From Desulfobacteraceae bacterium (GTDB taxonomy: Bacteria; Desulfobacterota; Desulfobacteria; Desulfobacterales; ETH-SRB1), in the NCBI GenBank assembly GCA_030593145.1, contig JAUVHU010000006.1:1121-65120 (forward strand): a stretch of 64,000 nucleotides of DNA, read 5' to 3'. Below the pieces are notes generated by a model that had not been told where the DNA came from, searched no databases, and saw only the letters and a list, made by a program, of their open reading frames with translations. The position numbers and the translations under genes are program-made. Position 1 is the first letter of the stretch. The number at the start of each line of letters is the position of its first letter. Below are positions 1 through 64,000 of this stretch, piece after piece.

Positions 1-2
1 CT

Positions 3-1031
3 GTCACATCACCGCCCTTGCTTGATAAGTTCAATGCTGAGCTTCCTGTTTACCTTTTGGAGGTAGCCCGGCCTGATAAGGAACGAACTTATCGCCTGGA
101 TGATTTCTACCCTTTGTTCAACGAACAAGGATTGGTTCACATTGATATTGTGGGAAGTGATGGAGAGAACAAACCCGGGCTTACCTACCATGGCTTGCAA
201 AAGGACACCAGGCCCTTTTTCCAAAAGGCACATTTTCACTTTAATGCTCCTGAGTTTGAGGCTTTCGGGCTTACCATACTTGAGGCATATCAAGGCGGGG
301 CCATTCCTGTTGCTCAGGCTACCGGAGGTTTAAGAGAACTGGTAACAAATAAAAAAACGGGCTACCTGTTCAAAGAGAGGACGAATTTCGATGATGTTAA
401 AGAAATGCTGCGTCAAATCGTCCTGGAGTATCTGAAAAACCCCGGAAAATTTGCAGGAATAGCGAGCGAAGGATACAATCAACTGAAGCAAAACTATTCC
501 ATCGAGACCTGCGTTCAATCTTATCGGGAATTATACAAAGTTCTTCAGCGTAAAAACAGACCCGTATGGGACAAAGGATGGTCACCGGAATTTGGAATGT
601 TCTACGATCTTTTCGGGCTTAAGAGACTTTCTCCGGAAATGGCGGTTTCGTTGTCGTCTCAGATGCGAGACCCACAGGAAAGGGCTATGGCTTTTTTGCG
701 TAGCGCTCAGTTATTTCTTCCTGCCTCTCCACAGAAGGCCAGCGAATGTTTGGAACAAATTACAGAAGAGCCGCTTGATATATACGACTTCTACTTTGCA
801 AAATATGAAACAAATTATTTGTTTGGCAACATAAACAGCGCAGAAGCGAATTTATGCCAATGCATGGAAATAGTACCTGAACGCATGGAGCCTTATCTAA
901 CATTTGCTGATCTTCTCCTGCGAAGAAGAGATATTAAAAGGGCACTTGACGTGCTGATTTCGTATCAAAAACAAAATGGCTCCTCACAGGTTGTTGATTC
1001 CTTTATACAAAAAATCAACGCACTAAAATAA
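3..1031 (+). CDS. glycosyltransferase (GT-B fold, GT1/GT4-type C-terminal domain) with helical-repeat tail; 5' end cut by window edge
   Basis: The frame is open from nt 3. EAFGLTILEAYQGGAIPVAQATGGLRELV..GYLF is the donor-binding region typical of GT1/GT4 enzymes. The C-terminal part is TPR-like. Confidence 0.7.
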   Translation, partial: VTSPPLLDKFNAELPVYLLEVARPDKERTYRLDDFYPLFNEQGLVHIDIVGSDGENKPGLTYHGLQKDTRPFFQKAHFHFNAPEFEAFGLTILEAYQGGAIPVAQATGGLRELVTNKKTGYLFKERTNFDDVKEMLRQIVLEYLKNPGKFAGIASEGYNQLKQNYSIETCVQSYRELYKVLQRKNRPVWDKGWSPEFGMFYDLFGLKRLSPEMAVSLSSQMRDPQERAMAFLRSAQLFLPASPQKASECLEQITEEPLDIYDFYFAKYETNYLFGNINSAEANLCQCMEIVPERMEPYLTFADLLLRRRDIKRALDVLISYQKQNGSSQVVDSFIQKINALK

Positions 1032-1055
1032 ATTCGTTTGACATTACCAATTAAA

Positions 1056-2036
1056 ATGAAATTACTTGTCTTTAACTGCCATGAAGCTTGGGTGTATCAG
1101 CTCGGTGCATTGAAATGTGACCTTGATATAATTGTAGGATTAAAGGGCCGTTATACCGATGGATGGGATGAACAGATGCGTCCTCTCCCTTCAAATGCGA
1201 GGACGATCAGTTTGTCAGAGGCATTGGAAGCTCAAATCCCTTATCACTGCATAATATGTCACAACATAACCGATTTGCTTGATGTCAAATCCCTGTCAGG
1301 ACCTCGCATAATTGTCCTTCACTCTACCCTTGATGGTCGATTGCAAGAGGAACGGTCCGATCTACCTCCGGAAAAATTGAAGAGTATGCTTTCACATTAT
1401 CTTAAACTTGTGGGAGGCCATGCTGTAAGCATCTCACCACTCAAAGGGGCTTCGTGGGGCTTATCAGAGGACATAGTCACTGCCGGGGTGGAAACCGATG
1501 ATTATCTACCCTACACAGGGGATGAAGCAAAAGGGCTTCGTATTTGCAATGAGATCTCAAAACGCAAAAAAATCCTTTACTGGGATCTCCATGAAGAAGC
1601 CTTCCATGATCTTCCCATACAGATCGTTGGACATAATCCAGACATGTCAAGAGTTGAACCTGCTCGCAATTGGAATCATCTCAAACAAATGCTGAGTTCT
1701 CATCGCTTCTATATTCACACTGCTGATTCAAGATTTGAAGACGGGTATAATATGGCCACCTTAGAGGCGATGGCCGCCGGTATGCCGATTTTAGGGAATC
1801 GCCATCCGACATCACCGGTAGAGCATGGTATAAGCGGGTTTCTTTCCGATAATCCTGATGAATTACGCTCTTATGCGAATAAGCTCATAGCGGATAGAAA
1901 CTTAGCGGTCAGGATGGGGGAGGCGGCACGTAAGATGGTTGCAGAAAGGTTCTCCCCGGCAAAGTTTAAGGAAGGTTTTACCCGTTCCATTCAAACCGCC
2001 TGCATCAAGCGGAAGGCCAATAGTAACAATTTATGA
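1056..2036 (+). CDS. glycosyltransferase family 1 (GT4-type)
   Basis: The ORF spans 1038-2036, with a likely ATG at 1056 (MKLLVFNCHEAW). EDGYNMATLEAMAAGMPILG..GISGFL is a GT1/GT4 C-domain motif. Confidence 0.7.
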   Translation: MKLLVFNCHEAWVYQLGALKCDLDIIVGLKGRYTDGWDEQMRPLPSNARTISLSEALEAQIPYHCIICHNITDLLDVKSLSGPRIIVLHSTLDGRLQEERSDLPPEKLKSMLSHYLKLVGGHAVSISPLKGASWGLSEDIVTAGVETDDYLPYTGDEAKGLRICNEISKRKKILYWDLHEEAFHDLPIQIVGHNPDMSRVEPARNWNHLKQMLSSHRFYIHTADSRFEDGYNMATLEAMAAGMPILGNRHPTSPVEHGISGFLSDNPDELRSYANKLIADRNLAVRMGEAARKMVAERFSPAKFKEGFTRSIQTACIKRKANSNNL

Positions 2037-4801
2037 GTCTTGATCAAACAACAAACAGCTATTCTTTACTCATCGTTCAGGTTGAACCACCGCAACGGGA
2101 AGATGGAGGTGATTATTATTACCGGACCTTCGCGCCCGGCCTTGCTATGGCACAACAACAAGGCGTCTATGTCATCAATTTGACCAACGTCCACAGTAAA
2201 AAAGAAGAGATTATGAGGCAGGCTGATGTTTTGGTCTTAAAGAACATCTGTGATCCAGACTTCTTTCCCCTCATTAAAGATAGGAAAGAGCAAGGAAAAC
2301 TTACTGTCTATGAATTAGCAGACGATCTTTGCGCTATACCTCCATGGAATCCGGTCCATTTTTTTTACAAGGACCAGGAAAATCTCCTTCTTTTTAAAAG
2401 ATCAGCCAACTATTGCGATGCCATTCAATTTAGTGTGCCTGAACTTCAAAGATTGTACAGTTATTTGAACCCTTGTTCGGCTGTCTTTCCAAACCAAATT
2501 ACGGACATACCTCCTGAGAGAAAATTTGAAAACTCTAAGAAGATTATCATCGGCTGGGGCGGTTCCCACGGACATCTGGAAGATATGGCTGAAGTAGCAG
2601 GAGTTCTCATGGACTGGATCATATCAAAAGATAATGTACACCTTTATCTAATGTGTTCAGATCCAATCTGGACACTCTTTGAACATTTGCCGGCAAAGCG
2701 AAAAAAGCGTTTTAAGCCCGGTTCTTTGGATGATTATTGCTCGTTTCTAAAAAAGATCGACATCGGCCTTGCTCCGCTAAAAGATACTGCATTCAACAGA
2801 TCCAGATCAGACGTAAAGTTTTTGGAATATGCTGTTCACGGAGTTGTGCCGGTTGTGCAGGCATCTGTTCCATATATATTCACCGTCAAGCACGGAGAGA
2901 CAGGCTTTTTGTTTGAAGATGCATCCGGGATGTTAGATGTCCTTGAGATGCTCACAGATGATGGTAATCTTATTTCCAAAGTGGCGCAAAACGCCAGGGA
3001 ATATGTCATAAAGGATCGTCTTCAGCATCGCCACGGAAAAGAAAGAATAGAGTTTTACAGAACAAGACTTGCTGAACTCAATTCAGGACAAAAAGTCAAT
3101 AGTGCCACTCATAAGATATTTGAAGGTTTCTGCAATATTGAGGGGGCCATTCAAAAAGGCCGGCATTTGAGATTAATGCCGACCAAATTTGAAAATTTAT
3201 TGCATGACGGGTTGGTATTTAGCCAGGTGGAAGGCAATGCCTCATCTGCGCAAGCACTTTTTTCAAAGGCCTCTCGATTGGAACCGAACAATTATTTGCC
3301 TTATTTATTTGGGGCTTCTTGTTCCGGTAATCCAGTTGATTCCCTGCGGCAGGCCATTAAAAAAAATCCACATTCTCTAAAATCGTGGATTTTGTTAGGC
3401 GAAGAATATGCGAAGAATGGAGATGTTGTAAGAGCCCTGAAGTGCTTTGAGTATGCTGCCGAAATTTTTCCTGAATATGAAATTCCTTATGTTAGAACTG
3501 CAAGAATCATGAGGGGATTGCAAAGAAAGACAGATTGGATATCTCTTCTTGATAAGGTACAACATTGTCTATCATACTCCGTTCCCCGATCCCGGGAGGA
3601 TAAGGCGATTTGCCCTTTACCTCAGACAAGTTTGAATCGAACAAAGCGTGTTCTACTACTGGCTTCCGAAAATGGAATGATTCATCATGATTGTCTGGAT
3701 GGCTTTAGGGCCTTGGGCTGGGAGACTTCATTCGAACCCTTTGGAACCGGGAAACATAACGAACCGGATGCCTATGAAAAATTGGTCTTTAAGATATACT
3801 CCTATCATCCTCATCTTGTCCTTTCAATCAATCAGGTAGGATGCGACCTGGATGGCTATATTCTCTCTGCCCTTTCAAAGGCAGGAATTCCTGCCGTCAT
3901 CTGGTATGTAGATAACCCCTTTGCTCTTCTATCTAATGATCCTGTCCAAATGGTTCAACATGCTTCCCTTCTGGCATGTTTTGACTCCTCGTATGTGGAG
4001 GAACTTACAAAGCAGACCGGGGTTACGTCCGTTCACTTGCCCCTTGGAACAAATCCAAAGAGGTTTAATTCTCCCGTCTCATGTGCTTTAGAGCCGGAAT
4101 GGAACATTTCTTTTGTCGGAAACCTTGGCCTTGATATGGTATCTCGCCAGCGGGTAGCACTGAACAACGACCATCCTCATCTTGTTAATCTGGTAGATGA
4201 AATTGTAAAGAAAATGACATCCGGTCTATCAAAATCCTCCCGCGATTTGATAGAAACCCATGCGTCATTACTTTCAATTGACTGGCATGCCCTTCCACAG
4301 GGTCTTCAAGAAAGAATTTGCATCGTGGCAGAAACGGATGCATCAGCACAAAGGCGTGTTCAGATTATTTCAACACTGAGCAATCAGGGAATTAAGGTAG
4401 TTGGCCATCCTGAATGGCGCCCCTATTTACAATTGGAGCAACTCATTCCCCCCGTTGATTATTTAAAAGGATTGTGTCCGGTATATCAGAAAAGTCGAAT
4501 CAACCTGAACATTTCAAGATTTCAGTTGCGAACAGGTGTCAACCAACGTGTATTTGATGTTCCGGCAGCAGGTGCTTTTTTGTTAACCGATAGGACACAT
4601 GAACTGGGACAATATTTTCAGATAAATGAAGAGATTGCCGTTTATGAAGATGCCGAGGATATTAAGCTAAAAGTAAAATATTATCTAACCCATGAACAAG
4701 AAAGGCTGGCAATGATTAATAAAGCCCGTAACAGAGTTCTGCATGAACATACATACGCCAATCGAATGAAATCATTAATCAAGATGATAGGATTGAAGTA
4801 A
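2033..4801 (+). CDS. multidomain glycosyltransferase-like protein (N-terminal GT-like region, TPR repeats, C-terminal CgeB/DUF3880-type domain)
   Basis: ATGA start/stop overlap with the upstream gene. TPR-like SWILLGEEYAKNGDVVRALKCFEYAAEIFPEY. The C-terminal RINLNISR..GVNQRVFDVPAAGAFLLTD..VYEDAEDIKLKVKYYL..ARNRVLHEHTYANR resembles CgeB-like GT domains. Confidence 0.6.
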   Translation: MSLDQTTNSYSLLIVQVEPPQREDGGDYYYRTFAPGLAMAQQQGVYVINLTNVHSKKEEIMRQADVLVLKNICDPDFFPLIKDRKEQGKLTVYELADDLCAIPPWNPVHFFYKDQENLLLFKRSANYCDAIQFSVPELQRLYSYLNPCSAVFPNQITDIPPERKFENSKKIIIGWGGSHGHLEDMAEVAGVLMDWIISKDNVHLYLMCSDPIWTLFEHLPAKRKKRFKPGSLDDYCSFLKKIDIGLAPLKDTAFNRSRSDVKFLEYAVHGVVPVVQASVPYIFTVKHGETGFLFEDASGMLDVLEMLTDDGNLISKVAQNAREYVIKDRLQHRHGKERIEFYRTRLAELNSGQKVNSATHKIFEGFCNIEGAIQKGRHLRLMPTKFENLLHDGLVFSQVEGNASSAQALFSKASRLEPNNYLPYLFGASCSGNPVDSLRQAIKKNPHSLKSWILLGEEYAKNGDVVRALKCFEYAAEIFPEYEIPYVRTARIMRGLQRKTDWISLLDKVQHCLSYSVPRSREDKAICPLPQTSLNRTKRVLLLASENGMIHHDCLDGFRALGWETSFEPFGTGKHNEPDAYEKLVFKIYSYHPHLVLSINQVGCDLDGYILSALSKAGIPAVIWYVDNPFALLSNDPVQMVQHASLLACFDSSYVEELTKQTGVTSVHLPLGTNPKRFNSPVSCALEPEWNISFVGNLGLDMVSRQRVALNNDHPHLVNLVDEIVKKMTSGLSKSSRDLIETHASLLSIDWHALPQGLQERICIVAETDASAQRRVQIISTLSNQGIKVVGHPEWRPYLQLEQLIPPVDYLKGLCPVYQKSRINLNISRFQLRTGVNQRVFDVPAAGAFLLTDRTHELGQYFQINEEIAVYEDAEDIKLKVKYYLTHEQERLAMINKARNRVLHEHTYANRMKSLIKMIGLK

Positions 4802-4864
4802 GTAATTAAAAGTAATCTCGAACATGAATCGTTCAAAAATTCACTGAATGAAAGGAAAATATAT

Positions 4865-6646
4865 TTGAAAGCAACCGAACCTCAATATCAGCAGGCGTTG
4901 CCTGAAGAATTTTCCGTCACCACACTTGAAAAAAATTTAGCTGCTTTGGCTACCATCAATGAGAATTTATTTCAGCGTATATGCCTGCCGGTTGATGGTA
5001 CCCATGTCCATTTTCTCAAAAACGGCGAAATTAGCTATCAAATAAACCAAACCCTTTTTCCATTTGTCTTGGACAAAGAAAAGCTGGAAGAGACATTGAA
5101 AGATGTAAATAGTTCGAAAGATATCCTGCTTTTCGGTATTGGACTGGGCGAGCAGCTTAATTATTTGCTCGAACGGTTCACGGAGGTCGGAATCACAGCC
5201 TGGGATCGGGACCCCTGGCTTATTCGCCTGGCGCTGATGCAGAGAGACTACAGTCACCATCTTCGTTCCGGCCGGCTGCAACTGCGTATGGGCGTTGATA
5301 TTTTGGATATCGTTGATATGGCTAAAAACACCCCTGTCGTGATTCATCCCTTGTTACGTTCGTTTTACAAAAATGAGTGGAAATTACTTAAAACCGGCGT
5401 TGGAGAAAAGCGAGCCATTATATGTTCGGGCGGGCTTTTTGTGGACGATGTAAGTAATGCTCTGGAAGGGTTTGGTTATACACTTTACACATTAGACGTA
5501 ACAAGGTTATCTGTTGAAGAAATATCGCTAAATATCAAACGATTCAATCCTCAGGTGGCTTTTGCCGTTAATTATACAAACGGTCTTGCAGAATTGTTCG
5601 AAAGTCACGGCGTAGATCTGATTTGCTGGGAGGTAGATCCTGCCACAGACCACCTTAAGCCGATCAGTACAAGCTCGGATCGTGCCTATGTCTTTACTTA
5701 CCGAGAAGCTAATGTTGAGGAATTTGTCAAGGCCGGGTTTAAGAATGTAGAACATCTTCCCCTTGCTTCTGATACTGAAAAAAGATTGCCGACACAACTT
5801 TCCCAAGAGGAACACGACATCTATGACGCCAAATTGTCTTTTGTTGGTTCGAGCATGACAGAAAATGCGATATCCCTCCGTAAAATCTTTCTTTCACAAT
5901 ACAAGGCTTGTCAGGATGGATCTGCTGATGCGGTGGAAGAGGGAAATCGTCTTTTAGAAGAGATTTTATCCGTGCAGCGGCAAAATTTCTCTGTTTATGT
6001 AATCCCTGATCTTTTAGATAAATATTTTTCCGGCTTCATCAGCTACCTTTTGAAGCTTCCCGGCGCCCATAATCCATTCATCCTGGTTGGTGAAATTGCG
6101 GCAGCGGAAAAGCGGGCTAACTACATTGCAAATCTGGGCAGCCTCGGTGTAAAGGTCTGGGGTGATGATGGGTGGCTGAGTACAGAGCAATTTGGAGTAA
6201 AGTATATGGGGAGCGCCGGACACACATTTGAGATCAACAAGATTTACAGTGCATCCAGCATCAACGTGGATATCAACAGGTTATATCAGATGGATATTAT
6301 ACCGATGCGGATTTTTGATATCATGGCCTGCGGCGGTTTTATTCTGGCCGAATACAGCAAAGAGTTAAGTAACATCTTTGAGATAGGCAAGGAGGTTGAA
6401 ACATACAGCACGTTAGACGAATTGGTCTCAAAAGCGACCTACTATCTTGATCATGAATCCGAAGCATTGGAAATCGCAAAGCGGGGCAGGGGAGCAGTAC
6501 TTAAAAAGCACACGATATCCGGTAGGGTGAAGCATATGCTAAAGGCCTGCGTTAAAGAATGTTCACCGTTTTCCGACGTGCAACCGACAACCGACAACGA
6601 ACAACGGTCAACGGATAACGGCCAACGGCTAACCGATAACGGATAA
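4865..6646 (+). CDS. Maf-N-terminal-like module fused to CgeB/DUF3880-type glycosyltransferase domain
   Basis: The N-terminus parallels the Maf protein at 23761 (LEKNLAAL..INENL vs LEQNLNVL..KDPDL; LLFGIGLGEQLNYLL vs IFMGLGLGYHLDLFF). The C-terminal INVDINR..MRIFDIMACGGFILAEYS..TLDELVSKATYYL is CgeB-like. The last ~20 codons (QPTTDNEQRSTDNGQRLTDNG) are read from a heptamer array. Confidence 0.55.
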   Translation: MKATEPQYQQALPEEFSVTTLEKNLAALATINENLFQRICLPVDGTHVHFLKNGEISYQINQTLFPFVLDKEKLEETLKDVNSSKDILLFGIGLGEQLNYLLERFTEVGITAWDRDPWLIRLALMQRDYSHHLRSGRLQLRMGVDILDIVDMAKNTPVVIHPLLRSFYKNEWKLLKTGVGEKRAIICSGGLFVDDVSNALEGFGYTLYTLDVTRLSVEEISLNIKRFNPQVAFAVNYTNGLAELFESHGVDLICWEVDPATDHLKPISTSSDRAYVFTYREANVEEFVKAGFKNVEHLPLASDTEKRLPTQLSQEEHDIYDAKLSFVGSSMTENAISLRKIFLSQYKACQDGSADAVEEGNRLLEEILSVQRQNFSVYVIPDLLDKYFSGFISYLLKLPGAHNPFILVGEIAAAEKRANYIANLGSLGVKVWGDDGWLSTEQFGVKYMGSAGHTFEINKIYSASSINVDINRLYQMDIIPMRIFDIMACGGFILAEYSKELSNIFEIGKEVETYSTLDELVSKATYYLDHESEALEIAKRGRGAVLKKHTISGRVKHMLKACVKECSPFSDVQPTTDNEQRSTDNGQRLTDNG

Positions 6647-6686
6647 CGGATAACGGACAACAATGATTAACGGACAACAGATAACA
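6580..6686. repeat. 7-nt-period degenerate array, unit CGGAYAA
   Basis: ccgacaa ccgacaa cgaacaa cggtcaa cggataa cggccaa cggctaa ccgataa cggataa cggataa cggacaa. It spans the stop codon at 6644-6646. Confidence 0.85.
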
Positions 6687-7760
6687 ATGCCCAATGACCC
6701 AAAAGTAAGCGTTATTGTTCCAACATATAATAGGGCAGATATGATAGGATTCTGTATTGAGGCAGTCCTGTCTCAAACTATGCAGGATTTTGAACTCATC
6801 ATTGTTAGCGATGGCTCTACTGATGAAACGGAAATAGTAGTCAAAAATTATCATGATCCCCGAATATTATTTTTTGAAAAAGAAAATGGAGGACAGGCTT
6901 CAGCGCGTAATTTGGGCATAATCAAATCAATAGGAGAATATATATCCCTGTGTGACGATGATGATATATTTTATCCGGATCACCTAAAAACATTATGCGA
7001 TTTATTGGATACTCATAGAGATGTAGGATTGGGATATTCAGACGCAATATGGATATACAAGGATGCTTCAATAAAGCCTGAGGTAAGATTTTCGGAAGAT
7101 TTTGACAAAAAAAATCTGGAGAACTTCAACTATATCACAACGCAAACCGTCCTGTTCAGGAGATCATGTCTGAAAAATACCGAGCTATTTAATGAAGACC
7201 CATGTCTTAGGAATGGCTTGGAAGATTGGGAATTCTTTTTACGGTTTTCCGACAATTATGCTTTTTCTCATATAAAGAAGGTTTCATCTGAATACAATAT
7301 ACATGAAGGGAACTCATTTCACTCCGATTCAGGTTATGATTACAACAAAGCCTTCTTTCATGTTAGGACACAGAGATTTCAATATCTCACGGCAAAATTT
7401 GGCCATTTTATTTTTGATCATGTTGATCACATGTATCCATATCATTTGGTTCAATGTTATCTGAATAATGGAAAAATCAATGAGGGCCTTGAAATAGCTC
7501 AAAAACTTCAGCAGATTTATATGACATATAGCAAGAATAACAACAAAGCGCCATTTGCGGAGTTAGTGATCCTTTTTTCTCTCGGTATAAGCAATTTTGC
7601 CGCAGGTTATGAAACAAAAGCCAATAACTTCTTCAGAATTATCATTGACCACCCCTCCTACACATTAATTAAAGACCAATTTGACGAGTTTGCCAACCAG
7701 TATGTAAACAGAATACCTAATGCGGGACTTAAAGCCCTATTGAGGAAATATTTCCTGTGA
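6687..7760 (+). CDS. glycosyltransferase family 2
   Basis: The longest ORF starts at 6663 inside a repeat array. ATG 6687 gives MPNDPKVSVIVPTYNRADMI..LIIVSDGSTDET, a canonical GT-A/GT2 N-terminus, followed by an acidic CDDDD motif. Confidence 0.75.
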   Translation: MPNDPKVSVIVPTYNRADMIGFCIEAVLSQTMQDFELIIVSDGSTDETEIVVKNYHDPRILFFEKENGGQASARNLGIIKSIGEYISLCDDDDIFYPDHLKTLCDLLDTHRDVGLGYSDAIWIYKDASIKPEVRFSEDFDKKNLENFNYITTQTVLFRRSCLKNTELFNEDPCLRNGLEDWEFFLRFSDNYAFSHIKKVSSEYNIHEGNSFHSDSGYDYNKAFFHVRTQRFQYLTAKFGHFIFDHVDHMYPYHLVQCYLNNGKINEGLEIAQKLQQIYMTYSKNNNKAPFAELVILFSLGISNFAAGYETKANNFFRIIIDHPSYTLIKDQFDEFANQYVNRIPNAGLKALLRKYFL

Positions 7761-7848
7761 ACCAGGCAAGATTTACCTATCATTTTTTATGGCACATATT
7801 GATTGCCATAACTTATTGATTTTAAAGCAAACCTCATATCAATAATCA

Positions 7849-7864
7849 TGGCACATCCTTTGCA
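7849..7864 (+). promoter_or_regulatory. sigma54 (RpoN) -24/-12 promoter candidate for the pse operon
   Basis: TGGCAC-atcct-TTGCA is an exact match to the TGGCAC-N5-TTGCA consensus. It lies ~165 nt upstream of ATG 8028. Confidence 0.6.
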
Positions 7865-7941
7865 TTCTTTTAAGTTCATCTGAAAGTTAAATTAAAGTTT
7901 CAGCTTTTTCAAACCGAAGACAGTAATACCAACTAAAGAAC

Positions 7942-8020
7942 GTTATCTGTTGACAGTTGACAGTTTTCCGTTCACCGACGGACCACGGAATACGGACAAC
8001 GGAGAACAATAAATAACGGA
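7942..8020. repeat. 7-nt-period array, two polarities in phase
   Basis: gttatct gttgaca gttgaca gttttcc gttcacc gacggac cacggaa tacggac aacggag. Confidence 0.75.
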
Positions 8021-8027
8021 GTATGGC

Positions 8028-9344
8028 ATGAAATACCGAATTCAAAAAGTAAGCGAAAAAATAGAAGTCCCCAGATCGACGATTCGGTTTTGGGAGACGG
8101 AGTTTCCTGAATTAGTCAAGCCCGAAAGAACCAATGGCGGGCAAAGAAGATATTCCGAACAGGATATCAGCAATTTGCAGAAAATCAAAAACCTGCTTCA
8201 TCGTAAAAACAGAACCATTGATCAAGCCAGGATTATTCTTAAACAGGGAAATGCTGACGCAGGCAAGATTGACTGGCAAAATCAATCGATTCTTTTGACC
8301 GGTGGAACAGGTTCTTTTGGAAAGCACTTCTGCAAGGTCATGCTCGAAAAATATCACCCTAAGGTTATAAGAATATACAGCCGCGATGAATTAAAGCAGC
8401 ATGAGATGCGTCAAACATTTGGCGAGGATGTTATAAGATACTTTATCGGGGATGTGAGAGATGGTGACCGTCTGAAGAGAGCTATGGAAGGAATAGATAT
8501 TGTCATTCATGCAGCGGCTCTCAAGCAGGTTCCTTCCTGCGAATATAATCCTTTTGAGGCTGTTAAGACCAATATTTACGGCGCACAAAACGTTATTGAT
8601 GCTGCCATTGATGTAGGTGTCAAAAAAGTAGTTGCTTTAAGCACCGACAAGGCTGTAAATCCGGTCAATCTCTATGGGGCAACTAAGCTCTGCTCGGATA
8701 AGATCTTTATCCAGGGGAATTCCTACTCCGGCTCACGAGGCACACATTTTAGTTGTGTTCGGTACGGAAATGTTATTGGAAGTCGTGGCAGTGTTATCCC
8801 CCTTTTCAGGGAACAGAAAAAAACCGGCAAGATAACCATAACCGATGAACGAATGACAAGGTTCTGGCTTACCCTTGATCAGGCGGTTGAGCTCGTGGTC
8901 AATGCACTTTGTTACATGCAGGGCGGAGAAATCTTCGTGCCCAAGATTCCGAGCATGAAGATAATGGATCTGGCTAAGGCAATAGCCCCGCAATGTGATA
9001 TAGAAGTTATCGGCATAAGGCCGGGAGAAAAGATACACGAGGCTTTAATAACGGAAGAAGATGGGAGAAACACGGTGGCGTATAATGGCATGTATGTCAT
9101 TATGCCCAACAGTTCATGGTGGGAAAGGCAAAATTATAAAACCGGCAAAAAGCTACCCGATGATTTCATCTATGCCAGCGATACCAATGATGAGTGGCTG
9201 AGTGTAGAGGATTTAAAGAAAATCATCTATGAATCTTCCTCGGTTGAAGAAGATCCAGCCTCCAGATTGCTATCGACCATTCATCAGTTAAATGAAAAAG
9301 TTATTTTGAACATGCTAAATTCTGAGGAACGGACAACGAGGTAA
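8028..9344 (+). CDS. pseB: UDP-N-acetylglucosamine 4,6-dehydratase (inverting), PseB/FlaA1/CapD-type, with N-terminal MerR-type HTH extension
   Basis: ILLTGGTGSFGKHF Rossmann motif and ..IYSRDELKQHEM..DVRD..HAAALKQVP..YGATKLCSDK (SDR YxxxK). Residues 1-75 (VPRSTIRFWETEFPELVKPERTNGGQRRYSEQDISNLQKIKNLL) look like a MerR-family HTH. Confidence 0.8.
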   Translation: MKYRIQKVSEKIEVPRSTIRFWETEFPELVKPERTNGGQRRYSEQDISNLQKIKNLLHRKNRTIDQARIILKQGNADAGKIDWQNQSILLTGGTGSFGKHFCKVMLEKYHPKVIRIYSRDELKQHEMRQTFGEDVIRYFIGDVRDGDRLKRAMEGIDIVIHAAALKQVPSCEYNPFEAVKTNIYGAQNVIDAAIDVGVKKVVALSTDKAVNPVNLYGATKLCSDKIFIQGNSYSGSRGTHFSCVRYGNVIGSRGSVIPLFREQKKTGKITITDERMTRFWLTLDQAVELVVNALCYMQGGEIFVPKIPSMKIMDLAKAIAPQCDIEVIGIRPGEKIHEALITEEDGRNTVAYNGMYVIMPNSSWWERQNYKTGKKLPDDFIYASDTNDEWLSVEDLKKIIYESSSVEEDPASRLLSTIHQLNEKVILNMLNSEERTTR

Positions 9345-9411
9345 AGTATGAACAACGGACAACGGTGAACAATGCATAACGGACAACAGACAACAGACAA
9401 CGGACAACGAC
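9326..9411. repeat. 7-nt-period array (ACGGACA family) covering the pseB stop and pseC start
   Basis: gaacgga caacgag .. aacaacggacaacggtgaacaatgcataacggacaacagacaacagacaacggacaacga. Confidence 0.8.
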
Positions 9412-10691
9412 CCTTTATTCCTTATGGTCGTCAACAGATCGACGAAGACGACATACAGGCTGTTGTAGATGTACTTCGCTCCGACTGGCTGACCACAGGC
9501 CCAAAAGTGGGCGAGTTCGAGCAGGCGGTTGCTGATTTTGTGGGAGCCAAAGAAGCCGTAGCAGTTAGTAGCGGAACGGCAGCACTGCATGCAGCCATGT
9601 ACGCCATTGGCATCGAGCCGGGTGACGAAGTGATTGTCCCTCCAACGACTTTTACTGCAACGGCCAATTGTGTTGTCTTCCAAGGGGGAACGCCTGTCTT
9701 TGCAGATGTTGATCCGTGTACATTGCTGATTGATCCTAACGAAGTGGAGGCAAAGATTACTCCGAAGACAAAGGCAATCATAGCAGTGGACTATGCAGGG
9801 CAACCTTGCGATTACGATGCCCTTCGAAGAATCGCCGAACGCCATGACCTGATTCTTGTTGCTGATGCCTGTCATTCCCTTGGTGCGGAATACAAAGGCC
9901 GCAAGGTTGGTTCTCTCGCCGACATGACCGTTTTCAGCTTTCATCCTGTTAAGCACATTACAACCGGCGAAGGAGGAATGATAACAACTGACAATTCGGA
10001 ATTTGCCGAACATATGAGAATGTTTAGAAGTCACGGCATCACTCGCGATCCGAAGCAATTCGCTCCTTCAGAGGAAGTCTCCGCACCCTCTGCCCCAAGC
10101 CCAATACTCCAAGCTCCATGCGCTCTGCCCTTTTACTACGAGATGCAAGATCTTGGTTACAACTACCGTATCACGGACATCCAGTGCGCACTTGGTCTTT
10201 CCCAATTAAAAAAGCTGCCGAAGTTTCTGGAGCGAAGGTGTGAGATAGCTGCTTTATATGACAAAGCCTTAGCGGACATCTCCGGTATAGAACCTCTCGG
10301 GCTTCGCGCCGACGTCTTACCGGCCACGCAAAGCGCTTTGCGCCCTGCGCCTTGCGCCCTGCGCCCTGCTCCAAGCTCCATGCTCTCTGCTCTCTGCTCT
10401 CTGCGTTCAAGTCACAGTTATCACCTCTATGTCGTCAAAGTGGATTGTAAAGCCTCTGGAACCAATCGAAACACCCTATTTCAGTCTTTGCGTGAGAAAG
10501 GTATCGGCGTAAATGTTCATTATATCCCAGTTCATCTTCACCCATATTATCAGAAGCGATTTGGTTATGAAAATGGCCTCTGTACTGTAGCAGAAGAAGC
10601 TTACGAACAGATGCTATCACTCCCCATGTTTCCAGGAATGAGTGATGAAGACATCAAAAATGTTGTTACTGCAGTGAGGGAGACAATATAA
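9372..10691 (+). CDS. pseC: DegT/DnrJ/EryC1-family aminotransferase, PseC-type (UDP-4-amino-4,6-dideoxy-N-acetyl-beta-L-altrosamine transaminase)
   Basis: IPYGRQQIDEDDIQAVVDVLRSDWLTTGPKV, SFHPVKHITTGEGG (PLP lysine) and GYNYRITDIQCALGLSQLKKL. The gene lies directly after pseB. It carries two repeat-derived in-frame insertions. Confidence 0.8.
   Translation: MHNGQQTTDNGQRPFIPYGRQQIDEDDIQAVVDVLRSDWLTTGPKVGEFEQAVADFVGAKEAVAVSSGTAALHAAMYAIGIEPGDEVIVPPTTFTATANCVVFQGGTPVFADVDPCTLLIDPNEVEAKITPKTKAIIAVDYAGQPCDYDALRRIAERHDLILVADACHSLGAEYKGRKVGSLADMTVFSFHPVKHITTGEGGMITTDNSEFAEHMRMFRSHGITRDPKQFAPSEEVSAPSAPSPILQAPCALPFYYEMQDLGYNYRITDIQCALGLSQLKKLPKFLERRCEIAALYDKALADISGIEPLGLRADVLPATQSALRPAPCALRPAPSSMLSALCSLRSSHSYHLYVVKVDCKASGTNRNTLFQSLREKGIGVNVHYIPVHLHPYYQKRFGYENGLCTVAEEAYEQMLSLPMFPGMSDEDIKNVVTAVRETI
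10056..10130. repeat. repeat-derived in-frame insertion 1 inside pseC
   Basis: ..ctccgcaccctctgccccaagcccaatactccaagctccatgcgctctgccc. It encodes FAPSEEVSAPSAPSPILQAPCALP. Confidence 0.6.
10305..10409. repeat. 7-nt-period array inside pseC (in-frame insertion 2)
   Basis: ctttgcg ccctgcg ccttgcg ccctgcg ccctgct ccaagct ccatgct ctctgct ctctgct ctctgcg. This is the reverse-complement flavour of the AGCATAG/AGCTTGG arrays. Confidence 0.8.
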
Positions 10692-10693
10692 AA

Positions 10694-11596
10694 ATGAGCA
10701 TAAGTGATTCATCACAACTTGTACTTGGCACAGCACAGTTAGGAACAAACTACGGGATAGCTAACCGGATGGGAAAGCCTCATTTCGACACAGCTGAAGC
10801 CATCATCAAAACAGCCTGGGATGCTGGCATTCGAGAGTTTGATACCGCACAGGGTTACGGAGATAGCGAGCAAGTATTAGGAGAAGTATTCCAATCATTG
10901 GGGATAAGAAATGAGGTTAAGGTTATCAGCAAATTGCATCCTGACCTTAATCATCTTAGTGGAAACGAATTAAGAGAATCACTGGATAAGACTCTTATAA
11001 ATCTTAAAGTACCCAGTTTATATGGAATTATGCTTCACAGAGAGGGGTTTTTGGAATTATGGAACAAAGGATTAGGTGAAAAACTTAATAAACTTGTAAA
11101 GTCCAGCCTGGTTGGTAAACTTGGTGTTTCAGTCTATACACCCAAAAAAGCTATCGAAGGTTTAAACACAGAAGGAATTTCCCTTGTTCAACTCCCATCC
11201 AATCTTCTGGACCGGAGATTCGAGAAAGCCGGTGTTTTTGAACTCGCCAAGAAAAAAGGAAAACAGGTATATGTACGTAGTATATTTTTGCAAGGCTTGT
11301 TGCTTTTGAACAGTAACAAAATGCCGATTAAAATAAAATTTGCCAGAACTGTGCTAAAAACATTGGAAAACTTAACACAAGAGTTAGGCTTATCCAAACA
11401 AGATATGGCTATAGGTTACGCCAAACATGCCTATCCTTACGCAAAAATCGTTTTTGGTGTGGATGATCCTAAGCAAATTAATGATAATTTAATAAGCTGG
11501 AAGATGTCATTGCCATCTGACTTTGTAGATCGGATACAGAACACGTTTCAATTTGTAGACGAAAAAATTCTTAATCCTGCCCTTTGGCCAAGTTAA
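10694..11596 (+). CDS. aldo/keto reductase family oxidoreductase
   Basis: LGTAQLGTNYG..AWDAGIREFDTAQGYGDSEQVLG is the AKR N-terminal signature. Confidence 0.75.
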   Translation: MSISDSSQLVLGTAQLGTNYGIANRMGKPHFDTAEAIIKTAWDAGIREFDTAQGYGDSEQVLGEVFQSLGIRNEVKVISKLHPDLNHLSGNELRESLDKTLINLKVPSLYGIMLHREGFLELWNKGLGEKLNKLVKSSLVGKLGVSVYTPKKAIEGLNTEGISLVQLPSNLLDRRFEKAGVFELAKKKGKQVYVRSIFLQGLLLLNSNKMPIKIKFARTVLKTLENLTQELGLSKQDMAIGYAKHAYPYAKIVFGVDDPKQINDNLISWKMSLPSDFVDRIQNTFQFVDEKILNPALWPS

Positions 11597-11617
11597 TAAG
11601 AATTCGGGACATCAACA

Positions 11618-12181
11618 ATGAAATCAAATAAAAAATTTTATCCTTTCCTAATTGGCGAACGAATTTATTTGCGTGAGGTTCGTTTGTCGGACGTAAATGA
11701 AAATTATTATCGCTGGATGAATGATAAAGAGATTACCCAATATCTTGAGAGCCGTTATTACCCTAATTCGATGGAGTTACTTCAAGAATATGTGAAAACC
11801 AGACTGGGAAACCCCAATGAAATATTTCTGGCTATTGTTACCAAAGATAATGATAAACATATTGGAAATATAAAACTCGGGCCAATAAATTGGATACATC
11901 GTATAGGAGATATCGGAATTATTATCGGAGAGAGAGATTTTTGGGATAAAGGTTATGCAACAGAAGCAATTAAGCTTATGGTCAAATATGCTTTTGGTAT
12001 GCTTAATTTGCATAAAATAACATCTGGATGTTATTTGCCTAATGAAGGTGCGATAAAGGCGTTTCAAAATGCAGGCTTTGATAAAGAAGGTGTTCGGAAA
12101 AAACATGGCTATTATAAGGGTAAATATATCGATAGCGTCCTATTTGGATTAATAAAAGAAGAAATGCAGGATAATGAATAA
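11618..12181 (+). CDS. GNAT family N-acetyltransferase (RimJ/RimL-like; candidate PseH-equivalent)
   Basis: LREVRLSDVNENYYRWMND..IGIIIGERDFWDKGYATEAIKLMVKYAF..NEGAIKAFQNAGF is a GNAT acetyl-CoA fold motif. The pse context supports the candidate role. Confidence 0.6.
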   Translation: MKSNKKFYPFLIGERIYLREVRLSDVNENYYRWMNDKEITQYLESRYYPNSMELLQEYVKTRLGNPNEIFLAIVTKDNDKHIGNIKLGPINWIHRIGDIGIIIGERDFWDKGYATEAIKLMVKYAFGMLNLHKITSGCYLPNEGAIKAFQNAGFDKEGVRKKHGYYKGKYIDSVLFGLIKEEMQDNE

Positions 12182-13496
12182 GTTAACAAAAAGCCTCGAG
12201 ATGCAAGAACGTGCTAAAAGGCGAATACCAGGGATGACACAGCTTTTATCTAAAAGACCGGATTTGTTTTCTCAAGGTGTGTGGCCGGGTTATTTCAGCA
12301 AAGCTAAGGGAGTGGAGGTCTGGGATCTCGATGGGAACAAATACATTGACATGAGTATTTCAGGCATCGGCGCGAACGTACTTGGGTACGCTGATCCGGA
12401 CGTGGATGCTGCGGTGAAAAATGCAATTGCCAATGGCACGAGTTGTTCCCTTAACTGTCCGGAAGAAGTCGAGTTGGCAGAACTGTTTTGCGAACTCCAC
12501 CCATGGGCAGAAATGGTCCGGTTTGCACGCACGGGCGGAGAAGCAATGACCATTGCTATACGCATTGCACGAGCTCACACGGGAAAAGATAAAGTTGCAT
12601 TTTGCGGCTATCATGGCTGGCATGACTGGTATCTTGCTGCCAATTTGGGCACTGAGAATGCCCTTGGAGAACATCTGCTTTCAGGTTTGAGCCCGTTAGG
12701 TGTCCCGAAAGGACTTGCCGGTACGGCATTACCGTTTCGTTACAATCATCTGGAAGAATTGGAAAATATAGTAGCTGAACACAAAGATGAAATCGGTGTT
12801 ATTGTGATGGAACCGATCCGTGATGCCGACCCTAAGTCGGGGTTTATTGAAGGAGTATGCTCCGTGGCAAATGAAATCGGTGCTGTCTTTATTGTTGACG
12901 AAATCTCAGCCGGATTCCGGTACAATACTGGCGGTGCTCACCTGAAGTTTTTTACGAAAGAACCAGATATGGCTGTTTTCTCAAAAGCTTTAGGAAACGG
13001 TTATCCAATAGCCGCTGTTATAGGCAGGGCCGATGTTATGCAGGCCGCTCAGAAAACATTTATCAGCAGCACAAACTGGACCGAGCGTATAGGACCGACC
13101 GCAGCAATCGCAATGATTAAAAAACACAAAAGCGTTGATGCAGGAAAACATCTGGTTTGGCTTGGCGAGCAGATTCAGCTCGGGTGGGGAGAAATGGCGA
13201 AGAAACATGGTTTGGCTATAGAAGTTGGCGGGATGAAGCCCTTGAGTCATTTTGCTTTTGACCATGATAAGGCGCAGTCGATGAAGGCATATTTCATACA
13301 ACTTATGCTGGAACAGAGCTTTTTATCATCTAATTTGTTTTATGCGATGTATGCTCATACCGAAGAAAATATAAGCGATTATCTAAAAGCGGTTGATAAA
13401 TCTTTTGAAGAAATAGCGCGTTCCATCAAGCAGGATGATATTGATAAAAAGCTAATTGGGAAACCCTCAAGTGTTGGTTTTAAGAGGCTTGCGTAG
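12174..13496 (+). CDS. class-III aminotransferase (glutamate-1-semialdehyde aminomutase-like)
   Basis: FARTGGEAMTIAIRIARAHTGKDKV..CGYHGWHDWY..IVDEISAGFR..FSKALGNGYPIAAV (PLP Lys region). Confidence 0.75.
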   Translation: MNKLTKSLEMQERAKRRIPGMTQLLSKRPDLFSQGVWPGYFSKAKGVEVWDLDGNKYIDMSISGIGANVLGYADPDVDAAVKNAIANGTSCSLNCPEEVELAELFCELHPWAEMVRFARTGGEAMTIAIRIARAHTGKDKVAFCGYHGWHDWYLAANLGTENALGEHLLSGLSPLGVPKGLAGTALPFRYNHLEELENIVAEHKDEIGVIVMEPIRDADPKSGFIEGVCSVANEIGAVFIVDEISAGFRYNTGGAHLKFFTKEPDMAVFSKALGNGYPIAAVIGRADVMQAAQKTFISSTNWTERIGPTAAIAMIKKHKSVDAGKHLVWLGEQIQLGWGEMAKKHGLAIEVGGMKPLSHFAFDHDKAQSMKAYFIQLMLEQSFLSSNLFYAMYAHTEENISDYLKAVDKSFEEIARSIKQDDIDKKLIGKPSSVGFKRLA

Positions 13497-13543
13497 AATT
13501 AATAACTCACCACGGATAACTGCAGAATAACACAGAGAAAATC

Positions 13544-14305
13544 ATGAAAGTAACCGCAATAATCCAGGCAAGAATGACCTCAACCCGCCTTCCGGGCAAA
13601 GTCCTCATGGAAGTTATGGGCAGGCCATTGTTGAGTTACCAGATTGAACGTCTTCGTTTCAGCAAAATGATTGACAAAATCATCATTGCCACGACGGTAA
13701 ATAAAGAAGACGATCCGATTGTTGAACTGGCTCAAAAGGAAGGCCTTGATTTTTATCGCGGATCAGAAGACGATGTCCTTGACAGATACTATCAAACCGC
13801 AAAAAAATACAATGCAGCGCATATTATGCGCCTCACAGCGGATTGCCCGCTGATTGATCCGGACATCTGTGACAGCATTGCCGATGTATATTTTGAAAGC
13901 GGCGTTAACTATATCCGAACAGGTAAAACCTTTGCCGAAGGTCTTGATTGCGAAGTTATCGGATTAAGAACGCTTACCAAGGCTTGGCTTGAAGCCAAAC
14001 TAAAGTTCGAGCGTGAGCATGTGACTCTGTATATCCGTAATCATCCTGAACTGTTCAAGACTATGGTCAAGGAAAACGATTTAGATGACAGCAGATATAG
14101 AATAACAGTGGATGAAGAAAAAGATTTTATAGTTGTGAAAACGATTTTAGAGAATCTATACAAAGATGAAAAAAATTATTTTTCAATTGGGGGAATTAAA
14201 AACTTTTTTGAAGAAAATTCTGACATTTATCAATTGAATACAGGAATAATACGCAATGAGGGATTGTTGAAATCCCTGCAGAACGATAAAGTCGTTACTT
14301 CATAA
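13544..14305 (+). CDS. nonulosonic-acid cytidylyltransferase-like protein (SpsF/PseF-type)
   Basis: MKVTAIIQARMTSTRLPGKVL..IIIATT..DDVLDRYY..MRLTADCPLIDP is typical of SpsF/CMP-sugar synthetase-like proteins. It sits adjacent to pseG. Confidence 0.65.
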   Translation: MKVTAIIQARMTSTRLPGKVLMEVMGRPLLSYQIERLRFSKMIDKIIIATTVNKEDDPIVELAQKEGLDFYRGSEDDVLDRYYQTAKKYNAAHIMRLTADCPLIDPDICDSIADVYFESGVNYIRTGKTFAEGLDCEVIGLRTLTKAWLEAKLKFEREHVTLYIRNHPELFKTMVKENDLDDSRYRITVDEEKDFIVVKTILENLYKDEKNYFSIGGIKNFFEENSDIYQLNTGIIRNEGLLKSLQNDKVVTS

Positions 14306-14508
14306 ATATCATTTTGTAATGAAATCGACAAAATGAATAACATACTGATAATTATACCTGATTCCACAATCCAAAAAGGTAAAGGCCATATAATGCAATG
14401 TATCGCGCCGACTCAAGTCTCCCAGGATTAGTTAACCTTGGGAGGTTCGGAAACAGGCAATGCGACATTGAAAATATAAGTACTTGATAAAGTTAAGATA
14501 TAATACAT

Positions 14509-15606
14509 ATGAATAATACTTGTAATAACTATCTTATAAGGGTGGATGCCTCTAAAAAAATAGGTGCAGGCCATTTGATAAGGTGCTTGGAAATTGCTGA
14601 TTTTTTTAAATCTAAAAATATTAATGCTATGTTTTTATCCAGGTCAGGGCAAATCGAACAACAAATAATTAATAGAGGGTTCGAGATAAAAATATTACCA
14701 GAGAATTCTACGATTGCGGATGAATTGAATTCTATAAAACTTCTGATGATTGAAAAGAAAATTAAGGTTATATTACTAGATATCAATAATTATAATACAT
14801 TTAAAGATTTCAATGCATACAATCTCTATTTGGAAAACCTGAGAAAATTATCACTATTTGTTGTATCTTTCGAAGATTTTCAAGATTACCCTTATACTTC
14901 TGACATAGTAATAATCCCATATTTCGGTACTAAAAATATTAAATTGCACAAAAAATCTGACTGTAAATACCTGCTTGGTCCAAAGTATTTTGTGTTGAGA
15001 GAAGAATTTTCGAAGGTTAAGCCAGTGCTTGTTAGAAAAAAAATTGAAAGTATATTAGTCACTATGGGTGGTAGTGACGCAGAAGGCATAACATTGAAAG
15101 TATTGAAAGCCATGGGTAGTACGGAATTAGGTATTAGTCTTAAAATAATAATTGGCGGTTTTGCCCAAATATCTGATGCTGTAATAAAGAATCTATTAAG
15201 TTTCTATAAAGGATCATATTCAATAATTAGAGAAGCTAACAACATGGCTGAACTTATGTCAGAGTCAGGCATTGCAGTTATTAACAGCGGTTTGACAAAA
15301 TATGAAACATCTGCCGTTGGACTTCCAAGCATTATTATTTCAAATAACGAATATCATTCGGAATTAATGAATGATTTCGCAAAATACGATACGGTTTGTC
15401 ATTTAGGACCAGTCAATAAGGTAAACAAACATCAAATTACTGAAGCAATAACCTGCCTTGCAAAGGACTATAAAAAGAGACTTCAAATGTCAGAAGCAGG
15501 TAAATTGTTAGTAGATGGTAATGGAATTGAAAGAATATTCAATGAAATACCGAAGGAAGTGATTTATGTCCAAAAGAACACGATGTCATACAAAATACAA
15601 CAGTGA
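14509..15606 (+). CDS. pseG: UDP-2,4-diacetamido-2,4,6-trideoxy-beta-L-altropyranose hydrolase-like (PseG/SpsG-type)
   Basis: IRVDASKKIGAGHLIRCLEIADFF matches the PseG N-terminal signature (R.D....G.GH..R). The C-terminal region is GT-B-like. The gene is AT-rich. Confidence 0.65.
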   Translation: MNNTCNNYLIRVDASKKIGAGHLIRCLEIADFFKSKNINAMFLSRSGQIEQQIINRGFEIKILPENSTIADELNSIKLLMIEKKIKVILLDINNYNTFKDFNAYNLYLENLRKLSLFVVSFEDFQDYPYTSDIVIIPYFGTKNIKLHKKSDCKYLLGPKYFVLREEFSKVKPVLVRKKIESILVTMGGSDAEGITLKVLKAMGSTELGISLKIIIGGFAQISDAVIKNLLSFYKGSYSIIREANNMAELMSESGIAVINSGLTKYETSAVGLPSIIISNNEYHSELMNDFAKYDTVCHLGPVNKVNKHQITEAITCLAKDYKKRLQMSEAGKLLVDGNGIERIFNEIPKEVIYVQKNTMSYKIQQ

Positions 15607-16813
15607 GAATGATCCATTCGTTATCGTTGTAGAAAAATGCCCGGTTTGTGGATCACGATGCACTGAAGATTATCTTGATATTAATCTTACATCTTTTTTC
15701 TTTCCAGTACCTGATGATGTTATTAAAAAAATCAAAAAGGAACCTTTCAGACTAAAAATTTGCAAAAACTGTTCGCATGTTTTTCAAGCAGAAATCAAAA
15801 AGGATCTTATCGATTTAATTTATAATGAATTTTATATGTATTATAATCTGGACACTTCTATTGAATTTCAGGATGTATATAGAGAAAGAACTATAGAATT
15901 TATGAAGGTAGTACTTACGCAGGAAAAGGAACAAAAAATTTTAGACATTGGATGTGGAGAAGGAACATATTTCCCTTTTTTTGAAACTATTGGTTATAAA
16001 TGTTTTGGAATAGAACCTTCTGGAAAAGCAAAAATTGCAAAGGAAAGAAATCCAAATGCCTGTATATCGGATGAATATTTTGAGACTTCTGAAGCCAATA
16101 TTTTCAGCACTAAATTTGATGTTATTCTTATGAATTGGGTTCTTGAGCATATAGTAGAACTTGACTCTTTTTTTGAAAAGTTAAAAAAATATACAAAGGC
16201 AAGTACAAAACTTATTATACAGGTTCCAGATATTCAGTATTATATTGATAATAATCTCGCACTTTTTTACGTACATGAGCACATTAATTATTTTACAATA
16301 GAAACTATTAGTTTGTTACTCGAAAGAAAAGGTTTCAAAATAGTTGGACAAAAAAATGAGGATTGCCCTTCAGTTCTGATCTGTGGAGAATATACCGGAA
16401 CAGGGAGCAAGAAAGAAATTAATTGTTCAGGATTATTAAGAATGAAGAAAAAATTTATCGAGGAAAATGATGAGTTAAAAAAGAAAATAAATGGAATTCT
16501 ATTAAAAAGTGAGAAAATTATCTTATATGGAATGGGATTATTAGCTTTCTGGATAGGTGATTTTTGTTTGGATAAGGTTGATTTGGGAAAAATAGAATTA
16601 ATAGATGATAATGAATATTATCACGGTAAATTAGTTCCGTTATTTAACAAAAAACTGAAAATATTTTCACAAGGATATAATTTGGATAAAACATTAATCT
16701 TCATTTGTGCTTCCCCTATTTATCATAGTAAAATAAGAAAGGTAATCAAGGATAAGTTCGTAGGTAGTTATAAAATTGCAACTATAAATAACGATGATAT
16801 AGTGATTGAATAA
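15566..16813 (+). CDS. class I SAM-dependent methyltransferase with N-terminal Zn-ribbon (sugar C/N-methyltransferase-like)
   Basis: CPVCGS..CKNCSH is a Cys4 ribbon. ILDIGCGEGTYF is SAM motif I, followed by ..DVILMNWVLEHI. There is a 41-nt overlap with pseG. Confidence 0.65.
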   Translation: MSKRTRCHTKYNSENDPFVIVVEKCPVCGSRCTEDYLDINLTSFFFPVPDDVIKKIKKEPFRLKICKNCSHVFQAEIKKDLIDLIYNEFYMYYNLDTSIEFQDVYRERTIEFMKVVLTQEKEQKILDIGCGEGTYFPFFETIGYKCFGIEPSGKAKIAKERNPNACISDEYFETSEANIFSTKFDVILMNWVLEHIVELDSFFEKLKKYTKASTKLIIQVPDIQYYIDNNLALFYVHEHINYFTIETISLLLERKGFKIVGQKNEDCPSVLICGEYTGTGSKKEINCSGLLRMKKKFIEENDELKKKINGILLKSEKIILYGMGLLAFWIGDFCLDKVDLGKIELIDDNEYYHGKLVPLFNKKLKIFSQGYNLDKTLIFICASPIYHSKIRKVIKDKFVGSYKIATINNDDIVIE

Positions 16814-16890
16814 TATGCAGAAATCAAAGATTTTTAGCAACATTGATCAAGAAAAACTTATAAAGTTGTATAGAATATTGGAGCCAATGG

Positions 16891-17574
16891 GTGAAAATTT
16901 GTGTTTTTTCTGACATTCATGGAAACGGGCCTGCTTTTCGTGTCGCTTATGATATGATTATTTCTGAAAAGGCCGATCTTAATATTTTTCTTGGAGATTT
17001 GTGCGGGTATTATTACGACCAGTTGGAAATATTTTCCATGCTTAGCAAAATGCCTAATTTGATTGCTATCATGGGAAATCATGACCGCATGTTTATAGAC
17101 ATATTAAAGGGTGAAGCTGATCTTTTGGATATGTACCGTCAAAAATATGGCCGTTCTATGGATAATTTGCTTGAACAGGAGCACGATAAGCTATCTGAGT
17201 GGCTTTTGTCTCTTCCTATCTCATATGTGTTCCCTGATAATGTTTTCAGATGTTTTCACGGAAGTCCGGAAAATCCTCTTGATGGATATGTTTATCCGGA
17301 TTCTCTATTGGATTCTTCGTGGAATGTGGGCCATGCCTTATTACTCGGGCACACACATTATAGAATGCACAGATCTGTAGCGAATACACTCGTAGTAAAT
17401 CCTGGTTCCTTGGGGCAGCCGAGAGACGGTCGTCTTCCGTGCTATGTTGTTATGGAGCCTTATTCGCGGAACGTAATCTTCAGGGAAGTTTCTTACGATA
17501 AAGGTCTTTTGAAAAAGAAAATAGATCAATTGGGCGATGAAAATGTTTATTTGAGGGAAATCCTCAAGAGATAA
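16891..17574 (+). CDS. metallophosphoesterase (YfcE-like)
   Basis: GTG start. MKICVFSDIHGN..FLGDLCGY..GNHD..GHTH are calcineurin-like phosphoesterase motifs. Confidence 0.7.
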   Translation: MKICVFSDIHGNGPAFRVAYDMIISEKADLNIFLGDLCGYYYDQLEIFSMLSKMPNLIAIMGNHDRMFIDILKGEADLLDMYRQKYGRSMDNLLEQEHDKLSEWLLSLPISYVFPDNVFRCFHGSPENPLDGYVYPDSLLDSSWNVGHALLLGHTHYRMHRSVANTLVVNPGSLGQPRDGRLPCYVVMEPYSRNVIFREVSYDKGLLKKKIDQLGDENVYLREILKR

Positions 17575-17585
17575 TTGGAGCATGT

Positions 17586-18626
17586 ATGTCGAATAGTTCA
17601 CTCACGATATTGGTTACGGGCGTAAGCGGAGATTTGGGGCAAGCGATAATCAAATGCTTGCGTTTGATGGATAGACCGGTTCAGGTGCTTGGCTGCGATA
17701 TGGTGTCCGAGAGCACCGGACGTGTGTTTGTGGACAAGCTTTTTGAAGTTCCGTCAGCCGAAAGCCGGGCGTATTTAAAACGTATCGAAGATATTTGCAA
17801 AAAAAATAACGTTCATGCTGTCATTCCTTCAAGTGAGCCCGAGATGATCATCCTGAGTAAGTTGGGGATTCCGCCAAGAGTTTCATGTGGGGCAGCGGTG
17901 ATCTGCCAATCCTATTCGTGCATTGAGCTTTATGGGGATAAGCTCAAATGCTTCCGTGCGCTACAAGATACTGTCAAACTTGCGCCGTATGCAGATGCAT
18001 CTTGCGTACAAGATGTTGAAGAGATATTAGCCTCTGATAGTTACCCCTACGTGGTGAAACCTCGTTTTTCCACTGGCGGCAAAGGCTTCAAGATCGCTTG
18101 GGACAAAAAGCAACTTTTGAAGTTCATAGACGATGCTCAAGGGCAAGTGATTCAGCAGTATTTTGACGATGCAGGTGGCGAATTTTCCGTGGGCGTTTTT
18201 TCTTCTGATGATTTTATGGCTATGATAGCTTTCAGAAGACAGCTTGGTCCTGGAGGGGCCTCATGGTTTGCGAATAATTTTGACCAAGACCACGAAGTTT
18301 TGGAATATGCTAAAAAAATTGCAGAATTCACAAGGCTGAGCGGTAGCTACAATATACAGGTCAGAAAAAGCTCCAATGGTGTGCGTCTTTTGGAAATAAA
18401 TTCCAGGTTTTCAAGTTTGGCAGCCGCCCGTGCAGCGTGCGGGTTCAAGGATGTGGAGTGGTCAATTCTAACTGCATTGAAACTTAAAGTGGAACCACCA
18501 TTAAATGGGTATAAAAGTATTCGGTTCCGACGGTATCTCCATGAAGTGATAGACTTTGGAACGGGGTATACCGGAATAAGGGAGTGGCTGCCACGTCATA
18601 TTGCGTTAAAGATGAATGAGGACTGA
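17586..18626 (+). CDS. ATP-grasp domain protein
   Basis: N-terminal Rossmann-like ILVTGVSGDLGQAI; PYVVKPRFSTGGKGF..QQYF..EFSVGVF..LLEINSRFS is an ATP-grasp pattern. Confidence 0.6.
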   Translation: MSNSSLTILVTGVSGDLGQAIIKCLRLMDRPVQVLGCDMVSESTGRVFVDKLFEVPSAESRAYLKRIEDICKKNNVHAVIPSSEPEMIILSKLGIPPRVSCGAAVICQSYSCIELYGDKLKCFRALQDTVKLAPYADASCVQDVEEILASDSYPYVVKPRFSTGGKGFKIAWDKKQLLKFIDDAQGQVIQQYFDDAGGEFSVGVFSSDDFMAMIAFRRQLGPGGASWFANNFDQDHEVLEYAKKIAEFTRLSGSYNIQVRKSSNGVRLLEINSRFSSLAAARAACGFKDVEWSILTALKLKVEPPLNGYKSIRFRRYLHEVIDFGTGYTGIREWLPRHIALKMNED

Positions 18627-18735
18627 GGATGATGGCAGGAGAGCCAAGCACGTTATCTAAAAGGACGGACCTTTTCTTGAGCAGACCCACTTTGGATAAT
18701 TTAGGGCAAAGCAATTGATTTCCTGAGGAGTTCGT

Positions 18736-19416
18736 ATGATTTATGTTATAGCAACCAGCCGGGATTGGAATGTCCCCATGAAAGATCGGCTTGAGAAACG
18801 CACAGGCATTTACTTTAAGCTCATCACGTCAAGAAAACATTTAACGTTTGAGAAGTTGAGCCAAATCAAACCACGCTATGTGTTTCTCCCTCATTGGTCA
18901 TACCTCGTACCGGAAAATGTGTACAAAAATTATGAGTGTATAATATTTCATATGACAGATGTCCCTTTTGGGCGAGGCGGCAGTCCATTACAGAATCTAA
19001 TTTCAAGAGGAATTTATGAGACGAAGATCTCCGCTTTGCGCTGTGTAAAGGAATTAGATGCGGGACCGGTTTATTTAAAGAGACCGTTAAGCCTTTATGG
19101 ATCGGCGGAAGAGATTTATTTGCGGGCATCTGAAATTATCGAAGAGATGATTTGTCAGATTATTAAGGAACAGCCTGTGCCTGTTGAGCAGAAAGGTGAA
19201 ATAACCTGTTTTTCAAGGCGAAAGCCTGAACAAAGCGATATTGCTGAGTTAACCAGCTTGAAGCAGGTTTTTGATTATATTAGAATGCTTGACGCAAATG
19301 GATATCCGCGCGCTTTTTTGGAAACGGAACATTTTCGTTTTGAGTTTGAACGCGCTTCTATTAAAAAAGATCAGGTAATTGCAAATGTCAAGATTGCTGA
19401 GAGGAAAAATGAATAA
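18736..19416 (+). CDS. formyltransferase-like protein (Fmt/PurN-related)
   Basis: FHMTDVPFGRGGSPLQNLI resembles the H.SLLP..RG..P.Q motif of formyltransferases. Confidence 0.5.
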   Translation: MIYVIATSRDWNVPMKDRLEKRTGIYFKLITSRKHLTFEKLSQIKPRYVFLPHWSYLVPENVYKNYECIIFHMTDVPFGRGGSPLQNLISRGIYETKISALRCVKELDAGPVYLKRPLSLYGSAEEIYLRASEIIEEMICQIIKEQPVPVEQKGEITCFSRRKPEQSDIAELTSLKQVFDYIRMLDANGYPRAFLETEHFRFEFERASIKKDQVIANVKIAERKNE

Positions 19417-20086
19417 ACAGATATTGATTATTGCCGCCCACCCAGACGACGAAGTCTTAGGTTGCGGCGGAACCATTGCCCGTCACGTAAAAGAGGGGGC
19501 TTCTGCTCATGTCCTTTTTCTTGGCGATGGTGTTAGTTCTCGCGGGAATTCTGATTCCAAATTGGTAAATGCGCGAAAAAAAAGCGCGGTTAAAGCATGT
19601 GAAATATTAGGGGCTGCCGTTGTGGGTTTTGAGAAATTCCCTGATAACATGTTTGACACCGTTTCGCTGTTAGATATTGTCAGGGTTGTTGAATCAGCAA
19701 AAAAAGAGATTAATCCTCAAATTATCTATACCCATCACGGCGGTGATCTGAATATTGATCATAGAATAACCTGTCAGGCGGTTCTAACTGCATTTCGACC
19801 TCAACCTGATGAGGAATTTTCTGAAATCAGGGCATTTGAGACAAACAGCTCAACAGAATGGTCTACATTCGCCATTATGCCGCCATTTATTCCTGATACT
19901 TTTGTGGATATTTCCCAATATCTTGACAAGCTATTAAATGCTTACGCCTGCTATGCAGATGAAATTCGAGAAGAACCACATGCAAGGTCTCTTGAGGCGT
20001 TAAAAATCGCGGCGCTTCGCAGAGGAAGGGAAGCTGGTTTCCAGGCCGCTGAGGCATTTATGACTCTAAGACGCATATTCAGATAA
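19409..20086 (+). CDS. PIG-L/LmbE family deacetylase
   Basis: ILIIAAHPDDEVLGCGGTIARH and ..HHGGDLNIDH. ATG 19409 overlaps the upstream stop by 8 nt. The longest ORF starts at 19379. Confidence 0.75.
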   Translation: MNKQILIIAAHPDDEVLGCGGTIARHVKEGASAHVLFLGDGVSSRGNSDSKLVNARKKSAVKACEILGAAVVGFEKFPDNMFDTVSLLDIVRVVESAKKEINPQIIYTHHGGDLNIDHRITCQAVLTAFRPQPDEEFSEIRAFETNSSTEWSTFAIMPPFIPDTFVDISQYLDKLLNAYACYADEIREEPHARSLEALKIAALRRGREAGFQAAEAFMTLRRIFR

Positions 20087-20113
20087 AGAAAAAAGGAGCA
20101 TGAGCAATCTCAA

Positions 20114-21175
20114 ATGAGTGGAAAAGACATTAACATTGTCAATCGCAAAATCGGCCCCGGTCATCCGCCCTTCATCATAGCCGAGATGTCCGGCAATCAT
20201 AACCAGTCGCTTGACCGGGCTCTGGCGATTGTTGAGGCCGCTGCCAAAGCAGGGGCGCATGCGTTAAAGCTCCAGACTTATACAGCCGACACCATGACCC
20301 TTGATATTGCTAAAAGAGAATTCTTTATCAATGATCCGGACAGTCTGTGGAAGGGCAAATCTCTTTACGATCTTTACAAAGAGGCCTACACTCCATGGGA
20401 ATGGCATAAGCCGGTTTTTGACAGGTGTAAAAAACTGGGCATAATTGGTTTTAGTACACCTTTTGACGACACAGCGGTTGATTTTCTTGAAGAACTGAAC
20501 GTGCCATGCTACAAGATCGCCTCATTTGAAAACACGGATATTCCGCTGATACGTAAAGTTGCGGCTACGAAAAAACCGATGATAATTTCAACTGGTATGG
20601 CAACAATCGCCGAATTGGATGAAACCGTGCGTACAGCCCGAGAGGCAGGGTGCAAGGATCTGATCCTGCTCAAATGTGCCAGCGCCTATCCGGCCACGCC
20701 GGATAATACAAACATCCTCACCATTCCCCATATGGCAAGACTGTTTGACTGCCAGGTCGGCCTTTCTGACCATACCATGGGCTTGGGCGCTGCTGTTGCG
20801 AGTGTGGCCTTGGGGGCTACCGTGATAGAAAAACACTTCACTCTTTCCCGTGCCGATGGAGGAGTCGATTCTGCATTTTCTATGGAGCCGGAGGAAATGC
20901 GTGCCATGGTTATAGAGTGCGAGCGAGCATGGCAGGCACTGGGTAAAATTAGTTACGGCCCAACAAAAAAAGAGAAGGCTTCACTCCAATTCCGTCGTTC
21001 TCTTTACGTTGCTAAAGACATGAAGGCAGGAGACACCTTTACAAAAGAGAACCTGAGATCGCTTAGACCCGGTTTTGGCTTACCGCCTAAATATTATGAT
21101 GTCCTGCTCGGCAAATGCGTGAGCCGCGATACAAAAAAGGGGACACCTCTCGGTTGGGGAATGATTTGTGGCTAA
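20114..21175 (+). CDS. pseI: pseudaminic acid synthase (NeuB family)
   Basis: PFIIAEMSGNHNQSLDRAL..AGAHALKLQTY..KIASFE..GLSDHT and a C-terminal SAF domain (FRRSLYVAKDMKAGDTFTKENLRSLRPG). Confidence 0.85.
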   Translation: MSGKDINIVNRKIGPGHPPFIIAEMSGNHNQSLDRALAIVEAAAKAGAHALKLQTYTADTMTLDIAKREFFINDPDSLWKGKSLYDLYKEAYTPWEWHKPVFDRCKKLGIIGFSTPFDDTAVDFLEELNVPCYKIASFENTDIPLIRKVAATKKPMIISTGMATIAELDETVRTAREAGCKDLILLKCASAYPATPDNTNILTIPHMARLFDCQVGLSDHTMGLGAAVASVALGATVIEKHFTLSRADGGVDSAFSMEPEEMRAMVIECERAWQALGKISYGPTKKEKASLQFRRSLYVAKDMKAGDTFTKENLRSLRPGFGLPPKYYDVLLGKCVSRDTKKGTPLGWGMICG

Positions 21176-21240
21176 TAATCAAATAAGTAACGGTTCAATT
21201 AAGCGAAGAAATAAATACGCATGTACTTGGGAGTATCATT

Positions 21241-23670
21241 ATGAGTAACCAATTAAACAAAATGCTGTCGATCTGTATTTTTGGAGAAAATTGCCTATCT
21301 TCGTTAGAGCAGTGTGTTAGGCATGCAAAAAAATTGACTAACAGAATCTTTCTCATTGATATGAAATCAGATGATCAAATCAAGTTGGAAACTGAAGACC
21401 TTGGCATCCAGGTTATCGATGCTAGTTCCTTGCTATCAGCCTTGCAGTCTGAATGGGTTCTTTTCGTCAAGCCAGAGGAAAGGCCGGTTCTTTCTTCTAA
21501 CGAGAATCTGTGTAGTAGTCTGGGAAATCGACTCATAGATGGATATGCTGTCTCTGTTAAAAGTATCATTGAGCCTTCTTTGCTTGAGCCATATCAATGG
21601 GTAAAGAATCTCGGGCAATTAAAAAATGTTTCAGGGGCCACGTATATATCAAGGCTTGAGCTCCGCTTACTTCGACGCATACATGCTGTTAAGGGATTAA
21701 ACATAATCTTGGATGGACCTTCAAGAGAGTGGCCGGGTCTTGAAGGTAATATAGGTAGAATAGACAATATCAAAGTAGAATCATATGGGGAAGAGGAAGG
21801 GGAAGTTCAGGATAAGGGAAAAGAGCACGACATTCGTTGTCTTAAAGGTGAGTTAAAGTTTGGGCCTTCCGAAGAAGATAATATGGTAGAATTGACTGAA
21901 GGTATTATAGGTTTTAGCGTCTTGCACATGGGATATCTAAAAAGTTTTATGGAGTCGGCCCGGCTAGGATTAGGGAATGATAAGATATATCTAACAATGC
22001 TGCATTATTTGGGTAGAGAGGGAAAGTTTAGGGAAGCAAAGGACTTATTTGAAGCGTGGATCATTAAGAGGCATGATGTAGAAAAATGGGATATATATAT
22101 GAGGGCTGGATTCATATATGCAAATTTGCTTGATGTGGACAATGCTATCAATTGCTACGGAAAAGTGGCCGATCTGAATAAGACTTATGGGGCATTATCG
22201 AACTTGGGGAAGCTATATTTGGTCAAAGGAAAAAAGGAAAGGGCTCTTTCATATCTGGAGATGGCTACTGAACTTGAACCGGACCCTTTTGACAGGCAGA
22301 TTGTTTCGATTATAAGCAAAGAAGGCTGGAAGATGAGGAGGCTGAGCGTTTGCATGATCGCCAGAGACGAGGAAAAAGCAATTCAACAATCACTCGAATC
22401 GATAGTTGGTATTGCGGATGAGGTGATAGTTGTGGACACCGGCTCCTCTGACAAAACCAAAGAGATTGTCAGGGAATTTGGGGGGAAGGTCATTGAGGCT
22501 GAATGGCAGGACGATTTCTCTGCCGCAAGGAACGTTGGCTTGCAGGAGGCGACCGGTGACTATATATTGTGCATGGACGCGGATGAATTCGTTGATTCCA
22601 GACAACGATTCGGATTACTCTTGGCAAAGTGCCTTTTGCCACCTGCTCGGGAAGCGAGGGCTTACATGGTCAAGGTGGAGCCTGAAAAAGAGGCCGCGGA
22701 GTTGTCAGTGTCAATACTTTCCAAGTTCACTGGGCATGAACAAGAGGAATATCAGATCAGGCTTTTTCCAGGAGGGATGGGGATTCAGTTTCATGGCGCT
22801 GCATTTGAGACTATTGATGAATCATTGCACCATTTAGGAATTGAGGTGGCCGGAAATGACATATTCAAGATTACGCATTCGAAGCCGGACGGAAAAGCCA
22901 GGGATCAAAGAAAGGTTCCGGCTGTTATGAAATATTTCGAAATAATTCGTGATCCGGCAAAGGCGCTGGAAGGGGGTCTGTTTTTCCTGAGGCTCGGTGA
23001 TCTTGACCGGGCATATCCCTGGTTGGAAAAGACAGAGAAAATGGAGCCCGCGCTTTCAGCAAAAATAGCGAGACTCTATTCAATGAAAAATCAACATGAC
23101 CGGGCTAAGAAGATAATCAAGAAAGGGCTTGAATACTCTCCCGAATCATCCGACCTGATTCTTGCCTTGGCCGAAGTGCATCATAAACAGGGACAATACA
23201 ATAAAGTCCGAAACCTTCTGGCCGATCGAATTGATGTTATTAAGAAAGATCTTGACCCAGAAGCTGCTGCGGAGGCCTCCTACTACTATGGGATTGCCTT
23301 ATTAGAAGCGGATCTCCTTGCTGAAGGGGTAGAGCATATCGCATACAGTTCAGAAAACAATCCTCTCGACACCAGATACAAGATCGGATCTCTTTATGCC
23401 TTTTCAAAAGCAGATCAGTGGGAGCAGGTACTCGAAGTTGCGGGGCAGGTTGTGAATGAAGAAAAGATAAACATAGACCACGAAATCAAAGACTTTAGTG
23501 ACGTTGGGCTGGTTTTTATCGAACTTGTACGGCATTTTGCAGGTTCGAACAATTCTGAGGAAGCAAATATCTGTCATAAAATTTTGGAACATATTATTCG
23601 TACAAGGATATCGAACAAAGAAGAAGTAGAAAAGATGACGCAGATGCTTGGTGGCCTCTCTGTTAGTTAA
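21241..23670 (+). CDS. TPR-repeat protein with central GT2 glycosyltransferase domain
   Basis: LSVCMIARDEEKAIQQSLESIVGIADEVIVVDTGSSDKTKEIV..DFSAARNVGL..CMDADE is a GT2 core. It is flanked by TPR-like repeats. Confidence 0.65.
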   Translation: MSNQLNKMLSICIFGENCLSSLEQCVRHAKKLTNRIFLIDMKSDDQIKLETEDLGIQVIDASSLLSALQSEWVLFVKPEERPVLSSNENLCSSLGNRLIDGYAVSVKSIIEPSLLEPYQWVKNLGQLKNVSGATYISRLELRLLRRIHAVKGLNIILDGPSREWPGLEGNIGRIDNIKVESYGEEEGEVQDKGKEHDIRCLKGELKFGPSEEDNMVELTEGIIGFSVLHMGYLKSFMESARLGLGNDKIYLTMLHYLGREGKFREAKDLFEAWIIKRHDVEKWDIYMRAGFIYANLLDVDNAINCYGKVADLNKTYGALSNLGKLYLVKGKKERALSYLEMATELEPDPFDRQIVSIISKEGWKMRRLSVCMIARDEEKAIQQSLESIVGIADEVIVVDTGSSDKTKEIVREFGGKVIEAEWQDDFSAARNVGLQEATGDYILCMDADEFVDSRQRFGLLLAKCLLPPAREARAYMVKVEPEKEAAELSVSILSKFTGHEQEEYQIRLFPGGMGIQFHGAAFETIDESLHHLGIEVAGNDIFKITHSKPDGKARDQRKVPAVMKYFEIIRDPAKALEGGLFFLRLGDLDRAYPWLEKTEKMEPALSAKIARLYSMKNQHDRAKKIIKKGLEYSPESSDLILALAEVHHKQGQYNKVRNLLADRIDVIKKDLDPEAAAEASYYYGIALLEADLLAEGVEHIAYSSENNPLDTRYKIGSLYAFSKADQWEQVLEVAGQVVNEEKINIDHEIKDFSDVGLVFIELVRHFAGSNNSEEANICHKILEHIIRTRISNKEEVEKMTQMLGGLSVS

Positions 23671-23745
23671 ACGACAATGCAATAAGCAGTGAACAGACAA
23701 CATACAGCGGAAAACGGACAGCAGTGAACGGTGAACGATTCGCCA
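23671..23745. repeat. 7-nt-period array between the TPR-GT2 gene and maf
   Basis: cagtgaa cagacaa catacag cggaaaa cggacag cagtgaa cggtgaa. Confidence 0.75.
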
Positions 23746-23760
23746 CAGGGGGAAGAGTCA

Positions 23761-25719
23761 ATGAAGAAAAATGCTATTCTTGAACAAAATTTAAATGTAT
23801 TGTCCCAGAAAGATCCTGATCTCGCGCGAAGGGTTAGAGAAAGCACAGGAAATGGTAATTATAAAATAATTCGATCAAAAACAGGCTATCCAAACGTGAT
23901 AATTGAGAAAGGATTTGATGCAGAGGCGCTTTATGACAATAGTGACCCCATAGGATATTGTCGTCAATATCTGGAATCACTCAACATTAAATACGCCCCT
24001 ATTGTGATCTTTATGGGTCTGGGGCTTGGGTATCATCTCGATCTATTTTTCAAAGAGTACAGCAAACGGCTCAAAACAGAAGAGATCGTTATCTTCGAAG
24101 AGAATATTGGCCTATTTCGGCTGGCGCTGGAGTTGGGTGATTTCCGTAAAATTATCTCCCATCCCAATATTCACTTTTTTATTGGTGAAGACCCTGAAGC
24201 TGCTTTCCCAAAATTGAGGACTAAAATTCTTATAACTGGAAAAAATTGGATTGTTCTAAGATCTGTTAAAATCATTCCTATTCCTGGGAGTGTTTTTCAG
24301 GCTAATGAATACTACCTAAGAGCACTCAAAACGGCTAAGGATGCCGCTAGGCAAGTAATGATCACGGCTGGGAATGATCCTTTTGATTGCCTGGTTGGCC
24401 TCGAGCACATTTTTGAAAACCTGAGGGATATATTTTCCAACCCAGGTATAAACCTTCTTTCTGGAAGGTTTAAGGGACGGCCAGGAATCTTGGTAGCATC
24501 AGGACCGTCATTGAATAAGAATATGCATCTTCTCGGAGACCTTAGGGCTCGTGCCCTCATTATAAGTTGTGACGCAAGCCTTACTCCTCTCATTAAAAAT
24601 AGAATCCGCCCACATTTGGTAACCTCCCAAGAAAGAACTCCTGGGGTTGAACTCCATTATTCCTGCCTTAATGATTTTGATGGTATCTGTTTTGTTGGAT
24701 GCCCTATCCTAATGCCTGAGGTTTTTGCTGCATTCAAAGGGAAGAAGATCATTGTTTACAGGGCATATTCCCAGTTTGACTGGCTAGAGTGTGAAAAGGG
24801 TTCCCTGATTACAGGTATATCTGTGGCCAATATGGCATTTAAGATTCTTGAGTCATTAGGATGCGACCCTATCATCCTTGTTGGCCAGGACCTTGCCTTT
24901 TCCGAGAATGGGGATACCCACGTTGAGGGCAATGTATATGGAGAGATAAGCAAGGAAGCATTATTGAAAAATCCCACTATTATGCTCGAAGGTAATGACG
25001 GAAGGCACGTTAGGTCTGAGAGGTCGTGGGAGATTATGAAAAATACATACGAGGAGGACGTTGAGGCTTATCAGGGTAAATGTATCAACGCAACAGAGGG
25101 AGGGGTCAGGATTCGAGGTACCGAGGTAATGTCTTTTAATGAGGCAATACAAAAGTATTGCACAGAAGAGTTTTGGCCGGAGTTAATAATAAACGAAATC
25201 TTTTCTGATTTTGAGAAAAAAAATATTGATGTTGAAGCGGAGCTGAAAAGGATCCACACAAAGGCTATAGAAACCCGGAGAACAGTACAGAATACAATCG
25301 ACCAGTTCCTGGAGGCCCTTGAGGAGGCCCGCCTTGCGGAAAAGGAGATTATCCAACCCTTCATTGACAACGGTTCGGCTGTTGAGACTGAAAGACTTGT
25401 GAATATCGAAAAGAAATTCCTTGATCTGAGTAGAACGCTTAACGACCCAGGAGACAGAAAATTGTATGATATTACCGCCCATACCTTACAGCCCTATGAT
25501 ATATGGTTTACCCATGAGCTGAGCTTCCTTAAAGACATTTACACGGATAAGGAGTGCTTGTCAGCGGCAACGGTGCTCAAGATGAAAGAATGGTTCGCTG
25601 TAGTAGGACATCTTCTTGTCTGTACGAGGGATGTTCTGGAGAAGACTGAAAAAAGGCTGGATGAGGAGGTTGGGGGGGTTAGAGGGTTAGAAGGGGAAAG
25701 CATAGAGCATAGAGCTTAG
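23761..25719 (+). CDS. maf: motility accessory factor (Maf; DUF115/MptE-like flagellin nonulosonic-acid transferase)
   Basis: GRPGILVASGPSLNKNM..ALIISCDASLTPLIKNRIRPHLVTSQER is the DUF115 core. It lies next to flagellin and pse genes. The longest ORF starts at 23731 in a repeat array, and the C-terminal GGVRGLEGESIEHRA is read from an array. Confidence 0.75.
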   Translation: MKKNAILEQNLNVLSQKDPDLARRVRESTGNGNYKIIRSKTGYPNVIIEKGFDAEALYDNSDPIGYCRQYLESLNIKYAPIVIFMGLGLGYHLDLFFKEYSKRLKTEEIVIFEENIGLFRLALELGDFRKIISHPNIHFFIGEDPEAAFPKLRTKILITGKNWIVLRSVKIIPIPGSVFQANEYYLRALKTAKDAARQVMITAGNDPFDCLVGLEHIFENLRDIFSNPGINLLSGRFKGRPGILVASGPSLNKNMHLLGDLRARALIISCDASLTPLIKNRIRPHLVTSQERTPGVELHYSCLNDFDGICFVGCPILMPEVFAAFKGKKIIVYRAYSQFDWLECEKGSLITGISVANMAFKILESLGCDPIILVGQDLAFSENGDTHVEGNVYGEISKEALLKNPTIMLEGNDGRHVRSERSWEIMKNTYEEDVEAYQGKCINATEGGVRIRGTEVMSFNEAIQKYCTEEFWPELIINEIFSDFEKKNIDVEAELKRIHTKAIETRRTVQNTIDQFLEALEEARLAEKEIIQPFIDNGSAVETERLVNIEKKFLDLSRTLNDPGDRKLYDITAHTLQPYDIWFTHELSFLKDIYTDKECLSAATVLKMKEWFAVVGHLLVCTRDVLEKTEKRLDEEVGGVRGLEGESIEHRA

Positions 25720-25760
25720 AGGAGCTTAAAACTGAAAGCTCAAAGCAGGTAATAAACCCC
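25668..25760. repeat. 7-nt-period array over the maf stop codon
   Basis: ggttaga gggttag aagggga aagcata gagcata gagctta gaggagc ttaaaac tgaaagc tcaaagc. Confidence 0.75.
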
Positions 25761-25811
25761 ATTAGAGGCCTGATAGTCAGCGCCTCTAACTGGGGTAAAC
25801 CTTAAACCAAA

Positions 25812-25846
25812 ACCCCGCTTCTGGAAGATGGAGGCGGGTTTTTTAT
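25812..25846. terminator. rho-independent terminator (bidirectional position between maf and the convergent XRE gene)
   Basis: accccgcttc-tggaagatg-gaggcgggt stem-loop followed by tttttt. It overlaps the XRE stop codon. Confidence 0.65.
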
Positions 25847-26031
25847 GCTAGAAATTCTGCTATAGTTGTGTCAAGCGCTATTGCGATTTTGGAAAGAGTT
25901 TCAATATTGGGATTTGTTTTTCCATTCTCCAATCTGGAGAGATTCGGCCTTTGAATTCCTGTCATTTCTGAAAGTTGAGCCTGCGTTAGCCTTTTTGTTA
26001 TACGCATTGCTTTAACCTTTTTACCAGCCAT
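25843..26031 (-). CDS. XRE-family HTH transcriptional regulator (62 aa)
   Basis: ITKRLTQAQLSEMTGIQRPNLSRLENGKTNPNIETLSKIAIAL is a Cro/C1-type HTH. Confidence 0.8.
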   Translation of the reverse strand: MAGKKVKAMRITKRLTQAQLSEMTGIQRPNLSRLENGKTNPNIETLSKIAIALDTTIAEFLA

Positions 26032-26127
26032 CTTTCCTTTTTGCCGTGACTTTTGTTCTACCTCTTTGGTGTGTCTCGTTTAATTTTTGGAATGTTGGTG
26101 TAATAGGGGATACTTTGTCCGAGTCAA

Positions 26128-26292
26128 TCATGAACTAAACAGCGGAATATTCCTAATTCTAATTCCTGATCCAGTTACGGTTACCATCGCACCCTTCTTG
26201 ACTTGGGATTCAATCTCGGGCCAAATCTTTTTTATGAGCTGTGCCAAAGCTGCTGAACGAGGAAGCCCTTGATCCAGAAGAATACTAATCAA
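26128..26292 (-). pseudogene. internally deleted DUF5615 (PIN-like partner of DUF433) remnant, 54 codons
   Basis: My own translation is LISILLDQGLPRSAALAQLIKKIWPEIESQVKKGAMVTVTGSGIRIRNIPLFSS. It keeps the N-terminal (LLDQGLPRS) and C-terminal (..V.V....IRIR..P) signatures of DUF5615 but lacks the ~60-aa core. The TTG start overlaps the DUF433 stop (TTGA). Confidence 0.4.
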
Positions 26293-26522
26293 GCCGCCTC
26301 CAAAGCAATGTTTTGGTTATCCAAATTCCCGGCGGCGAATTGCAATGCCTGGCGAATGTCTTCTTTTCCCAACTCGGGATACTCAGACCGAAGTTTCTCC
26401 CAATCTGGATAAAGCGCAACGGTTTCTACCACCCTACGTACTGTTAAACGCATATTCCTTACACAAGGCTGACCATTCATGATTTCCGGATTAACGGTGA
26501 TTCTGTCAAATATTGTCCACAT
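26289..26522 (-). CDS. DUF433 domain protein (antitoxin-like)
   Basis: ITVNPEIMNGQPCVRNMRLTVRRVVETV is the DUF433 signature. Confidence 0.7.
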   Translation of the reverse strand: MWTIFDRITVNPEIMNGQPCVRNMRLTVRRVVETVALYPDWEKLRSEYPELGKEDIRQALQFAAGNLDNQNIALEAA

Positions 26523-26716
26523 TATGGCCTCCTTTGGTAATAAGAAATGTTGGGAACTGCCAGCGGACGATGGTTGCTTGTTAATTTATTTTAGACAAAT
26601 CCCATAAACTTTGATTTTTGTCAATCGGCTTTTCAAAACAACTCCGTATAGCATAAATGCAACCTGTTAACGTTTACAAAATAACTTAGCGCCCCCGCCA
26701 CAATACCACACCAAAG

Positions 26717-26859
26717 GAGACCTTTGAAAAAGGCTCAATTTTGTTCAAGTTCAAGGAAGGCGAAAATTTTAACCGGAGGAATATATTGAATATCTTGAGG
26801 ATTAAAATTTGAGCCGGACACAGCAATTGGGCAAAAGGGGGCGTTTTACAAAGATCTTC
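26717..26859. repeat. 31-nt repeat family: forward partial copy (26717-26733) and inverted full copy (26828-26859) just upstream of the flagellin sigma28 promoter
   Basis: gagacctttgaaaaagg, then tgggcaaaagggggcgttttacaaagatcttc. The latter is the reverse complement of the consensus GAGACCTTTGCAAAACGYCCYCTTTTGCCCA. Confidence 0.6.
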
Positions 26860-26870
26860 CAAGAAAATCC

Positions 26871-26898
26871 TAAAGAAATTTCTTCCTCTTTCCGATAA
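26871..26898 (+). promoter_or_regulatory. sigma28 (FliA) promoter candidate for flagellin
   Basis: TAAAGAAA-N12-TCCGATAA compared with the consensus TAAAGTTT-N11-GCCGATAA. The architecture matches the fliD promoter candidate at 30317. It would give a ~215-nt leader. Confidence 0.55.
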
Positions 26899-27033
26899 AT
26901 ATATCAAATAGACAAAAAATTAGTCTATTAAATATAACGGAAGGAGGTGGATGAAGAGTAAGCCCCGGTTAAATAGCTTACAGATTTAACGGGGTAAACA
27001 GTAAGGAGTATTCTTTTGGCAAGGATGCCGGGA

Positions 27034-27092
27034 GAACAGAGGTCAGAGGTCAGATATCAGTAACAAATGACCGTTGACAAATGACAACAATT
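27034..27092. repeat. 7-nt-period array in the flagellin leader
   Basis: aacagag gtcagag gtcagat atcagta acaaatg accgttg acaaatg acaacaa. Confidence 0.7.
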
Positions 27093-27119
27093 TAACCAAA
27101 TATCAAGGAGGATAAAACC

Positions 27120-28514
27120 ATGGCATTAAGAATTGTAAATAACCTTGCGGCGTTGAACACCCAGCGTTGGTTGGGTATCGCAGATACCGGGATGAAACAA
27201 TCTCTTGAAAGATTATCATCCGGTTATCGGATCAATAAGGCAGCGGATGATGCTGCTGGTCTGGCTATTTCTCAAGCTTTTAGGGCGAATATAGCCAGCT
27301 TTAAAGTGGCTTCGAGAAATACCTCAGAGGCCGCAGCGCTCTTGCAGGTGGCTGAAGGTGGTATGGACCAGATCGGAAACATGCTTACCCGACTGAAAGA
27401 GCTGGCCACCCAATCTGCTTCGGCAAACGTTGGTTCTTCTGAGCGTGCAAAGATCGACTCCGAAGGTACCGCGTTGCTGAATGAAATTGACCGAATCGCC
27501 AACTCCTCAAAATACGGGAGTACGGCTTTGCTGGACGGAACATTCGGGGCAACCAAAAGCGGTGTATTTGCAGCAGGTGCTAAAGGTGACGGCGTCGTTA
27601 ATACAAACATTGTATACAACTTTACGGCAGCTACAACAATGACCGGCACACTTTCTGATGCTGTTGATGGGACATGGGCATTCAGTTCAGGAGGGGCAAC
27701 GACTAGCCTGACAATTGTGAATAGTTCAGGAACGTTGAAGGAAACGGTTTCTGTAGCTGCTGGTACCATAGTGAGTGGCACCGCTACATTTGAAAACCTG
27801 GGAATGACAATAGCATTCACTGCAGCGATTACTGCTGCTGCTGCTCTAGGTGACGACACACTCAATGTCTACCGTACAGGACTCACCAACATTACGGCAG
27901 AGGGTGCAACTACCGGAACATACACCATAACCGATGCCAATGGTACCGATATTACGTTGGCAAATTCTGCCGGAACTTGGAGCCAGACAGTGTCTCTTTC
28001 ACCAGGTGCTGGTACGGCAAGTTTTAGTGAATTAAGTATCGCATTTGATGTGACTTCAGCTTACGCGGATGAGGAGTTAAGCGGTACAACGATAACAATC
28101 TCATCCACTGGAAGCGCTGGCAATACCTTCCAGATCGGCGCGGAAAATAACACTGACAACCAGATTTCTATTACAGTATCAGGTACAAGAGGTTCCGATC
28201 TTGGCATAAGCAGTCTTTCACTTGACACCGCAGCCAATGCCCAGGCAGCTCTTGATCTGGTCGATACTGCCATCGGTAGTCTTGCAGGGTCAAGAGGTGA
28301 AATCGGCGCTTCCATGAACAGGTTGAGTTATGCTTCTGCGAATCTGGCAACGACCATTGAGAACCAGCAGGCGGCGGAATCTGTTATTCGCGATGTGGAT
28401 ATGGCGGCTGAGATGACGGACTTTACCAAGAACCAGATCCTGCTCCAGGCTGGTACTGCCATGCTTGCACAAGCAAATATGGCGCCGCAGCAGGTGCTGG
28501 CTCTCTTTGGGTAA
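27120..28514 (+). CDS. fliC: flagellin
   Basis: N-terminal MALRIVNNLAALNTQR..LERLSSGYRINKAADDAAGLAISQ and C-terminal ..MTDFTKNQILLQAGTAMLAQANMAPQQVLALFG. The central domain is T/S/G-rich. The RBS is aaggagg. Confidence 0.9.
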   Translation: MALRIVNNLAALNTQRWLGIADTGMKQSLERLSSGYRINKAADDAAGLAISQAFRANIASFKVASRNTSEAAALLQVAEGGMDQIGNMLTRLKELATQSASANVGSSERAKIDSEGTALLNEIDRIANSSKYGSTALLDGTFGATKSGVFAAGAKGDGVVNTNIVYNFTAATTMTGTLSDAVDGTWAFSSGGATTSLTIVNSSGTLKETVSVAAGTIVSGTATFENLGMTIAFTAAITAAAALGDDTLNVYRTGLTNITAEGATTGTYTITDANGTDITLANSAGTWSQTVSLSPGAGTASFSELSIAFDVTSAYADEELSGTTITISSTGSAGNTFQIGAENNTDNQISITVSGTRGSDLGISSLSLDTAANAQAALDLVDTAIGSLAGSRGEIGASMNRLSYASANLATTIENQQAAESVIRDVDMAAEMTDFTKNQILLQAGTAMLAQANMAPQQVLALFG

Positions 28515-28575
28515 GAGCATAGAGCTTAGAGCATAGAGCTTGGGGCTTAGAGAGTAAGGCTCAAAGCTGAAAATA
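28512..28575. repeat. 7-nt-period array starting on the flagellin stop codon
   Basis: taAGAGCATAG AGCTTAG AGCATAG AGCTTGG GGCTTAG AGAGTAA GGCTCAA AGCTGAA. Confidence 0.8.
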
Positions 28576-28589
28576 AACCTTTAAACCAA

Positions 28590-28630
28590 AACCCCGCTTC
28601 TTTACAGGAGCGGGGTTTTTTATTTTTTTT
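28590..28630 (+). terminator. rho-independent terminator after flagellin
   Basis: aaccccgct-tctttacagg-agcggggtt stem followed by a long T-run. Confidence 0.75.
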
Positions 28631-28686
28631 AGAGGGGCTTTTCCCTAAAAGCCTTCAGCCTATTCACCTGGGTTACTATTATTGTC

Positions 28687-29868
28687 TCATATAAGCATGG
28701 AAAGAAATTTTTCTATGTTGATAATACGAATATTAGTACCTGGAACCACCCTGTCTACATTCTTGGTGGTGAGCTGAAACGCTGTGGCAGAAGGAAATTT
28801 AGCGGTAAACTTTTTCAGCGCTTTGGAAAGCGTTGTGCTTTGGGATTTGCACTCGACTAACATCCATGGCTTCCCATTACGTACGACACAAAAATCCACC
28901 TCTTCTTTTTCTTTTGTTCGAATATAGCAAAGATTAAAAATCCCATAGGCAAGATCTGTCCAGAAATGGCAGCTCTTTTGAAGATGGACGGCAACGATAT
29001 TTTCAAGCAATGGCCCCTGTTCAGAAATCGGCAGCCAGTCAAAGAGATAATACTTGGCCTCTTTGGTCAAGGCTCTGGCAATGTTTCGGGAATATGGCGG
29101 AACCTTAAAGCAGATATAGAGGTTTTGCAGTACAGCGACCCACTCCTGTAAAGTGGCGTAAGCCACATGTAAATCCTCACGCAGGCTGTTAAGTGATAAT
29201 GGGCTTCCCACCCGTGCCGGCAGCAGTTCAATAAGAAGTTTTATTAATTCTATATTCCGTATATTTTTAAAATCCCTGATATCTTCCCGAACAAGCTGTT
29301 CCAACCGCAGGCGGGACCAGCGGCGGGCCTTTCTTTCCGAGCTGAGAAGTAATGGCTCAGGGAATCCTGAACAGGCAATGAGATCCTTAAGCGGGTAATG
29401 GATTTTTCCTGGTTCCAGTTGGTCGGGATTACCGGCAAAATCAGGTCGCTCCGCAACAGTAAATGGATGCAGCCGGTAGGGAATATATCTGCCAAGTAAG
29501 CTGTCGCCGCCCTTTTTATAAAGGTCAAGTCTGGCGCTGCCGGTGACAATTATCTGGATCTGTTCCCCGACTTGATCATAAAGACCCTTCAGGCTATTTT
29601 TCCAGTGGGGGTATTTATGAAGTTCATCAAACACCACCGGCCCCTCACCGATCTCCTCTATAGCTTTTAAGGGCGAGCGTATCCAGTGATGCTTGAATTC
29701 CGTGACGTCCCAGTTGAAATAATTGGTGGAAGATTTAAGGCACTGTTTAGCGAGATGGGTTTTTCCGACTTGCCGTGGTCCGGAGATAAAGGCCATTTTT
29801 CCGTCTGCAAGGGCATCTTTCCAAATGCTGTTTTTAAGATATCGTTGGATGTGCATGGTTTCGACCAA
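28687..29868 (-). CDS. AAA-family ATPase with DUF4143-type C-terminal domain
   Basis: Walker A in FISGPRQVGKTHLAK, Walker B in VVFDELHKY, and a C-terminal restriction-endonuclease-like region (EVDFCVV..MLVECK). Confidence 0.75.
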   Translation of the reverse strand: MVETMHIQRYLKNSIWKDALADGKMAFISGPRQVGKTHLAKQCLKSSTNYFNWDVTEFKHHWIRSPLKAIEEIGEGPVVFDELHKYPHWKNSLKGLYDQVGEQIQIIVTGSARLDLYKKGGDSLLGRYIPYRLHPFTVAERPDFAGNPDQLEPGKIHYPLKDLIACSGFPEPLLLSSERKARRWSRLRLEQLVREDIRDFKNIRNIELIKLLIELLPARVGSPLSLNSLREDLHVAYATLQEWVAVLQNLYICFKVPPYSRNIARALTKEAKYYLFDWLPISEQGPLLENIVAVHLQKSCHFWTDLAYGIFNLCYIRTKEKEEVDFCVVRNGKPWMLVECKSQSTTLSKALKKFTAKFPSATAFQLTTKNVDRVVPGTNIRIINIEKFLSMLI

Positions 29869-29880
29869 TTAACGTGAAAA

Positions 29881-29926
29881 TGATAAAAAGTCAAGACTAA
29901 TTATCGGTAATGTGATAAAAAGTCAA
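29881..29926. promoter_or_regulatory. direct repeat tgataaaaagtcaa x2 upstream of the AAA ATPase gene (candidate -35/operator duplication)
   Basis: Copies lie at 29881-29894 and 29913-29926, spaced 32 nt apart. On the minus strand each reads TTGACTTTTTATCA, which contains TTGACT. Confidence 0.3.
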
Positions 29927-29930
29927 AGTG

Positions 29931-29998
29931 TGAGACTTTGAGCGAAGAGCAAAGAGCATGGAGCTCAGAGCGAAAAGCTAAGAGCATTTTTAGCGAAA
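29931..29998. repeat. 7-nt-period array upstream of the AAA ATPase gene
   Basis: gagcgaa gagcaaa gagcatg gagctca gagcgaa aagctaa gagcatt. Confidence 0.75.
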
Positions 29999-30122
29999 CG
30001 CTATAATAGTTCATTGAAAAAACTGTGAACCGACAACCACGTCAGGGCGTGGTTACAATAATTTTATGGCAGAGTTCTTGCTTTTACTAATTATGATGGA
30101 TTTGTAAAAAGTATGAATCCAT

Positions 30123-30200
30123 CAGGTGTTAAGTGTTAGGCGTTAGGTGTTAAGAGCTTGATAAAACAGATAATTACTTTAACCTGACACCTGATCCCTT
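30123..30200. repeat. 7-nt-period array with downstream inverted arm
   Basis: aggtgtt aagtgtt aggcgtt aggtgtt aagagct, then the complementary ttaacctgacacctga ~20 nt downstream. Confidence 0.7.
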
Positions 30201-30316
30201 ATCACGGCTCGGGTCGAGGACAAGCTTCGCAGGAATGACATACGGGGCGGGAACGAATTATATTATAATTTTTGGTGTCTTTGTGTCTTAGTGGCTGAAC
30301 TATTACCAAATAACCT

Positions 30317-30344
30317 TAAAGTTTTGGGAAAATTTTTCCGATTA
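30317..30344 (+). promoter_or_regulatory. sigma28 (FliA) promoter candidate for fliD
   Basis: TAAAGTTT-N12-TCCGATTA lies ~50 nt upstream of ATG 30392. Confidence 0.55.
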
Positions 30345-30391
30345 AACTTATAACTGGATACGAATTGCCTACCTGAACAAAGGAGAAAAAA

Positions 30392-33300
30392 ATGTCCATC
30401 AGCACAAACCTGATATCCGGCCTTTCAAGTGGTTTTGACTGGCGGAGCATGATCGACCAGTTGATTGCAATAGACCGCGGCAGGGTCGATCTGATCGAGG
30501 GCAGGAAATCTGAATACGAGTCACAGCTTGCTGAATGGCAAAATGTCAACACCATGCTGCTTTCGCTTAAAACAGCTTCAGGAGCTTTGAGCACGGAGAG
30601 CGCCTTTAATGTTTTTAGTTCCAGCACTACATCCAACACAACTACGGCGGTCTCTAGCCTGCTTACCATTTCAACCAGCTCCACGGCCTCTCCTGCACTG
30701 TATAACATCAAGGTAAACAATCTTGCGCAATCTGAAAAGATATCTTCCACGAACTATGCGGCTACAGACACAGCGCTTGGTTTGATCGGCGATATCCTTG
30801 TGTCGGGGAAAGTGGTAAACATCGTATCGACCGACACACTCGCAGATATCAAGGACAAAATTAACGCAGTGAATACGGGTTCGGACCCTTCCAATGTGAC
30901 AGCAAGTATTGTTTCACACTCTTCCACCAATTATCATCTGATCTTAACAAGCGACGAGACAGGCGAAGACGGACTCAATATCTTTGAGGGGGCCTATGAT
31001 AGTGGCGACAACATTCTTGAGGAGATGGGCTTTATCAGCGGTTCCACCACCATCAAGAATACGACCAGCGACGGCGCCAAGAGTGATCTTTTTGACAGTT
31101 CCAGCGGGGCAATCAAGACACTATTAGGATTGACCAGTGCGCCTGGGGCCACGATAGTCAAGATAGGTGGATTAGATGTCAGTATAGACCTTTCGAGCGC
31201 CGCCGAATCGCTCACCACGATCGCACAAAAGATAGATGTCCTTGCGGGCATATCGGCCGAAGTTGTATCTGAAACCGTAAGCGGGGAGACAAAATATCGG
31301 ATAGACATCAGCGGAACCACCTCCTTTGCGGAGAGTGTCGGCGGCAACGGCAACGTCCTCCAGACACTGGGTATTCTTGAGGGGACATACGGGACAGTCG
31401 CGGAGGTACATTCAGGAAGCGTGAATTATGCTTCGGGTGGAGCAGCTGTCGTTGCCGGAACCACTTTTGCAAATGTCTTTACCGGTATACTCCGCGGAGA
31501 TATAGAAAATACGGAGGACATCTCCTCAGACCCTATATCATCTTCAACAACATGGGATGATATTGCTGGTTTCACTTGGGATGTTACTGATGAAATTACG
31601 ATCACAGGGACAGACCACGACGGTGCTCCCGTCAGCGAGACGTATGACCTGGCAGCGAGGGAGACTGAGGCACTTAGCGTTTTCTTAGGCCAATTGGAAA
31701 CATGGTTTGGCGGTTCGGATAAAGTTGATGCATATTTTGACTCTGATGGAAGGCTTATTGTTGAAGATTTACAGTCCGGAAGCAGCCAGATGTCGATTGA
31801 AGTAGATCCGAACGATGTCGGTCTGGACTTCAATACGCCTGATGTCGCCTTCGGCAACAATATTACAGAAGACACCGACACCATCAGCATTACGGGAACA
31901 AGAGGAGACGGAACAAGGATTGGCGACGAGGGAAATAACTATACCCTCACATATACGATTGCTGCCGGTGATGACCTTGCAGACCTTCTGACTAAGATCA
32001 ATAACGCTAGTGATGGCTTTGGCACTGGGCAGACCGCAACGGCCAGCATTTCCGGTGGAAAAATTATAATCACCGACGGCACCGCCGGAAACAGCCAGCT
32101 TTCACTTACTCTTGTTGCTAACAATGAGGGTGGAGGCTCTCTTAATTTCGGCGAGATCTCCATGCTCACCGAGGGTCGCAGCATGCAGGTTGCTGCTGGT
32201 GAGGACGCGGAGATTGTGGTGGACAACGTGACCATAACGAATTCTTCCAACACTATCGAAGACGTTATCGCGGGCGCGACCCTGAATCTTGTGGGAGAAG
32301 ACTCGGACACTACCGTTACTCTCAAGGTAGAGCGGGACCTTGCCTCCATAAAGTCAAAGATCGAGGACATGGTCAGCGCCTATAACTCCATAATGGATTA
32401 TATCAATATCCAGTTTACCTACGACGAGGACACGGAACAGGTAGGCGGTATCCTCTTCGGGGACGGCACACTTTCGACCATCAAGTCAGAACTTATCAAT
32501 ACGGTTACGAGAACAATTACCGGGGCATCCAGCGACTATAACAAGCTGGCCCTTATCGGGATTGCCTTAGACGTGGTGGACACCGACGAAGGAGAATATA
32601 ACAAGCTCAACCTGGTTATCGATGATGATGGCGCTGATGATAATGATCTCATGGATTATCTGAAAACGAATTTCGATGATGTTAAAAAGCTCTTTATTGC
32701 TTCCGGATCTTCTCCTTACTCAAATCTAACATATATAGGACATACGGATGATACCGAGGGAGGAGCATATAATGTCACAATTTCGCAGGCAGCCACGCGG
32801 GGTACAACAACAGGGAGTAATGCCCTTGTTGGGACAATTGCAGTTGCCGAAAAGGTGACCCTCACAGACTTTGACACGGGCAGGGTTGCAATCGTGGATC
32901 TCACAATTGGTATGGACATCAACGATGTGGTCAACGCCATCAATTCGGAGTTTGCCCAGGAATACACGGAGCAACTCACGGGGGCTACTGAAAACGCCGG
33001 TGTCACCTCCTCGACTTTGCTTAACGATGCATTAGTGGGCGGTGAAGATAACGATGTCATCACGTTTTCAGGGATAAAACGAAATGGCATCAGCGTCTCC
33101 GGGAGTTACACAATCAGTGATGCAACCACGGAAACCGTAGGAGACCTCCTGGAGGCCATCGAGGATATGTACGAAGACGGGGTCACGGTTGCCCTGGATG
33201 GTGACGGTAAGATCGTGATTACAAACACGCAGGTAGGGGACAGCAGTCTTTCCTTCAATATAGACACTTCGGCCCTTACCAACCTGGATTTTGGAACGGT

Positions 33301-33895
33301 CAGCACCACGACCGAAGGCCGTTACGCCATGGCCATTACGGCGTCCGAAGGGACGGGTGGTGACGATAATAAGCTTGTCCTGACCCACAACACTTATGGA
33401 ACCGGGCAGCAGGTTGCTACGAAGTCCGAGGATGGGAATGACGACCTGGGATTAAACACTGCCACAAAGGTCTGGGGCGAAAATGTTGCCGGAACTATAA
33501 ACAGCTTGACGGCTACCGGCAGTGGTCAAAACCTGTCGCTGGACAGTGACGGAAACAACGCAGACGGATTGTCTATAAGTTATACCGGCACAAGCACCAT
33601 AGCCGAAACAACCTTTACGCTTACCCTTGGGATGGGGGAGTTGCTGGATCGCAGGCTTGGCTTTATTACCAATACCTCTGACGGATATGTTACATACAAG
33701 AAAACGTCCCTTGGAAACAGCATTGACAGCTTTGAGGATCAGATTGAAAGCATGGAGGCAAGCCTGAACCGCAAAATGGAGACAATGATCAATAAGTTTG
33801 TGGCCATGGAAATGGCTTTGGCCGATATTCAGAACGAGAGTCAATGGCTTATGGCGCAGATCAGCGGTTCATTTTCCGGCTGGGGAAGCTTGTAA
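30392..33895 (+). CDS. fliD: flagellar filament capping protein FliD (hook-associated protein 2), unusually long (1167 aa)
   Basis: N-terminal ISGLSSGFDWRSMIDQLIAIDRGRVDLIEGRKSEYESQLAEWQ and C-terminal SIDSFEDQIESMEASLNRKMETMINKFVAMEMALADIQNESQWL are FliD N/C coiled-coil domains. Confidence 0.85.
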   Translation: MSISTNLISGLSSGFDWRSMIDQLIAIDRGRVDLIEGRKSEYESQLAEWQNVNTMLLSLKTASGALSTESAFNVFSSSTTSNTTTAVSSLLTISTSSTASPALYNIKVNNLAQSEKISSTNYAATDTALGLIGDILVSGKVVNIVSTDTLADIKDKINAVNTGSDPSNVTASIVSHSSTNYHLILTSDETGEDGLNIFEGAYDSGDNILEEMGFISGSTTIKNTTSDGAKSDLFDSSSGAIKTLLGLTSAPGATIVKIGGLDVSIDLSSAAESLTTIAQKIDVLAGISAEVVSETVSGETKYRIDISGTTSFAESVGGNGNVLQTLGILEGTYGTVAEVHSGSVNYASGGAAVVAGTTFANVFTGILRGDIENTEDISSDPISSSTTWDDIAGFTWDVTDEITITGTDHDGAPVSETYDLAARETEALSVFLGQLETWFGGSDKVDAYFDSDGRLIVEDLQSGSSQMSIEVDPNDVGLDFNTPDVAFGNNITEDTDTISITGTRGDGTRIGDEGNNYTLTYTIAAGDDLADLLTKINNASDGFGTGQTATASISGGKIIITDGTAGNSQLSLTLVANNEGGGSLNFGEISMLTEGRSMQVAAGEDAEIVVDNVTITNSSNTIEDVIAGATLNLVGEDSDTTVTLKVERDLASIKSKIEDMVSAYNSIMDYINIQFTYDEDTEQVGGILFGDGTLSTIKSELINTVTRTITGASSDYNKLALIGIALDVVDTDEGEYNKLNLVIDDDGADDNDLMDYLKTNFDDVKKLFIASGSSPYSNLTYIGHTDDTEGGAYNVTISQAATRGTTTGSNALVGTIAVAEKVTLTDFDTGRVAIVDLTIGMDINDVVNAINSEFAQEYTEQLTGATENAGVTSSTLLNDALVGGEDNDVITFSGIKRNGISVSGSYTISDATTETVGDLLEAIEDMYEDGVTVALDGDGKIVITNTQVGDSSLSFNIDTSALTNLDFGTVSTTTEGRYAMAITASEGTGGDDNKLVLTHNTYGTGQQVATKSEDGNDDLGLNTATKVWGENVAGTINSLTATGSGQNLSLDSDGNNADGLSISYTGTSTIAETTFTLTLGMGELLDRRLGFITNTSDGYVTYKKTSLGNSIDSFEDQIESMEASLNRKMETMINKFVAMEMALADIQNESQWLMAQISGSFSGWGSL

Positions 33896-33995
33896 GTAGA
33901 GCATAGAGCAGAAGGGCAGAAGATTAGAGGGTCAGAAGGTGAGAAGGTGAGAAGGTGAGAGGGTGAGAGAGGTTAGAAGGTGAGAGAAGGAGAAT
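33893..33995. repeat. 7-nt-period array starting on the fliD stop codon (left arm of the four-helix-bundle cassette)
   Basis: taagtagagcatagagcagaagggcagaagattagagg gtcagaa ggtgaga aggtgag aaggtga gagggtg agagagg ttagaag gtgagag. Confidence 0.8.
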
Positions 33996-33997
33996 GT

Positions 33998-34381
33998 TTG
34001 GAGAGAAAAAAGAGCATACGTCATTTTCGGGATCTTGAAGTTTACAGGCGGGCTTTTGATGCGGCAATGCAGATATTTGAAGTTACGAAAAAGTTTCCTC
34101 CGGAAGAAAGGTTCTCCATGGTAGATCAAATTCGAAGGTCGTCGCGTTCTGTATGTGCCAACTTGTCGGAAGGATGGCGGAAAAGGCGTTATTTGGCTGT
34201 CTTCAAAAATAAAATTACAGATTCAATGCAGGAAGCGTCCGAGACACAGTGCTGGTTGGAATTCTGTCTTGCCTGTCGCTACATCAAGCAAGATGTTTTC
34301 GATAAACTTGATAATGAATATGAGCAATTGATTGCAATGTTAAATTCCATGGAAATGAACGCTGCAAAATTCTGTTACTAA
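33998..34381 (+). CDS. four-helix-bundle protein (23S rRNA intervening-sequence protein family)
   Basis: IRHFRDLEVYRRAFDAAMQIFEVTKKFPPEERFSMVDQIRRSSRSVCANLSEGW is the family signature. The likely start is TTG 33998 after the gaaggag RBS. The longest ORF starts at 33980. Confidence 0.8.
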   Translation: MERKKSIRHFRDLEVYRRAFDAAMQIFEVTKKFPPEERFSMVDQIRRSSRSVCANLSEGWRKRRYLAVFKNKITDSMQEASETQCWLEFCLACRYIKQDVFDKLDNEYEQLIAMLNSMEMNAAKFCY

Positions 34382-34473
34382 CCTTCTAACCTTCTGATTT
34401 TCTAACTTTCTGCTTTTGAGCCATGCTTAATTCCATGAAGGTCGGAGGATTAGAAGATTAGAGGATTAAAGGA
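34379..34473. repeat. 7-nt-period arrays after the four-helix-bundle gene (right arm, inverted, plus a GGATTAG array)
   Basis: taaccttctaaccttctgattttctaactttctgcttttgagc is the reverse complement of the GGTTAGAAGG flavour. It is followed by ggtcgga ggattag aagatta gaggatt aaaggaa. Confidence 0.8.
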
Positions 34474-34535
34474 ATATTTACGACTCGATTAGTTGTGAGC
34501 GAAGTGAACTAAATTAACAAGGAGGATATGCTCTT

Positions 34536-34964
34536 ATGTATGGAAATGGAATTGATGCCTACAAACAGACAAACGTGATAACGGCAGACCCTAAAAGACT
34601 AATATTGATGTGTTATGAGGGAGCGATAAGCAGCCTGAAGACGGTAAGAGAAAAGTATATTTCCAAAGAATATGAAGCAAAAGCGGGGGCTCTTCAAAAG
34701 GCGCAGAGCATTATAGGCGAATTAGCGCAGGCGCTTGATTTCGAAAAGGGTGGAGAAATAGCCGGGAATCTGAATTCCCTGTATAATTATATGCTGCGTC
34801 GCATAACTGAGGGAGATGTAAAAGGGGACGTGAAAGCCTTTGATGAGGTAATTCTGATGCTCGAAGAACTTGAATCAGCATGGAAGGAAATCGGCGCAAA
34901 ACCCTGCGTTGCAAAAAGTGTTGATGTAGAAGGCGCTGTTATGCAGAGTGCCGTAACCATTTAA
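34536..34964 (+). CDS. fliS: flagellar export chaperone FliS
   Basis: AYKQTNVITADPKRLILMCYEGAISSLK and ..IIGELAQALDFEKGGEIAGNLNSLYNYMLRRI. Confidence 0.85.
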   Translation: MYGNGIDAYKQTNVITADPKRLILMCYEGAISSLKTVREKYISKEYEAKAGALQKAQSIIGELAQALDFEKGGEIAGNLNSLYNYMLRRITEGDVKGDVKAFDEVILMLEELESAWKEIGAKPCVAKSVDVEGAVMQSAVTI

Positions 34965-34999
34965 AAATTTACAGTATCCGGCAGACGGAGCAAAGCAAT

Positions 35000-35446
35000 A
35001 TGGAAAAAGAGAATTCATCGGATCTCCGCGGCCTCCTGGAACAGAAGTTAAATACCTTCAAAGACTTTCTTTCTACAACCGTGTTGTTAAAGGAAGCTGC
35101 TGTTTCTGAGGATGTGGAGGATATCAAGTCGCTTATAGAAAAGCGCCGGAGTTATATAAAGGCAATAGACCGGATTGACCGCGGAATAAAGAAGATAAGT
35201 GAGGCCCGCATAACATCACCGTCGGCAGAGACAAGAAAAGGGATCGAAGTACTCTCAATGGCCATCAGAAATACCGCGGAAAATGCGGCGCGCCTGAACA
35301 AAGAATTTGAAACCATACTGGAATCCAGGCATGGAGACCTGAGAAAGCGTATATCGGAGATGAGCCGCAACCAAGCTGGCATTAAAGGATATGCGGGTGG
35401 AAGACAAAGAAAGGAGCAGCCCAGGTTCCTGGATATTAGATTATAA
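35000..35446 (+). CDS. hypothetical helical protein of the filament operon (FlgN/FliT-like role possible)
   Basis: The call rests on position after fliS and on charged, helix-rich composition. No diagnostic motif was recognised. Confidence 0.4.
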   Translation: MEKENSSDLRGLLEQKLNTFKDFLSTTVLLKEAAVSEDVEDIKSLIEKRRSYIKAIDRIDRGIKKISEARITSPSAETRKGIEVLSMAIRNTAENAARLNKEFETILESRHGDLRKRISEMSRNQAGIKGYAGGRQRKEQPRFLDIRL

Positions 35447-35566
35447 CCTAAATTGAGCGATTTTTTACTCGATCTGCGCCGATCTCTTGCGCATAAAGGC
35501 TTCGCAAAAATCCTTATGCATCAAGATCTCAGCACATATCTTCGCAAAAAACTGCTCAACTTAGGT
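35446..35566. repeat. ~120-nt imperfect palindrome (long hairpin element); its 5' arm recurs at 63966
   Basis: acctaaattgagcgatttttta.. pairs with ..aaaaaactgctcaacttaggt. The inner arms gatctcttgcgcataaagg and ccttatgcatcaagatc also pair. It starts at the stop codon of the upstream ORF. Confidence 0.7.
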
Positions 35567-35594
35567 ATAAGCGAAAAATAATGACAGCGACTAT

Positions 35595-35635
35595 GCCCCC
35601 CGATTCCCTGACCCCTGATTTCCGACACCCTTCCC
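35595..35635. repeat. short 7-nt-period array upstream of tolQ
   Basis: ccccgat tccctga cccctga tttccga caccctt. Confidence 0.6.
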
Positions 35636-35668
35636 ATAGATAGTGAAATTACAGAATAAGCAAATTCC

Positions 35669-35697
35669 TTGACAGAACAGGCAAGTTTATATATTTT
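35669..35697 (+). promoter_or_regulatory. sigma70-type promoter candidate for the tol-pal operon
   Basis: TTGACA (35669-35674) followed 15-17 nt later by tatatttt. Confidence 0.35.
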
Positions 35698-35778
35698 TAT
35701 TACTTGTAACTAATCAGGTTATTAGTCTGTAGGCTGAAGGATACTGTATCCCTCCAACATCAAAAACCGGAGTTGTTT

Positions 35779-36513
35779 ATGATTCAAACCAATATAATAA
35801 ATATGATAATTAATGCCGGACTAATGGTGCAGTTTGTGCTGCTTCTCCTGCTCTTTTTTTCCATCACATCATGGGCAATCATGATAATGAAATATCGATA
35901 TCTTAGAAGGGCATATAAAGAATCGATCCTTTTCACAGATTTTTTTTGGAAAAGCAGGGATCTTTCCGATGCTTTCGCTAAAGCAAAGCATCTTCACGGC
36001 AGTCCTATTGCCAAGGTTTTCAGGGTTGGATATCTTGAGCTGAAAAAATTGAGCCGATCCGGTGTTTCGGTTTCATCGCAATCATCACAAGTCCATAAGT
36101 CAGAAACTTATTCTCTGGGCGCTAACTTTGCCGTTGTTGACAATGTTAAAAGAGCTTTGCGCAGGGCTATAAATACAGAAACGACGAGAATGACTCAAAT
36201 GGTTCCTTTCCTCGCTACAACAGGGAACACAACGCCTTTTATCGGTTTGTTCGGAACTGTATGGGGTATTATGAATTCATTTCATGGAATCGGTTTAACA
36301 GGTTCGGCCAGTCTTGCTGTTGTAGCCCCGGGGATTTCTGAGGCGCTTATAGCGACCGCGGCAGGTTTGGCTGTCGCAATACCCGCGGTTATCGCTTTTA
36401 ATTATTTTATGCAGAAAATAAGGATCATTGAGACTGAATTGCAGGGATTTGCCGCGGATTTACTGAATATTATTGAACGGGATATCCTTAGGGAAAAGGA
36501 GAACAATCGATGA
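35779..36513 (+). CDS. tolQ: Tol-Pal system protein TolQ (MotA/TolQ/ExbB channel family)
   Basis: Three TM segments; TTGNTTPFIGLFGTVWGIMNSF..ALIATAAGLAVAIPAV; followed by tolR-tolA-tolB-pal-cpoB. Confidence 0.85.
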   Translation: MIQTNIINMIINAGLMVQFVLLLLLFFSITSWAIMIMKYRYLRRAYKESILFTDFFWKSRDLSDAFAKAKHLHGSPIAKVFRVGYLELKKLSRSGVSVSSQSSQVHKSETYSLGANFAVVDNVKRALRRAINTETTRMTQMVPFLATTGNTTPFIGLFGTVWGIMNSFHGIGLTGSASLAVVAPGISEALIATAAGLAVAIPAVIAFNYFMQKIRIIETELQGFAADLLNIIERDILREKENNR

Positions 36514-36944
36514 ATTATGGAGGCAAAAATAACCACCTGATGTCCGACATAAACGTGACGCCATTTGTTGATGTTATGCTCGTTCTTTTAATTATTTTTA
36601 TGGTAACAACGCCTATGATGGTACAGGGTGTAAATGTTTCTTTGCCGGAAACGACTTCTGAACCGCTGTCTTCAACAAAAGAGCTTCTTGTAATTACCAT
36701 CGACAGCAATAATAAAGTTTATATTAATGATTATCAGGTTACAATCGATTTTCTGCAAGAGAAACTGATTAAAATTTTTAAGGGCCGTAGCGACCGTGAG
36801 GTTTATCTCCGGGCTGACAAAGAGATACCGTATGGAATGGTAGTACGTGTCATGTCGGAGATAAAGGGGGCAGGGGTCGAGAGATTAGGCATGGTGACAG
36901 AGCCTGTTATTTATAAAAACAAAAGAAAAGAACTGAAAAGCTAA
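36510..36944 (+). CDS. tolR: Tol-Pal system protein TolR (ExbD/TolR family)
   Basis: SDINVTPFVDVMLVLLIIFMV..YLRADKEIPYGMVVRVMSEIKGAGV. There is a 4-nt overlap with tolQ. Confidence 0.85.
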   Translation: MNYGGKNNHLMSDINVTPFVDVMLVLLIIFMVTTPMMVQGVNVSLPETTSEPLSSTKELLVITIDSNNKVYINDYQVTIDFLQEKLIKIFKGRSDREVYLRADKEIPYGMVVRVMSEIKGAGVERLGMVTEPVIYKNKRKELKS

Positions 36945-36950
36945 TAGCAG

Positions 36951-37784
36951 ATGAAAGATGTTTACGGACTTGAAGAAAAGCCTCGCGCATTATTTTTAAC
37001 TTTTACTTTTTCAATTATATGCCATCTGATTTTTTTTGCTGTTTTAATATTAGTACCGGAATATAAGCCGCATAGCAAATATTTCCCTTCTGTGATAAAT
37101 GTTAGAATGGTGACTTTACCGGCTTATGATGCAGCGCTTGGGTTGAGTGGGGAGACAGCAATTAAACCTCAAGTGCAGGTCGCAAGGCAAAAAAAAGCTC
37201 AGGTTTCCGTAAAAGCTGTTTCAATTGCGCCAAAAAGTAAGAAGATAAAAAAGCCGCTAAAAAAGAAAACCTTTAAATCATCAAAGGTGGTTAAAAGCGC
37301 TATAGCAGCCATCGAAAAAAAGGTTGAAGAGTCAAGATCGAATGCGGTTGCCGAGGCGATTGACAGATTAAAGAGCAAGCTGAAAAAAAGTGAGGGAATT
37401 CACCAGCCAGGGCATAAAACCGGAAAAGGTTCAGTTCGATCCGGAGCGGGAATAACGGATGGAGTCGGGGCAGGAGGTAAACACGCCCTGAAATTAATAG
37501 ATATTTACAGGGTCGAAATTGCTTATCAAATTCAAAAAAACTGGGCATTTTCCGAGTCATTGGCAGGTGGACGCACAAATCTTGTGGTTGAACTGGCATT
37601 TACCGTCATGCCGGGCGGTGAGATAAAAGATATATGGTTTGATACAAGATCCGGGAATCAATATTTAGACGAATCTGCCTATAAGGCTGTTATGAAATCA
37701 AATCCTGTAAACCCGCATCCGCCCGGACTTTCAGAAAAGGTTGTTTATGTTGGTTTGAGATTCGGTCCTAAAGGCTTAGATTAG
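36951..37784 (+). CDS. tolA: TolA/TonB-family energy-transducer (N-terminal anchor, K-rich linker, TonB_C-like domain)
   Basis: TM helix, lysine-rich linker, and C-terminal YRVEIAYQIQKNWAF..VVELAFTVMPGGEIKDIWF..SGNQYLDESAYKAV. Confidence 0.7.
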   Translation: MKDVYGLEEKPRALFLTFTFSIICHLIFFAVLILVPEYKPHSKYFPSVINVRMVTLPAYDAALGLSGETAIKPQVQVARQKKAQVSVKAVSIAPKSKKIKKPLKKKTFKSSKVVKSAIAAIEKKVEESRSNAVAEAIDRLKSKLKKSEGIHQPGHKTGKGSVRSGAGITDGVGAGGKHALKLIDIYRVEIAYQIQKNWAFSESLAGGRTNLVVELAFTVMPGGEIKDIWFDTRSGNQYLDESAYKAVMKSNPVNPHPPGLSEKVVYVGLRFGPKGLD

Positions 37785-37880
37785 AAAAGACAGATATCAG
37801 AGGTCAGAAGTTGTAGGTCAGAAGCCGGAAATCGGAGAACCAACAACCGTGAACCGTTGAACCGTGAACCGTTGAACCTA
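37785..37880. repeat. 7-nt-period arrays between tolA and tolB
   Basis: cagatat cagaggt cagaagt tgtaggt cagaagc cggaaat cggagaa ccaacaa ccgtgaa ccgttga accgtga accgttg aacc. Confidence 0.8.
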
Positions 37881-37893
37881 ATAACTATTATTT

Positions 37894-39237
37894 ATGTCGA
37901 TTCACAACAGACAACACAATTTGAATTTTAATATAATCGGCTTAATAGCTGTAATACACCTTTTTTTTATTGGTACTGCTTTGTGTTATGCAGGATACGA
38001 TTATATTGATATAAATAATCCTTTTTTACGAAAGATACCGATTGCGATTCCTCTATTTAAAACAGTATCTGAAAATCCTGCTGAGAAACGGATGTCGAAC
38101 AAGTCGTCTGATTTGCTTTCCGAGACTTTGAAATTTACAGGTTATTTTAAAATTCTTGATCAAGATGCTTTCCTTGTGGACCCGGGAAAATCCGGTATAA
38201 TTGCTTCAAATATAAATTTTCAAAACTGGACAGGCATCGGAGCTGAGCTTTTGATAACCGGCGGGTTTCAGCTTAGCGACAATATTATTGAGATGGAGCT
38301 CAGGCTGTATGATCCATTTAAAGGGCGCTTACTTGTCGGCAAAAGATACAAGGGGTGGATAAGCGATCAACGTAAAATGATCCGGCGTTTTTGCAGTGAA
38401 GTGATATATGTAATGACCGGCAAAAGAGGTATTTTTGATAGCAAAATAGCTTTTATATCAACTGGTTCTGGGAACAAGGAAATATATATATGTGAATTTG
38501 ACGGAAACAATCCCGTACAGAAAACCCGAACAAAAAATATTACTCTTTCGCCGGCCTGGTCATCGGACGGGAAATGGATTGCTTATACTGCCTACAAAAA
38601 GGGTAAACCCGATCTTTACATAGAGCACTTAAAAGAGAAACGTAGCGTAGTGGTCGCAAAAAAAGGTATTAATATAACACCGGCATGGGTTCCAGGCAAA
38701 TTTGAGTTGGCAGCAACCCTTTCTTATTCAGGAGACCCGGAAATTTATATGTTGACCGGAACCGGTAAAATTATTAAGAGATTAACATACAATATGGGAA
38801 TTGATGTATCGCCTGCTTGGTCTCCAAATGGTGGTAAAATGGCCTTTGTCTCGAACAGGTCAGGAACCCCCCAGATTTTTATACTTGATATTAAATCAAG
38901 AAAGGTTAAAAGATTAACTTTTCATGGCCGTTACAATACTTCGCCGAGTTGGTCGCCGGATGGAGACAGAATAACATATACTGCCATGGAAAATGGGCAG
39001 TTCAATATATATGTAATCAGCGCTGATGGTGGTGATCCTGTAAAATTAACATATAATGAAGGTGATAATGAAGCTCCTTCATGGTCTCCTGATGGAAGTC
39101 TTATTGTATTTTCTTCGACACGGGAGGGCGGTCCCAGCAGACTTTATGTAATGACTTCTTATGGAACCGATCAAAGGCGTTTGCTTGCTTTGCCCGGCGA
39201 GCAGACAAACCCGAAATGGTCACCAAACATTAATTGA
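37894..39237 (+). CDS. tolB: Tol-Pal system beta-propeller protein TolB
   Basis: Repeated blades: SPAWSSDGKWIAY, TPAWVPGK, SPAWSPNGGKMAF, SPSWSPDGDRITY, APSWSPDGSLIVF, NPKWSP. Confidence 0.85.
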   Translation: MSIHNRQHNLNFNIIGLIAVIHLFFIGTALCYAGYDYIDINNPFLRKIPIAIPLFKTVSENPAEKRMSNKSSDLLSETLKFTGYFKILDQDAFLVDPGKSGIIASNINFQNWTGIGAELLITGGFQLSDNIIEMELRLYDPFKGRLLVGKRYKGWISDQRKMIRRFCSEVIYVMTGKRGIFDSKIAFISTGSGNKEIYICEFDGNNPVQKTRTKNITLSPAWSSDGKWIAYTAYKKGKPDLYIEHLKEKRSVVVAKKGINITPAWVPGKFELAATLSYSGDPEIYMLTGTGKIIKRLTYNMGIDVSPAWSPNGGKMAFVSNRSGTPQIFILDIKSRKVKRLTFHGRYNTSPSWSPDGDRITYTAMENGQFNIYVISADGGDPVKLTYNEGDNEAPSWSPDGSLIVFSSTREGGPSRLYVMTSYGTDQRRLLALPGEQTNPKWSPNIN

Positions 39238-39310
39238 TGGTAACTCAGTCTAAACAGTTTCAGCCTGACTACCTGAGTAGTTACTACTGATTTTATTTAA
39301 AGGAGGGAAA

Positions 39311-39817
39311 ATGCGAAAAAAATTATGGATAATTTTGGCTCTGTTACTTGTAATCCCTGGTTTATTATTTACCGCTTCATGTGCAAAGAAGACGGTTAAA
39401 TCTGAGCTTGCTGTAACGGCGGCTGCTGAAAAAACAAGCCAGCAGGCATCAGAAATAATGCGCGAAAAGATGGCTGCCAAGAATATGTTCATTAATGAAG
39501 ATATTTACTTTGACTTTGACAAATCTAATCTTCTTTTGTTGGCGCAGGATGTTTTAAGAAGAAAAGCTGAATGGTTGTGGAGTAACTCTGAGGTCTCCGT
39601 AATTATTGAAGGGCACTGTGATGAACGCGGTACAAACGAGTATAATATTGCCCTGGGAGACAGACGCGCTGAAAGCGCACGAAACTTCCTTGTCGATCTT
39701 GGTATTACAGGCTCGCGATTAACGACTATAAGCTATGGCGAGGAACGTCCTGTTGATTCAGGCCGTAATGAAGAAGCCTGGGCAAAGAACAGGCGAGCGC
39801 ATTTTACTATAGAATAG
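39311..39817 (+). CDS. pal: peptidoglycan-associated lipoprotein Pal (OmpA family)
   Basis: Lipobox LLFTASC; [39 protein letters not shown]. Confidence 0.85.
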
Positions 39818-39838
39818 ATTGCTCAAAACAGGGTATTG

Positions 39839-40038
39839 GTCGAGTAGTCTATGAGCCTGTCCGAGAATTTTGATTCTACTGCAAAAGCGTGAGAAGCGGC
39901 CCAAATTTCCGCAAATTTTCGTCAAATAGGCTTGCTATTCTCCTCAAATTTCCAAAAATTTGGTCTCGCTTTCACACTTTTTCGTTACGGACATAATTCT
40001 CGGACAGGCTCCAAGTGGAAGTTGCTCGACTACTCGAC
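39839..40038. repeat. ~200-nt imperfect palindrome between pal and cpoB
   Basis: The outer arms gtcgagtagtc and gactactcgac pair. The inner arms gagcctgtccgagaatt and aattctcggacaggctc pair, as do gcaaaagcgtgagaagcggcccaaattt and aaatttggtctcgctttcacactttttc. Confidence 0.7.
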
Positions 40039-40080
40039 TAAAACAATGGGTGTGGAACCAGAGAGTTTTATTGGTCTGCT

Positions 40081-40875
40081 ATGAAATTCATCGTTGTATT
40101 TCTTATAATGTTGTGCGGGTGCGCATCGCAGCAGGATGTTATTTCACTCTATGATCGTGTGGGTGTACTCGAACAGCGTGGAGAAAAAGAAGAGTATTAT
40201 AAAACCCAGGAAAAAGAGGAGCGTCGTCTCAGAAATCAATATGCTCGGTTGCATGTTATGCTCAATAAACTTAGTGATGATATTCGCATTTTAAAAGGGA
40301 AACTGGAAGAAACCGACTATCTGTTAAAACGGGAAGTGGAGAATATTGAAGCTTCGGATAAAGAAAGAAAGAATAAATTAGATAGAATAGAGAATACCGC
40401 AAGTTTAAATAAGGATCGTATTATATATTTAGAAAAGTACTTAAACCTTGAGCCTTCTGAAATTGGTCAGGCAATCGAGAGTAAGGGCGGGGATGAAAAG
40501 GATCTTTCAGAAAATGAAATTTACATATCAGCTAAAAAGGCATTTAATCAAGGCGACCTTGAAGCTGCGCGTGAAGGTTTTAAAAAACTGATAAAAAAAT
40601 ATCCAAAGTCAAAGAATGCCGATAATGCGCAATTCTGGATCGGTGAGATATATTATCGGGGGAAACGGTATGAAAACGCAATATTAGAATACCAGAAGGT
40701 AATAGAAGGATATCCCAAAGGCAATAAGGTGCCGGCTTCTCTTTTAAAACAGGGATTTGCCTTTCTGCAGCTTGGGGACAAGGGGAATGCCCGTCTTGTT
40801 TTAAAAGAATTAACAGCAAAACATCCAAAATCCACTGAAGCGAGGGTCGCAAAACAGAAATTAAAAGGTTTTTGA
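40081..40875 (+). CDS. cpoB: Tol-Pal system protein CpoB/YbgF (coiled coil + TPR lipoprotein)
   Basis: Lipobox LCGC, an N-terminal coiled coil, and C-terminal TPRs (AQFWIGEIYYRGKRYENAILEYQKVIEGYPKGNKVPASLLKQGFAFLQLGD). Confidence 0.75.
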   Translation: MKFIVVFLIMLCGCASQQDVISLYDRVGVLEQRGEKEEYYKTQEKEERRLRNQYARLHVMLNKLSDDIRILKGKLEETDYLLKREVENIEASDKERKNKLDRIENTASLNKDRIIYLEKYLNLEPSEIGQAIESKGGDEKDLSENEIYISAKKAFNQGDLEAAREGFKKLIKKYPKSKNADNAQFWIGEIYYRGKRYENAILEYQKVIEGYPKGNKVPASLLKQGFAFLQLGDKGNARLVLKELTAKHPKSTEARVAKQKLKGF

Positions 40876-40904
40876 GACCTTTGCAAAACACCACCTTTTG
40901 CCCA
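40874..40904 (+). repeat. 31-nt repeat family copy upstream of ruvC
   Basis: gagacctttgcaaaacaccaccttttgccca. Confidence 0.7.
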
Positions 40905-40975
40905 ATTTCTGTCTTTTATCAAACTTGAATCCCGTTTCTATCGGGAAGCATTTTTCAAAGGTCTTTCATGAGCAT

Positions 40976-41473
40976 ATGATTATCAAGACCATAGGTATAG
41001 ATCCAGGTCTATCTGCAACAGGTATTGGTATTGTCAGGGGAAGAGGATTAAAGATAGATGGCTGTTCCTATGGCAGCATTAATACCTCAAAAAATATTTC
41101 ATTGCCGGCCCGCCTTAATCAAATCTTTTCCAAGCTTCTTAAAATTTTAGAGGATGAAAAACCGGACCTTATGATTGTAGAGGATATATTTTCTCTGACT
41201 AAGTATCCAAAAGCCGGTATAACATTAGGGAAAGTTACAGGTGTAATTCTCCTTGCCGGATGCCATGTTAATGTGCCTGTTACAGAAGTCCCTGTTCGTG
41301 AAGCCAAACAGGTTTTGACAGGAAACGGTAACGCAAGTAAGATGCAGCTTGAAAAGGCGGTCAGGCATTTATTAAACTTGTCAGATCCCATTAGCCCTGA
41401 CCATGCTTCAGATGCATTAGGCCTTGCTCTTATTGGCCTTTATCGATATGAAGGGATTGAGTTAAGGAATTAA
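40976..41473 (+). CDS. ruvC: crossover junction endodeoxyribonuclease RuvC
   Basis: MIIKTIGIDPGLSATGIGIV..DLMIVEDIF..ASDALGLAL. The longest ORF (40898) runs through an upstream repeat. Confidence 0.85.
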   Translation: MIIKTIGIDPGLSATGIGIVRGRGLKIDGCSYGSINTSKNISLPARLNQIFSKLLKILEDEKPDLMIVEDIFSLTKYPKAGITLGKVTGVILLAGCHVNVPVTEVPVREAKQVLTGNGNASKMQLEKAVRHLLNLSDPISPDHASDALGLALIGLYRYEGIELRN

Positions 41474-41500
41474 AGGATTGAGGGATTGGGGAATTAAAAT
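41466..41500. repeat. short 7-nt-period array over the ruvC stop codon
   Basis: aaggatt gagggat tggggaa ttaaaat. Confidence 0.55.
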
Positions 41501-41546
41501 CAATATAATACCTTCAATTCCTAAATTCTTTATATTAAGAACTATT

Positions 41547-42164
41547 ATGATAGGATATATTGAAGGCAAACTTTTACAGAAAGAAGATGACCGGATACTT
41601 CTTCTCGCCAATCAGCTTGGGTATGAAATTCTGCTTCCCGCGTTTGTGATGGAAACCTTGCGGTCAAAGGAGATTGGTGAAGAACTTTCTTTCTATATTT
41701 ATTATCAACAGACGGAAAGACAACCAAAACCTGTGTTGATCGGTTTTAATCTTGAGGTGGAAAGAGAATTTTTTAAATATTTTATTTCGGTTGAAGGTGT
41801 CGGGCCGTTGAAAGCGGTTCAAGCGTTGACTATTCCTGTTCGTGAAATAGCAAGAGCCATTGAATCAAAAGATGTTGCTACGCTAAAGCGATTAAAGGGT
41901 ATTGGTAACAGAACAGCTCAAAAAATCATTGCCACTCTTGAAGGCAAGATGGATAAATTCGCGTTAATCCGCAAATCAGAGAGAAAAGAGGCGGTTGCCA
42001 AGTATGACTTATCAGGGCAGGTATTAGATGTTCTTATTTCTCAGCTTGGGTATAAAGCTGCTGAAGCAAAGCAGATGATTTCGGAAGCCATGAAACGCAA
42101 TGCTTCTATTTCAACACCGGAAGAACTTTTTGAAGAAGTATATCGCGCTGAAGAGAACTTATAA
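41547..42164 (+). CDS. ruvA: Holliday junction DNA helicase subunit RuvA
   Basis: MIGYIEGKL..; HhH region FISVEGVGPLKAVQAL..LKRLKGIGNRTAQKI. Confidence 0.85.
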   Translation: MIGYIEGKLLQKEDDRILLLANQLGYEILLPAFVMETLRSKEIGEELSFYIYYQQTERQPKPVLIGFNLEVEREFFKYFISVEGVGPLKAVQALTIPVREIARAIESKDVATLKRLKGIGNRTAQKIIATLEGKMDKFALIRKSERKEAVAKYDLSGQVLDVLISQLGYKAAEAKQMISEAMKRNASISTPEELFEEVYRAEENL

Positions 42165-42184
42165 ACAGTAAACCCGCATAAATT

Positions 42185-43225
42185 ATGACGGACGACATAC
42201 TGACATATTCTTCTGACAAACAGGGCATACTTGCCGGATCATGTATGCCTGTTGACAGAGAACCGGAAATAATTTCTTTGCGTCCGGAACAGCTATCCGA
42301 TTATGTTGGTCAGACAGAGGTCGTTGAAACACTTAAAATTGCAATTGAAGCTGCTTTGCAGCGTGAAGAGCCCATTGATCATATCCTTTTCCACGGACCT
42401 CCCGGGCTTGGAAAAACTACCCTGGCCCATATTATTGCAAATGAAATGGGGAGTAATCTTACTGTTACTTCAGGGCCTGCTCTCGAAAAAGGGGGAGATC
42501 TTATCGGCATACTTACCCATCTTGAAGAGGGCGACATCCTGTTTATTGATGAGATACATCGTACGCCAAAGACAGTGGAAGAGTTTTTATATCCTGCCAT
42601 GGAGGATTTTGCCGTTGATTTTGTGTTTGACAAGGGGGTGCATGCGCGGAGTCATAGATACCGCCTGAAGCGCTTTACTCTTATTGGAGCAACCACACGT
42701 GTTGGCTTGTTATCTGCGCCTTTGCGGGACAGGTTCGGCATTTTAAGGAGTCTTGATTTTTATAAAGAGAAGGATTTGATACGAATTTCCAGGCGTTCAG
42801 CTACTTTGCTAAAGGTTGATATCGACGACAAAGGAGCGGATGAGCTTTCGAAAAGATCCAGAGGAACTCCAAGAATTGTTAACAGATTGTTGAAACGTGT
42901 CAGGGACTATGTGCAGGTTCGAGCTGATGGCAGGATCACCAGGAAAACGGTAGAAGATGCCTTGACTCTGGAGGGGGTTGATGAAAGAGGGTTAACGGAT
43001 CTGGATCGTCGTTATCTAAAAACAATAATTGAGTTTTATCATGGAGGCCCGGTTGGTATTGAAGCTATTTCCGCCACACTTCAGGAAGAAACCGATACAC
43101 TTGTGGATGTTGTTGAACCTTATATGCTAAAAATCGGCTTTATTATTAGAACTTCTTCAGGCAGAAAGGCTTCGGAAGCAGCATACAAACATCTTGGGTT
43201 TAGCGTTCAAGAGAAGATGTTTTAG
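42185..43225 (+). CDS. ruvB: Holliday junction DNA helicase RuvB
   Basis: [55 protein letters not shown]. Confidence 0.9.
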
Positions 43226-43352
43226 TAGCTATGAAAGCATAAATTCACAAAGTTCTCTTGCTATTATTGGCGACAGAGGATATTTTAAAAATTGCTGCAA
43301 ATCGACTTTTTATGAATTTATCATTATTCTTTAGGGTAATTTGATTGCTTAT

Positions 43353-44714
43353 ATGAAATCACGAATATTTTTTATATGGCTCGGACTATTTGTCTTGCTT
43401 GTAATAAATCTGGCAGCTATTGCATCTCAGAATAAAAATGCCGGGTCTAAGTATTTGCCGGTCCTTGCTAAAATTCAGACAAGTCAGGCGCGTATACCAG
43501 AGGTCTTTCTTTCATTTGACGCTGAATATGGGATTGTTGTCGAAAAAAATACTCAGCAACTATTTCTATATGCTTATGATGGCACATTTAACGAAAGATT
43601 ACGCTTTAATTGTTCAACCGGCGAGGTTGCCGGAAATAAGTCCTGTTCCGGAGACAAGAAGACACCTGAAGGCACATATTTTTTTACAGGAAATTTTAAA
43701 AAAAAGGATCTTTCACCTATATATGGAACAAGGGCCTTTCCTATAGATTATCCTAATCTTTTTGATCGTATTGAAGGCCGCAAGGGGTATTCGATTTGGC
43801 TTCATGGAACCGATAAACCTATAAAACCGATGGATTCCAATGGCTGTATTGTTCTTGCAAACAACGATATTGACAGTTTGGCAAAATATATAGATTTAAA
43901 TAAAACCCCGATTATTATTGTGGACAGGCTTTCCTTTGTACCTGTAGATCACAATAAAAAAAATAAAGATTCCATATTTAAGTTAATTTCACAATGGGAA
44001 GATGCGCTTGAAAATGGTACTTATCATGAATATTTGAATTCTTACAGCGATGAATATGTTCCTGATATTTCGTGGTGGTCTGACTGGATCGGAATTAAAA
44101 AGAGTTTTCAGACCTCTAATCTGAAGTTGTCTGTTGAGTTGAAAAGGAATTCAGTTTTCAGGCACAACGGAATTTATATGGTTTTGTTTGACCGGTTTGT
44201 CAGTTGTTCAGGCATTAATTTATTGGTTGGACGCAAAAAGCTTTATGTCTCAGATAAGGAAGGCCAATTCAAAATAGTTGGCGAGGAGTATCAGTCTGTT
44301 TCGAAAAGTTATAGTAGTTTAAAACAAAAACATCCACTTGTTGTTGCAAGCTGCGACCTGAAAAAAAGGTTTGAAGATAAAGATAAAATCGAAAACCTGA
44401 TTGATGGATGGCTGAAAGCCTGGTCTGATAGAGATATTACGCGTTATGGTAAATTTTATGCGAATAATTTCCGATCTCAGAACATGAATCTGAGGTCCTG
44501 GCTTAAATATAAAGAACAATTAAATCGGAAATACAATTTTATTAATGTTTCAAAAGATAAACTAACTATTAAAAAAAGCAAAAAGAGGGTTGAAGTTTCT
44601 TTTCTGCAAACTTATAAATCTAACACTTTTAAGGCAGTAGGCATAAAACGGCTGATCTTGATACGTGAAAAGGGATTATGGAAAATCTATCGGGAAACCT
44701 GGAAAAAGTTGTAA
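43353..44714 (+). CDS. YkuD-fold L,D-transpeptidase/carboxypeptidase with two NTF2-like C-terminal domains (Csd6/Pgp2-like architecture)
   Basis: Signal anchor; catalytic GYSIWLHGTDKP..DSNGCIVLANNDI (His/Cys of the YkuD fold). Two NTF2-like modules follow (ISQWEDALENGTYHEYLNSYS.. and IDGWLKAWSDRDITRYGKFYA..). Confidence 0.65.
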   Translation: MKSRIFFIWLGLFVLLVINLAAIASQNKNAGSKYLPVLAKIQTSQARIPEVFLSFDAEYGIVVEKNTQQLFLYAYDGTFNERLRFNCSTGEVAGNKSCSGDKKTPEGTYFFTGNFKKKDLSPIYGTRAFPIDYPNLFDRIEGRKGYSIWLHGTDKPIKPMDSNGCIVLANNDIDSLAKYIDLNKTPIIIVDRLSFVPVDHNKKNKDSIFKLISQWEDALENGTYHEYLNSYSDEYVPDISWWSDWIGIKKSFQTSNLKLSVELKRNSVFRHNGIYMVLFDRFVSCSGINLLVGRKKLYVSDKEGQFKIVGEEYQSVSKSYSSLKQKHPLVVASCDLKKRFEDKDKIENLIDGWLKAWSDRDITRYGKFYANNFRSQNMNLRSWLKYKEQLNRKYNFINVSKDKLTIKKSKKRVEVSFLQTYKSNTFKAVGIKRLILIREKGLWKIYRETWKKL

Positions 44715-45577
44715 AATCGCTGTCTTTGCCAAAACAATTAAAAAGGTCTGACTCATGGATTCTTTTGGCAATAGGAGATCATGGGAAGACGATATCGTTT
44801 GGAAAGCTTAAGGGACTGGTGCTTGCATTGGCACTGGCAGTGGTTATTGTTGTTGTTTTAGTTTCATACTCATTAATTGTTTCAAAAAGCTTAAGTAAAG
44901 AAAATGATGGATTGCGGAATGCTCTGGATGCATCAAAAAAGCAGATTGCGGCTTTGCGTGATGAGAGGGACATTTTCATGGTTCGTTCTGTTCTGGATAA
45001 AACCGGAGTCAAAGATAGCCTTGTTAGTATTGAGGAAAAGCAAACAGGTGAGACTCCCGTCGGTTTGCCCGACAAGAAAGCATCTGTTGAAACCAGTCCC
45101 GAACAGGCAGGTGTTGATAAAACAGTTTTATTAGCCAGCGAGAAGCAGCCGGAAGAAAAAACAGCTTCAGCGAGACAGGCAACCCTGCCAGTGGCTTCAG
45201 TTGAAGATTTCGTGATTTTATTTGAACCTGCCGGCAATATATTGAAGGTGCAGTTTAAAATAATAAACACATCTTCCGATTCTCAGCCTGTTTCAGGACA
45301 CGCTTTTGTTATATTAAAGGATGATGATAATGATGATAGTAAATGGTTGATATTTCCCCGTGTTACTCTGGCTTCAGGAAAACCCTCGCCTTATAAAAGG
45401 GGACAGTATTTTTCTATTTATCGTTTTAAAATGGTAAAGTTCACGGCACAGACTGAAACAAACCCGAAACGGTTTAGTAACGCTTCTGTATTAGTATATA
45501 ATACAACAGGTGATTTGCTGCTGGAAAAAAGTTGTCCGGTAAAAATTACAGAGGTTGTTGAGGATACATTAGGGTAA
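44678..45577 (+). CDS. hypothetical membrane-anchored protein (TM helix, coiled coil, acidic linker, beta-rich C-domain)
   Basis: TM helix LVLALALAVVIVVVLVSYSLIV. It has operon context, but no family was recognised. Confidence 0.45.
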   Translation: MENLSGNLEKVVKSLSLPKQLKRSDSWILLAIGDHGKTISFGKLKGLVLALALAVVIVVVLVSYSLIVSKSLSKENDGLRNALDASKKQIAALRDERDIFMVRSVLDKTGVKDSLVSIEEKQTGETPVGLPDKKASVETSPEQAGVDKTVLLASEKQPEEKTASARQATLPVASVEDFVILFEPAGNILKVQFKIINTSSDSQPVSGHAFVILKDDDNDDSKWLIFPRVTLASGKPSPYKRGQYFSIYRFKMVKFTAQTETNPKRFSNASVLVYNTTGDLLLEKSCPVKITEVVEDTLG

Positions 45578-45592
45578 GAAAAGGATTTAATT

Positions 45593-47134
45593 TTGTTTTA
45601 TAGAAACAGGCAATCCATAATTTGTTTGGTGTGTAAAACCATAATTGTTGTTTTCTCGATTATGCTTGTTTTTCTCCTATCGGATGTTGTTTGGTCGGAT
45701 GTTGTTTGGGCGCAAAAAAAAGTACACACTGTTTTTTTTGAAGGCACCGACCATGAGCTTGATATATACAAAATATATGGCAAGATGCCTGGGAAAACAC
45801 TTCTTTTGATAGGCGGAATTCAGGGAGATGAGCCGGGAGGCTTTCTTTCAGCAGATCATTATGCAGATATCAGTTTGGCTAAAGGAAATCTTATTGTAGT
45901 CCCAAGAGCCAATTTTAAGTCTATTGTTTTGCGTCGGCGCAAGGTAAATGATGATATGAATCGAAAGTTTGGGTACGATCGCAAAAATAACTATGAAACC
46001 AAAATCGTTGAAATCTTAAAAGAATTGATTAATGAAAGTGATTGCCTGCTAAATCTGCACGATGGCTCAGGTTTTTATTCAGACAAATGGGAAGGGCGTG
46101 ATAGAAACCCGAACAGATACGGCCAGTCGATTATCTCAGATTGTGAAGTTTATATTGATCCTGAAACAGAAGATGTTGTCGAGCTTGGCGTTATGGCGAG
46201 ATGGGTAGCCGATGAAATCAATAAGAATATAAAAAATCCTCTTAACTATTTTCATTTTAACGATCACAAAACTACTGAAAAAAATTCCCTGCATAAGGAG
46301 CAGCGCAAATCGGCCACATATTATGCTTTATATACATGCGGCATACCGGCATTTGGTATTGAAACAAGCAAATCACTTTCCCTTGAGTTGAAAGTACGTC
46401 ATCATAACCTCGCAATAAATGCCTTTATGGAAAAATTTGATATTATTCCCGAGACACCCGGTCTTAACCTTGATAAACCTATGCTGGATTATCTCGTTAT
46501 ATCTATAAACAACTCTTTGCCGATTGTTGTTAAAAATCAGGAGACACTTCATATTAACTCCGGCGATAATATTATGATATCTCATGTTGAGGCAAACTAC
46601 AAACGAGGGCTTTCCGCTGATGTTATTGATTACGGAAGCATAAGGGATATGCGAAAGGAAATCAGGATAACGGGGCCGACAAGAATTGTTGCGCGGAAGG
46701 ATTTTTTTCCATGCGGAAGTGTTTATATAGTGCCTGGTAAAAGACGTCGAATAATGGCTAAAGGTATATCAGTTTCAAAGAAACCAACCTTAACGCCTTA
46801 TATACATTCTTTCAAAGCCAAAATTAACGGTAAAAAAATAATTTATAAGAACAATGATTGTGCCAAACTAATAAAGGGCGACACTTTTGAGCTTGTGGAT
46901 GTAATCGGCGGTCCTGGAGATCCTTCGGATATGATTGTAAACTTTAAAGGCTTTGTGGGTGATACGGGCAACAATACGGGGGAAGACAGGGGATATGCAA
47001 TTAATACTGCCAAAGATCTCTGGAAGAATTATTCGCTGGATAAAAAAGGATTAAAATATAAGGTAATAGTTACATATAATAACCAAAATGCAGGAGAATT
47101 GTTCATAGATCTTGAAGAACCTGTTTTGAAATAA
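45593..47134 (+). CDS. M14-like peptidoglycan carboxypeptidase, Csd4/Pgp1-like (M99-type)
   Basis: GGIQGDEPGG has a Q-x-x-E metal motif in place of H-x-x-E, as described for Csd4. There is a downstream LLNLHDGSG histidine, an N-terminal signal anchor and a large beta-rich C-terminal region. Confidence 0.55.
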   Translation: MFYRNRQSIICLVCKTIIVVFSIMLVFLLSDVVWSDVVWAQKKVHTVFFEGTDHELDIYKIYGKMPGKTLLLIGGIQGDEPGGFLSADHYADISLAKGNLIVVPRANFKSIVLRRRKVNDDMNRKFGYDRKNNYETKIVEILKELINESDCLLNLHDGSGFYSDKWEGRDRNPNRYGQSIISDCEVYIDPETEDVVELGVMARWVADEINKNIKNPLNYFHFNDHKTTEKNSLHKEQRKSATYYALYTCGIPAFGIETSKSLSLELKVRHHNLAINAFMEKFDIIPETPGLNLDKPMLDYLVISINNSLPIVVKNQETLHINSGDNIMISHVEANYKRGLSADVIDYGSIRDMRKEIRITGPTRIVARKDFFPCGSVYIVPGKRRRIMAKGISVSKKPTLTPYIHSFKAKINGKKIIYKNNDCAKLIKGDTFELVDVIGGPGDPSDMIVNFKGFVGDTGNNTGEDRGYAINTAKDLWKNYSLDKKGLKYKVIVTYNNQNAGELFIDLEEPVLK

Positions 47135-47135
47135 A

Positions 47136-47519
47136 TTGCTGAATTTTTACAGGAGATGTATTGTGTGGAATAAAACTGAAAATATTTCTATCATTGATAA
47201 AGGGTTGATTGTAGATGGCACGGTTTCCGCCAAAGGGAAATTAGTAATAAAAGGGACAGTGAAGGGAACGCTTGTCGGAGAAACGGTGATTGTTGCTAAA
47301 GAAGGGGTTATTTCCGCGGATACAAAGGTAACGAGTATTACCGTAGGAGGAACCTTTGACGGAGAATTAGAGGCTTCAAATGAGCTGATAATACTTTCCA
47401 CCGGAACTTGTACAGGTAAAATGATCTGTAAGAATCTTATTGTTGAATCCGGAGGGAAATTAAATGCCGGTGTGGCATGTACTAAGGTGCAAAACACAAA
47501 CCAAGATATAAAGAAGTAG
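47136..47519 (+). CDS. bactofilin (polymer-forming cytoskeletal protein, CcmA-like)
   Basis: Beta-helix repeats GTVSAKGKLVIKGTVKGTLVGETVIVAKEGVISADTKVTSITVGGTFDGELEASNELIILSTGTCTGKMICKNLIVESGGKLNAG. A more likely start is GTG 47163, after the aggaga RBS. Confidence 0.75.
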   Translation: MLNFYRRCIVWNKTENISIIDKGLIVDGTVSAKGKLVIKGTVKGTLVGETVIVAKEGVISADTKVTSITVGGTFDGELEASNELIILSTGTCTGKMICKNLIVESGGKLNAGVACTKVQNTNQDIKK

Positions 47520-47548
47520 TGTCTCAATTGATAGTTGTCGGGGGCTTA

Positions 47549-48328
47549 CTATTCTTCCCATTTGAATTTTGCATATAGCGGAAAATGATCTGATAGATAT
47601 ATACCATAAATTTTATCATGAACTACCTTGCAATTCACTGAAATAATACTGCCGCGATATAGAATCCAGTCAATATGATCTCCATTTCTATTTCCTGAAA
47701 ATCCATGATGTGTTCCGGGGAAAGGCTCACTAAAGGTGTTTTTAAAATAAAGCTTATTTGTTGAATTTGATTTTTTGTTCTGCCCTGTTAGCATCTTATA
47801 ACATGGACAAGAAGTGGTCGCATTAAAGTCTCCCGTAAGAATTACAGGCAGTTCAGATGGAAGACGTGACAGCCGCTTCATAATCAGCTCCGCGCTTTTA
47901 ACTTGGATAGTAGGGTCGAAATCAAAGTGGGTATTAATATATATAAGCGAATGATCATTGCTTTCAAATATACCAATTGTGCATTGTCTTGGCCAGAGAC
48001 TTTTCCTGGAACGGCTGGGTATCATTGGAGTTGGGCTCAAGAAAAAGTGCTCACTATGGATGCATTTCCAGGTTTTTTTATAGAAAATAATATTGTTTTG
48101 CCAAAATAAAGGGGCGGGGTTTCTTTTCCCAATAAAGCTGTACCCGGTCAGGATGTTTTTTAGAAAATCTGTTTGAAAATCGTTTGCTTCCTGTAAGCCA
48201 ATGAAATCAGCAGGATATTTATCGAAAAGGTAGGGAAAGCATTTCTTTCGGTGATCCCAGTTATTGGAACCGTCGTCTGCCAGGCCAAAGCGAAGATTGA
48301 GTGTTATAACTGAAAGCATGTTATTCAT
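47549..48328 (-). CDS. endonuclease/exonuclease/phosphatase (EEP) family protein
   Basis: VITLNLRFG..IGLQEA..TGDFN..SDHFPL are EEP catalytic motifs. Confidence 0.75.
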   Translation of the reverse strand: MNNMLSVITLNLRFGLADDGSNNWDHRKKCFPYLFDKYPADFIGLQEANDFQTDFLKNILTGYSFIGKRNPAPLFWQNNIIFYKKTWKCIHSEHFFLSPTPMIPSRSRKSLWPRQCTIGIFESNDHSLIYINTHFDFDPTIQVKSAELIMKRLSRLPSELPVILTGDFNATTSCPCYKMLTGQNKKSNSTNKLYFKNTFSEPFPGTHHGFSGNRNGDHIDWILYRGSIISVNCKVVHDKIYGIYLSDHFPLYAKFKWEE

Positions 48329-48365
48329 TTTAACCTGCTTTGAGAAGATAAAGATATTTATTAGT

Positions 48366-48392
48366 AGCTGTTCACGGTTGTTGGTTCACAGT
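48366..48392. repeat. short 7-nt-period array (inverse GAACCGT flavour)
   Basis: gctgttc acggttg ttggttc acagtat. Confidence 0.5.
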
Positions 48393-48526
48393 ATTTATTA
48401 ATAAACTGCTACAATTTTACAATAATTGCAAGATTTATTCGTCAATCGCTAACGCGGTTACATTTCCTGCAGCGTTCCATTACAATGCAGTCATAAAATA
48501 ATAGACAAAAAAGAGTGTTTTTTCTA

Positions 48527-48556
48527 CTTGACATATAACTATTATATGTTTTATAA
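48527..48556 (+). promoter_or_regulatory. sigma70-type promoter candidate for rplM-rpsI
   Basis: TTGACA-N18-TATAAA lies ~40 nt upstream of the rplM GTG. Confidence 0.45.
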
Positions 48557-48592
48557 AACCAATTTCTTAATACGGTTTAGGAGTGAAATGTC

Positions 48593-49030
48593 GTGAAAAA
48601 ATATACATACAGTGCAAAGCGGTCTGATAATCAGGAAAAATGGTGTGTTGTTGATGCAGACGGGGTTGTCCTCGGAAGGCTCGCAACTTTGATAGCTTCG
48701 CGTCTAAGAGGTAAACATAACGTTTTGTTTACACCTCATGCTGATACCGGTGACATGGTAATAGTAATAAATGCCGAAAAAATTACTCTGACAGGCAGGA
48801 AGTGGGAGAAGAAATGCTATTACAGGCACAGCGGCTACATAGGCGGACTCAAAACAATTACCGCAAAGGATCTTCTCGATAAAAAGCCTGAAGATCTTAT
48901 ACGTTTTGCTGTAAAAGGAATGCTGCCTAAAAACAGGCTTGGATCAAAGCTTTATAAAAAGCTAAAAGTCTATACAGGGGATAAACATCCTCATAAGTCT
49001 CAACATCCGGAAGTTGTCGTACTTCAATAA
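48593..49030 (+). CDS. rplM: 50S ribosomal protein L13
   Basis: EKWCVVDADGVVLGRLATLIASRLRGKH..FTPHADTGDMVIVINAEK. Confidence 0.9.
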   Translation: MKKYTYSAKRSDNQEKWCVVDADGVVLGRLATLIASRLRGKHNVLFTPHADTGDMVIVINAEKITLTGRKWEKKCYYRHSGYIGGLKTITAKDLLDKKPEDLIRFAVKGMLPKNRLGSKLYKKLKVYTGDKHPHKSQHPEVVVLQ

Positions 49031-49097
49031 GCTTTCAATGACAATGCTGGGATTATGCAAAGGTTTTTCAACGAGGTCTGAATTATAAAGGAATAAA

Positions 49098-49493
49098 ATG
49101 AACAAAGAAAATCTTTTTTATGCTACAGGAAAACGGAAAAACGCTATTGCCAGAACATGGTTAATACCCGGAAAAGGCGAAATTATTATTAATAATCGTC
49201 CTGTGGACGATTATTTCAAGATTCAAACTGTAAAGACAATCATGATGCAGCCACTTGTTCTAACAAATAACACTGGATTGTTTGATGTGAAAGTCACGGT
49301 TAAAGGGGGGGGGATTGCGGGACAGGCCGGCGCAATAAGGCATGGTATTACTAAAGCTCTTATTTTATCAAACCCTGAATTAAGGCAGGTTCTGAAAAAG
49401 GCTGGTTTTGTTAAACGTGATCCCAGGGTCAAAGAAAGAAAAAAATATGGCCAGAAGGGTGCGAGAGCCCGTTTTCAGTTCTCAAAACGTTAG
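49098..49493 (+). CDS. rpsI: 30S ribosomal protein S9
   Basis: [57 protein letters not shown]. Confidence 0.9.
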
Positions 49494-49518
49494 AATTCAT
49501 ATATATATATATATTTAA

Positions 49519-49551
49519 AGGGAACAGGTTTTAACCTGTTCCCTTTTTTTT
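49519..49551 (+). terminator. rho-independent terminator after rpsI
   Basis: agggaacagg-tttta-acctgttccct stem followed by tttttttt. Confidence 0.8.
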
Positions 49552-49583
49552 ATGAAAAATAGTTGTTTCCATATCGACCCATT

Positions 49584-49640
49584 GAGACCTTTACAAAACG
49601 TCCCCTTTTACCTCACCTATGGCGGTTTTGCAAAGTTCTC
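49584..49640. repeat. 31-nt repeat family: forward copy plus inverted half-copy (57-nt hairpin)
   Basis: gagacctttacaaaacgtccccttttacctca, then cggttttgcaaagttctc. Confidence 0.7.
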
Positions 49641-49641
49641 A

Positions 49642-50085
49642 TTATGGATTTAGCAGCTTAAATCCTGTTTGGGATTCAAATGTTCTGATACTGGTTGTTT
49701 CCGTTAATTCAAAAAGGATTACCTCCATTATGTGCCACACCTTAACGCCATTGCGGATGCATCCGGTTGTTGTGGATGTTTTCCTGCCACAGGCCATGTG
49801 CATATGAAGCGTGGGATTACCCTCATCGTCCGGGAAAATGGTTCCCGTACCTGCTACCTCATGAACATCGTCAAGGATATGTTCCATTGGCTCTATGGTT
49901 TTCATACGTCCATGCTTCGGCCCTACCACCAGTTTACTTCCTTTGTCAGCTCCTCCGATAATGATTAGTGCTGCAGCCTTAATGGACTGCTTGCGCGCAA
50001 ACCTTTCAAGTTCTTCATGAACAATATCTCCGTCTTCAAGACGTATAACAAAAATCCGCCCCTGTTTTGCCTGTGAATATTTCAT
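49642..50085 (-). CDS. PPC/DUF296 domain protein
   Basis: GRIFVIRLEDGDIVHEELERFARKQSIKAAALIIIGG..HMHMACG is PPC (DUF296)-like. It has a strong aaggag RBS. Confidence 0.6.
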   Translation of the reverse strand: MKYSQAKQGRIFVIRLEDGDIVHEELERFARKQSIKAAALIIIGGADKGSKLVVGPKHGRMKTIEPMEHILDDVHEVAGTGTIFPDDEGNPTLHMHMACGRKTSTTTGCIRNGVKVWHIMEVILFELTETTSIRTFESQTGFKLLNP

Positions 50086-50175
50086 ATTGAATCTCCTTGA
50101 TAAGGCATACGTTTTTTGATATGATAAATTGATTATTAAATTAATATGTTATGAGAGACGTTCTTTTCTAAAAAT

Positions 50176-50193
50176 ACGTTTTGCAAAGGTCTC
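50176..50193 (-). repeat. 31-nt repeat family, inverted half-copy immediately upstream of the HTH-Zn-ribbon gene
   Basis: acgttttgcaaaggtctc. Confidence 0.65.
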
Positions 50194-50200
50194 ATTTTAT

Positions 50201-50482
50201 ATGAAAACAATTCGCCAGCAGATTATATCGCTTCTTAAAAACCGTGAAATGAATGCCAGAGAAATCTCGAAGGCATTAGGAATTCAAGAAAAAACGGTTT
50301 ATGATCATCTTGAGCATATTCGTCATTCAATAAAACCCCAAAAAAAGCAACTCATGATCCATCCGTTTCACTGTTTAGTCTGTGATTATATATTTAAAGA
50401 CCGGAAACGTTTATCGCGTCCCGGTCGTTGCCCACAATGTAAACAAGGACATATTGAGGCTGCAACCTTTAAAATCATATAA
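50201..50482 (+). CDS. small HTH + Zn-ribbon transcriptional regulator-like protein
   Basis: MKTIRQQIISLLKNREMNAREISKALGIQEKTVYDHLEHI is a winged-helix-like HTH. CLVCDY..CPQCK is a Cys4 ribbon. The longest ORF starts at 50129. Confidence 0.6.
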   Translation: MKTIRQQIISLLKNREMNAREISKALGIQEKTVYDHLEHIRHSIKPQKKQLMIHPFHCLVCDYIFKDRKRLSRPGRCPQCKQGHIEAATFKII

Positions 50483-50495
50483 ACTCATCTTTCAC

Positions 50496-50526
50496 AACAC
50501 AATGCGAGACCTTTGCAAAACGTCCT
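50496..50526 (+). repeat. 31-nt repeat family copy immediately downstream of the HTH-Zn-ribbon gene
   Basis: gagacctttgcaaaacgtcctcttttgccca. Confidence 0.75.
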
Positions 50527-50591
50527 CTTTTGCCCATCTCCTATTATGCCGAATTCATTAGGTAAACAATGAAAATTCCTATATTGTCAGG

Positions 50592-51905
50592 CTATACAGT
50601 TATTCTGCCGGTTTTCAACAGAGCAACCGAACTGTAAGTTCTTGCCCAGAAATTTGCTTTTTCTTCTGCTGGATACTTAAAAAAATCCTGGGTCCAGTTG
50701 AAAGAAGGGTTTTGATACATATCCCGGAGTATGTTTGCGATCTGTTTTGGTTTCCAATTAGCATGGATAAGAAAATCGTAAACAAAACCCGTTATTTTTT
50801 TCGGTTGAAGAGCCGAAGGATTCGGAAAGTAAAGAATGTCTCTTGTACGATCGGGAATGTTTTCCTCTTTTTTTGCATATTCCAGAGCAAATCCCCTTGG
50901 AATATCTTTCTGGCTTTCAAAATCCCTGTGAAAACGATAAAGGTCGGATGACTTGTATTTATGAATAAAATCGATCAATCTTTCATTGGAGCATGGTATG
51001 AAACCGGAAAAGCTTTGTGCTCGATCAGCTGCTTTTTCCAGGTCCCACATGCAATCCAGAATAAAATCTATATCGGTTTCTTCACTTGCATCCTTTCCAT
51101 CAAAATAGGTGCCGACTACATCTACAAGAGGAGGTTGATGATGTTTTCCATATTTTTCCTGATTTTTCTTATGCAGGCTGAAAGGACTGCGAATGGAACG
51201 CATAAAAGGTGAACCTTCGCTCCAGGAATTGTCAAAATTGATGCAGCAGTCACAACTGTCGGAAATAGTAACCGGAAGGAGCCCGCTGGATTCATTATCC
51301 TTAAAAGCCGTTATGGTAAGAAGAGAGATATACTCCGCAATTTTACCGAGTCCGCTAAAAACATGCGCTGCATCGAGCGAAATCCCATACCAGCGTCTAA
51401 TGTCATCAGGATCGATAAAATTGCATGCTTTAATAAGATCCTTTTCCAGAAATCCGATTTTCTTTAACTCTTCTGTAGCTCGATATCCCAAAAGATTTTG
51501 AAAGAGAATATGTCCGCCCGAAGGCGTGTAATCCAGAAGATAAGGAATGCCCATTGATTGGAATAGGTTTTCAAGAAAACGGATAACAGGAATTATCTGA
51601 TCGAACAATTCTCTCTGGGTTTTCTTGTCTTCATACAATTTATGGTTTTCGTCTGCAAGAAAGATCTCAAAATCAAGCGGCATAAGCACTGACTGAGATT
51701 TTTCTCCGATAACAGGAAGATGAACCTGCAGGCCTCTTTGAAGTGTAAGTTCTTCAAGTTGATTGACCGGTTCTGCTATTGCCGGAAAGACAGGATCACG
51801 CGTTTCTGCGGAAAGCTCATTTCCGGCCGCAATGACATAATGGCTGAATTGATAACAGTTTTTTAAACGATCAATCACACAATGGTAATATTCTTGAGCA
51901 TTCAT
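50592..51905 (-). CDS. uncharacterised protein with archaeo-eukaryotic-primase (AEP/PrimPol)-like motif triad (hypothesis)
   Basis: Ordered motifs: LMPLDFEIF (D-x-E), DYTPSGGHILF (SG.H) and MRSIRSPFSLHKK (R.P.SLH.K). The likely start is ATG 51905 after the gagg RBS. The longest ORF extends to 51959. Confidence 0.3.
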   Translation of the reverse strand: MNAQEYYHCVIDRLKNCYQFSHYVIAAGNELSAETRDPVFPAIAEPVNQLEELTLQRGLQVHLPVIGEKSQSVLMPLDFEIFLADENHKLYEDKKTQRELFDQIIPVIRFLENLFQSMGIPYLLDYTPSGGHILFQNLLGYRATEELKKIGFLEKDLIKACNFIDPDDIRRWYGISLDAAHVFSGLGKIAEYISLLTITAFKDNESSGLLPVTISDSCDCCINFDNSWSEGSPFMRSIRSPFSLHKKNQEKYGKHHQPPLVDVVGTYFDGKDASEETDIDFILDCMWDLEKAADRAQSFSGFIPCSNERLIDFIHKYKSSDLYRFHRDFESQKDIPRGFALEYAKKEENIPDRTRDILYFPNPSALQPKKITGFVYDFLIHANWKPKQIANILRDMYQNPSFNWTQDFFKYPAEEKANFWARTYSSVALLKTGRITV

Positions 51906-52136
51906 AAATACCTCATTCCAAGGGGTTTGCGCAAGCTCTAGGCCCTTACCATCCGGCAATTATCTTTGATTTGCTTAATCGTTCCTTGAAGTTATGATAT
52001 TTTTATTGTTACAATAAACAGCTCAATTTAAATTATAATAACTTATTGATCAAAAAACAAATGGTAAGTTCGAAAGTTTAGTGACTAAAGTTAAGGAATA
52101 AAGCTGACGATCTGATAAAGAGCTGATGGTAGAAGA

Positions 52137-53186
52137 ATGAGGAGCAAAAAAAGAGCCCTGGTATTGATTGACGGAGCCATGGGCGAGGGAGGGGGGCAAA
52201 TACTGCGGACATCTCTGGCTCTCTCGTTATGTTTAGGCAAACCTTTCCGTATGGTAAACCTGCGCGCACGCCGAAAGAAACCGGGTTTCAGACATCAGCA
52301 TCTGGTCTGTGTCAATGCCGCAACAAACATCGGTGGCGCCAAGATCAAAGGTGCAAGGCTTGGTTCTCAGGAATTGATGTTCGCTCCAACGACCATTAAG
52401 CCTGGTCATTACCATTTTGACATAGGTACTGCCGGCAGCACCACTCTCGTGTTGCAGTCAGTACTTCCTGCCTTGCTGATTGCAAACGGGCCGTCAACAC
52501 TGATACTCGAGGGCGGCACGCATAATCCTTTTGCACCTCCGTTTGACTTTCTGCAACAGGTCTTCCTGCCTATCATCAACCGTATGGGACCAAAGGTCGA
52601 AGTACGCCTTGAACGTCCTGGTTACTATCCCAAAGGGGGAGGCAGGTTGAGCGTAACAATCCAGCCTGCTAAAAAACTGCGGGCATTCTGTCTCCACGAG
52701 AGAGGAAAAATTCGGGAGCGGCGCGCCACGGCCACCGTGGCCGGTCTGCCCAGTCATATTGCGAAGCGAGAGATTGGTGTGATCGGGCAAAAGCTTGGAT
52801 GGGGTAAAGAATGTCTGTATATCAAGGAAGAACCGGCTGACATGGGTCCAGGCAATATTGTTACCATTGAGATTAAAAGCGAATACATTTCAGAGGTATT
52901 TACCGGTTTTGGTGAGAGGGGGGTCAGAGCGGAAACGGTGGCAGACAAGGCTGCTAAAGCAGCTCTCCGCTATTTGGATGCCGGTGTACCTGTCTGCGAT
53001 CATCTTGCTGATCAGCTACTTCTTCCCTTTGCCCTGGCAGGCGGCGGATCCTATAACTCCCTTAAACCGACTCCACACACCAGAACAAATTCCGAAGTAT
53101 TGAAGCTTTTCATGGACATTGAAATCAGCATGGACAGGATCAGCAAGGATATCTGGCAAATTACTCTTTCGCGAGCTTATCAGTAA
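52137..53186 (+). CDS. rtcA: RNA 3'-terminal phosphate cyclase
   Basis: IDGAMGEGGGQILRTSLALSLCLGKPFRMVNLRARRKKPGFRHQHL..TAGSTTLVLQSVLPAL..DHLADQLLLP. Confidence 0.85.
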   Translation: MRSKKRALVLIDGAMGEGGGQILRTSLALSLCLGKPFRMVNLRARRKKPGFRHQHLVCVNAATNIGGAKIKGARLGSQELMFAPTTIKPGHYHFDIGTAGSTTLVLQSVLPALLIANGPSTLILEGGTHNPFAPPFDFLQQVFLPIINRMGPKVEVRLERPGYYPKGGGRLSVTIQPAKKLRAFCLHERGKIRERRATATVAGLPSHIAKREIGVIGQKLGWGKECLYIKEEPADMGPGNIVTIEIKSEYISEVFTGFGERGVRAETVADKAAKAALRYLDAGVPVCDHLADQLLLPFALAGGGSYNSLKPTPHTRTNSEVLKLFMDIEISMDRISKDIWQITLSRAYQ

Positions 53187-53234
53187 TCGGATGTTCATGA
53201 GTATCCCGCAGGAAAGCTTGCGGAGCTTTACTTG

Positions 53235-53801
53235 TTAAAAGATCTCTTTAATGTAAAAGAAAAGTATGGTTCCGGAAAAGGCAAGTTTTAGTCCGGTGCT
53301 TACCATGATTCCGACAAAGACACCTAATCCGGCTCGCAGAGCCTTTCTTCCTTCTTTCCTCGCTAATAGTTCTCCGGCAAATGCCCCCATGAATGCGCCC
53401 ATAATCATTCCCCAAGGCGGGAACATGAAAACACCTGCTAACATTCCGGTCATGGCACCTGTCACACCCCATTTTGATGCCCCGTATTTTTTTGCCCCGC
53501 CTACAGGAATTACATAGTCAAGAATGGTCACAAATATCGTCAGCCCTGCCATAACAATCAAAAATGTCGAACTAAACGGTTCCCAGTTTTTGGCGCAGGA
53601 AAGAATGATTAAGGATAAAAAACTGATAAAAGGGCCGGGGATGACAGGTAAGATACAACCGATAAGGCCGCACAATGCGAAAAGTAATCCTGAGATTATT
53701 AATATGATCGTCAAGGTTGTAAGCCCTAAGGTTTGAATGTTTTCATTTTTAACACTTTTTACGAGTTCAGCCGGGGAGCAGAAAACATATAGTTCCAACA
53801 C
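53235..53801 (-). CDS. DUF456 family membrane protein
   Basis: Four to five TM helices; GLIGCILPVIPGPFISFLSLII is DUF456-like. Confidence 0.6.
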   Translation of the reverse strand: MLELYVFCSPAELVKSVKNENIQTLGLTTLTIILIISGLLFALCGLIGCILPVIPGPFISFLSLIILSCAKNWEPFSSTFLIVMAGLTIFVTILDYVIPVGGAKKYGASKWGVTGAMTGMLAGVFMFPPWGMIMGAFMGAFAGELLARKEGRKALRAGLGVFVGIMVSTGLKLAFSGTILFFYIKEIF

Positions 53802-53891
53802 CTTGAAAAGAAACCGATTATGATGTATGGAATATCAGCATGATACGCAAAAATAATATTATCATAGTTAGTCGATAAAGGATATTAGATT

Positions 53892-54935
53892 ATGGAACGG
53901 ATGGACTATTTTATAAGGCGATTTTTACTTGTGATTCCAACATTTATTGGGATTACGATTTTATGCTTTGGCCTTATCCAGTTCGTGCCGGGCGGGCCTG
54001 TAGAACAGGTTATAATGCAAATGAAAGGTATAGGCGAAGGAGAAGCGGGCAGGGGAGTCGAGGCCGGCGCATCCATTTCCGAGCAGCAGAGAAAAGCCAT
54101 AGAAGCACATTTCGGCTTTGATAAACCATTTTACAAGCGATACTGGAAATGGCTCGTAACCGACAGGCTCGGCATGAAAATGGAATCATACAAATTCCCC
54201 AACAAAACCGCCTGGCAGCTCATCAGCCAGCGATTTAAGGTTTCACTTGTGTTTGGAGTAACCGGTTTTGTTTTATCCTATCTTGTATGCATTCCGCTTG
54301 GTATAATAAAGGCTCTCAAACACAACACGATGTTTGATCTTGGATCGAGTATCATTGTCTTTGCAGGGTATGCTATTCCGGCCTTTGCGTTTGGAATGGT
54401 GCTGAAAATGATGTTTTGCGGAACTGTGGAAGGCTTATGGGACTTATTTCCTGTATCAGGATTTTATTCAGACAATTTCGCCGGCATGACATTCCTGGAA
54501 CAATCAAAGGATATCTTCAAGCATATGTTTCTTCCGGTTTTGTGCTACGTTATAGGAAACTTTGCGATTTTAACCCTTTTGATGAAGAATTCTCTTCTTG
54601 AGCAGATAAGTAAAGACTATATCAGGACAGTCCTTGCCAAGGGAGGAAGCTTTAACCGGGCAATATGGGGACATGCTTTGCGCAATTCTTTGATCCCTAT
54701 TGCAACAGGACTTGGTTCAATCCTGACCGTCATGTTTGCCGGTTCTGTGATTATTGAGCAGGTCTTTGAAATCCCGGGGATGGGGAGGTTGAGTCTTGAA
54801 GCAATAGTAGGGCGGGATTATCCCGTTTTTATGGGCATCCTATCTCTTACTTCTGTTTTGGGGCTTGTCGGAAATATTCTTTCTGATTTTCTATATGTTC
54901 TCATAGATCCCCGCATTAACTTTCAGGAGAATTAG
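53892..54935 (+). CDS. ABC transporter permease, peptide/opine type (YejB/OppB-like)
   Basis: YFIRRFLLVIPTFIGITILCFGLIQFVPGGPVEQ; EAA-loop region DYIRTVLAKGGSFNRAIWGHALRNSLIPI. Confidence 0.8.
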   Translation: MERMDYFIRRFLLVIPTFIGITILCFGLIQFVPGGPVEQVIMQMKGIGEGEAGRGVEAGASISEQQRKAIEAHFGFDKPFYKRYWKWLVTDRLGMKMESYKFPNKTAWQLISQRFKVSLVFGVTGFVLSYLVCIPLGIIKALKHNTMFDLGSSIIVFAGYAIPAFAFGMVLKMMFCGTVEGLWDLFPVSGFYSDNFAGMTFLEQSKDIFKHMFLPVLCYVIGNFAILTLLMKNSLLEQISKDYIRTVLAKGGSFNRAIWGHALRNSLIPIATGLGSILTVMFAGSVIIEQVFEIPGMGRLSLEAIVGRDYPVFMGILSLTSVLGLVGNILSDFLYVLIDPRINFQEN

Positions 54936-54945
54936 GCAATCAACA

Positions 54946-56559
54946 ATGATTCATAAAATATTTAAAAACCCGATAACCAGAAAAAGGTATTTTCGTTTCA
55001 AGGAGGTTAAACGGGCTTATATTTCATTATGGATACTTGTTATTCTTTATCTTGTAAGTCTTTGTTCTGAACTTATATGCAATGACGCTCCTTTGTATGT
55101 CAGGTTTAACAGTGAATCATATTATCCAATATTAAAATTTTATCCTGCGGATCTGTTTGCCGGAAACGGTGAAAAAACAAGGCCGGATTACAAAAAAATA
55201 AATAGTAGTGACTTCTTTAAAAAAAATCCTGATAATTTTATGATTTTTCCGCCGGTTCCTTACAGTCCTTATGAGAGCATTAATCCGGAGTTGATTCCGG
55301 TTTCAGACAATATAACACTTACATTTATTCCCATGCCGAGAATCGGCACAGTCAATATAGAAAAGTATTTTTCAATTGCCAGGTCTGCTTCATTCGGTTT
55401 TTTTATCGGCATGGGAGATGAAGAAGTAGAAAACCTTGTGCTGACCGAATATATTAACATTCCAGAAAAAGTCAGGCATGCTGTTTCAAAGCGGTTTGCG
55501 AATGAGAACGCGCCGCGTTTAACCGTTTCAGGAATAAAAGGTTATGATGGAGTAGAAACCGTTATCTCACTTTCTGCTTTTCGCCGGAGAAGTAAACCTC
55601 CGGAAACCGTCAGGATGACGTTCAGAGAGGCTGGAACTATTGATCAAAAACCTGAAAAATATGTTTTAAACAAGGAACTCAAATTTATTGAAAACAGCAC
55701 AGGGCATGATAACAGGGGGATATGGAATTATCTTTCCGATCGTAGCAGGGAAACAATTTTAAATCTTGCGGAAAGACGCTTTCTGGGTCCTGTCGATACT
55801 GTTGTATTGCGGAGCAAGAATCGGTTTTACAAACTTGGCTTTGAAAAACAGGATGTTCGTTTTCCTTTTCCTCCCGCAAAAGGGCATCTGATGGGAATTG
55901 ATTCAGCAGGCAGAGATGTTTTAAGCAGAATCCTTTATGGATTAAGGACTTCACTTACGTTTGGTTTACTGCTTGTAGCATGTTCAATGACCATGGGTAT
56001 TATTGCGGGATCTCTCCAGGGATATTATGGCGGTGCCATTGATATTACCGGCCAGCGATTTATTGAAATATGGAGCGCGCTGCCGTTTCTTTATATTATG
56101 ATTCTTATGGGATCGATCTATGGGCGAAGTTTTTCTTTACTCCTTTTTTGTTACGGGCTTTTTAACTGGATAGGGATTTCTTATTATGTTCGGGCGGAAT
56201 TTCTTCGTTTGCGTAAAAAAGCCTTTGTTGAGGCTGCAAAATGTATGGGGATATCATCATTCAGGATAATATTTAAACATATTCTTCCAAACGCTATGGT
56301 GCCTGTAATAACATTTGTTCCTTTTTCTCTCGTTGGAGCTATCGGAGCGCTTGCAGCTCTCGATTATCTTGGATTCGGGCTTCCGCCCCCAACTCCAAGC
56401 TGGGGAGAACTTCTTTTCCAGGCCCAGCAGTACAGATGGGCCTGGTGGCTTATTCTATATCCATCTTTGTCACTGTTTTTTGTAATGATTCTTGGAGTAT
56501 TTGTTGGTGAAGGAATAAGAAATGCGTATGATCCTAAGAGATACACAAGGCTTGAATAG
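54946..56559 (+). CDS. ABC transporter permease with long periplasmic insert (YejE/OppC-like)
   Basis: HLMGIDSAGRDVLSRILYGLRTSL..; EAA loop FVEAAKCMGISSFRIIFKHILPNAMVPVI. Confidence 0.8.
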   Translation: MIHKIFKNPITRKRYFRFKEVKRAYISLWILVILYLVSLCSELICNDAPLYVRFNSESYYPILKFYPADLFAGNGEKTRPDYKKINSSDFFKKNPDNFMIFPPVPYSPYESINPELIPVSDNITLTFIPMPRIGTVNIEKYFSIARSASFGFFIGMGDEEVENLVLTEYINIPEKVRHAVSKRFANENAPRLTVSGIKGYDGVETVISLSAFRRRSKPPETVRMTFREAGTIDQKPEKYVLNKELKFIENSTGHDNRGIWNYLSDRSRETILNLAERRFLGPVDTVVLRSKNRFYKLGFEKQDVRFPFPPAKGHLMGIDSAGRDVLSRILYGLRTSLTFGLLLVACSMTMGIIAGSLQGYYGGAIDITGQRFIEIWSALPFLYIMILMGSIYGRSFSLLLFCYGLFNWIGISYYVRAEFLRLRKKAFVEAAKCMGISSFRIIFKHILPNAMVPVITFVPFSLVGAIGALAALDYLGFGLPPPTPSWGELLFQAQQYRWAWWLILYPSLSLFFVMILGVFVGEGIRNAYDPKRYTRLE

Positions 56560-56630
56560 GGATTAGAGATCGGAGGTCAGGGGTCGGAGGTCAGAAGGTG
56601 AGAGAAGGTGAGAAGGGGAGAAAAAAGAGA
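56557..56630. repeat. 7-nt-period array starting on the permease stop codon
   Basis: tagggattagagat cggaggt caggggt cggaggt cagaagg tgagaga aggtgag aagggga. Confidence 0.8.
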
Positions 56631-56788
56631 ACATCGAACACCCGCCGTGCTCGCGCACTGTCGCGGCAGGTCGAATGATGAATGTTGATGTCGCTTCGCT
56701 TTTTAATTTAGAAAATAAATAGAGCGGAGCGACTCCATAACTTTAGGTACTTTAGCGCATTTTAGGCATTTTGCTCTTTGCAAGGAAT

Positions 56789-57757
56789 ATGAAATTGCTG
56801 GAAGTAAAAAATATTACTGTTAAATTTGAAACCGATGAAGGTGTTTTCAAAGCTGTTGACGATGTTTCGTTTAATGTAAACAAAAATGAGATAGTCGGAC
56901 TGGTTGGTGAATCAGGATGCGGCAAATCTGTTACAGCATTGAGCATACTGCGCCTTATCCCTTTGCCGTCCGGCAGGATTGAAAAGGGTGAAATCTTATT
57001 CAATGGCAAAGATTTGCTGAAGTTCGATGCTGAAAAAATGAGGAAAATACGCGGCAAAAAAATCAGCATGATCTTTCAGGAGCCTGCGTCTGCGCTGTCT
57101 CCATTGCACAGGATCGGTCAACAGATGGTGGAAACCATTTTGCTCCATAAGAGTAAAACAAACAAAGAGGCCTGGAATATTGCCGAGAACTGGCTGAAAC
57201 GTGTAGGGATACCCGATGCAGGAGAAAGGATGTTTGCTTATCCTTATCAACTTTCAGGCGGTATGCAGCAAAGGGTTATGATTGCAATGGCATTGATGCT
57301 TGAGCCTGATTTCGTCATAGCTGATGAACCGACAACTGCGCTTGATGTAACTATTCAGGCCCAGGTTTTTGAACTTATCCGGGAAATGAGGAAATCACAT
57401 ACTGCTATACTTCTTATTACGCATGATATGGGAGTTATCTGGGAAATGTGTGACAGGGTGATTGTTATGTATGCTTCAAGGATAGTCGAAGAAGGAAGCA
57501 AAAGCGATATTTTCTCAAAACCGGTCCACCCATATACCATTGGACTTCTCAAATCAATTCCTAAACTTTCCGGTAATGCGGGCAGGCTTAAAGCAATACC
57601 TGGATATGTTCCATCACCATATAATTATCCATCAGGATGTTATTTTCGTGACAGGTGTCCGGATGCATTTGATAAATGCAAAAATGAAAAACCTGAATTT
57701 GTTGATCTTGGGCAGGGACACAGAGCCGCGTGTTTTCGTGTGAGAAAAAATGAGTAA
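56789..57757 (+). CDS. ABC transporter ATP-binding protein (OppD/YejF N-half-like)
   Basis: Walker A GESGCGKS, signature LSGGMQQRV, Walker B IADEPTTALD, and a C-terminal oligopeptide-ABC extension (HPYTIGLL..CYFRDRCP). Confidence 0.85.
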   Translation: MKLLEVKNITVKFETDEGVFKAVDDVSFNVNKNEIVGLVGESGCGKSVTALSILRLIPLPSGRIEKGEILFNGKDLLKFDAEKMRKIRGKKISMIFQEPASALSPLHRIGQQMVETILLHKSKTNKEAWNIAENWLKRVGIPDAGERMFAYPYQLSGGMQQRVMIAMALMLEPDFVIADEPTTALDVTIQAQVFELIREMRKSHTAILLITHDMGVIWEMCDRVIVMYASRIVEEGSKSDIFSKPVHPYTIGLLKSIPKLSGNAGRLKAIPGYVPSPYNYPSGCYFRDRCPDAFDKCKNEKPEFVDLGQGHRAACFRVRKNE

Positions 57758-58721
57758 TCAAATTAAAAAATATCCGATAATTGAAGTAAATAACCTTAAA
57801 ACCTGGTTTCCAATAAAACGGGGTGTTCTATCCAGAACAGTTGGATATATCAGGGCGGTTGATATAGCCGGTTTATATATTAACAGGGGAGAAACCCTTG
57901 GCCTGGTCGGAGAGTCCGGATGCGGGAAGACAACATTTGGCAGAACATTGTCAGGTCTGGAAAAACCCAGAACCGGCGAGATGTTTTTTTACGGAAAAAA
58001 TATTCTTGACTTAAGCCGTCGGGAATTAAGGGAATTAAGAAAGAAAATGCAGATAATCTTTCAAGATCCTTTGTCTTCCCTTAATCCAAGAATGAATGTT
58101 CTTGATATAGTTACAGAGGGCCTGGCTGAATTTGGAAAGATAGAAGGAACCAGGGAAGATCATGCAAAAAGGCTTATGAATGAAGTCGGGCTCGATAATG
58201 ACGCTATATATCGTTATCCTCATGAATTTTCCGGAGGACAGAGACAGCGCATTAATATTGCAAGGGCAATAGCTTTAAGACCTGATTTCATTATATGTGA
58301 CGAACCTGTAAGCGCGCTTGATGTATCGGTGCAGGCACAGGTAATAAATCTTCTGATGGATCTTCGGGACACTTACAATCTTTCCTATCTTTTTATTTCA
58401 CACGACTTAAGTGTTGTGAGCGCTATTTCAAACCGTGTTGCAGTCATGTATCTTGGCAGGATAGTGGAAAGCGGGTTAACCGGCGATGTAATCAACAATT
58501 CGAAGCATCCTTACACAAAGGCTCTTATTAATGCTGTTCCGGAACCTGGACATTATCAAAAGGAAAGAATTGTTCTAAAAGGGGAAATGCCTTCTCCTTC
58601 CGCGCCGCCTTCCGGATGCATGTTTCATACACGTTGTCCTGAGGTTATGGAAATTTGCAGGAAACAGGAGCCGAAGGAGACCATGTCTGGTATTCATCAG
58701 GTGTGGTGCCATCTATATTAG
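57750..58721 (+). CDS. ABC transporter ATP-binding protein (OppF/YejF C-half-like)
   Basis: Walker A GESGCGKTT, signature FSGGQRQRI, Walker B ICDEPVSALD, and HPYTKALI..CMFHTRCP. Confidence 0.85.
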   Translation: MSNQIKKYPIIEVNNLKTWFPIKRGVLSRTVGYIRAVDIAGLYINRGETLGLVGESGCGKTTFGRTLSGLEKPRTGEMFFYGKNILDLSRRELRELRKKMQIIFQDPLSSLNPRMNVLDIVTEGLAEFGKIEGTREDHAKRLMNEVGLDNDAIYRYPHEFSGGQRQRINIARAIALRPDFIICDEPVSALDVSVQAQVINLLMDLRDTYNLSYLFISHDLSVVSAISNRVAVMYLGRIVESGLTGDVINNSKHPYTKALINAVPEPGHYQKERIVLKGEMPSPSAPPSGCMFHTRCPEVMEICRKQEPKETMSGIHQVWCHLY

Positions 58722-58830
58722 GTCAGAGGTCGGAACGGGGGGCAGAACTCAGAAGCCAGAGGTCGGAAGTCAGAGGTCGGAGGTCAGAAGTCAGAGATCA
58801 GAAGTCAGAGGTCGGAGATTGGGAAGGAAA
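58719..58830. repeat. longest 7-nt-period array (unit CRGARNT, ~15 units) starting on the ABC ATPase stop codon
   Basis: gtcagag gtcggaa cgggggg cagaact cagaagc cagaggt cggaagt cagaggt cggaggt cagaagt cagagat cagaagt cagaggt cggagat tgggaag. Confidence 0.9.
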
Positions 58831-58871
58831 GTGTAAACTGCAAAATGAAGGATGGCTATAATTCATTTGAA

Positions 58872-58898
58872 AAACTGTGAATCGTGAACCGTAAACTG
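58872..58898. repeat. short 7-nt-period array (GTGAAYC flavour)
   Basis: aaactgt gaatcgt gaaccgt aaactgg. Confidence 0.5.
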
Positions 58899-58907
58899 GT
58901 TATTGTA

Positions 58908-59522
58908 TTAGTTGTTTTCTAATAAGGCTTTGGGTTGTTCGGTTTCAGATTGTTTGATCTCGGACCCGATTATCAAAATCCTGACAGATTCTATTTTTTG
59001 CTTTATTAATTCAACCTGATTGTCATTAAGTTCAAGCAAGGCAGCCTTGTTAAGATGCCCTAATGCTGCTTCAAAGCCGTAAATGGTTCCTTTGCTTGCG
59101 GCTACATCCGCCTTGTACATGAGTATTATCATGTCAATGCTGTTTAAGCGGCTATAAGCGGCTTTAGTGAGATCAGGTGTAGTCCCAAACGACAGAGCTT
59201 TGTTCAGATATAACTTGATACCTTCGAAATCAGGCATGTCAGGCGTATCAAGCAAAGCGTCAGCTCTGTCAATATAATAATTAAAAGCAAACGGAAAGAC
59301 TTCTTCTTTGGAATAAACCGCTTGAATTGATTCAGGTGATTGAGCTCCGGGCAGCATTATAAGTAGATCGGTACCCATGGGAGCAAATTTGCCCTGCCGG
59401 ATTTCAACCGCGCCGTCTGTGATTTTAATATAATACTTGTTTTTATTTGAAAAGCTGGAGCCGATAGTAACAGCAACCAAAAGAATAATGCAGGCCACAA
59501 TATATTTTGTTATTTTTTCCAT
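58908..59522 (-). CDS. hypothetical membrane-anchored protein
   Basis: The likely start is ATG 59522 (MEKITKYIVACIILLVAVTIGSS, a signal anchor). No family was recognised. Confidence 0.4.
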   Translation of the reverse strand: MEKITKYIVACIILLVAVTIGSSFSNKNKYYIKITDGAVEIRQGKFAPMGTDLLIMLPGAQSPESIQAVYSKEEVFPFAFNYYIDRADALLDTPDMPDFEGIKLYLNKALSFGTTPDLTKAAYSRLNSIDMIILMYKADVAASKGTIYGFEAALGHLNKAALLELNDNQVELIKQKIESVRILIIGSEIKQSETEQPKALLENN

Positions 59523-59679
59523 GGTATAGAAACCTTTTTCTTTTTTTACTTCAAAGGCTGTGTGAATGTTGATGAATCCATAAAAAACTATACTTTTTAT
59601 TATATAAAAGATTTGTTTATTATTGTAAACATTTTTTTGCCTGAATATTGCGTGAAAAACAGACATATATCAATGAGTA

Positions 59680-60498
59680 ATGCGTACTATGAACCGGTTG
59701 AAATTAAACAATAAAAAGAATAGACTGGAATTAACGCTGAAGAATTTTGATTCTTTAATGGTTGCGTTTTCAGGTGGTGTTGACAGCGCTTTTCTTCTTG
59801 CAATGGCACATGAAGTGCTGGGCAGAAAAGTAGCGGCAATAACAGCGACATCAGATATACGTCCGGCTAAAGAAAGAGAGGCAGCGATCGATTTCGCAAA
59901 AAAACTGGGTGTAAAACATATCTTGTTGGAATCAAAAGAGATGAGCTATCCCGATTTTGTGGCAAACAATAAAGACAGATGCTATATATGCAAAAAAACC
60001 CTTTTTAAGGATATATTTGCAATTGCTTCAGAAATGGGGATTAAAAACATAGTCCATGGAGCCAACACAGATGATCTAAAAGATTTTCGTCCGGGGCTGA
60101 AGGCGGCACATGAACTCGGAGTTATCGCTCCTCTAATTGACGCAAAGCTTACAAAGGATGATATACGACTGCTGTCAAAAGAAATGCATCTTACTGAATG
60201 GAACAAGCCGGCCATGTCTTGTCTTGCCACAAGGATTCCTTATGGAACACCGATAACCAGACAAGCCCTTGAAATGGTAGAACAGGCTGAAGATGTTCTC
60301 TTTGGCCTCGGTTTTATTGCCTGTCGTGTCAGGATGCATGGTAATATTGCCAGGATAGAGGTGACTCAGAAAGATTTCGCAAAAATATTGGATAACAGAA
60401 TCAGGAAGATTGTTATCAGCAAATTCAGAACAATTGGATTTTCCCATATTGCCGTGGATCTGGAAGGTTATATTCAAGGAAGCATGAACAGACCTTGA
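59680..60498 (+). CDS. PP-loop ATP pyrophosphatase, LarE-like (TIGR00268-type)
   Basis: MVAFSGGVDSAFLL PP-loop; CYICK; CLATRIPYG. Confidence 0.7.
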   Translation: MRTMNRLKLNNKKNRLELTLKNFDSLMVAFSGGVDSAFLLAMAHEVLGRKVAAITATSDIRPAKEREAAIDFAKKLGVKHILLESKEMSYPDFVANNKDRCYICKKTLFKDIFAIASEMGIKNIVHGANTDDLKDFRPGLKAAHELGVIAPLIDAKLTKDDIRLLSKEMHLTEWNKPAMSCLATRIPYGTPITRQALEMVEQAEDVLFGLGFIACRVRMHGNIARIEVTQKDFAKILDNRIRKIVISKFRTIGFSHIAVDLEGYIQGSMNRP

Positions 60499-60583
60499 AA
60501 TTTGCGCCAACAAAGTTTATCATTTCTTCTATAGTTAAATTAGTAACTTTTTTCGAATTCATCATAATTATTGGAAAAATATT

Positions 60584-61714
60584 ATGGAAAAACTGAAACA
60601 ATTCTATTTTTTGGTACAAGATGTATGGAAAAATGGTCTGCTCGGAATAGATATCGGTCACTTTATTGTTGCCGTATTAATCTTTTTTGCTTTTATTCTC
60701 CTGCGCCGGTTATTTGCAAGATTTATTATCAGCAGGATTAAAGCCGTTACAAAAAGAACAAAAACTGTAATTGACGATGATATGTTGGAGGCTCTTGAGA
60801 AACCGGTCCAGTTTATACCGGTTGTTCTCGGTGTTTTTTTTGCCTCCGAATACCTTCCCATATATGGTGAGTTTGAGATTATAGCCAATAAATCTGTCCG
60901 CTCTCTTATTGTATTTGTGATATTCTGGGGCCTTGTGAATCTCATAAAACCCATGTCCTTTTTATTAAGACGGTTTGAAAAGATTTTCACCTCTTCGATG
61001 GTTGACTGGCTGCTTAAGGCGATCAGAGTTACTTTTATTTTCATTGGTGCAGCAACGATTCTTGAAATATGGGGTATTAAAATTGGCCCGATTCTTGCCG
61101 GATTGGGACTGTTTGGGATCGCTGTTGCCCTTGGAGCGCAGGACCTTTTTAAAAATCTTATTTCCGGCGTTTTAGTGATTGCCGAAAAGAGGTTCAATAT
61201 TGGGGACTGGATTCGCGTTGATGGCGTTGTTGAAGGCACAGTCGAGTCCATAGGATTCCGGTCCACGCTTGTTCGTCGATTTGATAAAGCTCCGGTTTTT
61301 GTGCCGAACTCAAAATTATCTGATCATGCAGTTATCAATTTCAGTTCCATGACCCACAGGAGGATTTATTGGAAGATCGGAGTGGAGTACCGTACCACAG
61401 TCAAGCAGCTCCGACAGATTCGCGACTCTATCGAACAATACATTTTAGAGAGTGAATATTTTGCAAAGCCGCCCAAAGTTCCTATGTTTGTGCGTATTGA
61501 CAGATTCAGCGATTCTTCCATCGACATCATGGTATATTGTTTTACAAAAACTACAGAATGGGGTAAATGGCTTGAGATAAAGGAAAAACTTGCTTACCGG
61601 ATCAAGGAAATTGTTGAAGAGGCAGGCAGCGCTTTTGCTTTTCCCAGCCAGTCCCTTTATGTTGAAACACTGCCGACAGAAGTAGCAGAAGTGTTTGTTC
61701 CGCCTGTCACCTAA
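60584..61714 (+). CDS. mechanosensitive ion channel, MscS family
   Basis: N-terminal TM helices; GAQDLFKNLISGVLVIAEKRFNIGDWIRVDGVVEGTVESIGFRSTLVR is the MscS pore/beta-domain signature. Confidence 0.8.
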   Translation: MEKLKQFYFLVQDVWKNGLLGIDIGHFIVAVLIFFAFILLRRLFARFIISRIKAVTKRTKTVIDDDMLEALEKPVQFIPVVLGVFFASEYLPIYGEFEIIANKSVRSLIVFVIFWGLVNLIKPMSFLLRRFEKIFTSSMVDWLLKAIRVTFIFIGAATILEIWGIKIGPILAGLGLFGIAVALGAQDLFKNLISGVLVIAEKRFNIGDWIRVDGVVEGTVESIGFRSTLVRRFDKAPVFVPNSKLSDHAVINFSSMTHRRIYWKIGVEYRTTVKQLRQIRDSIEQYILESEYFAKPPKVPMFVRIDRFSDSSIDIMVYCFTKTTEWGKWLEIKEKLAYRIKEIVEEAGSAFAFPSQSLYVETLPTEVAEVFVPPVT

Positions 61715-61775
61715 ACTAATGTACTTTTTTCATAATACTTTAGTTATTTAAAAAACATTTTCTAAGGGTTCTCAA

Positions 61776-61973
61776 GCATCAGCGGTTTAAGGCTTTTTCA
61801 GGAAGGAGATATCTTTATCATTTTGCACAGAGTTGCGTAGTGATCTAATATTTATGATTTATATCACAAAAAGTTTATAATTTTCCTCGAAAGCAGCCAA
61901 ATCATAAATATTGGATTACATTCCCGGGTATTATTGATATCGACTGGATGAAAAAGTCTTAAACCGTTGATGC
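61776..61973. repeat. ~200-nt imperfect palindrome upstream of the radical-SAM gene
   Basis: The outer arms gcatcagcggtttaaggctttttc and gaaaaagtcttaaaccgttgatgc pair. The inner arms gtgatctaatatttatgattt and aaatcataaatattggattac also pair. Confidence 0.7.
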
Positions 61974-62025
61974 GGCAAAGCCATAACAAATTTTAAAATA
62001 GCTAAAGTGTGTCACTATTTTTCTT

Positions 62026-63885
62026 ATGCATTCATCTCAAGCAGACAACTTTAAAACAATCCTTTTAGTTTCAACACCATGGCCCTTTTACAGCCGTCCG
62101 TCTATTCAGCTTGGCGCTTTAAAGGCCTATTTGAAATCCGAGTTTCCGGAATTGGGAATTAAGGCCTTTCATCTTTACCTGAAGGTAGCTGAAAGTATCG
62201 GATACAAAAAATATCATGAAATTTCGGAAAGAACATGGCTGGCAGAATCAATATATGCGGCTCTGTTATTTCCGGAAAGAATCAATGAGATCAAGAAGGT
62301 TTTTTACCGTGAGGCCAGGGGTAAAACCTCGCTTAGAAATGTGGATTTTAGCGCTCTCACAAGCCGTGTAAAAGAAGTATCAGAAGAAATTGTCAGTATA
62401 GTGGACTGGGGAAAATGCGGTCTTGTCGGTTTTTCTATCTGTCTTTGTCAGCTCACTTCTTCTCTTTATTTTATCAGAAAGATAAAAGAAATTGTTCCGG
62501 ATCTTCTTATAGTGGTGGGCGGTTCTGTGTTTGCTGGAGAAAATACCCATGATTTGCTGAAAACATTCAGTGAAATAGATTTTGTGGTCAATGGGGAAGG
62601 GGAGCTTCCTCTCAGCAAACTGGTTCGTCACATCAAAAATTCCGGCAGTATTGCCGACTTGCCTTCTATACCAGGAGTTGTCGCAAGAAATGGTTCTAAC
62701 GCCGATTGCGCTGTTTCCTTTCATCAGATGTCGGATCTGACTAAACTTCCACCACCCGACTATGATGATTATTTTCATTTAATGAAAACCTTTCCCAAAG
62801 AAAAAACTTTTTTCCCAACCCTTTCCACAGAGTCTTCCAGGGGGTGCTGGTGGAAAGGGTCGAAAAAATCAGGCTGCGCTTTCTGCAATCTTAATCTTCA
62901 GTGGGACGGTTACAGAACCAAGACTGCAAGCCAGGTGGTTTCGGAAATAGATTTTCTGACAAGCAAATACAAAACACTTTCTGTTGTTTTTACTGACAAT
63001 CTGCTTCCGGTTCGGGAGAGCGCCGAGATTTTCCCCATGCTTGATAAACTTGGTAAAGATCTACGTCTTTTCGCGGAGATTCGGGCTAATACGCCTAAAA
63101 GAATTTTAAAAGCCATGCGTCTCGGCGGAGTATGTGAAGTGCAGATAGGGATTGAGGCGTTAAGTTCGAGGTTGCTTAAAAAGTTAAACAAGGGAACAAC
63201 CGCTATTTGCAACCTGGAGATCATGAAAAATTGTGAAGAGCTCGGTATTTCAAATGTTTCAAATCTTATTTTCTGCTTTCCGGGAAGTGATACGGCAGAT
63301 GTGGAGGAAACATTGCATACACTGGAATTTGCGACCTCCTTTCGTCCATTGCGGGCTGTATATTTCTGGCTTGGACTTGGAAGTCCGGTCTGGCAGAATC
63401 GTAAATCATTCGGCCTGACAGCGGTTTTTAACCACCCAAACTATGCGGCGCTGTTTCCTCCTGATATTTTCCGGTCAATCCGTTTTATGATACAGTCTTA
63501 CAGGGGGGACAGGGAATATCAAAATAAGCTGTGGCAGCCTGTAAAGAAAAAGGTAAAAGCATGGAACAGATTATATAATGAACTCCAGGGCGGATTTTCA
63601 TCTTCCCCAATTCTTAGTTTTAGAGATGGGCGTGATTTTTTGATTGTCCGCCAGAAACGGATTGGAGGAGATCCCCTGACACACCGTATTGTAGGCATCT
63701 ACAGAGACATATATCTTTTTTGTTCTAAACAGCGTTCGTTAAAACGTATTGTCGCTACTTTCCCACAGTTAAAGGAAGATAAGATTGTAAAATTTTTGAA
63801 GATGATGGTAGATAAAAGATTAACCTTTGAAGAAAATGGCAGATATCTCAGCCTGGCAATCAGGTTAAACCTGATGCCTTCGTAA
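62026..63885 (+). CDS. B12-binding-domain radical SAM protein, RiPP-maturation (C-methyltransferase-like) type
   Basis: N-terminal ILLVSTPWPFYSRPSIQLGALKAYL, a B12-like LLIVVGGSVFAG..VVNGEGE, and a cluster motif SSRGCWWKGSKKSGCAFCNL (extended C..C-x2-C with CWW, as in RiPP maturation rSAM proteins). Confidence 0.6.
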   Translation: MHSSQADNFKTILLVSTPWPFYSRPSIQLGALKAYLKSEFPELGIKAFHLYLKVAESIGYKKYHEISERTWLAESIYAALLFPERINEIKKVFYREARGKTSLRNVDFSALTSRVKEVSEEIVSIVDWGKCGLVGFSICLCQLTSSLYFIRKIKEIVPDLLIVVGGSVFAGENTHDLLKTFSEIDFVVNGEGELPLSKLVRHIKNSGSIADLPSIPGVVARNGSNADCAVSFHQMSDLTKLPPPDYDDYFHLMKTFPKEKTFFPTLSTESSRGCWWKGSKKSGCAFCNLNLQWDGYRTKTASQVVSEIDFLTSKYKTLSVVFTDNLLPVRESAEIFPMLDKLGKDLRLFAEIRANTPKRILKAMRLGGVCEVQIGIEALSSRLLKKLNKGTTAICNLEIMKNCEELGISNVSNLIFCFPGSDTADVEETLHTLEFATSFRPLRAVYFWLGLGSPVWQNRKSFGLTAVFNHPNYAALFPPDIFRSIRFMIQSYRGDREYQNKLWQPVKKKVKAWNRLYNELQGGFSSSPILSFRDGRDFLIVRQKRIGGDPLTHRIVGIYRDIYLFCSKQRSLKRIVATFPQLKEDKIVKFLKMMVDKRLTFEENGRYLSLAIRLNLMPS

Positions 63886-63965
63886 AAAGTCTTTTGTGAA
63901 CGTCTCAATTGCGCCCAAAATGGTCACGAAGTGAACAAAATGGACTTTTTACGAGTTCATCAAAC

Positions 63966-64000
63966 CTAAATTGAGTGATTTTTTTATAAGAGCTAATCGC
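63966..64000. repeat. partial second copy of the 35446 palindrome arm (cut by window end)
   Basis: aacctaaattgagtgattttttta at this site compared with aacctaaattgagcgatttttta at 35445. Confidence 0.55.

What the first reader, a model, noticed from the sequence alone, without database searches (positions are those of the whole stretch)
43353..47519. A single operon combines Csd6-like, Csd4-like and bactofilin genes, resembling a compact cell-shape (peptidoglycan-trimming) module
Four co-directional, tightly packed genes encode:
1. A YkuD-fold enzyme with a His/Cys motif (HGTDKP..SNGCIV) followed by NTF2-like domains. This is the architecture described for the Helicobacter L,D-carboxypeptidase Csd6 and Campylobacter Pgp2.
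2. A membrane-anchored coiled-coil protein of unknown family.
3. An M14-like carboxypeptidase whose metal motif is Q-x-x-E (GGIQGDEPGG) rather than H-x-x-E, the unusual feature reported for Csd4/Pgp1.
4. A bactofilin, as CcmA is.

In Helicobacter and Campylobacter these functions act sequentially (tetrapeptide to tripeptide to dipeptide) and, with CcmA, generate helical shape. To my knowledge their genes are scattered there.

Finding them fused into one operon with an unknown membrane partner in a different lineage suggests a self-contained curvature or helicity module.
Basis: partly seen in the sequence, partly recalled or inferred. Interest (0 to 1): 0.6.

Follow-up and report, generated by a model that had tools for sequence, protein, structure and literature searches.

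The report
Bactofilin-linked cell-wall peptide-trimming operon
Four tightly packed genes in an uncultured sulfate-reducing bacterium encode two cell-wall peptide-trimming enzymes of the kinds that curve Bdellovibrio and Helicobacter, a cytoskeletal bactofilin, and an unstudied membrane-spanning protein that probably ties the cytoskeleton to the enzymes; I found no published description of this widely conserved set.

Summary
Window 43341-47519 (+) holds four co-directional genes:
- ORF1: a YkuD enzyme with two NTF2 domains. Its closest solved relative is Bdellovibrio Bd1075, ahead of Csd6/Pgp2.
- ORF2: a bitopic protein with no known family.
- ORF3: a Peptidase_M99 enzyme (Csd4/Pgp1 family) with the Q-x-x-E...H metal site intact.
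- ORF4: the genome's only bactofilin.

Catalytic and targeting residues are conserved in both enzymes. The genome is a Desulfobacteraceae MAG of the Eth-SRB1 genus.

The gene order is conserved across Desulfobacterales and many other families of the phylum, but its content is nested. In 41 relatives, every M99 carrier has ORF2 and every ORF2 carrier has a bactofilin, usually within 3 kb. The enzymes are often missing. One genome splits the set into a scaffold pair and an enzyme pair.

ORF2 has the layout described for the bactofilin clients LmdC and Csd5: a conserved cytoplasmic hairpin, a TM helix and a periplasmic coiled coil. Its head is a non-catalytic Ig-like domain.

Best reading: a bactofilin-positioned stem-peptide trimming module with ORF2 as adaptor. 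"Helical shape" specifically is not supported. Cultured filamentous and rod-shaped relatives carry reduced versions. Papers searched hold no description. I class it as a new variant of a known kind.

The parts
43341..44714 (+). ORF1, 457 aa. Secreted or membrane-anchored YkuD-fold LD-carboxypeptidase with two tandem NTF2-like (Cds6_C) domains, of the Bd1075/Csd6/Pgp2 type.
   Evidence: Pfam YkuD at residues 63-193 and Cds6_C twice. PDB 7o21 (Bd1075) E=5.9e-41, Csd6 4xzz 8.1e-16, Pgp2 6xj6 2.8e-15. H155/G156/C169 match Bd1075 H141/A142/C156. V171 matches V158. Y425 and W454 match the NTF2 targeting residues Y274 and W303. The N-terminal hydrophobic segment with AIA-SQ suggests export (read from the sequence).
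44678..44714 (+). 37-nt dual-coding overlap of the ORF1 end and the ORF2 start (translational coupling).
   Evidence: Overlap in the window, and an identical 37-nt overlap in 14 of 15 related loci.
44678..45577 (+). ORF2, 299 aa. Bitopic protein of an unnamed family: conserved cytoplasmic hairpin motif (res ~24-45), TM plus long helix (45-108), disordered linker (109-168), Ig-like beta-sandwich (170-295). Proposed bactofilin-to-periplasm adaptor.
   Evidence: No Pfam, NCBIfam or PDB sequence match. AF2 model, C-domain pLDDT 84-91. Foldseek gives only generic Ig/FnIII-like sandwiches. The family has 1127 representatives at 50% identity, all unnamed. The motif RRW-TLLFVGDHGKVIS-x-KRFKG has W and G invariant. 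Adjacent to a bactofilin in 26 of 28 named loci.
45593..47134 (+). ORF3, 513 aa. Exported Peptidase_M99 (Csd4/Pgp1-family) DL-carboxypeptidase of a divergent, cluster-linked subfamily: catalytic domain plus two beta domains.
   Evidence: Pfam PF17033 129 bits. Csd4 4q6m E=3.7e-27. Q77/E80/H156 match Csd4 Q46/E49/H128. R116, N123, R124 and E257 match R86, N93, R94 and E222. Foldseek top five hits are all Csd4, E~1e-19 over ~470 columns, next fold 5e-6. The model is only moderate (pLDDT 62).
47136..47519 (+). ORF4, bactofilin. 127 aa from the TTG start. More likely 118 aa from GTG 47163, preceded by AGGAGA at 47151-47156. The only bactofilin in the genome.
   Evidence: Pfam PF04519 65.9 bits. 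PDB 6ria E=0.0026. Single genomic copy. Start inferred from the RBS and homolog N-termini MWNKSDNISIID.

Best explanation
The four genes form one morphogenetic module that confines trimming of peptidoglycan stem peptides to places marked by a bactofilin polymer.

Proposed mechanism:
- The bactofilin (ORF4) polymerises on the cytoplasmic face of the inner membrane.
- ORF2 spans the membrane. Its conserved N-terminal beta-hairpin docks on the bactofilin, in the way shown for LmdC and for the short tail of Csd5.
- ORF2's coiled-coil stalk, flexible linker and Ig-like head reach into the periplasm. There they hold or orient the two exported enzymes.
- ORF1 removes the terminal D-Ala (tetrapeptide to tripeptide). 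ORF3 then removes meso-DAP (tripeptide to dipeptide).
- This depletes cross-linkable stems locally and so biases wall growth, giving curvature or another local shape feature.

Shown here: the identities of the four proteins, intact catalytic and targeting residues, the ORF2 architecture, conserved order and translational coupling, and nested co-occurrence (M99 within ORF2 within bactofilin).

Inferred: enzyme activities, all protein-protein contacts, localisation and the shape outcome.
For: Enzyme identity and intact active sites.

ORF1 keeps Bd1075's NTF2 residues Y274 and W303, which target that enzyme to one cell face.

ORF2 has the layout published for LmdC (cytoplasmic beta-hairpin that binds BacA, TM, periplasmic coiled coil) and Csd5 (short cytoplasmic tail binding CcmA, TM, periplasmic wall-binding domain). 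A family member with a LysM domain, and others with duplicated heads, fit a periplasmic, wall-facing C-terminus.

Linkage:
- The order ORF1-ORF2-ORF3(-ORF4) recurs in Desulfobacterales.
- It also recurs in 15 of the 22 M99 loci re-fetched with long flanks from the 251-genome phylum sample.
- The 37-nt ORF1/ORF2 overlap is conserved.

Phyletic nesting in 41 relatives:
- 19 of 19 M99 carriers have ORF2.
- 28 of 28 ORF2 carriers have a bactofilin.
- 8 genomes of one genus lack all of them.

Genome G003 splits the set into ORF2+bactofilin and ORF1+ORF3.

All nine genomes with only the trio encode one bactofilin elsewhere. The three M99-only genomes, with no ORF2, encode none.

Membrane-bound clients can substitute for a bactofilin's own membrane anchor (PMC12448750).
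Against: - No interaction, activity or localisation has been measured.
- The ORF2 hairpin is modelled at low confidence (pLDDT about 45-51).
- Homology of the hairpin to LmdC was not tested, because no LmdC sequence was at hand.
- Comparison with hairpin-TM mini-proteins next to other bactofilins was not significant (hhalign E=0.016, probability 3%).
- In nine of 22 phylum loci the trio has no adjacent bactofilin, so ORF2 may serve the enzymes without it.
- Four loci have ORF1-ORF3 with no ORF2, so the enzymes can do without the adaptor.
- Cultured carriers of reduced versions are filamentous or rod-shaped (morphology from my own knowledge).
- The co-occurrence counts are not phylogenetically independent.
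- Co-transcription is unverified.
Confidence: 0.6

Rival explanations
1. General wall-maturation operon without spatial control. ORF1 and ORF3 trim stem peptides over the whole sacculus to set cross-linking or recycling levels. ORF2 and the bactofilin are merely co-regulated neighbours with separate roles.
For: The enzymes occur without ORF2 (4 loci) and without an adjacent bactofilin (9 loci). ORF2+bactofilin occur without the enzymes. The cluster sits among housekeeping genes (cpoB, ruvCAB, rplM).
Against: Strict gene order, with ORF2 wedged between the enzymes. The conserved 37-nt ORF1/ORF2 overlap. M99 of this subfamily is never seen without ORF2 in the 41 relatives. ORF1 keeps the residues that localise Bd1075. 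Canonical stand-alone M99 genes form a different subfamily.
Confidence: 0.15
2. ORF2 is a periplasmic regulator or stabiliser of the carboxypeptidases, as Csd7 stabilises Csd1/Csd2, and not a bactofilin adaptor. The bactofilin link is indirect.
For: ORF2 lies between the two enzyme genes and is translationally coupled to ORF1. The trio persists without an adjacent bactofilin in many families. ORF2's head is a protein-binding-type Ig-like domain.
Against: When the enzymes are lost, ORF2 stays with the bactofilin (6 of 41 relatives; Desulfonema-type loci). In G003, ORF2 goes with the bactofilin and not with the enzymes. The most conserved part of ORF2 is cytoplasmic, which a purely periplasmic regulator would not need.
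Confidence: 0.13
3. The module serves division or pole remodelling rather than lateral-wall curvature. A bactofilin patch at the septum or pole would recruit trimming enzymes, perhaps together with Tol-Pal/CpoB.
For: Conserved position directly downstream of pal-cpoB-ruvCAB. Bactofilins mark poles, stalk bases and bud necks in other bacteria (PMC10945521 and PMC12448750). Presence in non-curved cultured species.
Against: The synteny with cpoB/ruv is broken in Desulfonema magnum and in other families while the module persists. The closest characterised enzymes all act in curvature or helicity.
Confidence: 0.08
4. ORF1 is an LD-transpeptidase or a lipoprotein-detaching amidase rather than a carboxypeptidase, so the pathway is not tetra to tri to di.
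For: The YkuD fold is shared by all three activities. NCBIfam gives a weak sub-threshold match to DpaA/YafK (33 bits against a cut-off of 365). The Bd1075 authors stress that activity must be verified biochemically.
Against: The best relatives by far are three proven LD-carboxypeptidases with the same YkuD+NTF2 layout. The residue two after the catalytic Cys is Val as in Bd1075, not the Arg of transpeptidases. The downstream partner M99 needs tripeptide substrate (PMC3961634 title and abstract).
Confidence: 0.07

Closest known systems
Bdellovibrio bacteriovorus Bd1075 (PDB 7O21), with H. pylori Csd6 (4XZZ) and C. jejuni Pgp2 (6XJ6): LD-carboxypeptidases that shape cells
   Same: YkuD catalytic domain followed by an NTF2-like domain. 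The His/Gly-or-Ala/Cys triad. Val two residues after the Cys, as in Bd1075. The extended NTF2 C-terminus with the pocket Tyr and Trp that target Bd1075 to the convex face.
   Different: ORF1 has two tandem NTF2 domains. It lacks the N-terminal dimerisation domain of Csd6/Pgp2, since the alignments start at Csd6 residue 80. Its gene is translationally coupled to an adaptor-like gene and linked to M99 and bactofilin genes. No such linkage is mentioned in the Bd1075 paper (no occurrence of 'operon').
H. pylori Csd4 / C. jejuni Pgp1 (Peptidase_M99, DL-carboxypeptidase)
   Same: The Q-x-x-E...H metal site, Arg86/Arg94/Asn93 equivalents and the Glu222 base. The overall three-domain order, with Csd4 as the unique top fold match.
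   Different: A divergent subfamily: about 105-150 Pfam bits against 265-312 for canonical members in the same phylum. Csd4 His126 is Asn and Trp148 is Tyr. The protein is longer (513 aa), and some relatives add a further ~100-aa domain. It is almost always clustered with ORF1 and ORF2, while canonical M99 genes stand alone.
LmdC-BacA module (Hyphomonas neptunium, Rhodospirillum rubrum; PMC10945521)
   Same: A bactofilin gene next to a gene for a bitopic protein with a short cytoplasmic beta-hairpin, a TM helix and a periplasmic coiled coil. The cytoskeleton positions a wall hydrolase to change curvature.
   Different: ORF2 has no M23 domain. Its head is a non-catalytic Ig-like sandwich. The hydrolases are separate proteins and are carboxypeptidases, not endopeptidases. 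Sequence homology of the hairpins was not established.
H. pylori shape complex: CcmA with Csd5 and Csd7
   Same: A bactofilin connected to the periplasm through a single-pass protein (Csd5) with a short cytoplasmic tail and a periplasmic wall-facing domain. Trimming by Csd6 and Csd4 belongs to the same shape programme.
   Different: Csd5 ends in an SH3b domain, ORF2 in an Ig-like domain preceded by a long coiled coil. The H. pylori genes are dispersed, with ccmA beside csd1/csd2 and csd5 beside aroE. No direct link between CcmA and Csd4/Csd6 is reported in the papers read.

Membership tests
Csd6/Pgp2/Bd1075-type LD-carboxypeptidase | YkuD catalytic domain with the His-(Gly/Ala)-Cys triad | tested here: met
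   Pfam YkuD 71.9 bits. H155/G156/C169 align to Bd1075 H141/A142/C156. Gly is the usual residue in LD-CPases.
Csd6/Pgp2/Bd1075-type LD-carboxypeptidase | C-terminal NTF2-like (Cds6_C) domain | tested here: met
   PF24125 82.9 bits with two stretches. Both copies are seen in the genome searches.
Csd6/Pgp2/Bd1075-type LD-carboxypeptidase | Bd1075 subtype: extended NTF2 C-terminus with the pocket Trp (W303) and Tyr (Y274) | tested here: met
   W454 and Y425 align to W303 and Y274.
Csd6/Pgp2/Bd1075-type LD-carboxypeptidase | Csd6/Pgp2 subtype: N-terminal dimerisation domain | tested here: not met
   Only about 60 residues (signal or anchor) precede the YkuD domain. Alignments begin at Csd6 residue 80. 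Bd1075 also lacks this domain.
Csd6/Pgp2/Bd1075-type LD-carboxypeptidase | Converts tetrapeptide stems to tripeptides | not testable with these tools
   Needs a muropeptide assay.
Peptidase_M99 (Csd4/Pgp1) | Profile match above the curated cut-off | tested here: met
   PF17033 129.1 bits against a cut-off of 27.
Peptidase_M99 (Csd4/Pgp1) | Q-x-x-E...H metal motif, plus Arg86, Arg94 and the Glu222 general base | tested here: met
   Q77, E80, H156, R116, R124 and E257. All are invariant in 14 homologs.
Peptidase_M99 (Csd4/Pgp1) | Three-domain architecture (CPase, beta-barrel, Ig-like) | tested here: inconclusive
   Foldseek aligns about 470 columns to Csd4 at E~1e-19, but TM-scores are 0.31-0.40 and model pLDDT is 62. 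Pfam M99_C reaches only E=0.034, below the cut-off.
Peptidase_M99 (Csd4/Pgp1) | DL-carboxypeptidase activity on tripeptide stems | not testable with these tools
   Needs a biochemical assay.
Bactofilin | DUF583/bactofilin beta-helical core | tested here: met
   PF04519 65.9 bits against a cut-off of 27.9. Thermus bactofilin 6ria E=0.0026.
Bactofilin | N-terminal membrane-targeting motif (consensus MFSKKKK; F2 and K4/K7 are key) | tested here: inconclusive
   The likely N-terminus MWNKTEN keeps a hydrophobic residue at position 2 and Lys at position 4, but has Glu6 and Asn7. The paper notes that most Thermodesulfobacteriota bactofilins carry a different motif.
LmdC-type bactofilin client | Short cytoplasmic region with a conserved beta-hairpin, then TM and a periplasmic coiled coil | tested here: inconclusive
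   AF2 gives strands 30-32 and 38-40 before helix 45-108, but the hairpin pLDDT is about 45-51. The motif is highly conserved. No LmdC sequence was available for comparison. hhalign against hairpin mini-proteins gave E=0.016.
LmdC-type bactofilin client | C-terminal M23 (LytM) endopeptidase domain | tested here: not met
   No Pfam or NCBIfam M23 match. The C-domain is an Ig/FnIII-like sandwich. ORF2 is therefore not filed as an LmdC family member.
Csd5 | C-terminal SH3b peptidoglycan-binding domain | tested here: not met
   No SH3 match by Pfam and none among the 50 Foldseek matches listed, E down to 2e-3.

The most novel reading that the evidence does not exclude
ORF2 founds a large, unnamed family of bactofilin-to-periplasm adaptors (over 1100 clusters at 50% identity). 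In this reading, ORF2 keeps an LmdC-like docking hairpin but has exchanged the catalytic head for an Ig-like head that recruits separate enzymes. The ORF2-bactofilin pair would be a general scaffold into which peptidoglycan carboxypeptidases (Bd1075-type, then M99-type) are plugged or lost. That would explain the nested gene content and offer a first molecular answer to how a Bd1075-like enzyme is placed on one side of a cell.
Probability: 0.35. Interest if true: 0.75.

Novelty: new variant of a known kind. Interest (0 to 1): 0.6.

Why it matters
Bactofilin-guided wall hydrolysis is so far known for M23 endopeptidases (LmdC, Csd1). Stem-peptide trimming by Csd6/Pgp2/Bd1075 and Csd4/Pgp1 is known to bend cells, but how trimming is confined in space is open. 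The Bd1075 authors state that no mechanism is known for targeting a protein to one lateral wall.

Here the trimming enzymes, a bactofilin and a candidate transmembrane adaptor are wired together genetically in a large, environmentally important phylum. That yields a directly testable model and names a new protein family to test.

The module also gives a candidate shape system for sulfate reducers, including partners of alkane-oxidising archaea, whose morphogenesis is essentially unstudied.

Tried and rejected
- **ORF2 by sequence.** No Pfam, NCBIfam or PDB match. PADLOC had no match for any of the four proteins, so a defence role is not indicated.
- **ORF2 by fold.** Only generic beta-sandwiches, with no specific functional relative.
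- **Informative fusions among long ORF2 relatives.** They turned out to be duplications of the C-domain plus one LysM insertion. None was fused to a bactofilin or an enzyme.
- **The hairpin+TM module on other architectures, such as M23 fusions, across 251 phylum genomes.** Beyond the order, nearly all hits were TM-only noise. One was a true divergent cluster, L063.
- **LmdC-like M23 genes next to other bactofilins (33 loci).** None was found. Those bactofilins sit beside what read, by eye, as parAB or mrdA-rodA/atp genes. The genome's own two M23 peptidases lack the hairpin layout.
- **Profile-profile comparison of ORF2 with two hairpin-TM mini-proteins found beside bactofilins.** The alignment was in register but not significant.
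- **The apparent M99-bactofilin fusion in L026.** I rejected it as evidence. There is no TM segment between the parts and there is an internal RBS-like site, so it is probably a restart or an assembly issue.
- **The gene between ruvB and ORF1 in relatives.** It looks like a SAM-hydrolase-like (DUF62-type) gene, judged by eye and not by a family search. It is absent from the window and I treat it as unrelated to the module.

Full report
**Observation**

The window carries four co-directional ORFs at 43341-44714, 44678-45577, 45593-47134 and 47136-47519. They lie downstream of pal-side cpoB (TIGR02795) and ruvC-ruvA-ruvB. They lie upstream of a convergent endonuclease/exonuclease/phosphatase gene and rplM-rpsI.

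ORF1 and ORF2 overlap by 37 nt. ORF2 and ORF3 are 15 nt apart. ORF4 most likely starts at GTG 47163, six bases after an AGGAGA site. That gives MWNKTENISIID, which matches the homolog N-termini. No + strand terminator-like site lies inside the cluster.

**The enzymes**

ORF1 matches Pfam YkuD and, twice, the Cds6_C NTF2 domain. Among solved structures its best relative is 7o21 (E=5.9e-41), far ahead of Csd6 (8.1e-16) and Pgp2 (2.8e-15). 7O21 is Bd1075, the LD-carboxypeptidase that makes Bdellovibrio vibrioid. Bd1075 is targeted to the convex face by its NTF2 domain (PMC8938487).

Mapping the alignment gives these equivalences:
- H155/G156/C169 match H141/A142/C156. Gly is the usual third residue.
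- V171 matches the unusual V158, where transpeptidases have Arg.
- Y425 and W454 match Y274 and W303, the pocket residues needed for Bd1075 targeting. The authors thought W303 was Bdellovibrio-specific.

ORF1 differs in having a second NTF2 domain and no Csd6/Pgp2-type N-terminal domain.

ORF3 scores 129 bits on Peptidase_M99 and E=3.7e-27 against Csd4. Q77/E80/H156 correspond to the Csd4 ligands Gln46/Glu49/His128. R116, N123, R124 and E257 correspond to Arg86, Asn93, Arg94 and the base Glu222. All are invariant in 14 homologs.

An AlphaFold model of moderate quality (pLDDT 62) finds Csd4 entries as its top five fold matches. They have E about 1e-19 over about 470 columns, against 5e-6 for the next fold. 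Both enzymes begin with hydrophobic export-type segments, as read from the sequence.

**The bactofilin**

ORF4 is a bactofilin (65.9 bits) and the only one in this genome.

**ORF2**

ORF2 has no Pfam, NCBIfam or PDB sequence match. Its relatives are all 'hypothetical protein' from Desulfobacterales or Thermodesulfobacteriota MAGs. A profile search still finds 1127 representative clusters, 468 of them below 1e-30.

The model shows:
- two short strands at residues 30-40 (low confidence)
- one long helix at 45-108 that contains the TM segment and a coiled coil
- a disordered linker
- a confident beta-sandwich at 170-295 (pLDDT 84-91)

The sandwich resembles only generic Ig/FnIII-like domains. The most conserved stretch is cytoplasmic. 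It is a basic run followed by W-T-L-L-F-V-G-D-H-G-K-V-I-S-x-K-R-F-K-G, just before the TM segment. W and G are invariant in 116 sequences. Longer relatives duplicate the head, and one inserts a LysM domain, which fits a periplasmic head.

This is the layout published for LmdC: a cytoplasmic beta-hairpin that binds BacA, a TM helix, a periplasmic coiled coil and then an M23 domain (PMC10945521). It is also broadly the layout of Csd5. ORF2 lacks the M23 and SH3 domains, so it is not a member of either family.

**Taxon and conservation**

The nearest named genome is 'Desulfobacteraceae bacterium Eth-SRB1', with 92% identity for ORF2.

In 28 named loci the frame cpoB-ruvCAB-[cluster]-EEP-rplM-rpsI is conserved but the content varies:
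- The full set occurs in about 16 loci.
- ORF1-ORF2-bactofilin without M99 occurs in three, including Desulfonema magnum and Desulfatirhabdium butyrativorans.
- ORF2-bactofilin alone occurs in five.
- ORF2 alone occurs in two.

In 41 relatives the genomes sort as follows:

| Content | Genomes |
|---|---|
| All four genes | 17 |
| ORF2, M99 and bactofilin, without a clustered ORF1 | 2 |
| ORF1, ORF2 and bactofilin | 3 |
| ORF2 and bactofilin only | 6 |
| A bactofilin only | 4 |
| None | 9 (8 in one genus) |

So M99 implies ORF2 (19 of 19) and ORF2 implies a bactofilin (28 of 28), almost always within 3 kb.

Genome G003 keeps ORF1-ORF3 on one contig and ORF2-bactofilin on another, beside what looks by eye like a PBP1A-type gene.

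**Across the phylum**

In an even sample of 251 genomes, M99 occurs in 52 and falls into two classes. Canonical members score 265-312 bits and stand alone. Window-type members score 105-150 bits.

With long flanks, 22 window-type loci give these counts:
- six four-gene sets
- nine ORF1-ORF2-ORF3 trios
- four ORF1-ORF3 pairs
- three lone M99 genes, all in one genus

All nine trio genomes encode one bactofilin elsewhere. The three lone-M99 genomes encode none. Those unlinked bactofilins are of a higher-scoring type. They lie beside what I read, by eye and without a family search, as parAB or mrdA-rodA/atp genes.

**Interpretation**

The data fit a scaffold pair (bactofilin plus ORF2) to which a Bd1075-type and then an M99-type carboxypeptidase are attached. 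This would give spatially confined tetra-to-tri-to-di trimming.

The direct ORF2-bactofilin contact, the recruitment of the enzymes and the shape outcome are all inferences. The hairpin's relation to LmdC is unproven. The only profile comparison I could run, against two hairpin-TM mini-proteins that precede bactofilins in another family, was in register but not significant.

'Helical shape' is not supported as such. Curvature, width or local remodelling are all possible.

**Prior knowledge**

Full-text searches combining bactofilin, Csd4/Csd6, Pgp1/Pgp2, Bd1075, YkuD, M99, Desulfovibrio and Thermodesulfobacteriota found no paper describing this linkage.

Earlier notes of this scan report the same cluster in other Desulfobacterota genomes, with similar readings. 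I treated them as leads. My own searches reproduce the conservation.

Noticed in passing
L014:3501-4301, L015:3240-4040, L028:3867-4673 and others; absent at window 43226-43340: Most relatives carry a roughly 266-aa gene between ruvB and ORF1. By eye it looks like a SAM-hydrolase/chlorinase-like (DUF62-type) gene; I ran no family search on it. The window genome lacks it and has only a 115-nt spacer there.
   Followed up: partly
L026:7053-9239 (Olavius algarvensis Delta 4 endosymbiont MAG): The M99 frame runs without a stop through an extra domain into the bactofilin. There is no TM segment in between, and an RBS-like AAGGAAGAG lies before an internal GTG. It could be a real fusion, a read-through or an assembly error.
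   Followed up: partly
L022:6899-8743, L025:6783-8609, L027:3442-5337, L040:6964-8859: Some M99 homologs carry an additional conserved C-terminal domain of about 100 aa (LKY.VF...GAL.C..PG...D...L.DI.TN...G..AF) that is absent from the window protein.
   Followed up: no
P0076, P0088, P0179, P0198 (427-542 aa); P0167 (399 aa): Long ORF2-family members have two tandem copies of the C-terminal beta-sandwich. One member has a LysM domain between the coiled coil and the head.
   Followed up: partly
L128:3055-3360 and L130:3141-3452: In two genomes of another family, a mini-protein of about 100 aa sits directly upstream of the canonical bactofilin. It consists only of a beta-hairpin-like motif (RVTFLVI..TGRQIRFS), a TM segment and a coiled coil.
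   Followed up: partly
L126, L127, L131, L132, L140-L154 (second bactofilins of relatives); L124, L125, L133, L134: A second, higher-scoring bactofilin type is conserved between rodA (after mrdA) and the atpF genes in many Desulfobacterota. In other families it follows parA-parB. Neighbour identities were read by eye, without a family search. The window genome lacks this second bactofilin.
   Followed up: partly
G004:C25:9581-10045; G006, G008, G010, G014, G016, G020, G022, G024: The M99 gene of G004 is interrupted by an in-frame TAA. Eight of twelve genomes of one genus lack M99, ORF2, the Cds6-type enzyme and any bactofilin, so the module is dispensable and is lost as a unit.
   Followed up: partly
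window 47051-47080 (+): A 10-of-12 sigma-70-like promoter match lies inside the 3' end of ORF3, about 80 nt upstream of the bactofilin start. It is a consensus match only. It could allow separate bactofilin expression.
   Followed up: no
window 47549-48328 (-): A convergent endonuclease/exonuclease/phosphatase-family gene follows the bactofilin after 29 nt. It is syntenic with the cluster in most Desulfobacterales loci. Any functional tie is unknown.
   Followed up: no

Follow-up and report, generated by a model that had tools for sequence, protein, structure and literature searches.

The STRR heptamers of heterocystous cyanobacteria, reportedly described by Mazel et al. in 1990, have CCCCAGT, TTGGTCA and CAACAGT as their canonical units (STRR1-3). 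We know of no function for them and of no link with a cassette in the searchable literature. To our knowledge, the origin and function of the heptanucleotide repeats of cyanobacteria (1990), Geobacter (2009) and Beggiatoaceae (2015) have never been established, and neither has the mode of spread of the 23S rRNA intervening sequences (IVS), described since about 1990.

Tandem hepta-, octa- and nonanucleotides of Geobacter metallireducens (classes 1-3) have been interpreted as "global regulator binding sites" and were described along with GGACCGG x4 elements (PMC2700814). TAACTGA repeats, for which a post-transcriptional role has been proposed, are found in marine Beggiatoaceae, cyanobacteria and some Bacteroidetes (MacGregor 2015, PMC4679880). 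IVS with an open reading frame (ORF) of the S23p/PF05635 family are present in the 23S rRNA of Coxiella, Leptospira, Salmonella and others (Warrier et al. 2016, PMC4990558), and the Coxiella IVS carries tandem GACAGAT heptamers (x3-4) upstream of its ORF, at the RNase III site (PMC4990558).

We analyzed a stretch of 64,000 nucleotides (the window) from a Desulfobacterales-like host of the uncultured sulfate-reducer type. Its tandem arrays form a lineage-specific set of families and are the Desulfobacterales counterpart of the STRR, TAACTGA and G. metallireducens class 1-3 repeats. The main unit families are ACGGACA (F1), GGTCAGA (F2), AGAGCAT (F3), AGAAGGTG and GAGGATTA (F5). As in the STRR system, there are several heptamer families, in tandem and mostly intergenic, with some 8-nt units here; the canonical STRR units are not those of the window arrays, and the host is not a cyanobacterium. 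A first-pass annotation had proposed STRR as the closest analogue, and this analogy gains weight from the GTCAGAA/GCCAGAA and GTCGGAA units of the 58.7-kb array, which are also arrayed in a Nostoc punctiforme plasmid. It knew of no equivalent for a genome of the deltaproteobacterial type, but the 7-, 8- and 9-nt tandem classes of G. metallireducens, formerly a deltaproteobacterium, were already catalogued (PMC2700814), and the TAACTGA repeats of Beggiatoaceae are a second close precedent (PMC4679880).

The G. metallireducens classes and the window arrays share degenerate tandem units of 7 to 9 nt, mostly in inverted pairs of variable spacing whose partners are on opposite strands, and a location between the 3' end of one gene and the 5' end of its neighbour or within genes. 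The class 1-3 layout of 3 to 5 tandem units, in inverted pairs at junctions and within genes, is found here, as are solo arrays. Class 3 MTYCTGA, which reads TCAGRAK on the other strand, fits the 58.7-kb GTCAGAA units, class 2 TCTCCGTS resembles ACGGAGA, and class 1 GTTGCTYN resembles RAGCAAC; at the level of the consensus alone, the reverse complements share 6 to 7 of 7 positions with F2, F1 and F3 variants. The Geobacter arrays differ in belonging to Geobacterales, in being short, with a fixed number of about 4 to 5 units, and in having been read as IHF/HU sites. No link of classes 1-3 with four-helix-bundle genes is reported (PMC2700814), and such genes are unmentioned in MacGregor 2015 (PMC4679880) and in the Geobacter supplements (PMC2700814).

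F1 resembles the TAACTGA repeats in that forward heptamers stand directly before start codons, often where a canonical Shine-Dalgarno sequence is missing. TAACTGA repeats contain stops in all frames when forward, are tolerated as reversed copies in ORFs, and are patchily distributed across phyla; the window likewise has arrays forward before starts and reversed inside an ORF (pseC). TAACTGA itself is not the unit of the window arrays, the nearest being TAACGGA x3 (6637-6657), one base away. Whereas the TAACTGA system has one dominant exact unit and few related heptamers, the window has several degenerate families, including 8-mers, and also post-stop arrays and inverted pairs.

We agree with the first-pass annotation that the arrays are neither CRISPR nor REP/terminator structures. 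CRISPR repeats measure 23-50 nt and alternate with unique spacers, whereas the 7-8-nt units here stand head to tail and lack spacers. REP, BIME and REPIN elements (Bertels & Rainey 2011, PMC3116915) are similar in being abundant intergenic repeats, often paired in inverted orientation so that operon transcripts fold into hairpins; they are non-autonomous, spread within genomes and are known to stabilize upstream mRNA. However, REP units are 20-40-nt imperfect palindromes moved by RAYT transposases, not tandem 7/8-mers. No transposase or RAYT was found in the window, nor any tRNA, rRNA or Rfam match at the gathering threshold.

Tandem arrays in the window

A self-match of at least 70% in 42-nt sliding windows was reached at 163 positions of the whole window for lag 7, at 116 for lag 14 and at 38 for lag 8, with 0 positions at the remaining lags between 1 and 15 and none in 20 shuffles. 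By local score, 12 segments totalling 530 nt were found for lag 7 and 5 totalling 189 nt for lag 8; a shuffled window gave about 0.2 segments, and the other lags gave 0-2. These 17 strong segments, where about 0.2 were expected, qualify as long simple-sequence repeats, which Mrazek (2007) is said to have defined as head-to-tail units of 1-11 nt (long: 5-11 nt) exceeding the chance length for the genome. All but one, inside pseC, lie at gene junctions. Intergenic DNA makes up 6.2 kb, or 9.8% of the window, and when pooled had a lag-7 match of 0.316, compared with 0.253 for coding DNA. The tandem arrays are real, family-structured and orientation-biased (Table 1).

The first-pass annotation had listed about 20 junctions with arrays of a strict 7-nt period, in both polarities and totalling about 1.5 kb. 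The lag-7 excess over shuffled controls was present, and 16 of the 20 intervals were individually significant, beating all or nearly all local shuffles; the other four (10056, 23671, 35595 and 48366) were weak, being matched by 3-18% of local shuffles. The period is not strict, as it is 8 in intervals 33893, 34379, 41466 and part of 56557. Under strict delimitation the arrays amount to about 0.7 kb, roughly half the claimed total. Both polarities occur, with a strong bias towards one. An assembly artefact was discarded, as arrays at related loci were reproduced identically in independent JGI, ENA, NCBI and Logan assemblies. The 58.7-kb array stands behind the same gene in Logan assembly SRR18936876, possibly the window genome's own read set.

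Table 1. Arrays and associated features of the window (positions counted from its first nucleotide)
Feature	Coordinates	Strand	Score or basis
F1 array with hairpin, between two glycosyltransferase genes	6560..6689	+	lag-7 score 41.5
Inverted F1 pair, GTTGACA... then ACGGACA..., upstream of pseB	7942..8007	+	
F1 array overlapping pseC start	9352..9409	+	lag-7 score 23.5
pseC in-frame insertion 1, array-derived, now weakly periodic	10062..10127	+	alignment
pseC in-frame insertion 2, inverted F3 array GCGCCCT/GCTCCAT/GCTCTCT, ~10 units	10320..10412	+	lag-7 score 40
Weak, degenerate F1 array upstream of maf-like gene	23687..23737	+	marginal significance
8-mer GGGTTAGA units, then F3 AGCATAG units	25676..25746	+	
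F2 array in flagellin 5' leader, 60 nt upstream of ATG	27037..27060	+	lag-7 score 12
F3 array AGAGCAT/AGAGCTT from flagellin stop codon	28514..28552	+	
F3 array in divergent region upstream of fliD	29940..29985	+	
GTGTTAA/GTGTTAG array (F6)	30126..30152	+	
5' arm: two AGAGCAT units, then ~10 AGAAGGTG-type 8-mers	33896..33997	+	lag-8 score 32
Four-helix-bundle gene (PF05635 23S_rRNA_IVP / TIGR02436), TTG start	33998..34381	+	Pfam, NCBIfam
3' arm: inverted 8-mers CTAACCTT x4, complementary to 5' arm	34378..34411	+	lag-8 score 13.5
Forward F5 array GAGGATTA	34445..34476	+	lag-8 score 14
Weak inverted F2-like stretch upstream of tolQ	35596..35630	+	marginal significance
Degenerate F2 array past tolA-like stop, then GAACCGT (F1-type) array just before tolB	37789..37878	+	
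8-mer array GGAATTAA/GGATTGAG with inverted partner 41510-41532	41459..41532	+	lag-8 score 11.5
Very weak F1-like stretch	48367..48392	-	insignificant vs shuffles
Composite F5/F2, then F4 8-mer array, then truncated cassette leader (GAGAAAAAAGAGAACATCG)	56554..56636	+	
F2 array GGTCAGA/GGTCGGA/AGTCAGA, ~13 units	58719..58823	+	TRF, lag-7 score
Short F1-type array CTGTGAA TCGTGAA CCGTAAA	58875..58899	+	lag-7 score 8, 0/300 local shuffles

The array at 58719 begins on the TAG stop codon of an oppF-like ABC ATPase gene (57750-58721), at a convergent junction. TRF reported a period of 7 with 9.9 copies at 58749-58817 (score 75) and a 21-nt higher order, and the lag-7 score of 25.5 was reached by 0 of 300 shuffles. 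This array is predicted to be unstructured (z = +2.15), and 53% of its positions are complementary to the anti-Shine-Dalgarno sequence. A TATAAT-like hexamer and a TTCATTTGAAAAA motif stand before the short array at 58875; this array has an 85% match upstream of pseB in a related locus (L025), and a similar motif occurs at 30010-30040 of the window. A shared promoter-like motif, GAAAAACTGTGAA, was considered and rejected: its 12 matches, for 3.5 expected, are mostly partial F1 units, and only those at 30017 and 58869 have a longer common context.

A cassette between fliD and fliS

Between the two arrays of 8-mers near 33.9 and 34.4 kb lies a four-helix-bundle gene whose product is assigned to its family with E = 2e-31 (Pfam) and E = 4.5e-28 (NCBIfam), has 2RLD and 2GSC as PDB relatives, and is 76-98% identical to homologues in over 100 clusters. 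The last unit of the 5' arm furnishes an AAGGAG Shine-Dalgarno sequence, and 81% of the positions of that arm are complementary to the anti-Shine-Dalgarno sequence. The arms are predicted to form a duplex of -57.5 kcal/mol, compared with -35.5 ± 3.9 for shuffled arms, and the long-range stem is present in the 651-nt minimum-free-energy fold. A local hairpin between the 3' arm and the F5 array at 34445 is also predicted (fold 34370-34540, z = -3.8).

In a relative whose FliS is 79% identical (L028), fliD and fliS are separated by 55 nt, and array and gene are absent; homology to this empty site ends at 33874 and resumes at 34496. The complete cassette of about 540 bp (33910-34446) is 93.9% identical to its counterpart in L043/L045, in an unrelated neighbourhood, and 87.6% identical to that in L048/L049, while the flanking fliS is merely 80% identical to its closest relative. 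The 5' arm is kept together with the ORF in unrelated contexts. These comparisons indicate that a complete cassette inserted between fliD and fliS and that one array family travels with a mobile cassette. A mobile-cassette footprint was among the candidates suggested in the first-pass annotation, and it is now directly supported for arrays 33893 and 34379 and for the composite array at 56.6 kb. The latter, identified by blast of the cassette element against the window, is a cassette relic 3' of an ABC permease stop codon; F2-like then F4 units stand in the same order upstream of a cassette gene in L050. Within the window, only the 8-mer family and the contiguous F2-like units are physically joined to the cassette gene, and the ACGGACA and AGAGCAT arrays show no ORF linkage.

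The element shares with 23S rRNA IVS an ORF of the S23p/PF05635 family, terminal inverted repeats predicted to be able to enclose that ORF in a long stem, and a sporadic, horizontally transferred distribution. It differs in its long tandem 8-mer arms and in its location, which is the fliD-fliS mRNA operon rather than helix 9, 25 or 45 of the 23S rRNA. Processing by RNase III may be predicted by analogy, and the RNA-processing role mentioned in the first-pass annotation would follow naturally from the same analogy. We know of no mobility enzyme for such cassettes.

All 15 TIGR02436/PF05635 genes examined were flanked by 7/8-nt arrays; they represent three phyla and came from Desulfobacterales, from plasmids of cyanobacteria and from a true 23S rRNA IVS of Azospirillum. 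The order forward array, ORF, inverted array recurs in six further Desulfobacterales-type contexts, one of them a paralogue that is divergent and has another 7-mer as its unit. Array DNA accounted for 707 of 3,544 nt beside cassette genes and for 202 of 17,682 nt elsewhere. The plasmid search yielded protein matches in 27 of 72,556 records, 25 of them from filamentous cyanobacteria, a near confinement that again favors the STRR analogy, and flanking 7/8-nt arrays were present at 8/8 plasmid loci fetched. The Azospirillum lipoferum locus is a true 23S rRNA IVS (Rfam LSU rRNA, 718 bits) whose arms are tandem heptamers. Predicted upstream/downstream duplexes had z values of -1.9 to -6.7 in 14 of the 15 loci, and arm duplexes reached -54 to -69 kcal/mol, versus -33 to -45 when shuffled, in the cassettes compared. 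N. punctiforme also has an arms-only inverted pair whose unit is identical to that of cassette arms. Cross-duplex energies were rejected as a sign of arm covariation, since purine-rich and pyrimidine-rich arms pair across cassettes as well as with their own partners. A phmmer scan of the loci fetched before the plasmid search revealed no cassette genes beyond those already known, and a literature search returned no report of repeat arms around four-helix-bundle genes.

Placement, polarity and turnover

Arrays between genes almost always run forward, with their purine-rich strand as the sense strand. Where an intergenic array is reversed, it forms the left arm of an inverted pair. Inverted pairs stand at 6560/6581, 7942/7978, 34378/34445 and 41459/41510, and the arrays within pseC are inverted and in frame. 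As nearly all genes lie on one strand, this polarity bias is inseparable from replication direction; the very weak stretch at 48367 has the sense orientation of a minus-strand gene (47549-48328). Array positions relative to start and stop codons, which the first-pass annotation had proposed to tabulate, are family-specific. F1 arrays lie forward and directly upstream of starts (6581, 7978, 9352), to the point of providing the Shine-Dalgarno sequence and the start codon themselves, and F2 and F3 arrays lie immediately 3' of stop codons. Sense-oriented junction arrays frequently contain stop codons in all three frames. Because arrays are situated between stop codons and intrinsic terminators, they are expected to be transcribed; the array at 25676, on and past the maf-like stop codon, has a terminator downstream at 25814-25838, and that at 28514 precedes a strong one (28588-28619).

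Such placement could reflect a post-transcriptional regulon, in which a single-stranded RNA-binding protein (S1, a cold-shock protein, CsrA or the four-helix-bundle protein) reads forward arrays located in leaders and trailers and sets translation or mRNA stability. We find this rather improbable, even though it would account for the sense-strand polarity, for the position of each family relative to start and stop codons, and for F1 units, including TAACGGA x3, replacing or supplying the Shine-Dalgarno sequence and start codon. It would also suit the predicted lack of structure of lone arrays and the anti-Shine-Dalgarno complementarity of 53-89% of positions in F2, F4 and F5 arrays, for a background of 10-13%. 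The F2 array of the flagellin leader is conserved in another genome, where the family occupies the equivalent position (L048/L049). However, a syntenic relative (L060) has tolQRAB-pal and ruvCAB operons that lack arrays: the stretch at 35596 is missing, the tolA-tolB junction has no array, and ruvC and ruvA overlap where the window has the 41459 array, a predicted hairpin (z = -2.7). With another relative having fliD-fliS without arrays, the arrays are thus dispensable for these operons. Arrays also occur inside coding sequence and, at 58.7 kb, in a convergent 3' region lacking a downstream gene, and the genes concerned have no common theme. A CsrA lattice was set aside, as GGA cores are confined to the F1 and F5 families.

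The flagellar glycosylation locus contains a cluster of arrays. The array at 6560 consists of a short inverted arm (6560-6578) followed by about 12 CAACGGA/TAACGGA units that run into the start region, and its orthologues in L002 and L025 have fewer units. The 7942 pair is predicted to form a hairpin (z = -2.15) and takes its Shine-Dalgarno sequence from an ACGGAG unit, a layout repeated in L002 at 9902-9997. The ATG of pseC, at 9372, lies inside an array that is translated as the N-terminus, an arrangement kept in L002, L024 and L025. At the site of pseC insertion 1, L025 has a clean inverted F2 array, CCTCTGA x5, mutated solely in the unit whose TGA would be in frame, suggesting selection on the frame. 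Insertion 2 encodes a Ser/Ala/Pro/Leu-rich loop that falls in a gap of the ArnB (PDB 1MDO) alignment; it is absent in three homologues (P0057, P0109 and P0114) and varies in length among others.

NeuO and HMW1A are precedents for phase variation by heptanucleotide repeats. The clustering of arrays in this locus, and the 3-4 perfect heptamers of pseC, of which the loss of one unit would shift the frame, could suggest contingency loci, in which gain or loss of units switches flagellin glycosylation (pseC, maf-like) and other surface functions. This is highly improbable: most units are degenerate, arrays are also found at housekeeping junctions (tol-pal, ruv, opp), and arrays of up to 22 units have no SNPs or length changes between strains from different samples that are 0.4-0.5% divergent in the flanks. 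We therefore rejected phase-variable contingency repeats, the arrays being invariant among near-identical strains.

Between related genomes, arrays have been gained or lost, and orthologous junctions, whose comparison had also been proposed in the first-pass annotation, differ both in array presence and in copy number, with the family kept. This copy-number change, together with perfect adjacent duplicates and higher-order periods of 14, 15 and 21 nt, is the signature of slipped-strand mispairing. The fliD-fliS junction of L029 has a different heptamer, GTGAAWR, and no cassette. Arrays of L025 are broken by other small insertions, and small genes of toxin-antitoxin type are found at array-bearing junctions in relatives.

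Slippage in a register of about 7 nt might by itself have generated the arrays in situ as simple-sequence repeats, kept where selection allows, the link with four-helix-bundle genes being secondary; the amplified Shine-Dalgarno region of such a gene would be an example. The duplicates, higher orders, copy-number differences and L029 junction all argue in this direction, and heptanucleotides are the commonest long class of simple-sequence repeats in many bacteria, as far as Mrazek 2007 is quoted by MacGregor (PMC4679880). Nevertheless, we regard slippage as an unlikely full explanation. A few unit families recur at many junctions, and also in Geobacter and Nostoc; arms and ORF move as one 94%-conserved unit; slippage of an upstream array cannot create an inverted copy downstream of the ORF; and arrays adjoin 15/15 of the four-helix-bundle genes examined.

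Aklujkar et al. (PMC2700814) read the paired Geobacter repeats as DNA-level binding sites, with ISGme8/9 at a fixed distance from class 1. Lattices of this kind, for IHF/HU, a transposase or a recombinase, might bend DNA or serve as insertion targets, and the interrupted L025 arrays and toxin-antitoxin-type genes would be in keeping with this. We judge this improbable. A period of 7 or 8 bp is out of phase with the DNA helix, and array sizes of 3 to 24 units are unlike defined protein sites. The arrays are also biased in polarity with respect to transcription, and their in-frame copies are translated, both of which suggest constraints at the RNA or protein level.

A proposed spread of the repeats and its implications

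With moderate confidence, we favor the view that the arrays are invasive, slippage-sized 7/8-nt repeat families linked to IVS-type cassettes. The purine-rich families at least would be the building material of these cassettes, each made up of a forward array whose last unit serves as Shine-Dalgarno sequence, a TIGR02436/PF05635 four-helix-bundle gene, and the same array inverted. Arrays without an ORF, namely hairpin-forming inverted pairs, solo arms such as 58722-58817, and the in-frame inserts in two pseC loops, would be derivatives or relics of cassettes, or would have spread by the same process. They may persist only where harmless, in transcribed junctions and in surface loops where the frame stays open. 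When paired on a transcript, the arms might give some 40 bp of imperfect duplex for RNase III to cut, as it does in 23S rRNA IVS, which would uncouple the flanking cistrons. Lone arrays would be spacers lacking structure, often similar to a Shine-Dalgarno sequence, and would modulate expression at most. Extending this to the ACGGACA and AGAGCAT families would rest on resemblance: ACRGAxx units resemble the arms of Azospirillum and Coxiella IVS, AGAGCAT units make up the outer end of the 5' arm, and arrays and cassettes are generally associated. It might also be that cassettes insert into, or amplify, pre-existing slippage-prone repeats. Family-specific placement and conservation at orthologous junctions would fit a regulatory function as well.

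A wider proposal, which we consider doubtful, is that TIGR02436/PF05635 genes and their cognate arms constitute a widespread, unrecognised class of mobile cassettes, of which IVS would be the copies in rRNA and the STRR, TAACTGA, Geobacter and window arrays the footprints. The autonomous form would be arm, ORF and inverted arm, and the non-autonomous form arms only. Recognition of the cognate repeat unit by the Avd-like protein, which might call in RNase III, a reverse transcriptase or both for moving or maintaining the cassette, would explain why every protein lineage has an arm unit of its own.

Very similar repeat classes had already been described; the new finding is a cassette whose inverted arms are the two 8-mer arrays near 33.9 and 34.4 kb. 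The arrays have practical consequences, as they break short-read assemblies, make gene callers fuse neighbours, as in PIN-PseC "fusions", and put low-complexity loops into enzymes. The bracketing of IVS-type genes by arrays in 15/15 cases, together with one pair of filled and empty sites, ties together two puzzles, the heptanucleotide repeats and the IVS. If the link holds genome-wide, binding of the protein to the repeats, arm-directed cleavage by RNase III and copying of arms to new junctions would become testable, and the cassette link may help explain the long-known repeats of cyanobacteria.

Periodicity, unit families and placement of the arrays

The first-pass annotation had described about 20 gene junctions as filled with strict 7-nt tandem arrays. 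Self-match of at least 70% in 42-nt windows was reached at 163 positions for lag 7, 116 for lag 14 and 38 for lag 8, and at none for the remaining lags within 1-15 or in shuffled sequence, confirming the lag-7 excess. A local-score scan of the window returned 12 lag-7 segments (530 nt) and 5 lag-8 segments (189 nt), with about 0.2 expected, and the pooled lag-7 match was 0.316 in intergenic versus 0.253 in coding DNA. All strong segments except one lie at gene junctions, as annotated, and intergenic DNA makes up 9.8% of the window. The arrays are real, and 16 of the 20 listed intervals were individually significant, but the strict heptamer period has to be relaxed: the intervals starting at 33893, 34379 and 41466 and part of that at 56557 have an 8-nt period, and four (10056, 23671, 35595 and 48366) are weakly periodic.

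The array at 58.7 kb starts on the TAG stop of an oppF-like ABC ATPase gene and comprises about 13 units (GGTCAGA/GGTCGGA/AGTCAGA); TRF reported period 7 with 9.9 copies, and also period 21. It was found behind the same gene in the Logan assembly of SRR18936876, whose reads may be those of the window's own genome. Independent assemblies agree exactly on the arrays at related loci, which rules out an assembly artefact.

Six unit families were distinguished: F1 (ACGGACA/AACNGNN, including TAACGGA x3), F2 (GGTCAGA/GGTCGGA), F3 (AGAGCAT/AGAGCTT), the 8-nt families F4 (AGAAGGTG) and F5 (GAGGATTA), and F6 (GTGTTAA). F2 to F5 units consist of AGAR plus 3-4 nt, and these four families intergrade inside single arrays. 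The families have a polarity bias. They had been reported in both polarities and reversed copies do occur, but intergenic arrays almost always keep one polarity, the sense strand being purine- or A-rich almost without exception; where an intergenic array is reversed, it forms the left arm of an inverted pair. Such pairs are predicted to fold into hairpins (z -2.1 to -3.8), and lone forward arrays to have less structure than shuffles (z +1.6 and +2.15).

F1 arrays lie immediately 5' of start codons. F2 and F3 arrays start on or beside stop codons, 5' of intrinsic terminators, and are thus transcribed. F2, F4 and F5 arrays are Shine-Dalgarno-like runs: pairing with the anti-Shine-Dalgarno reaches -4 kcal/mol or better at 53-89% of their positions, compared with 10-13% in background; F1 and F3 did not show this likeness in the pairing test. 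A recurrent motif (GCTATAAT, TTCATTTGAAAAA(A)CTGTGAAYCG) also precedes short F1-type arrays. At 58.86 kb it is directed into a convergent gene and may therefore mark an antisense- or small-RNA promoter.

The cassette between fliD and fliS and its counterparts

The fliD-fliS junction holds a gene for a 127-residue PF05635/TIGR02436 protein ("23S rRNA intervening sequence protein"), a four-helix bundle with PDB relatives 2RLD and 2GSC. It is preceded by a forward F4 array, whose final unit provides the Shine-Dalgarno AAGGAG for the TTG start, and followed by an inverted array (CTAACCTT x4). The arms are predicted to pair at -57.5 kcal/mol, versus -35.5 for shuffled arms, and in the predicted minimum-free-energy fold of the 651-nt region the arm stem encloses the ORF. 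In L028, a relative's locus with a 79% identical FliS, fliD and fliS lie 55 nt apart with no gene and no array, and homology with the window ends at 33874 and restarts at 34496. The cassette is 93.9% identical to a copy amid unrelated genes (loci L043/L045) and 87.6% identical to a flagellin-adjacent copy in GCA_030668395.1; the best relative of the flanking fliS is just 80% identical, below the cassette's 93.9%. Homologues of the protein at 76-98% identity form more than 100 clusters, mainly on short contigs. The window also has a truncated cassette copy, composed of F4 units and the leader's first 19 nt. These comparisons indicate that one array family moves with a mobile cassette.

One homologue labelled "Anaerolineae bacterium" (P0140) is 97% identical to the cassette protein, and another so labelled (P0288) is 83% identical to the window's RuvB; their source genome is probably mislabelled or mis-binned.

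The same layout of forward array, ORF and inverted array was found in six further contexts, including exosortase/kinase, three type II secretion operons and a divergent second paralogue in locus L052, whose arms are built of a different 7-mer, AGGCTGW. Beside cassette genes, array DNA accounts for 707 of 3,544 nt; in the rest of these loci it takes up 202 of 17,682 nt. When 72,556 plasmids were searched by tblastn with the cassette protein, 27 records matched, 25 of them from filamentous cyanobacteria, the classical lineages of the STRR heptamer repeats. All eight plasmid loci fetched have flanking 7/8-nt arrays, with units including GGGAGCA/CCCCTGC, AGGGGAGC/CCCCCTGC, GGAGAGTG/CTCCCACT and AAAAGCT x15. 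The Azospirillum lipoferum AZO_p2 locus is embedded in a 23S rRNA gene, recognised by Rfam at 718 bits, and is therefore a true intervening sequence (IVS), with arms reading GAGGACG GATGACA GAGGACG GAGGACA and its inverse. In Coxiella, the RNase III site of the intervening sequence is reported to have GACAGAT x3-4 (PMC4990558); this is the Azospirillum arm unit in another register, one or two mismatches from the window's F1. Overall, 13 of 15 loci have a purine-rich upstream array, and upstream/downstream flank pairing is predicted to beat shuffles in 14 of 15. The cassette architecture is general.

In N. punctiforme, 50 kb of plasmid pNPUN02 include an arms-only inverted pair of the cassette's unit. 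GTCAGAA/GCCAGAA/GTCGGAA arrays with inverted partners also occur in this stretch, and their units are those of the window's 58.7-kb array and of Geobacter class 3. In its locus L070, several heptamer families, including GTCAGAA/GCCAGAA, occur as densely packed inverted pairs within a 1-kb intergenic region. In Pseudanabaena galeata pPg_01 (L068), a four-helix-bundle gene has cas6 and cas4 as neighbours and is bracketed by perfect AAAAGCT x15 and AAAAGCC x10 arrays.

Arrays in pseC and among relatives

pseC (DegT family) exceeds the Pfam profile length by about 55 residues, and its ATG lies inside an F1 array, an arrangement kept in three relatives. The aligned homologues (P0002-P0120) range from 382 to 622 residues. 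Two sites hold in-frame, low-complexity Ser/Ala/Pro/Leu insertions of variable length, which are missing from short homologues and fall where the alignment with ArnB, a homologue of solved structure, has gaps. At the DNA level these insertions are reversed heptamer arrays, with GCGCCCT, GCTCCAT and GCTCTCT in the window. The first site in the relative's locus L025 reads CCTCTGA x5, the sole altered unit being the third (CCTCCGC), the one whose TGA would fall in frame. Many homologues seem to carry N-terminal PIN or PemK fusions; these probably result from gene-caller read-through of stop-free arrays joining adjacent genes.

Upstream of pseB, an intergenic block is 90-93% conserved in four genomes, exceeding adjacent coding DNA, and may be a leader, promoter or ncRNA. 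In locus L002, the GT2 gene and pseB are separated by a 1.4-kb insertion that contains small ORFs and is accompanied by a second copy of the GT2 start and end. In L025, a ~190-nt insert splits the GT1-GT2 F1 array, as does a GC-rich palindrome (CCGCCCGCC...GGCGGGCAGG), so that arrays seem to be insertion hot spots.

The window's genome is of uncultured Desulfobacterales type, the closest taxon-named RuvB matches being Desulfobacterales, Ca. Desulfaltia or Thermodesulfobacteriota (81-84% identity). At orthologous junctions the syntenic loci L002, L024 and L025 conserve the array flanks and share the array family but differ in copy number, which turns over among relatives. That slippage in situ alone makes the arrays is an alternative of low probability. 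Such arrays are absent at distant pseC loci from other phyla. L060 is syntenic, with RuvB at 84% identity and a G+C content equal to the window's; its tolA-tolB junction has no array and its ruvC overlaps ruvA. Arrays are thus gained or lost at about the genus level, and these operons can do without them. A post-transcriptional regulon of the MacGregor type is unlikely. Arrays of up to 22 units are unchanged between strains with 0.4-0.5% flank divergence, which argues against contingency-locus behaviour; phase variation is highly improbable.

Other features include a small toxin-antitoxin-like cassette and a ~140-nt dispersed element, distinct from the heptamer arrays, that is 77-93% identical across genomes in varied intergenic contexts. 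The element has no match in Rfam and could be a MITE or ncRNA. A peptidase M99 gene adjoins a bactofilin gene. Peptidases of this kind control helical cell shape, and the two neighbours suggest a curved or helical organism.

Locations of features in the window and in comparison loci
Feature	Location	Strand	Remark
pseC	9372-10691		
pseC reversed array	10333-10404		
pseB-upstream block	7761-7935; L002 8152-8327; L024 5799-5886; L025 5159-5246		intergenic
Insertion before pseB	L002 6700-8150		
Split GT1-GT2 array	L025 3560-3790		
Toxin-antitoxin-like cassette	25843-26522	-	opposite strand, maf-like gene to flagellin
XRE-type HTH ORF	25843-26031	-	in toxin-antitoxin-like cassette
ORF, DUF433-like N-terminus	26289-26522	-	resemblance by eye
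~140-nt element	26717-26857; L002 3685-3825; L060 17388-17573		
~140-nt element, partial	40875-40912	-	
Recurrent motif	58818-58899; 30000-30045; L025 5114-5153		
Cassette segment compared	33910-34446		
Partial cassette copy	56593-56636		
Peptidase M99 and bactofilin genes	45593-47519		
ORF	35000-35446		sizeable; no Pfam or NCBIfam match
ORF	44678-45577		sizeable; no Pfam match
ORF	50592-51959	-	sizeable; no Pfam match
ORF	58908-59666	-	sizeable; no Pfam or NCBIfam match
Inverted-pair region	L070 10204-11186		pNPUN02
Four-helix-bundle locus	L068 45762-47097		pPg_01

Origin of the arrays and precedents

We favour, with about an even chance of being right, the view that the arrays belong to invasive tandem-repeat families tied to IVS-type cassettes, resized by slippage and kept at sites where they are harmless. 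Paired arms on operon transcripts would probably be RNase III substrates and be cut by this enzyme, and lone arrays would be mostly neutral spacers. We infer that the F1, F2 and F3 arrays without an ORF arise through a cassette-related process.

The annotation had known of no deltaproteobacterial description of such repeats, but Geobacter metallireducens classes 1-3 were already described (PMC2700814). Together with the TAACTGA repeats (PMC4679880), STRR and long simple-sequence repeats, they are close precedents, and the array class is already known. DNA-level protein sites, as suggested for Geobacter, are a very unlikely explanation here. According to the searchable literature, the novelty lies in TIGR02436/IVS genes being consistently flanked, in different phyla, by tandem 7/8-nt arms, in the filled-site/empty-site pair inside an mRNA operon, and in the in-frame pseC arrays throughout a clade.
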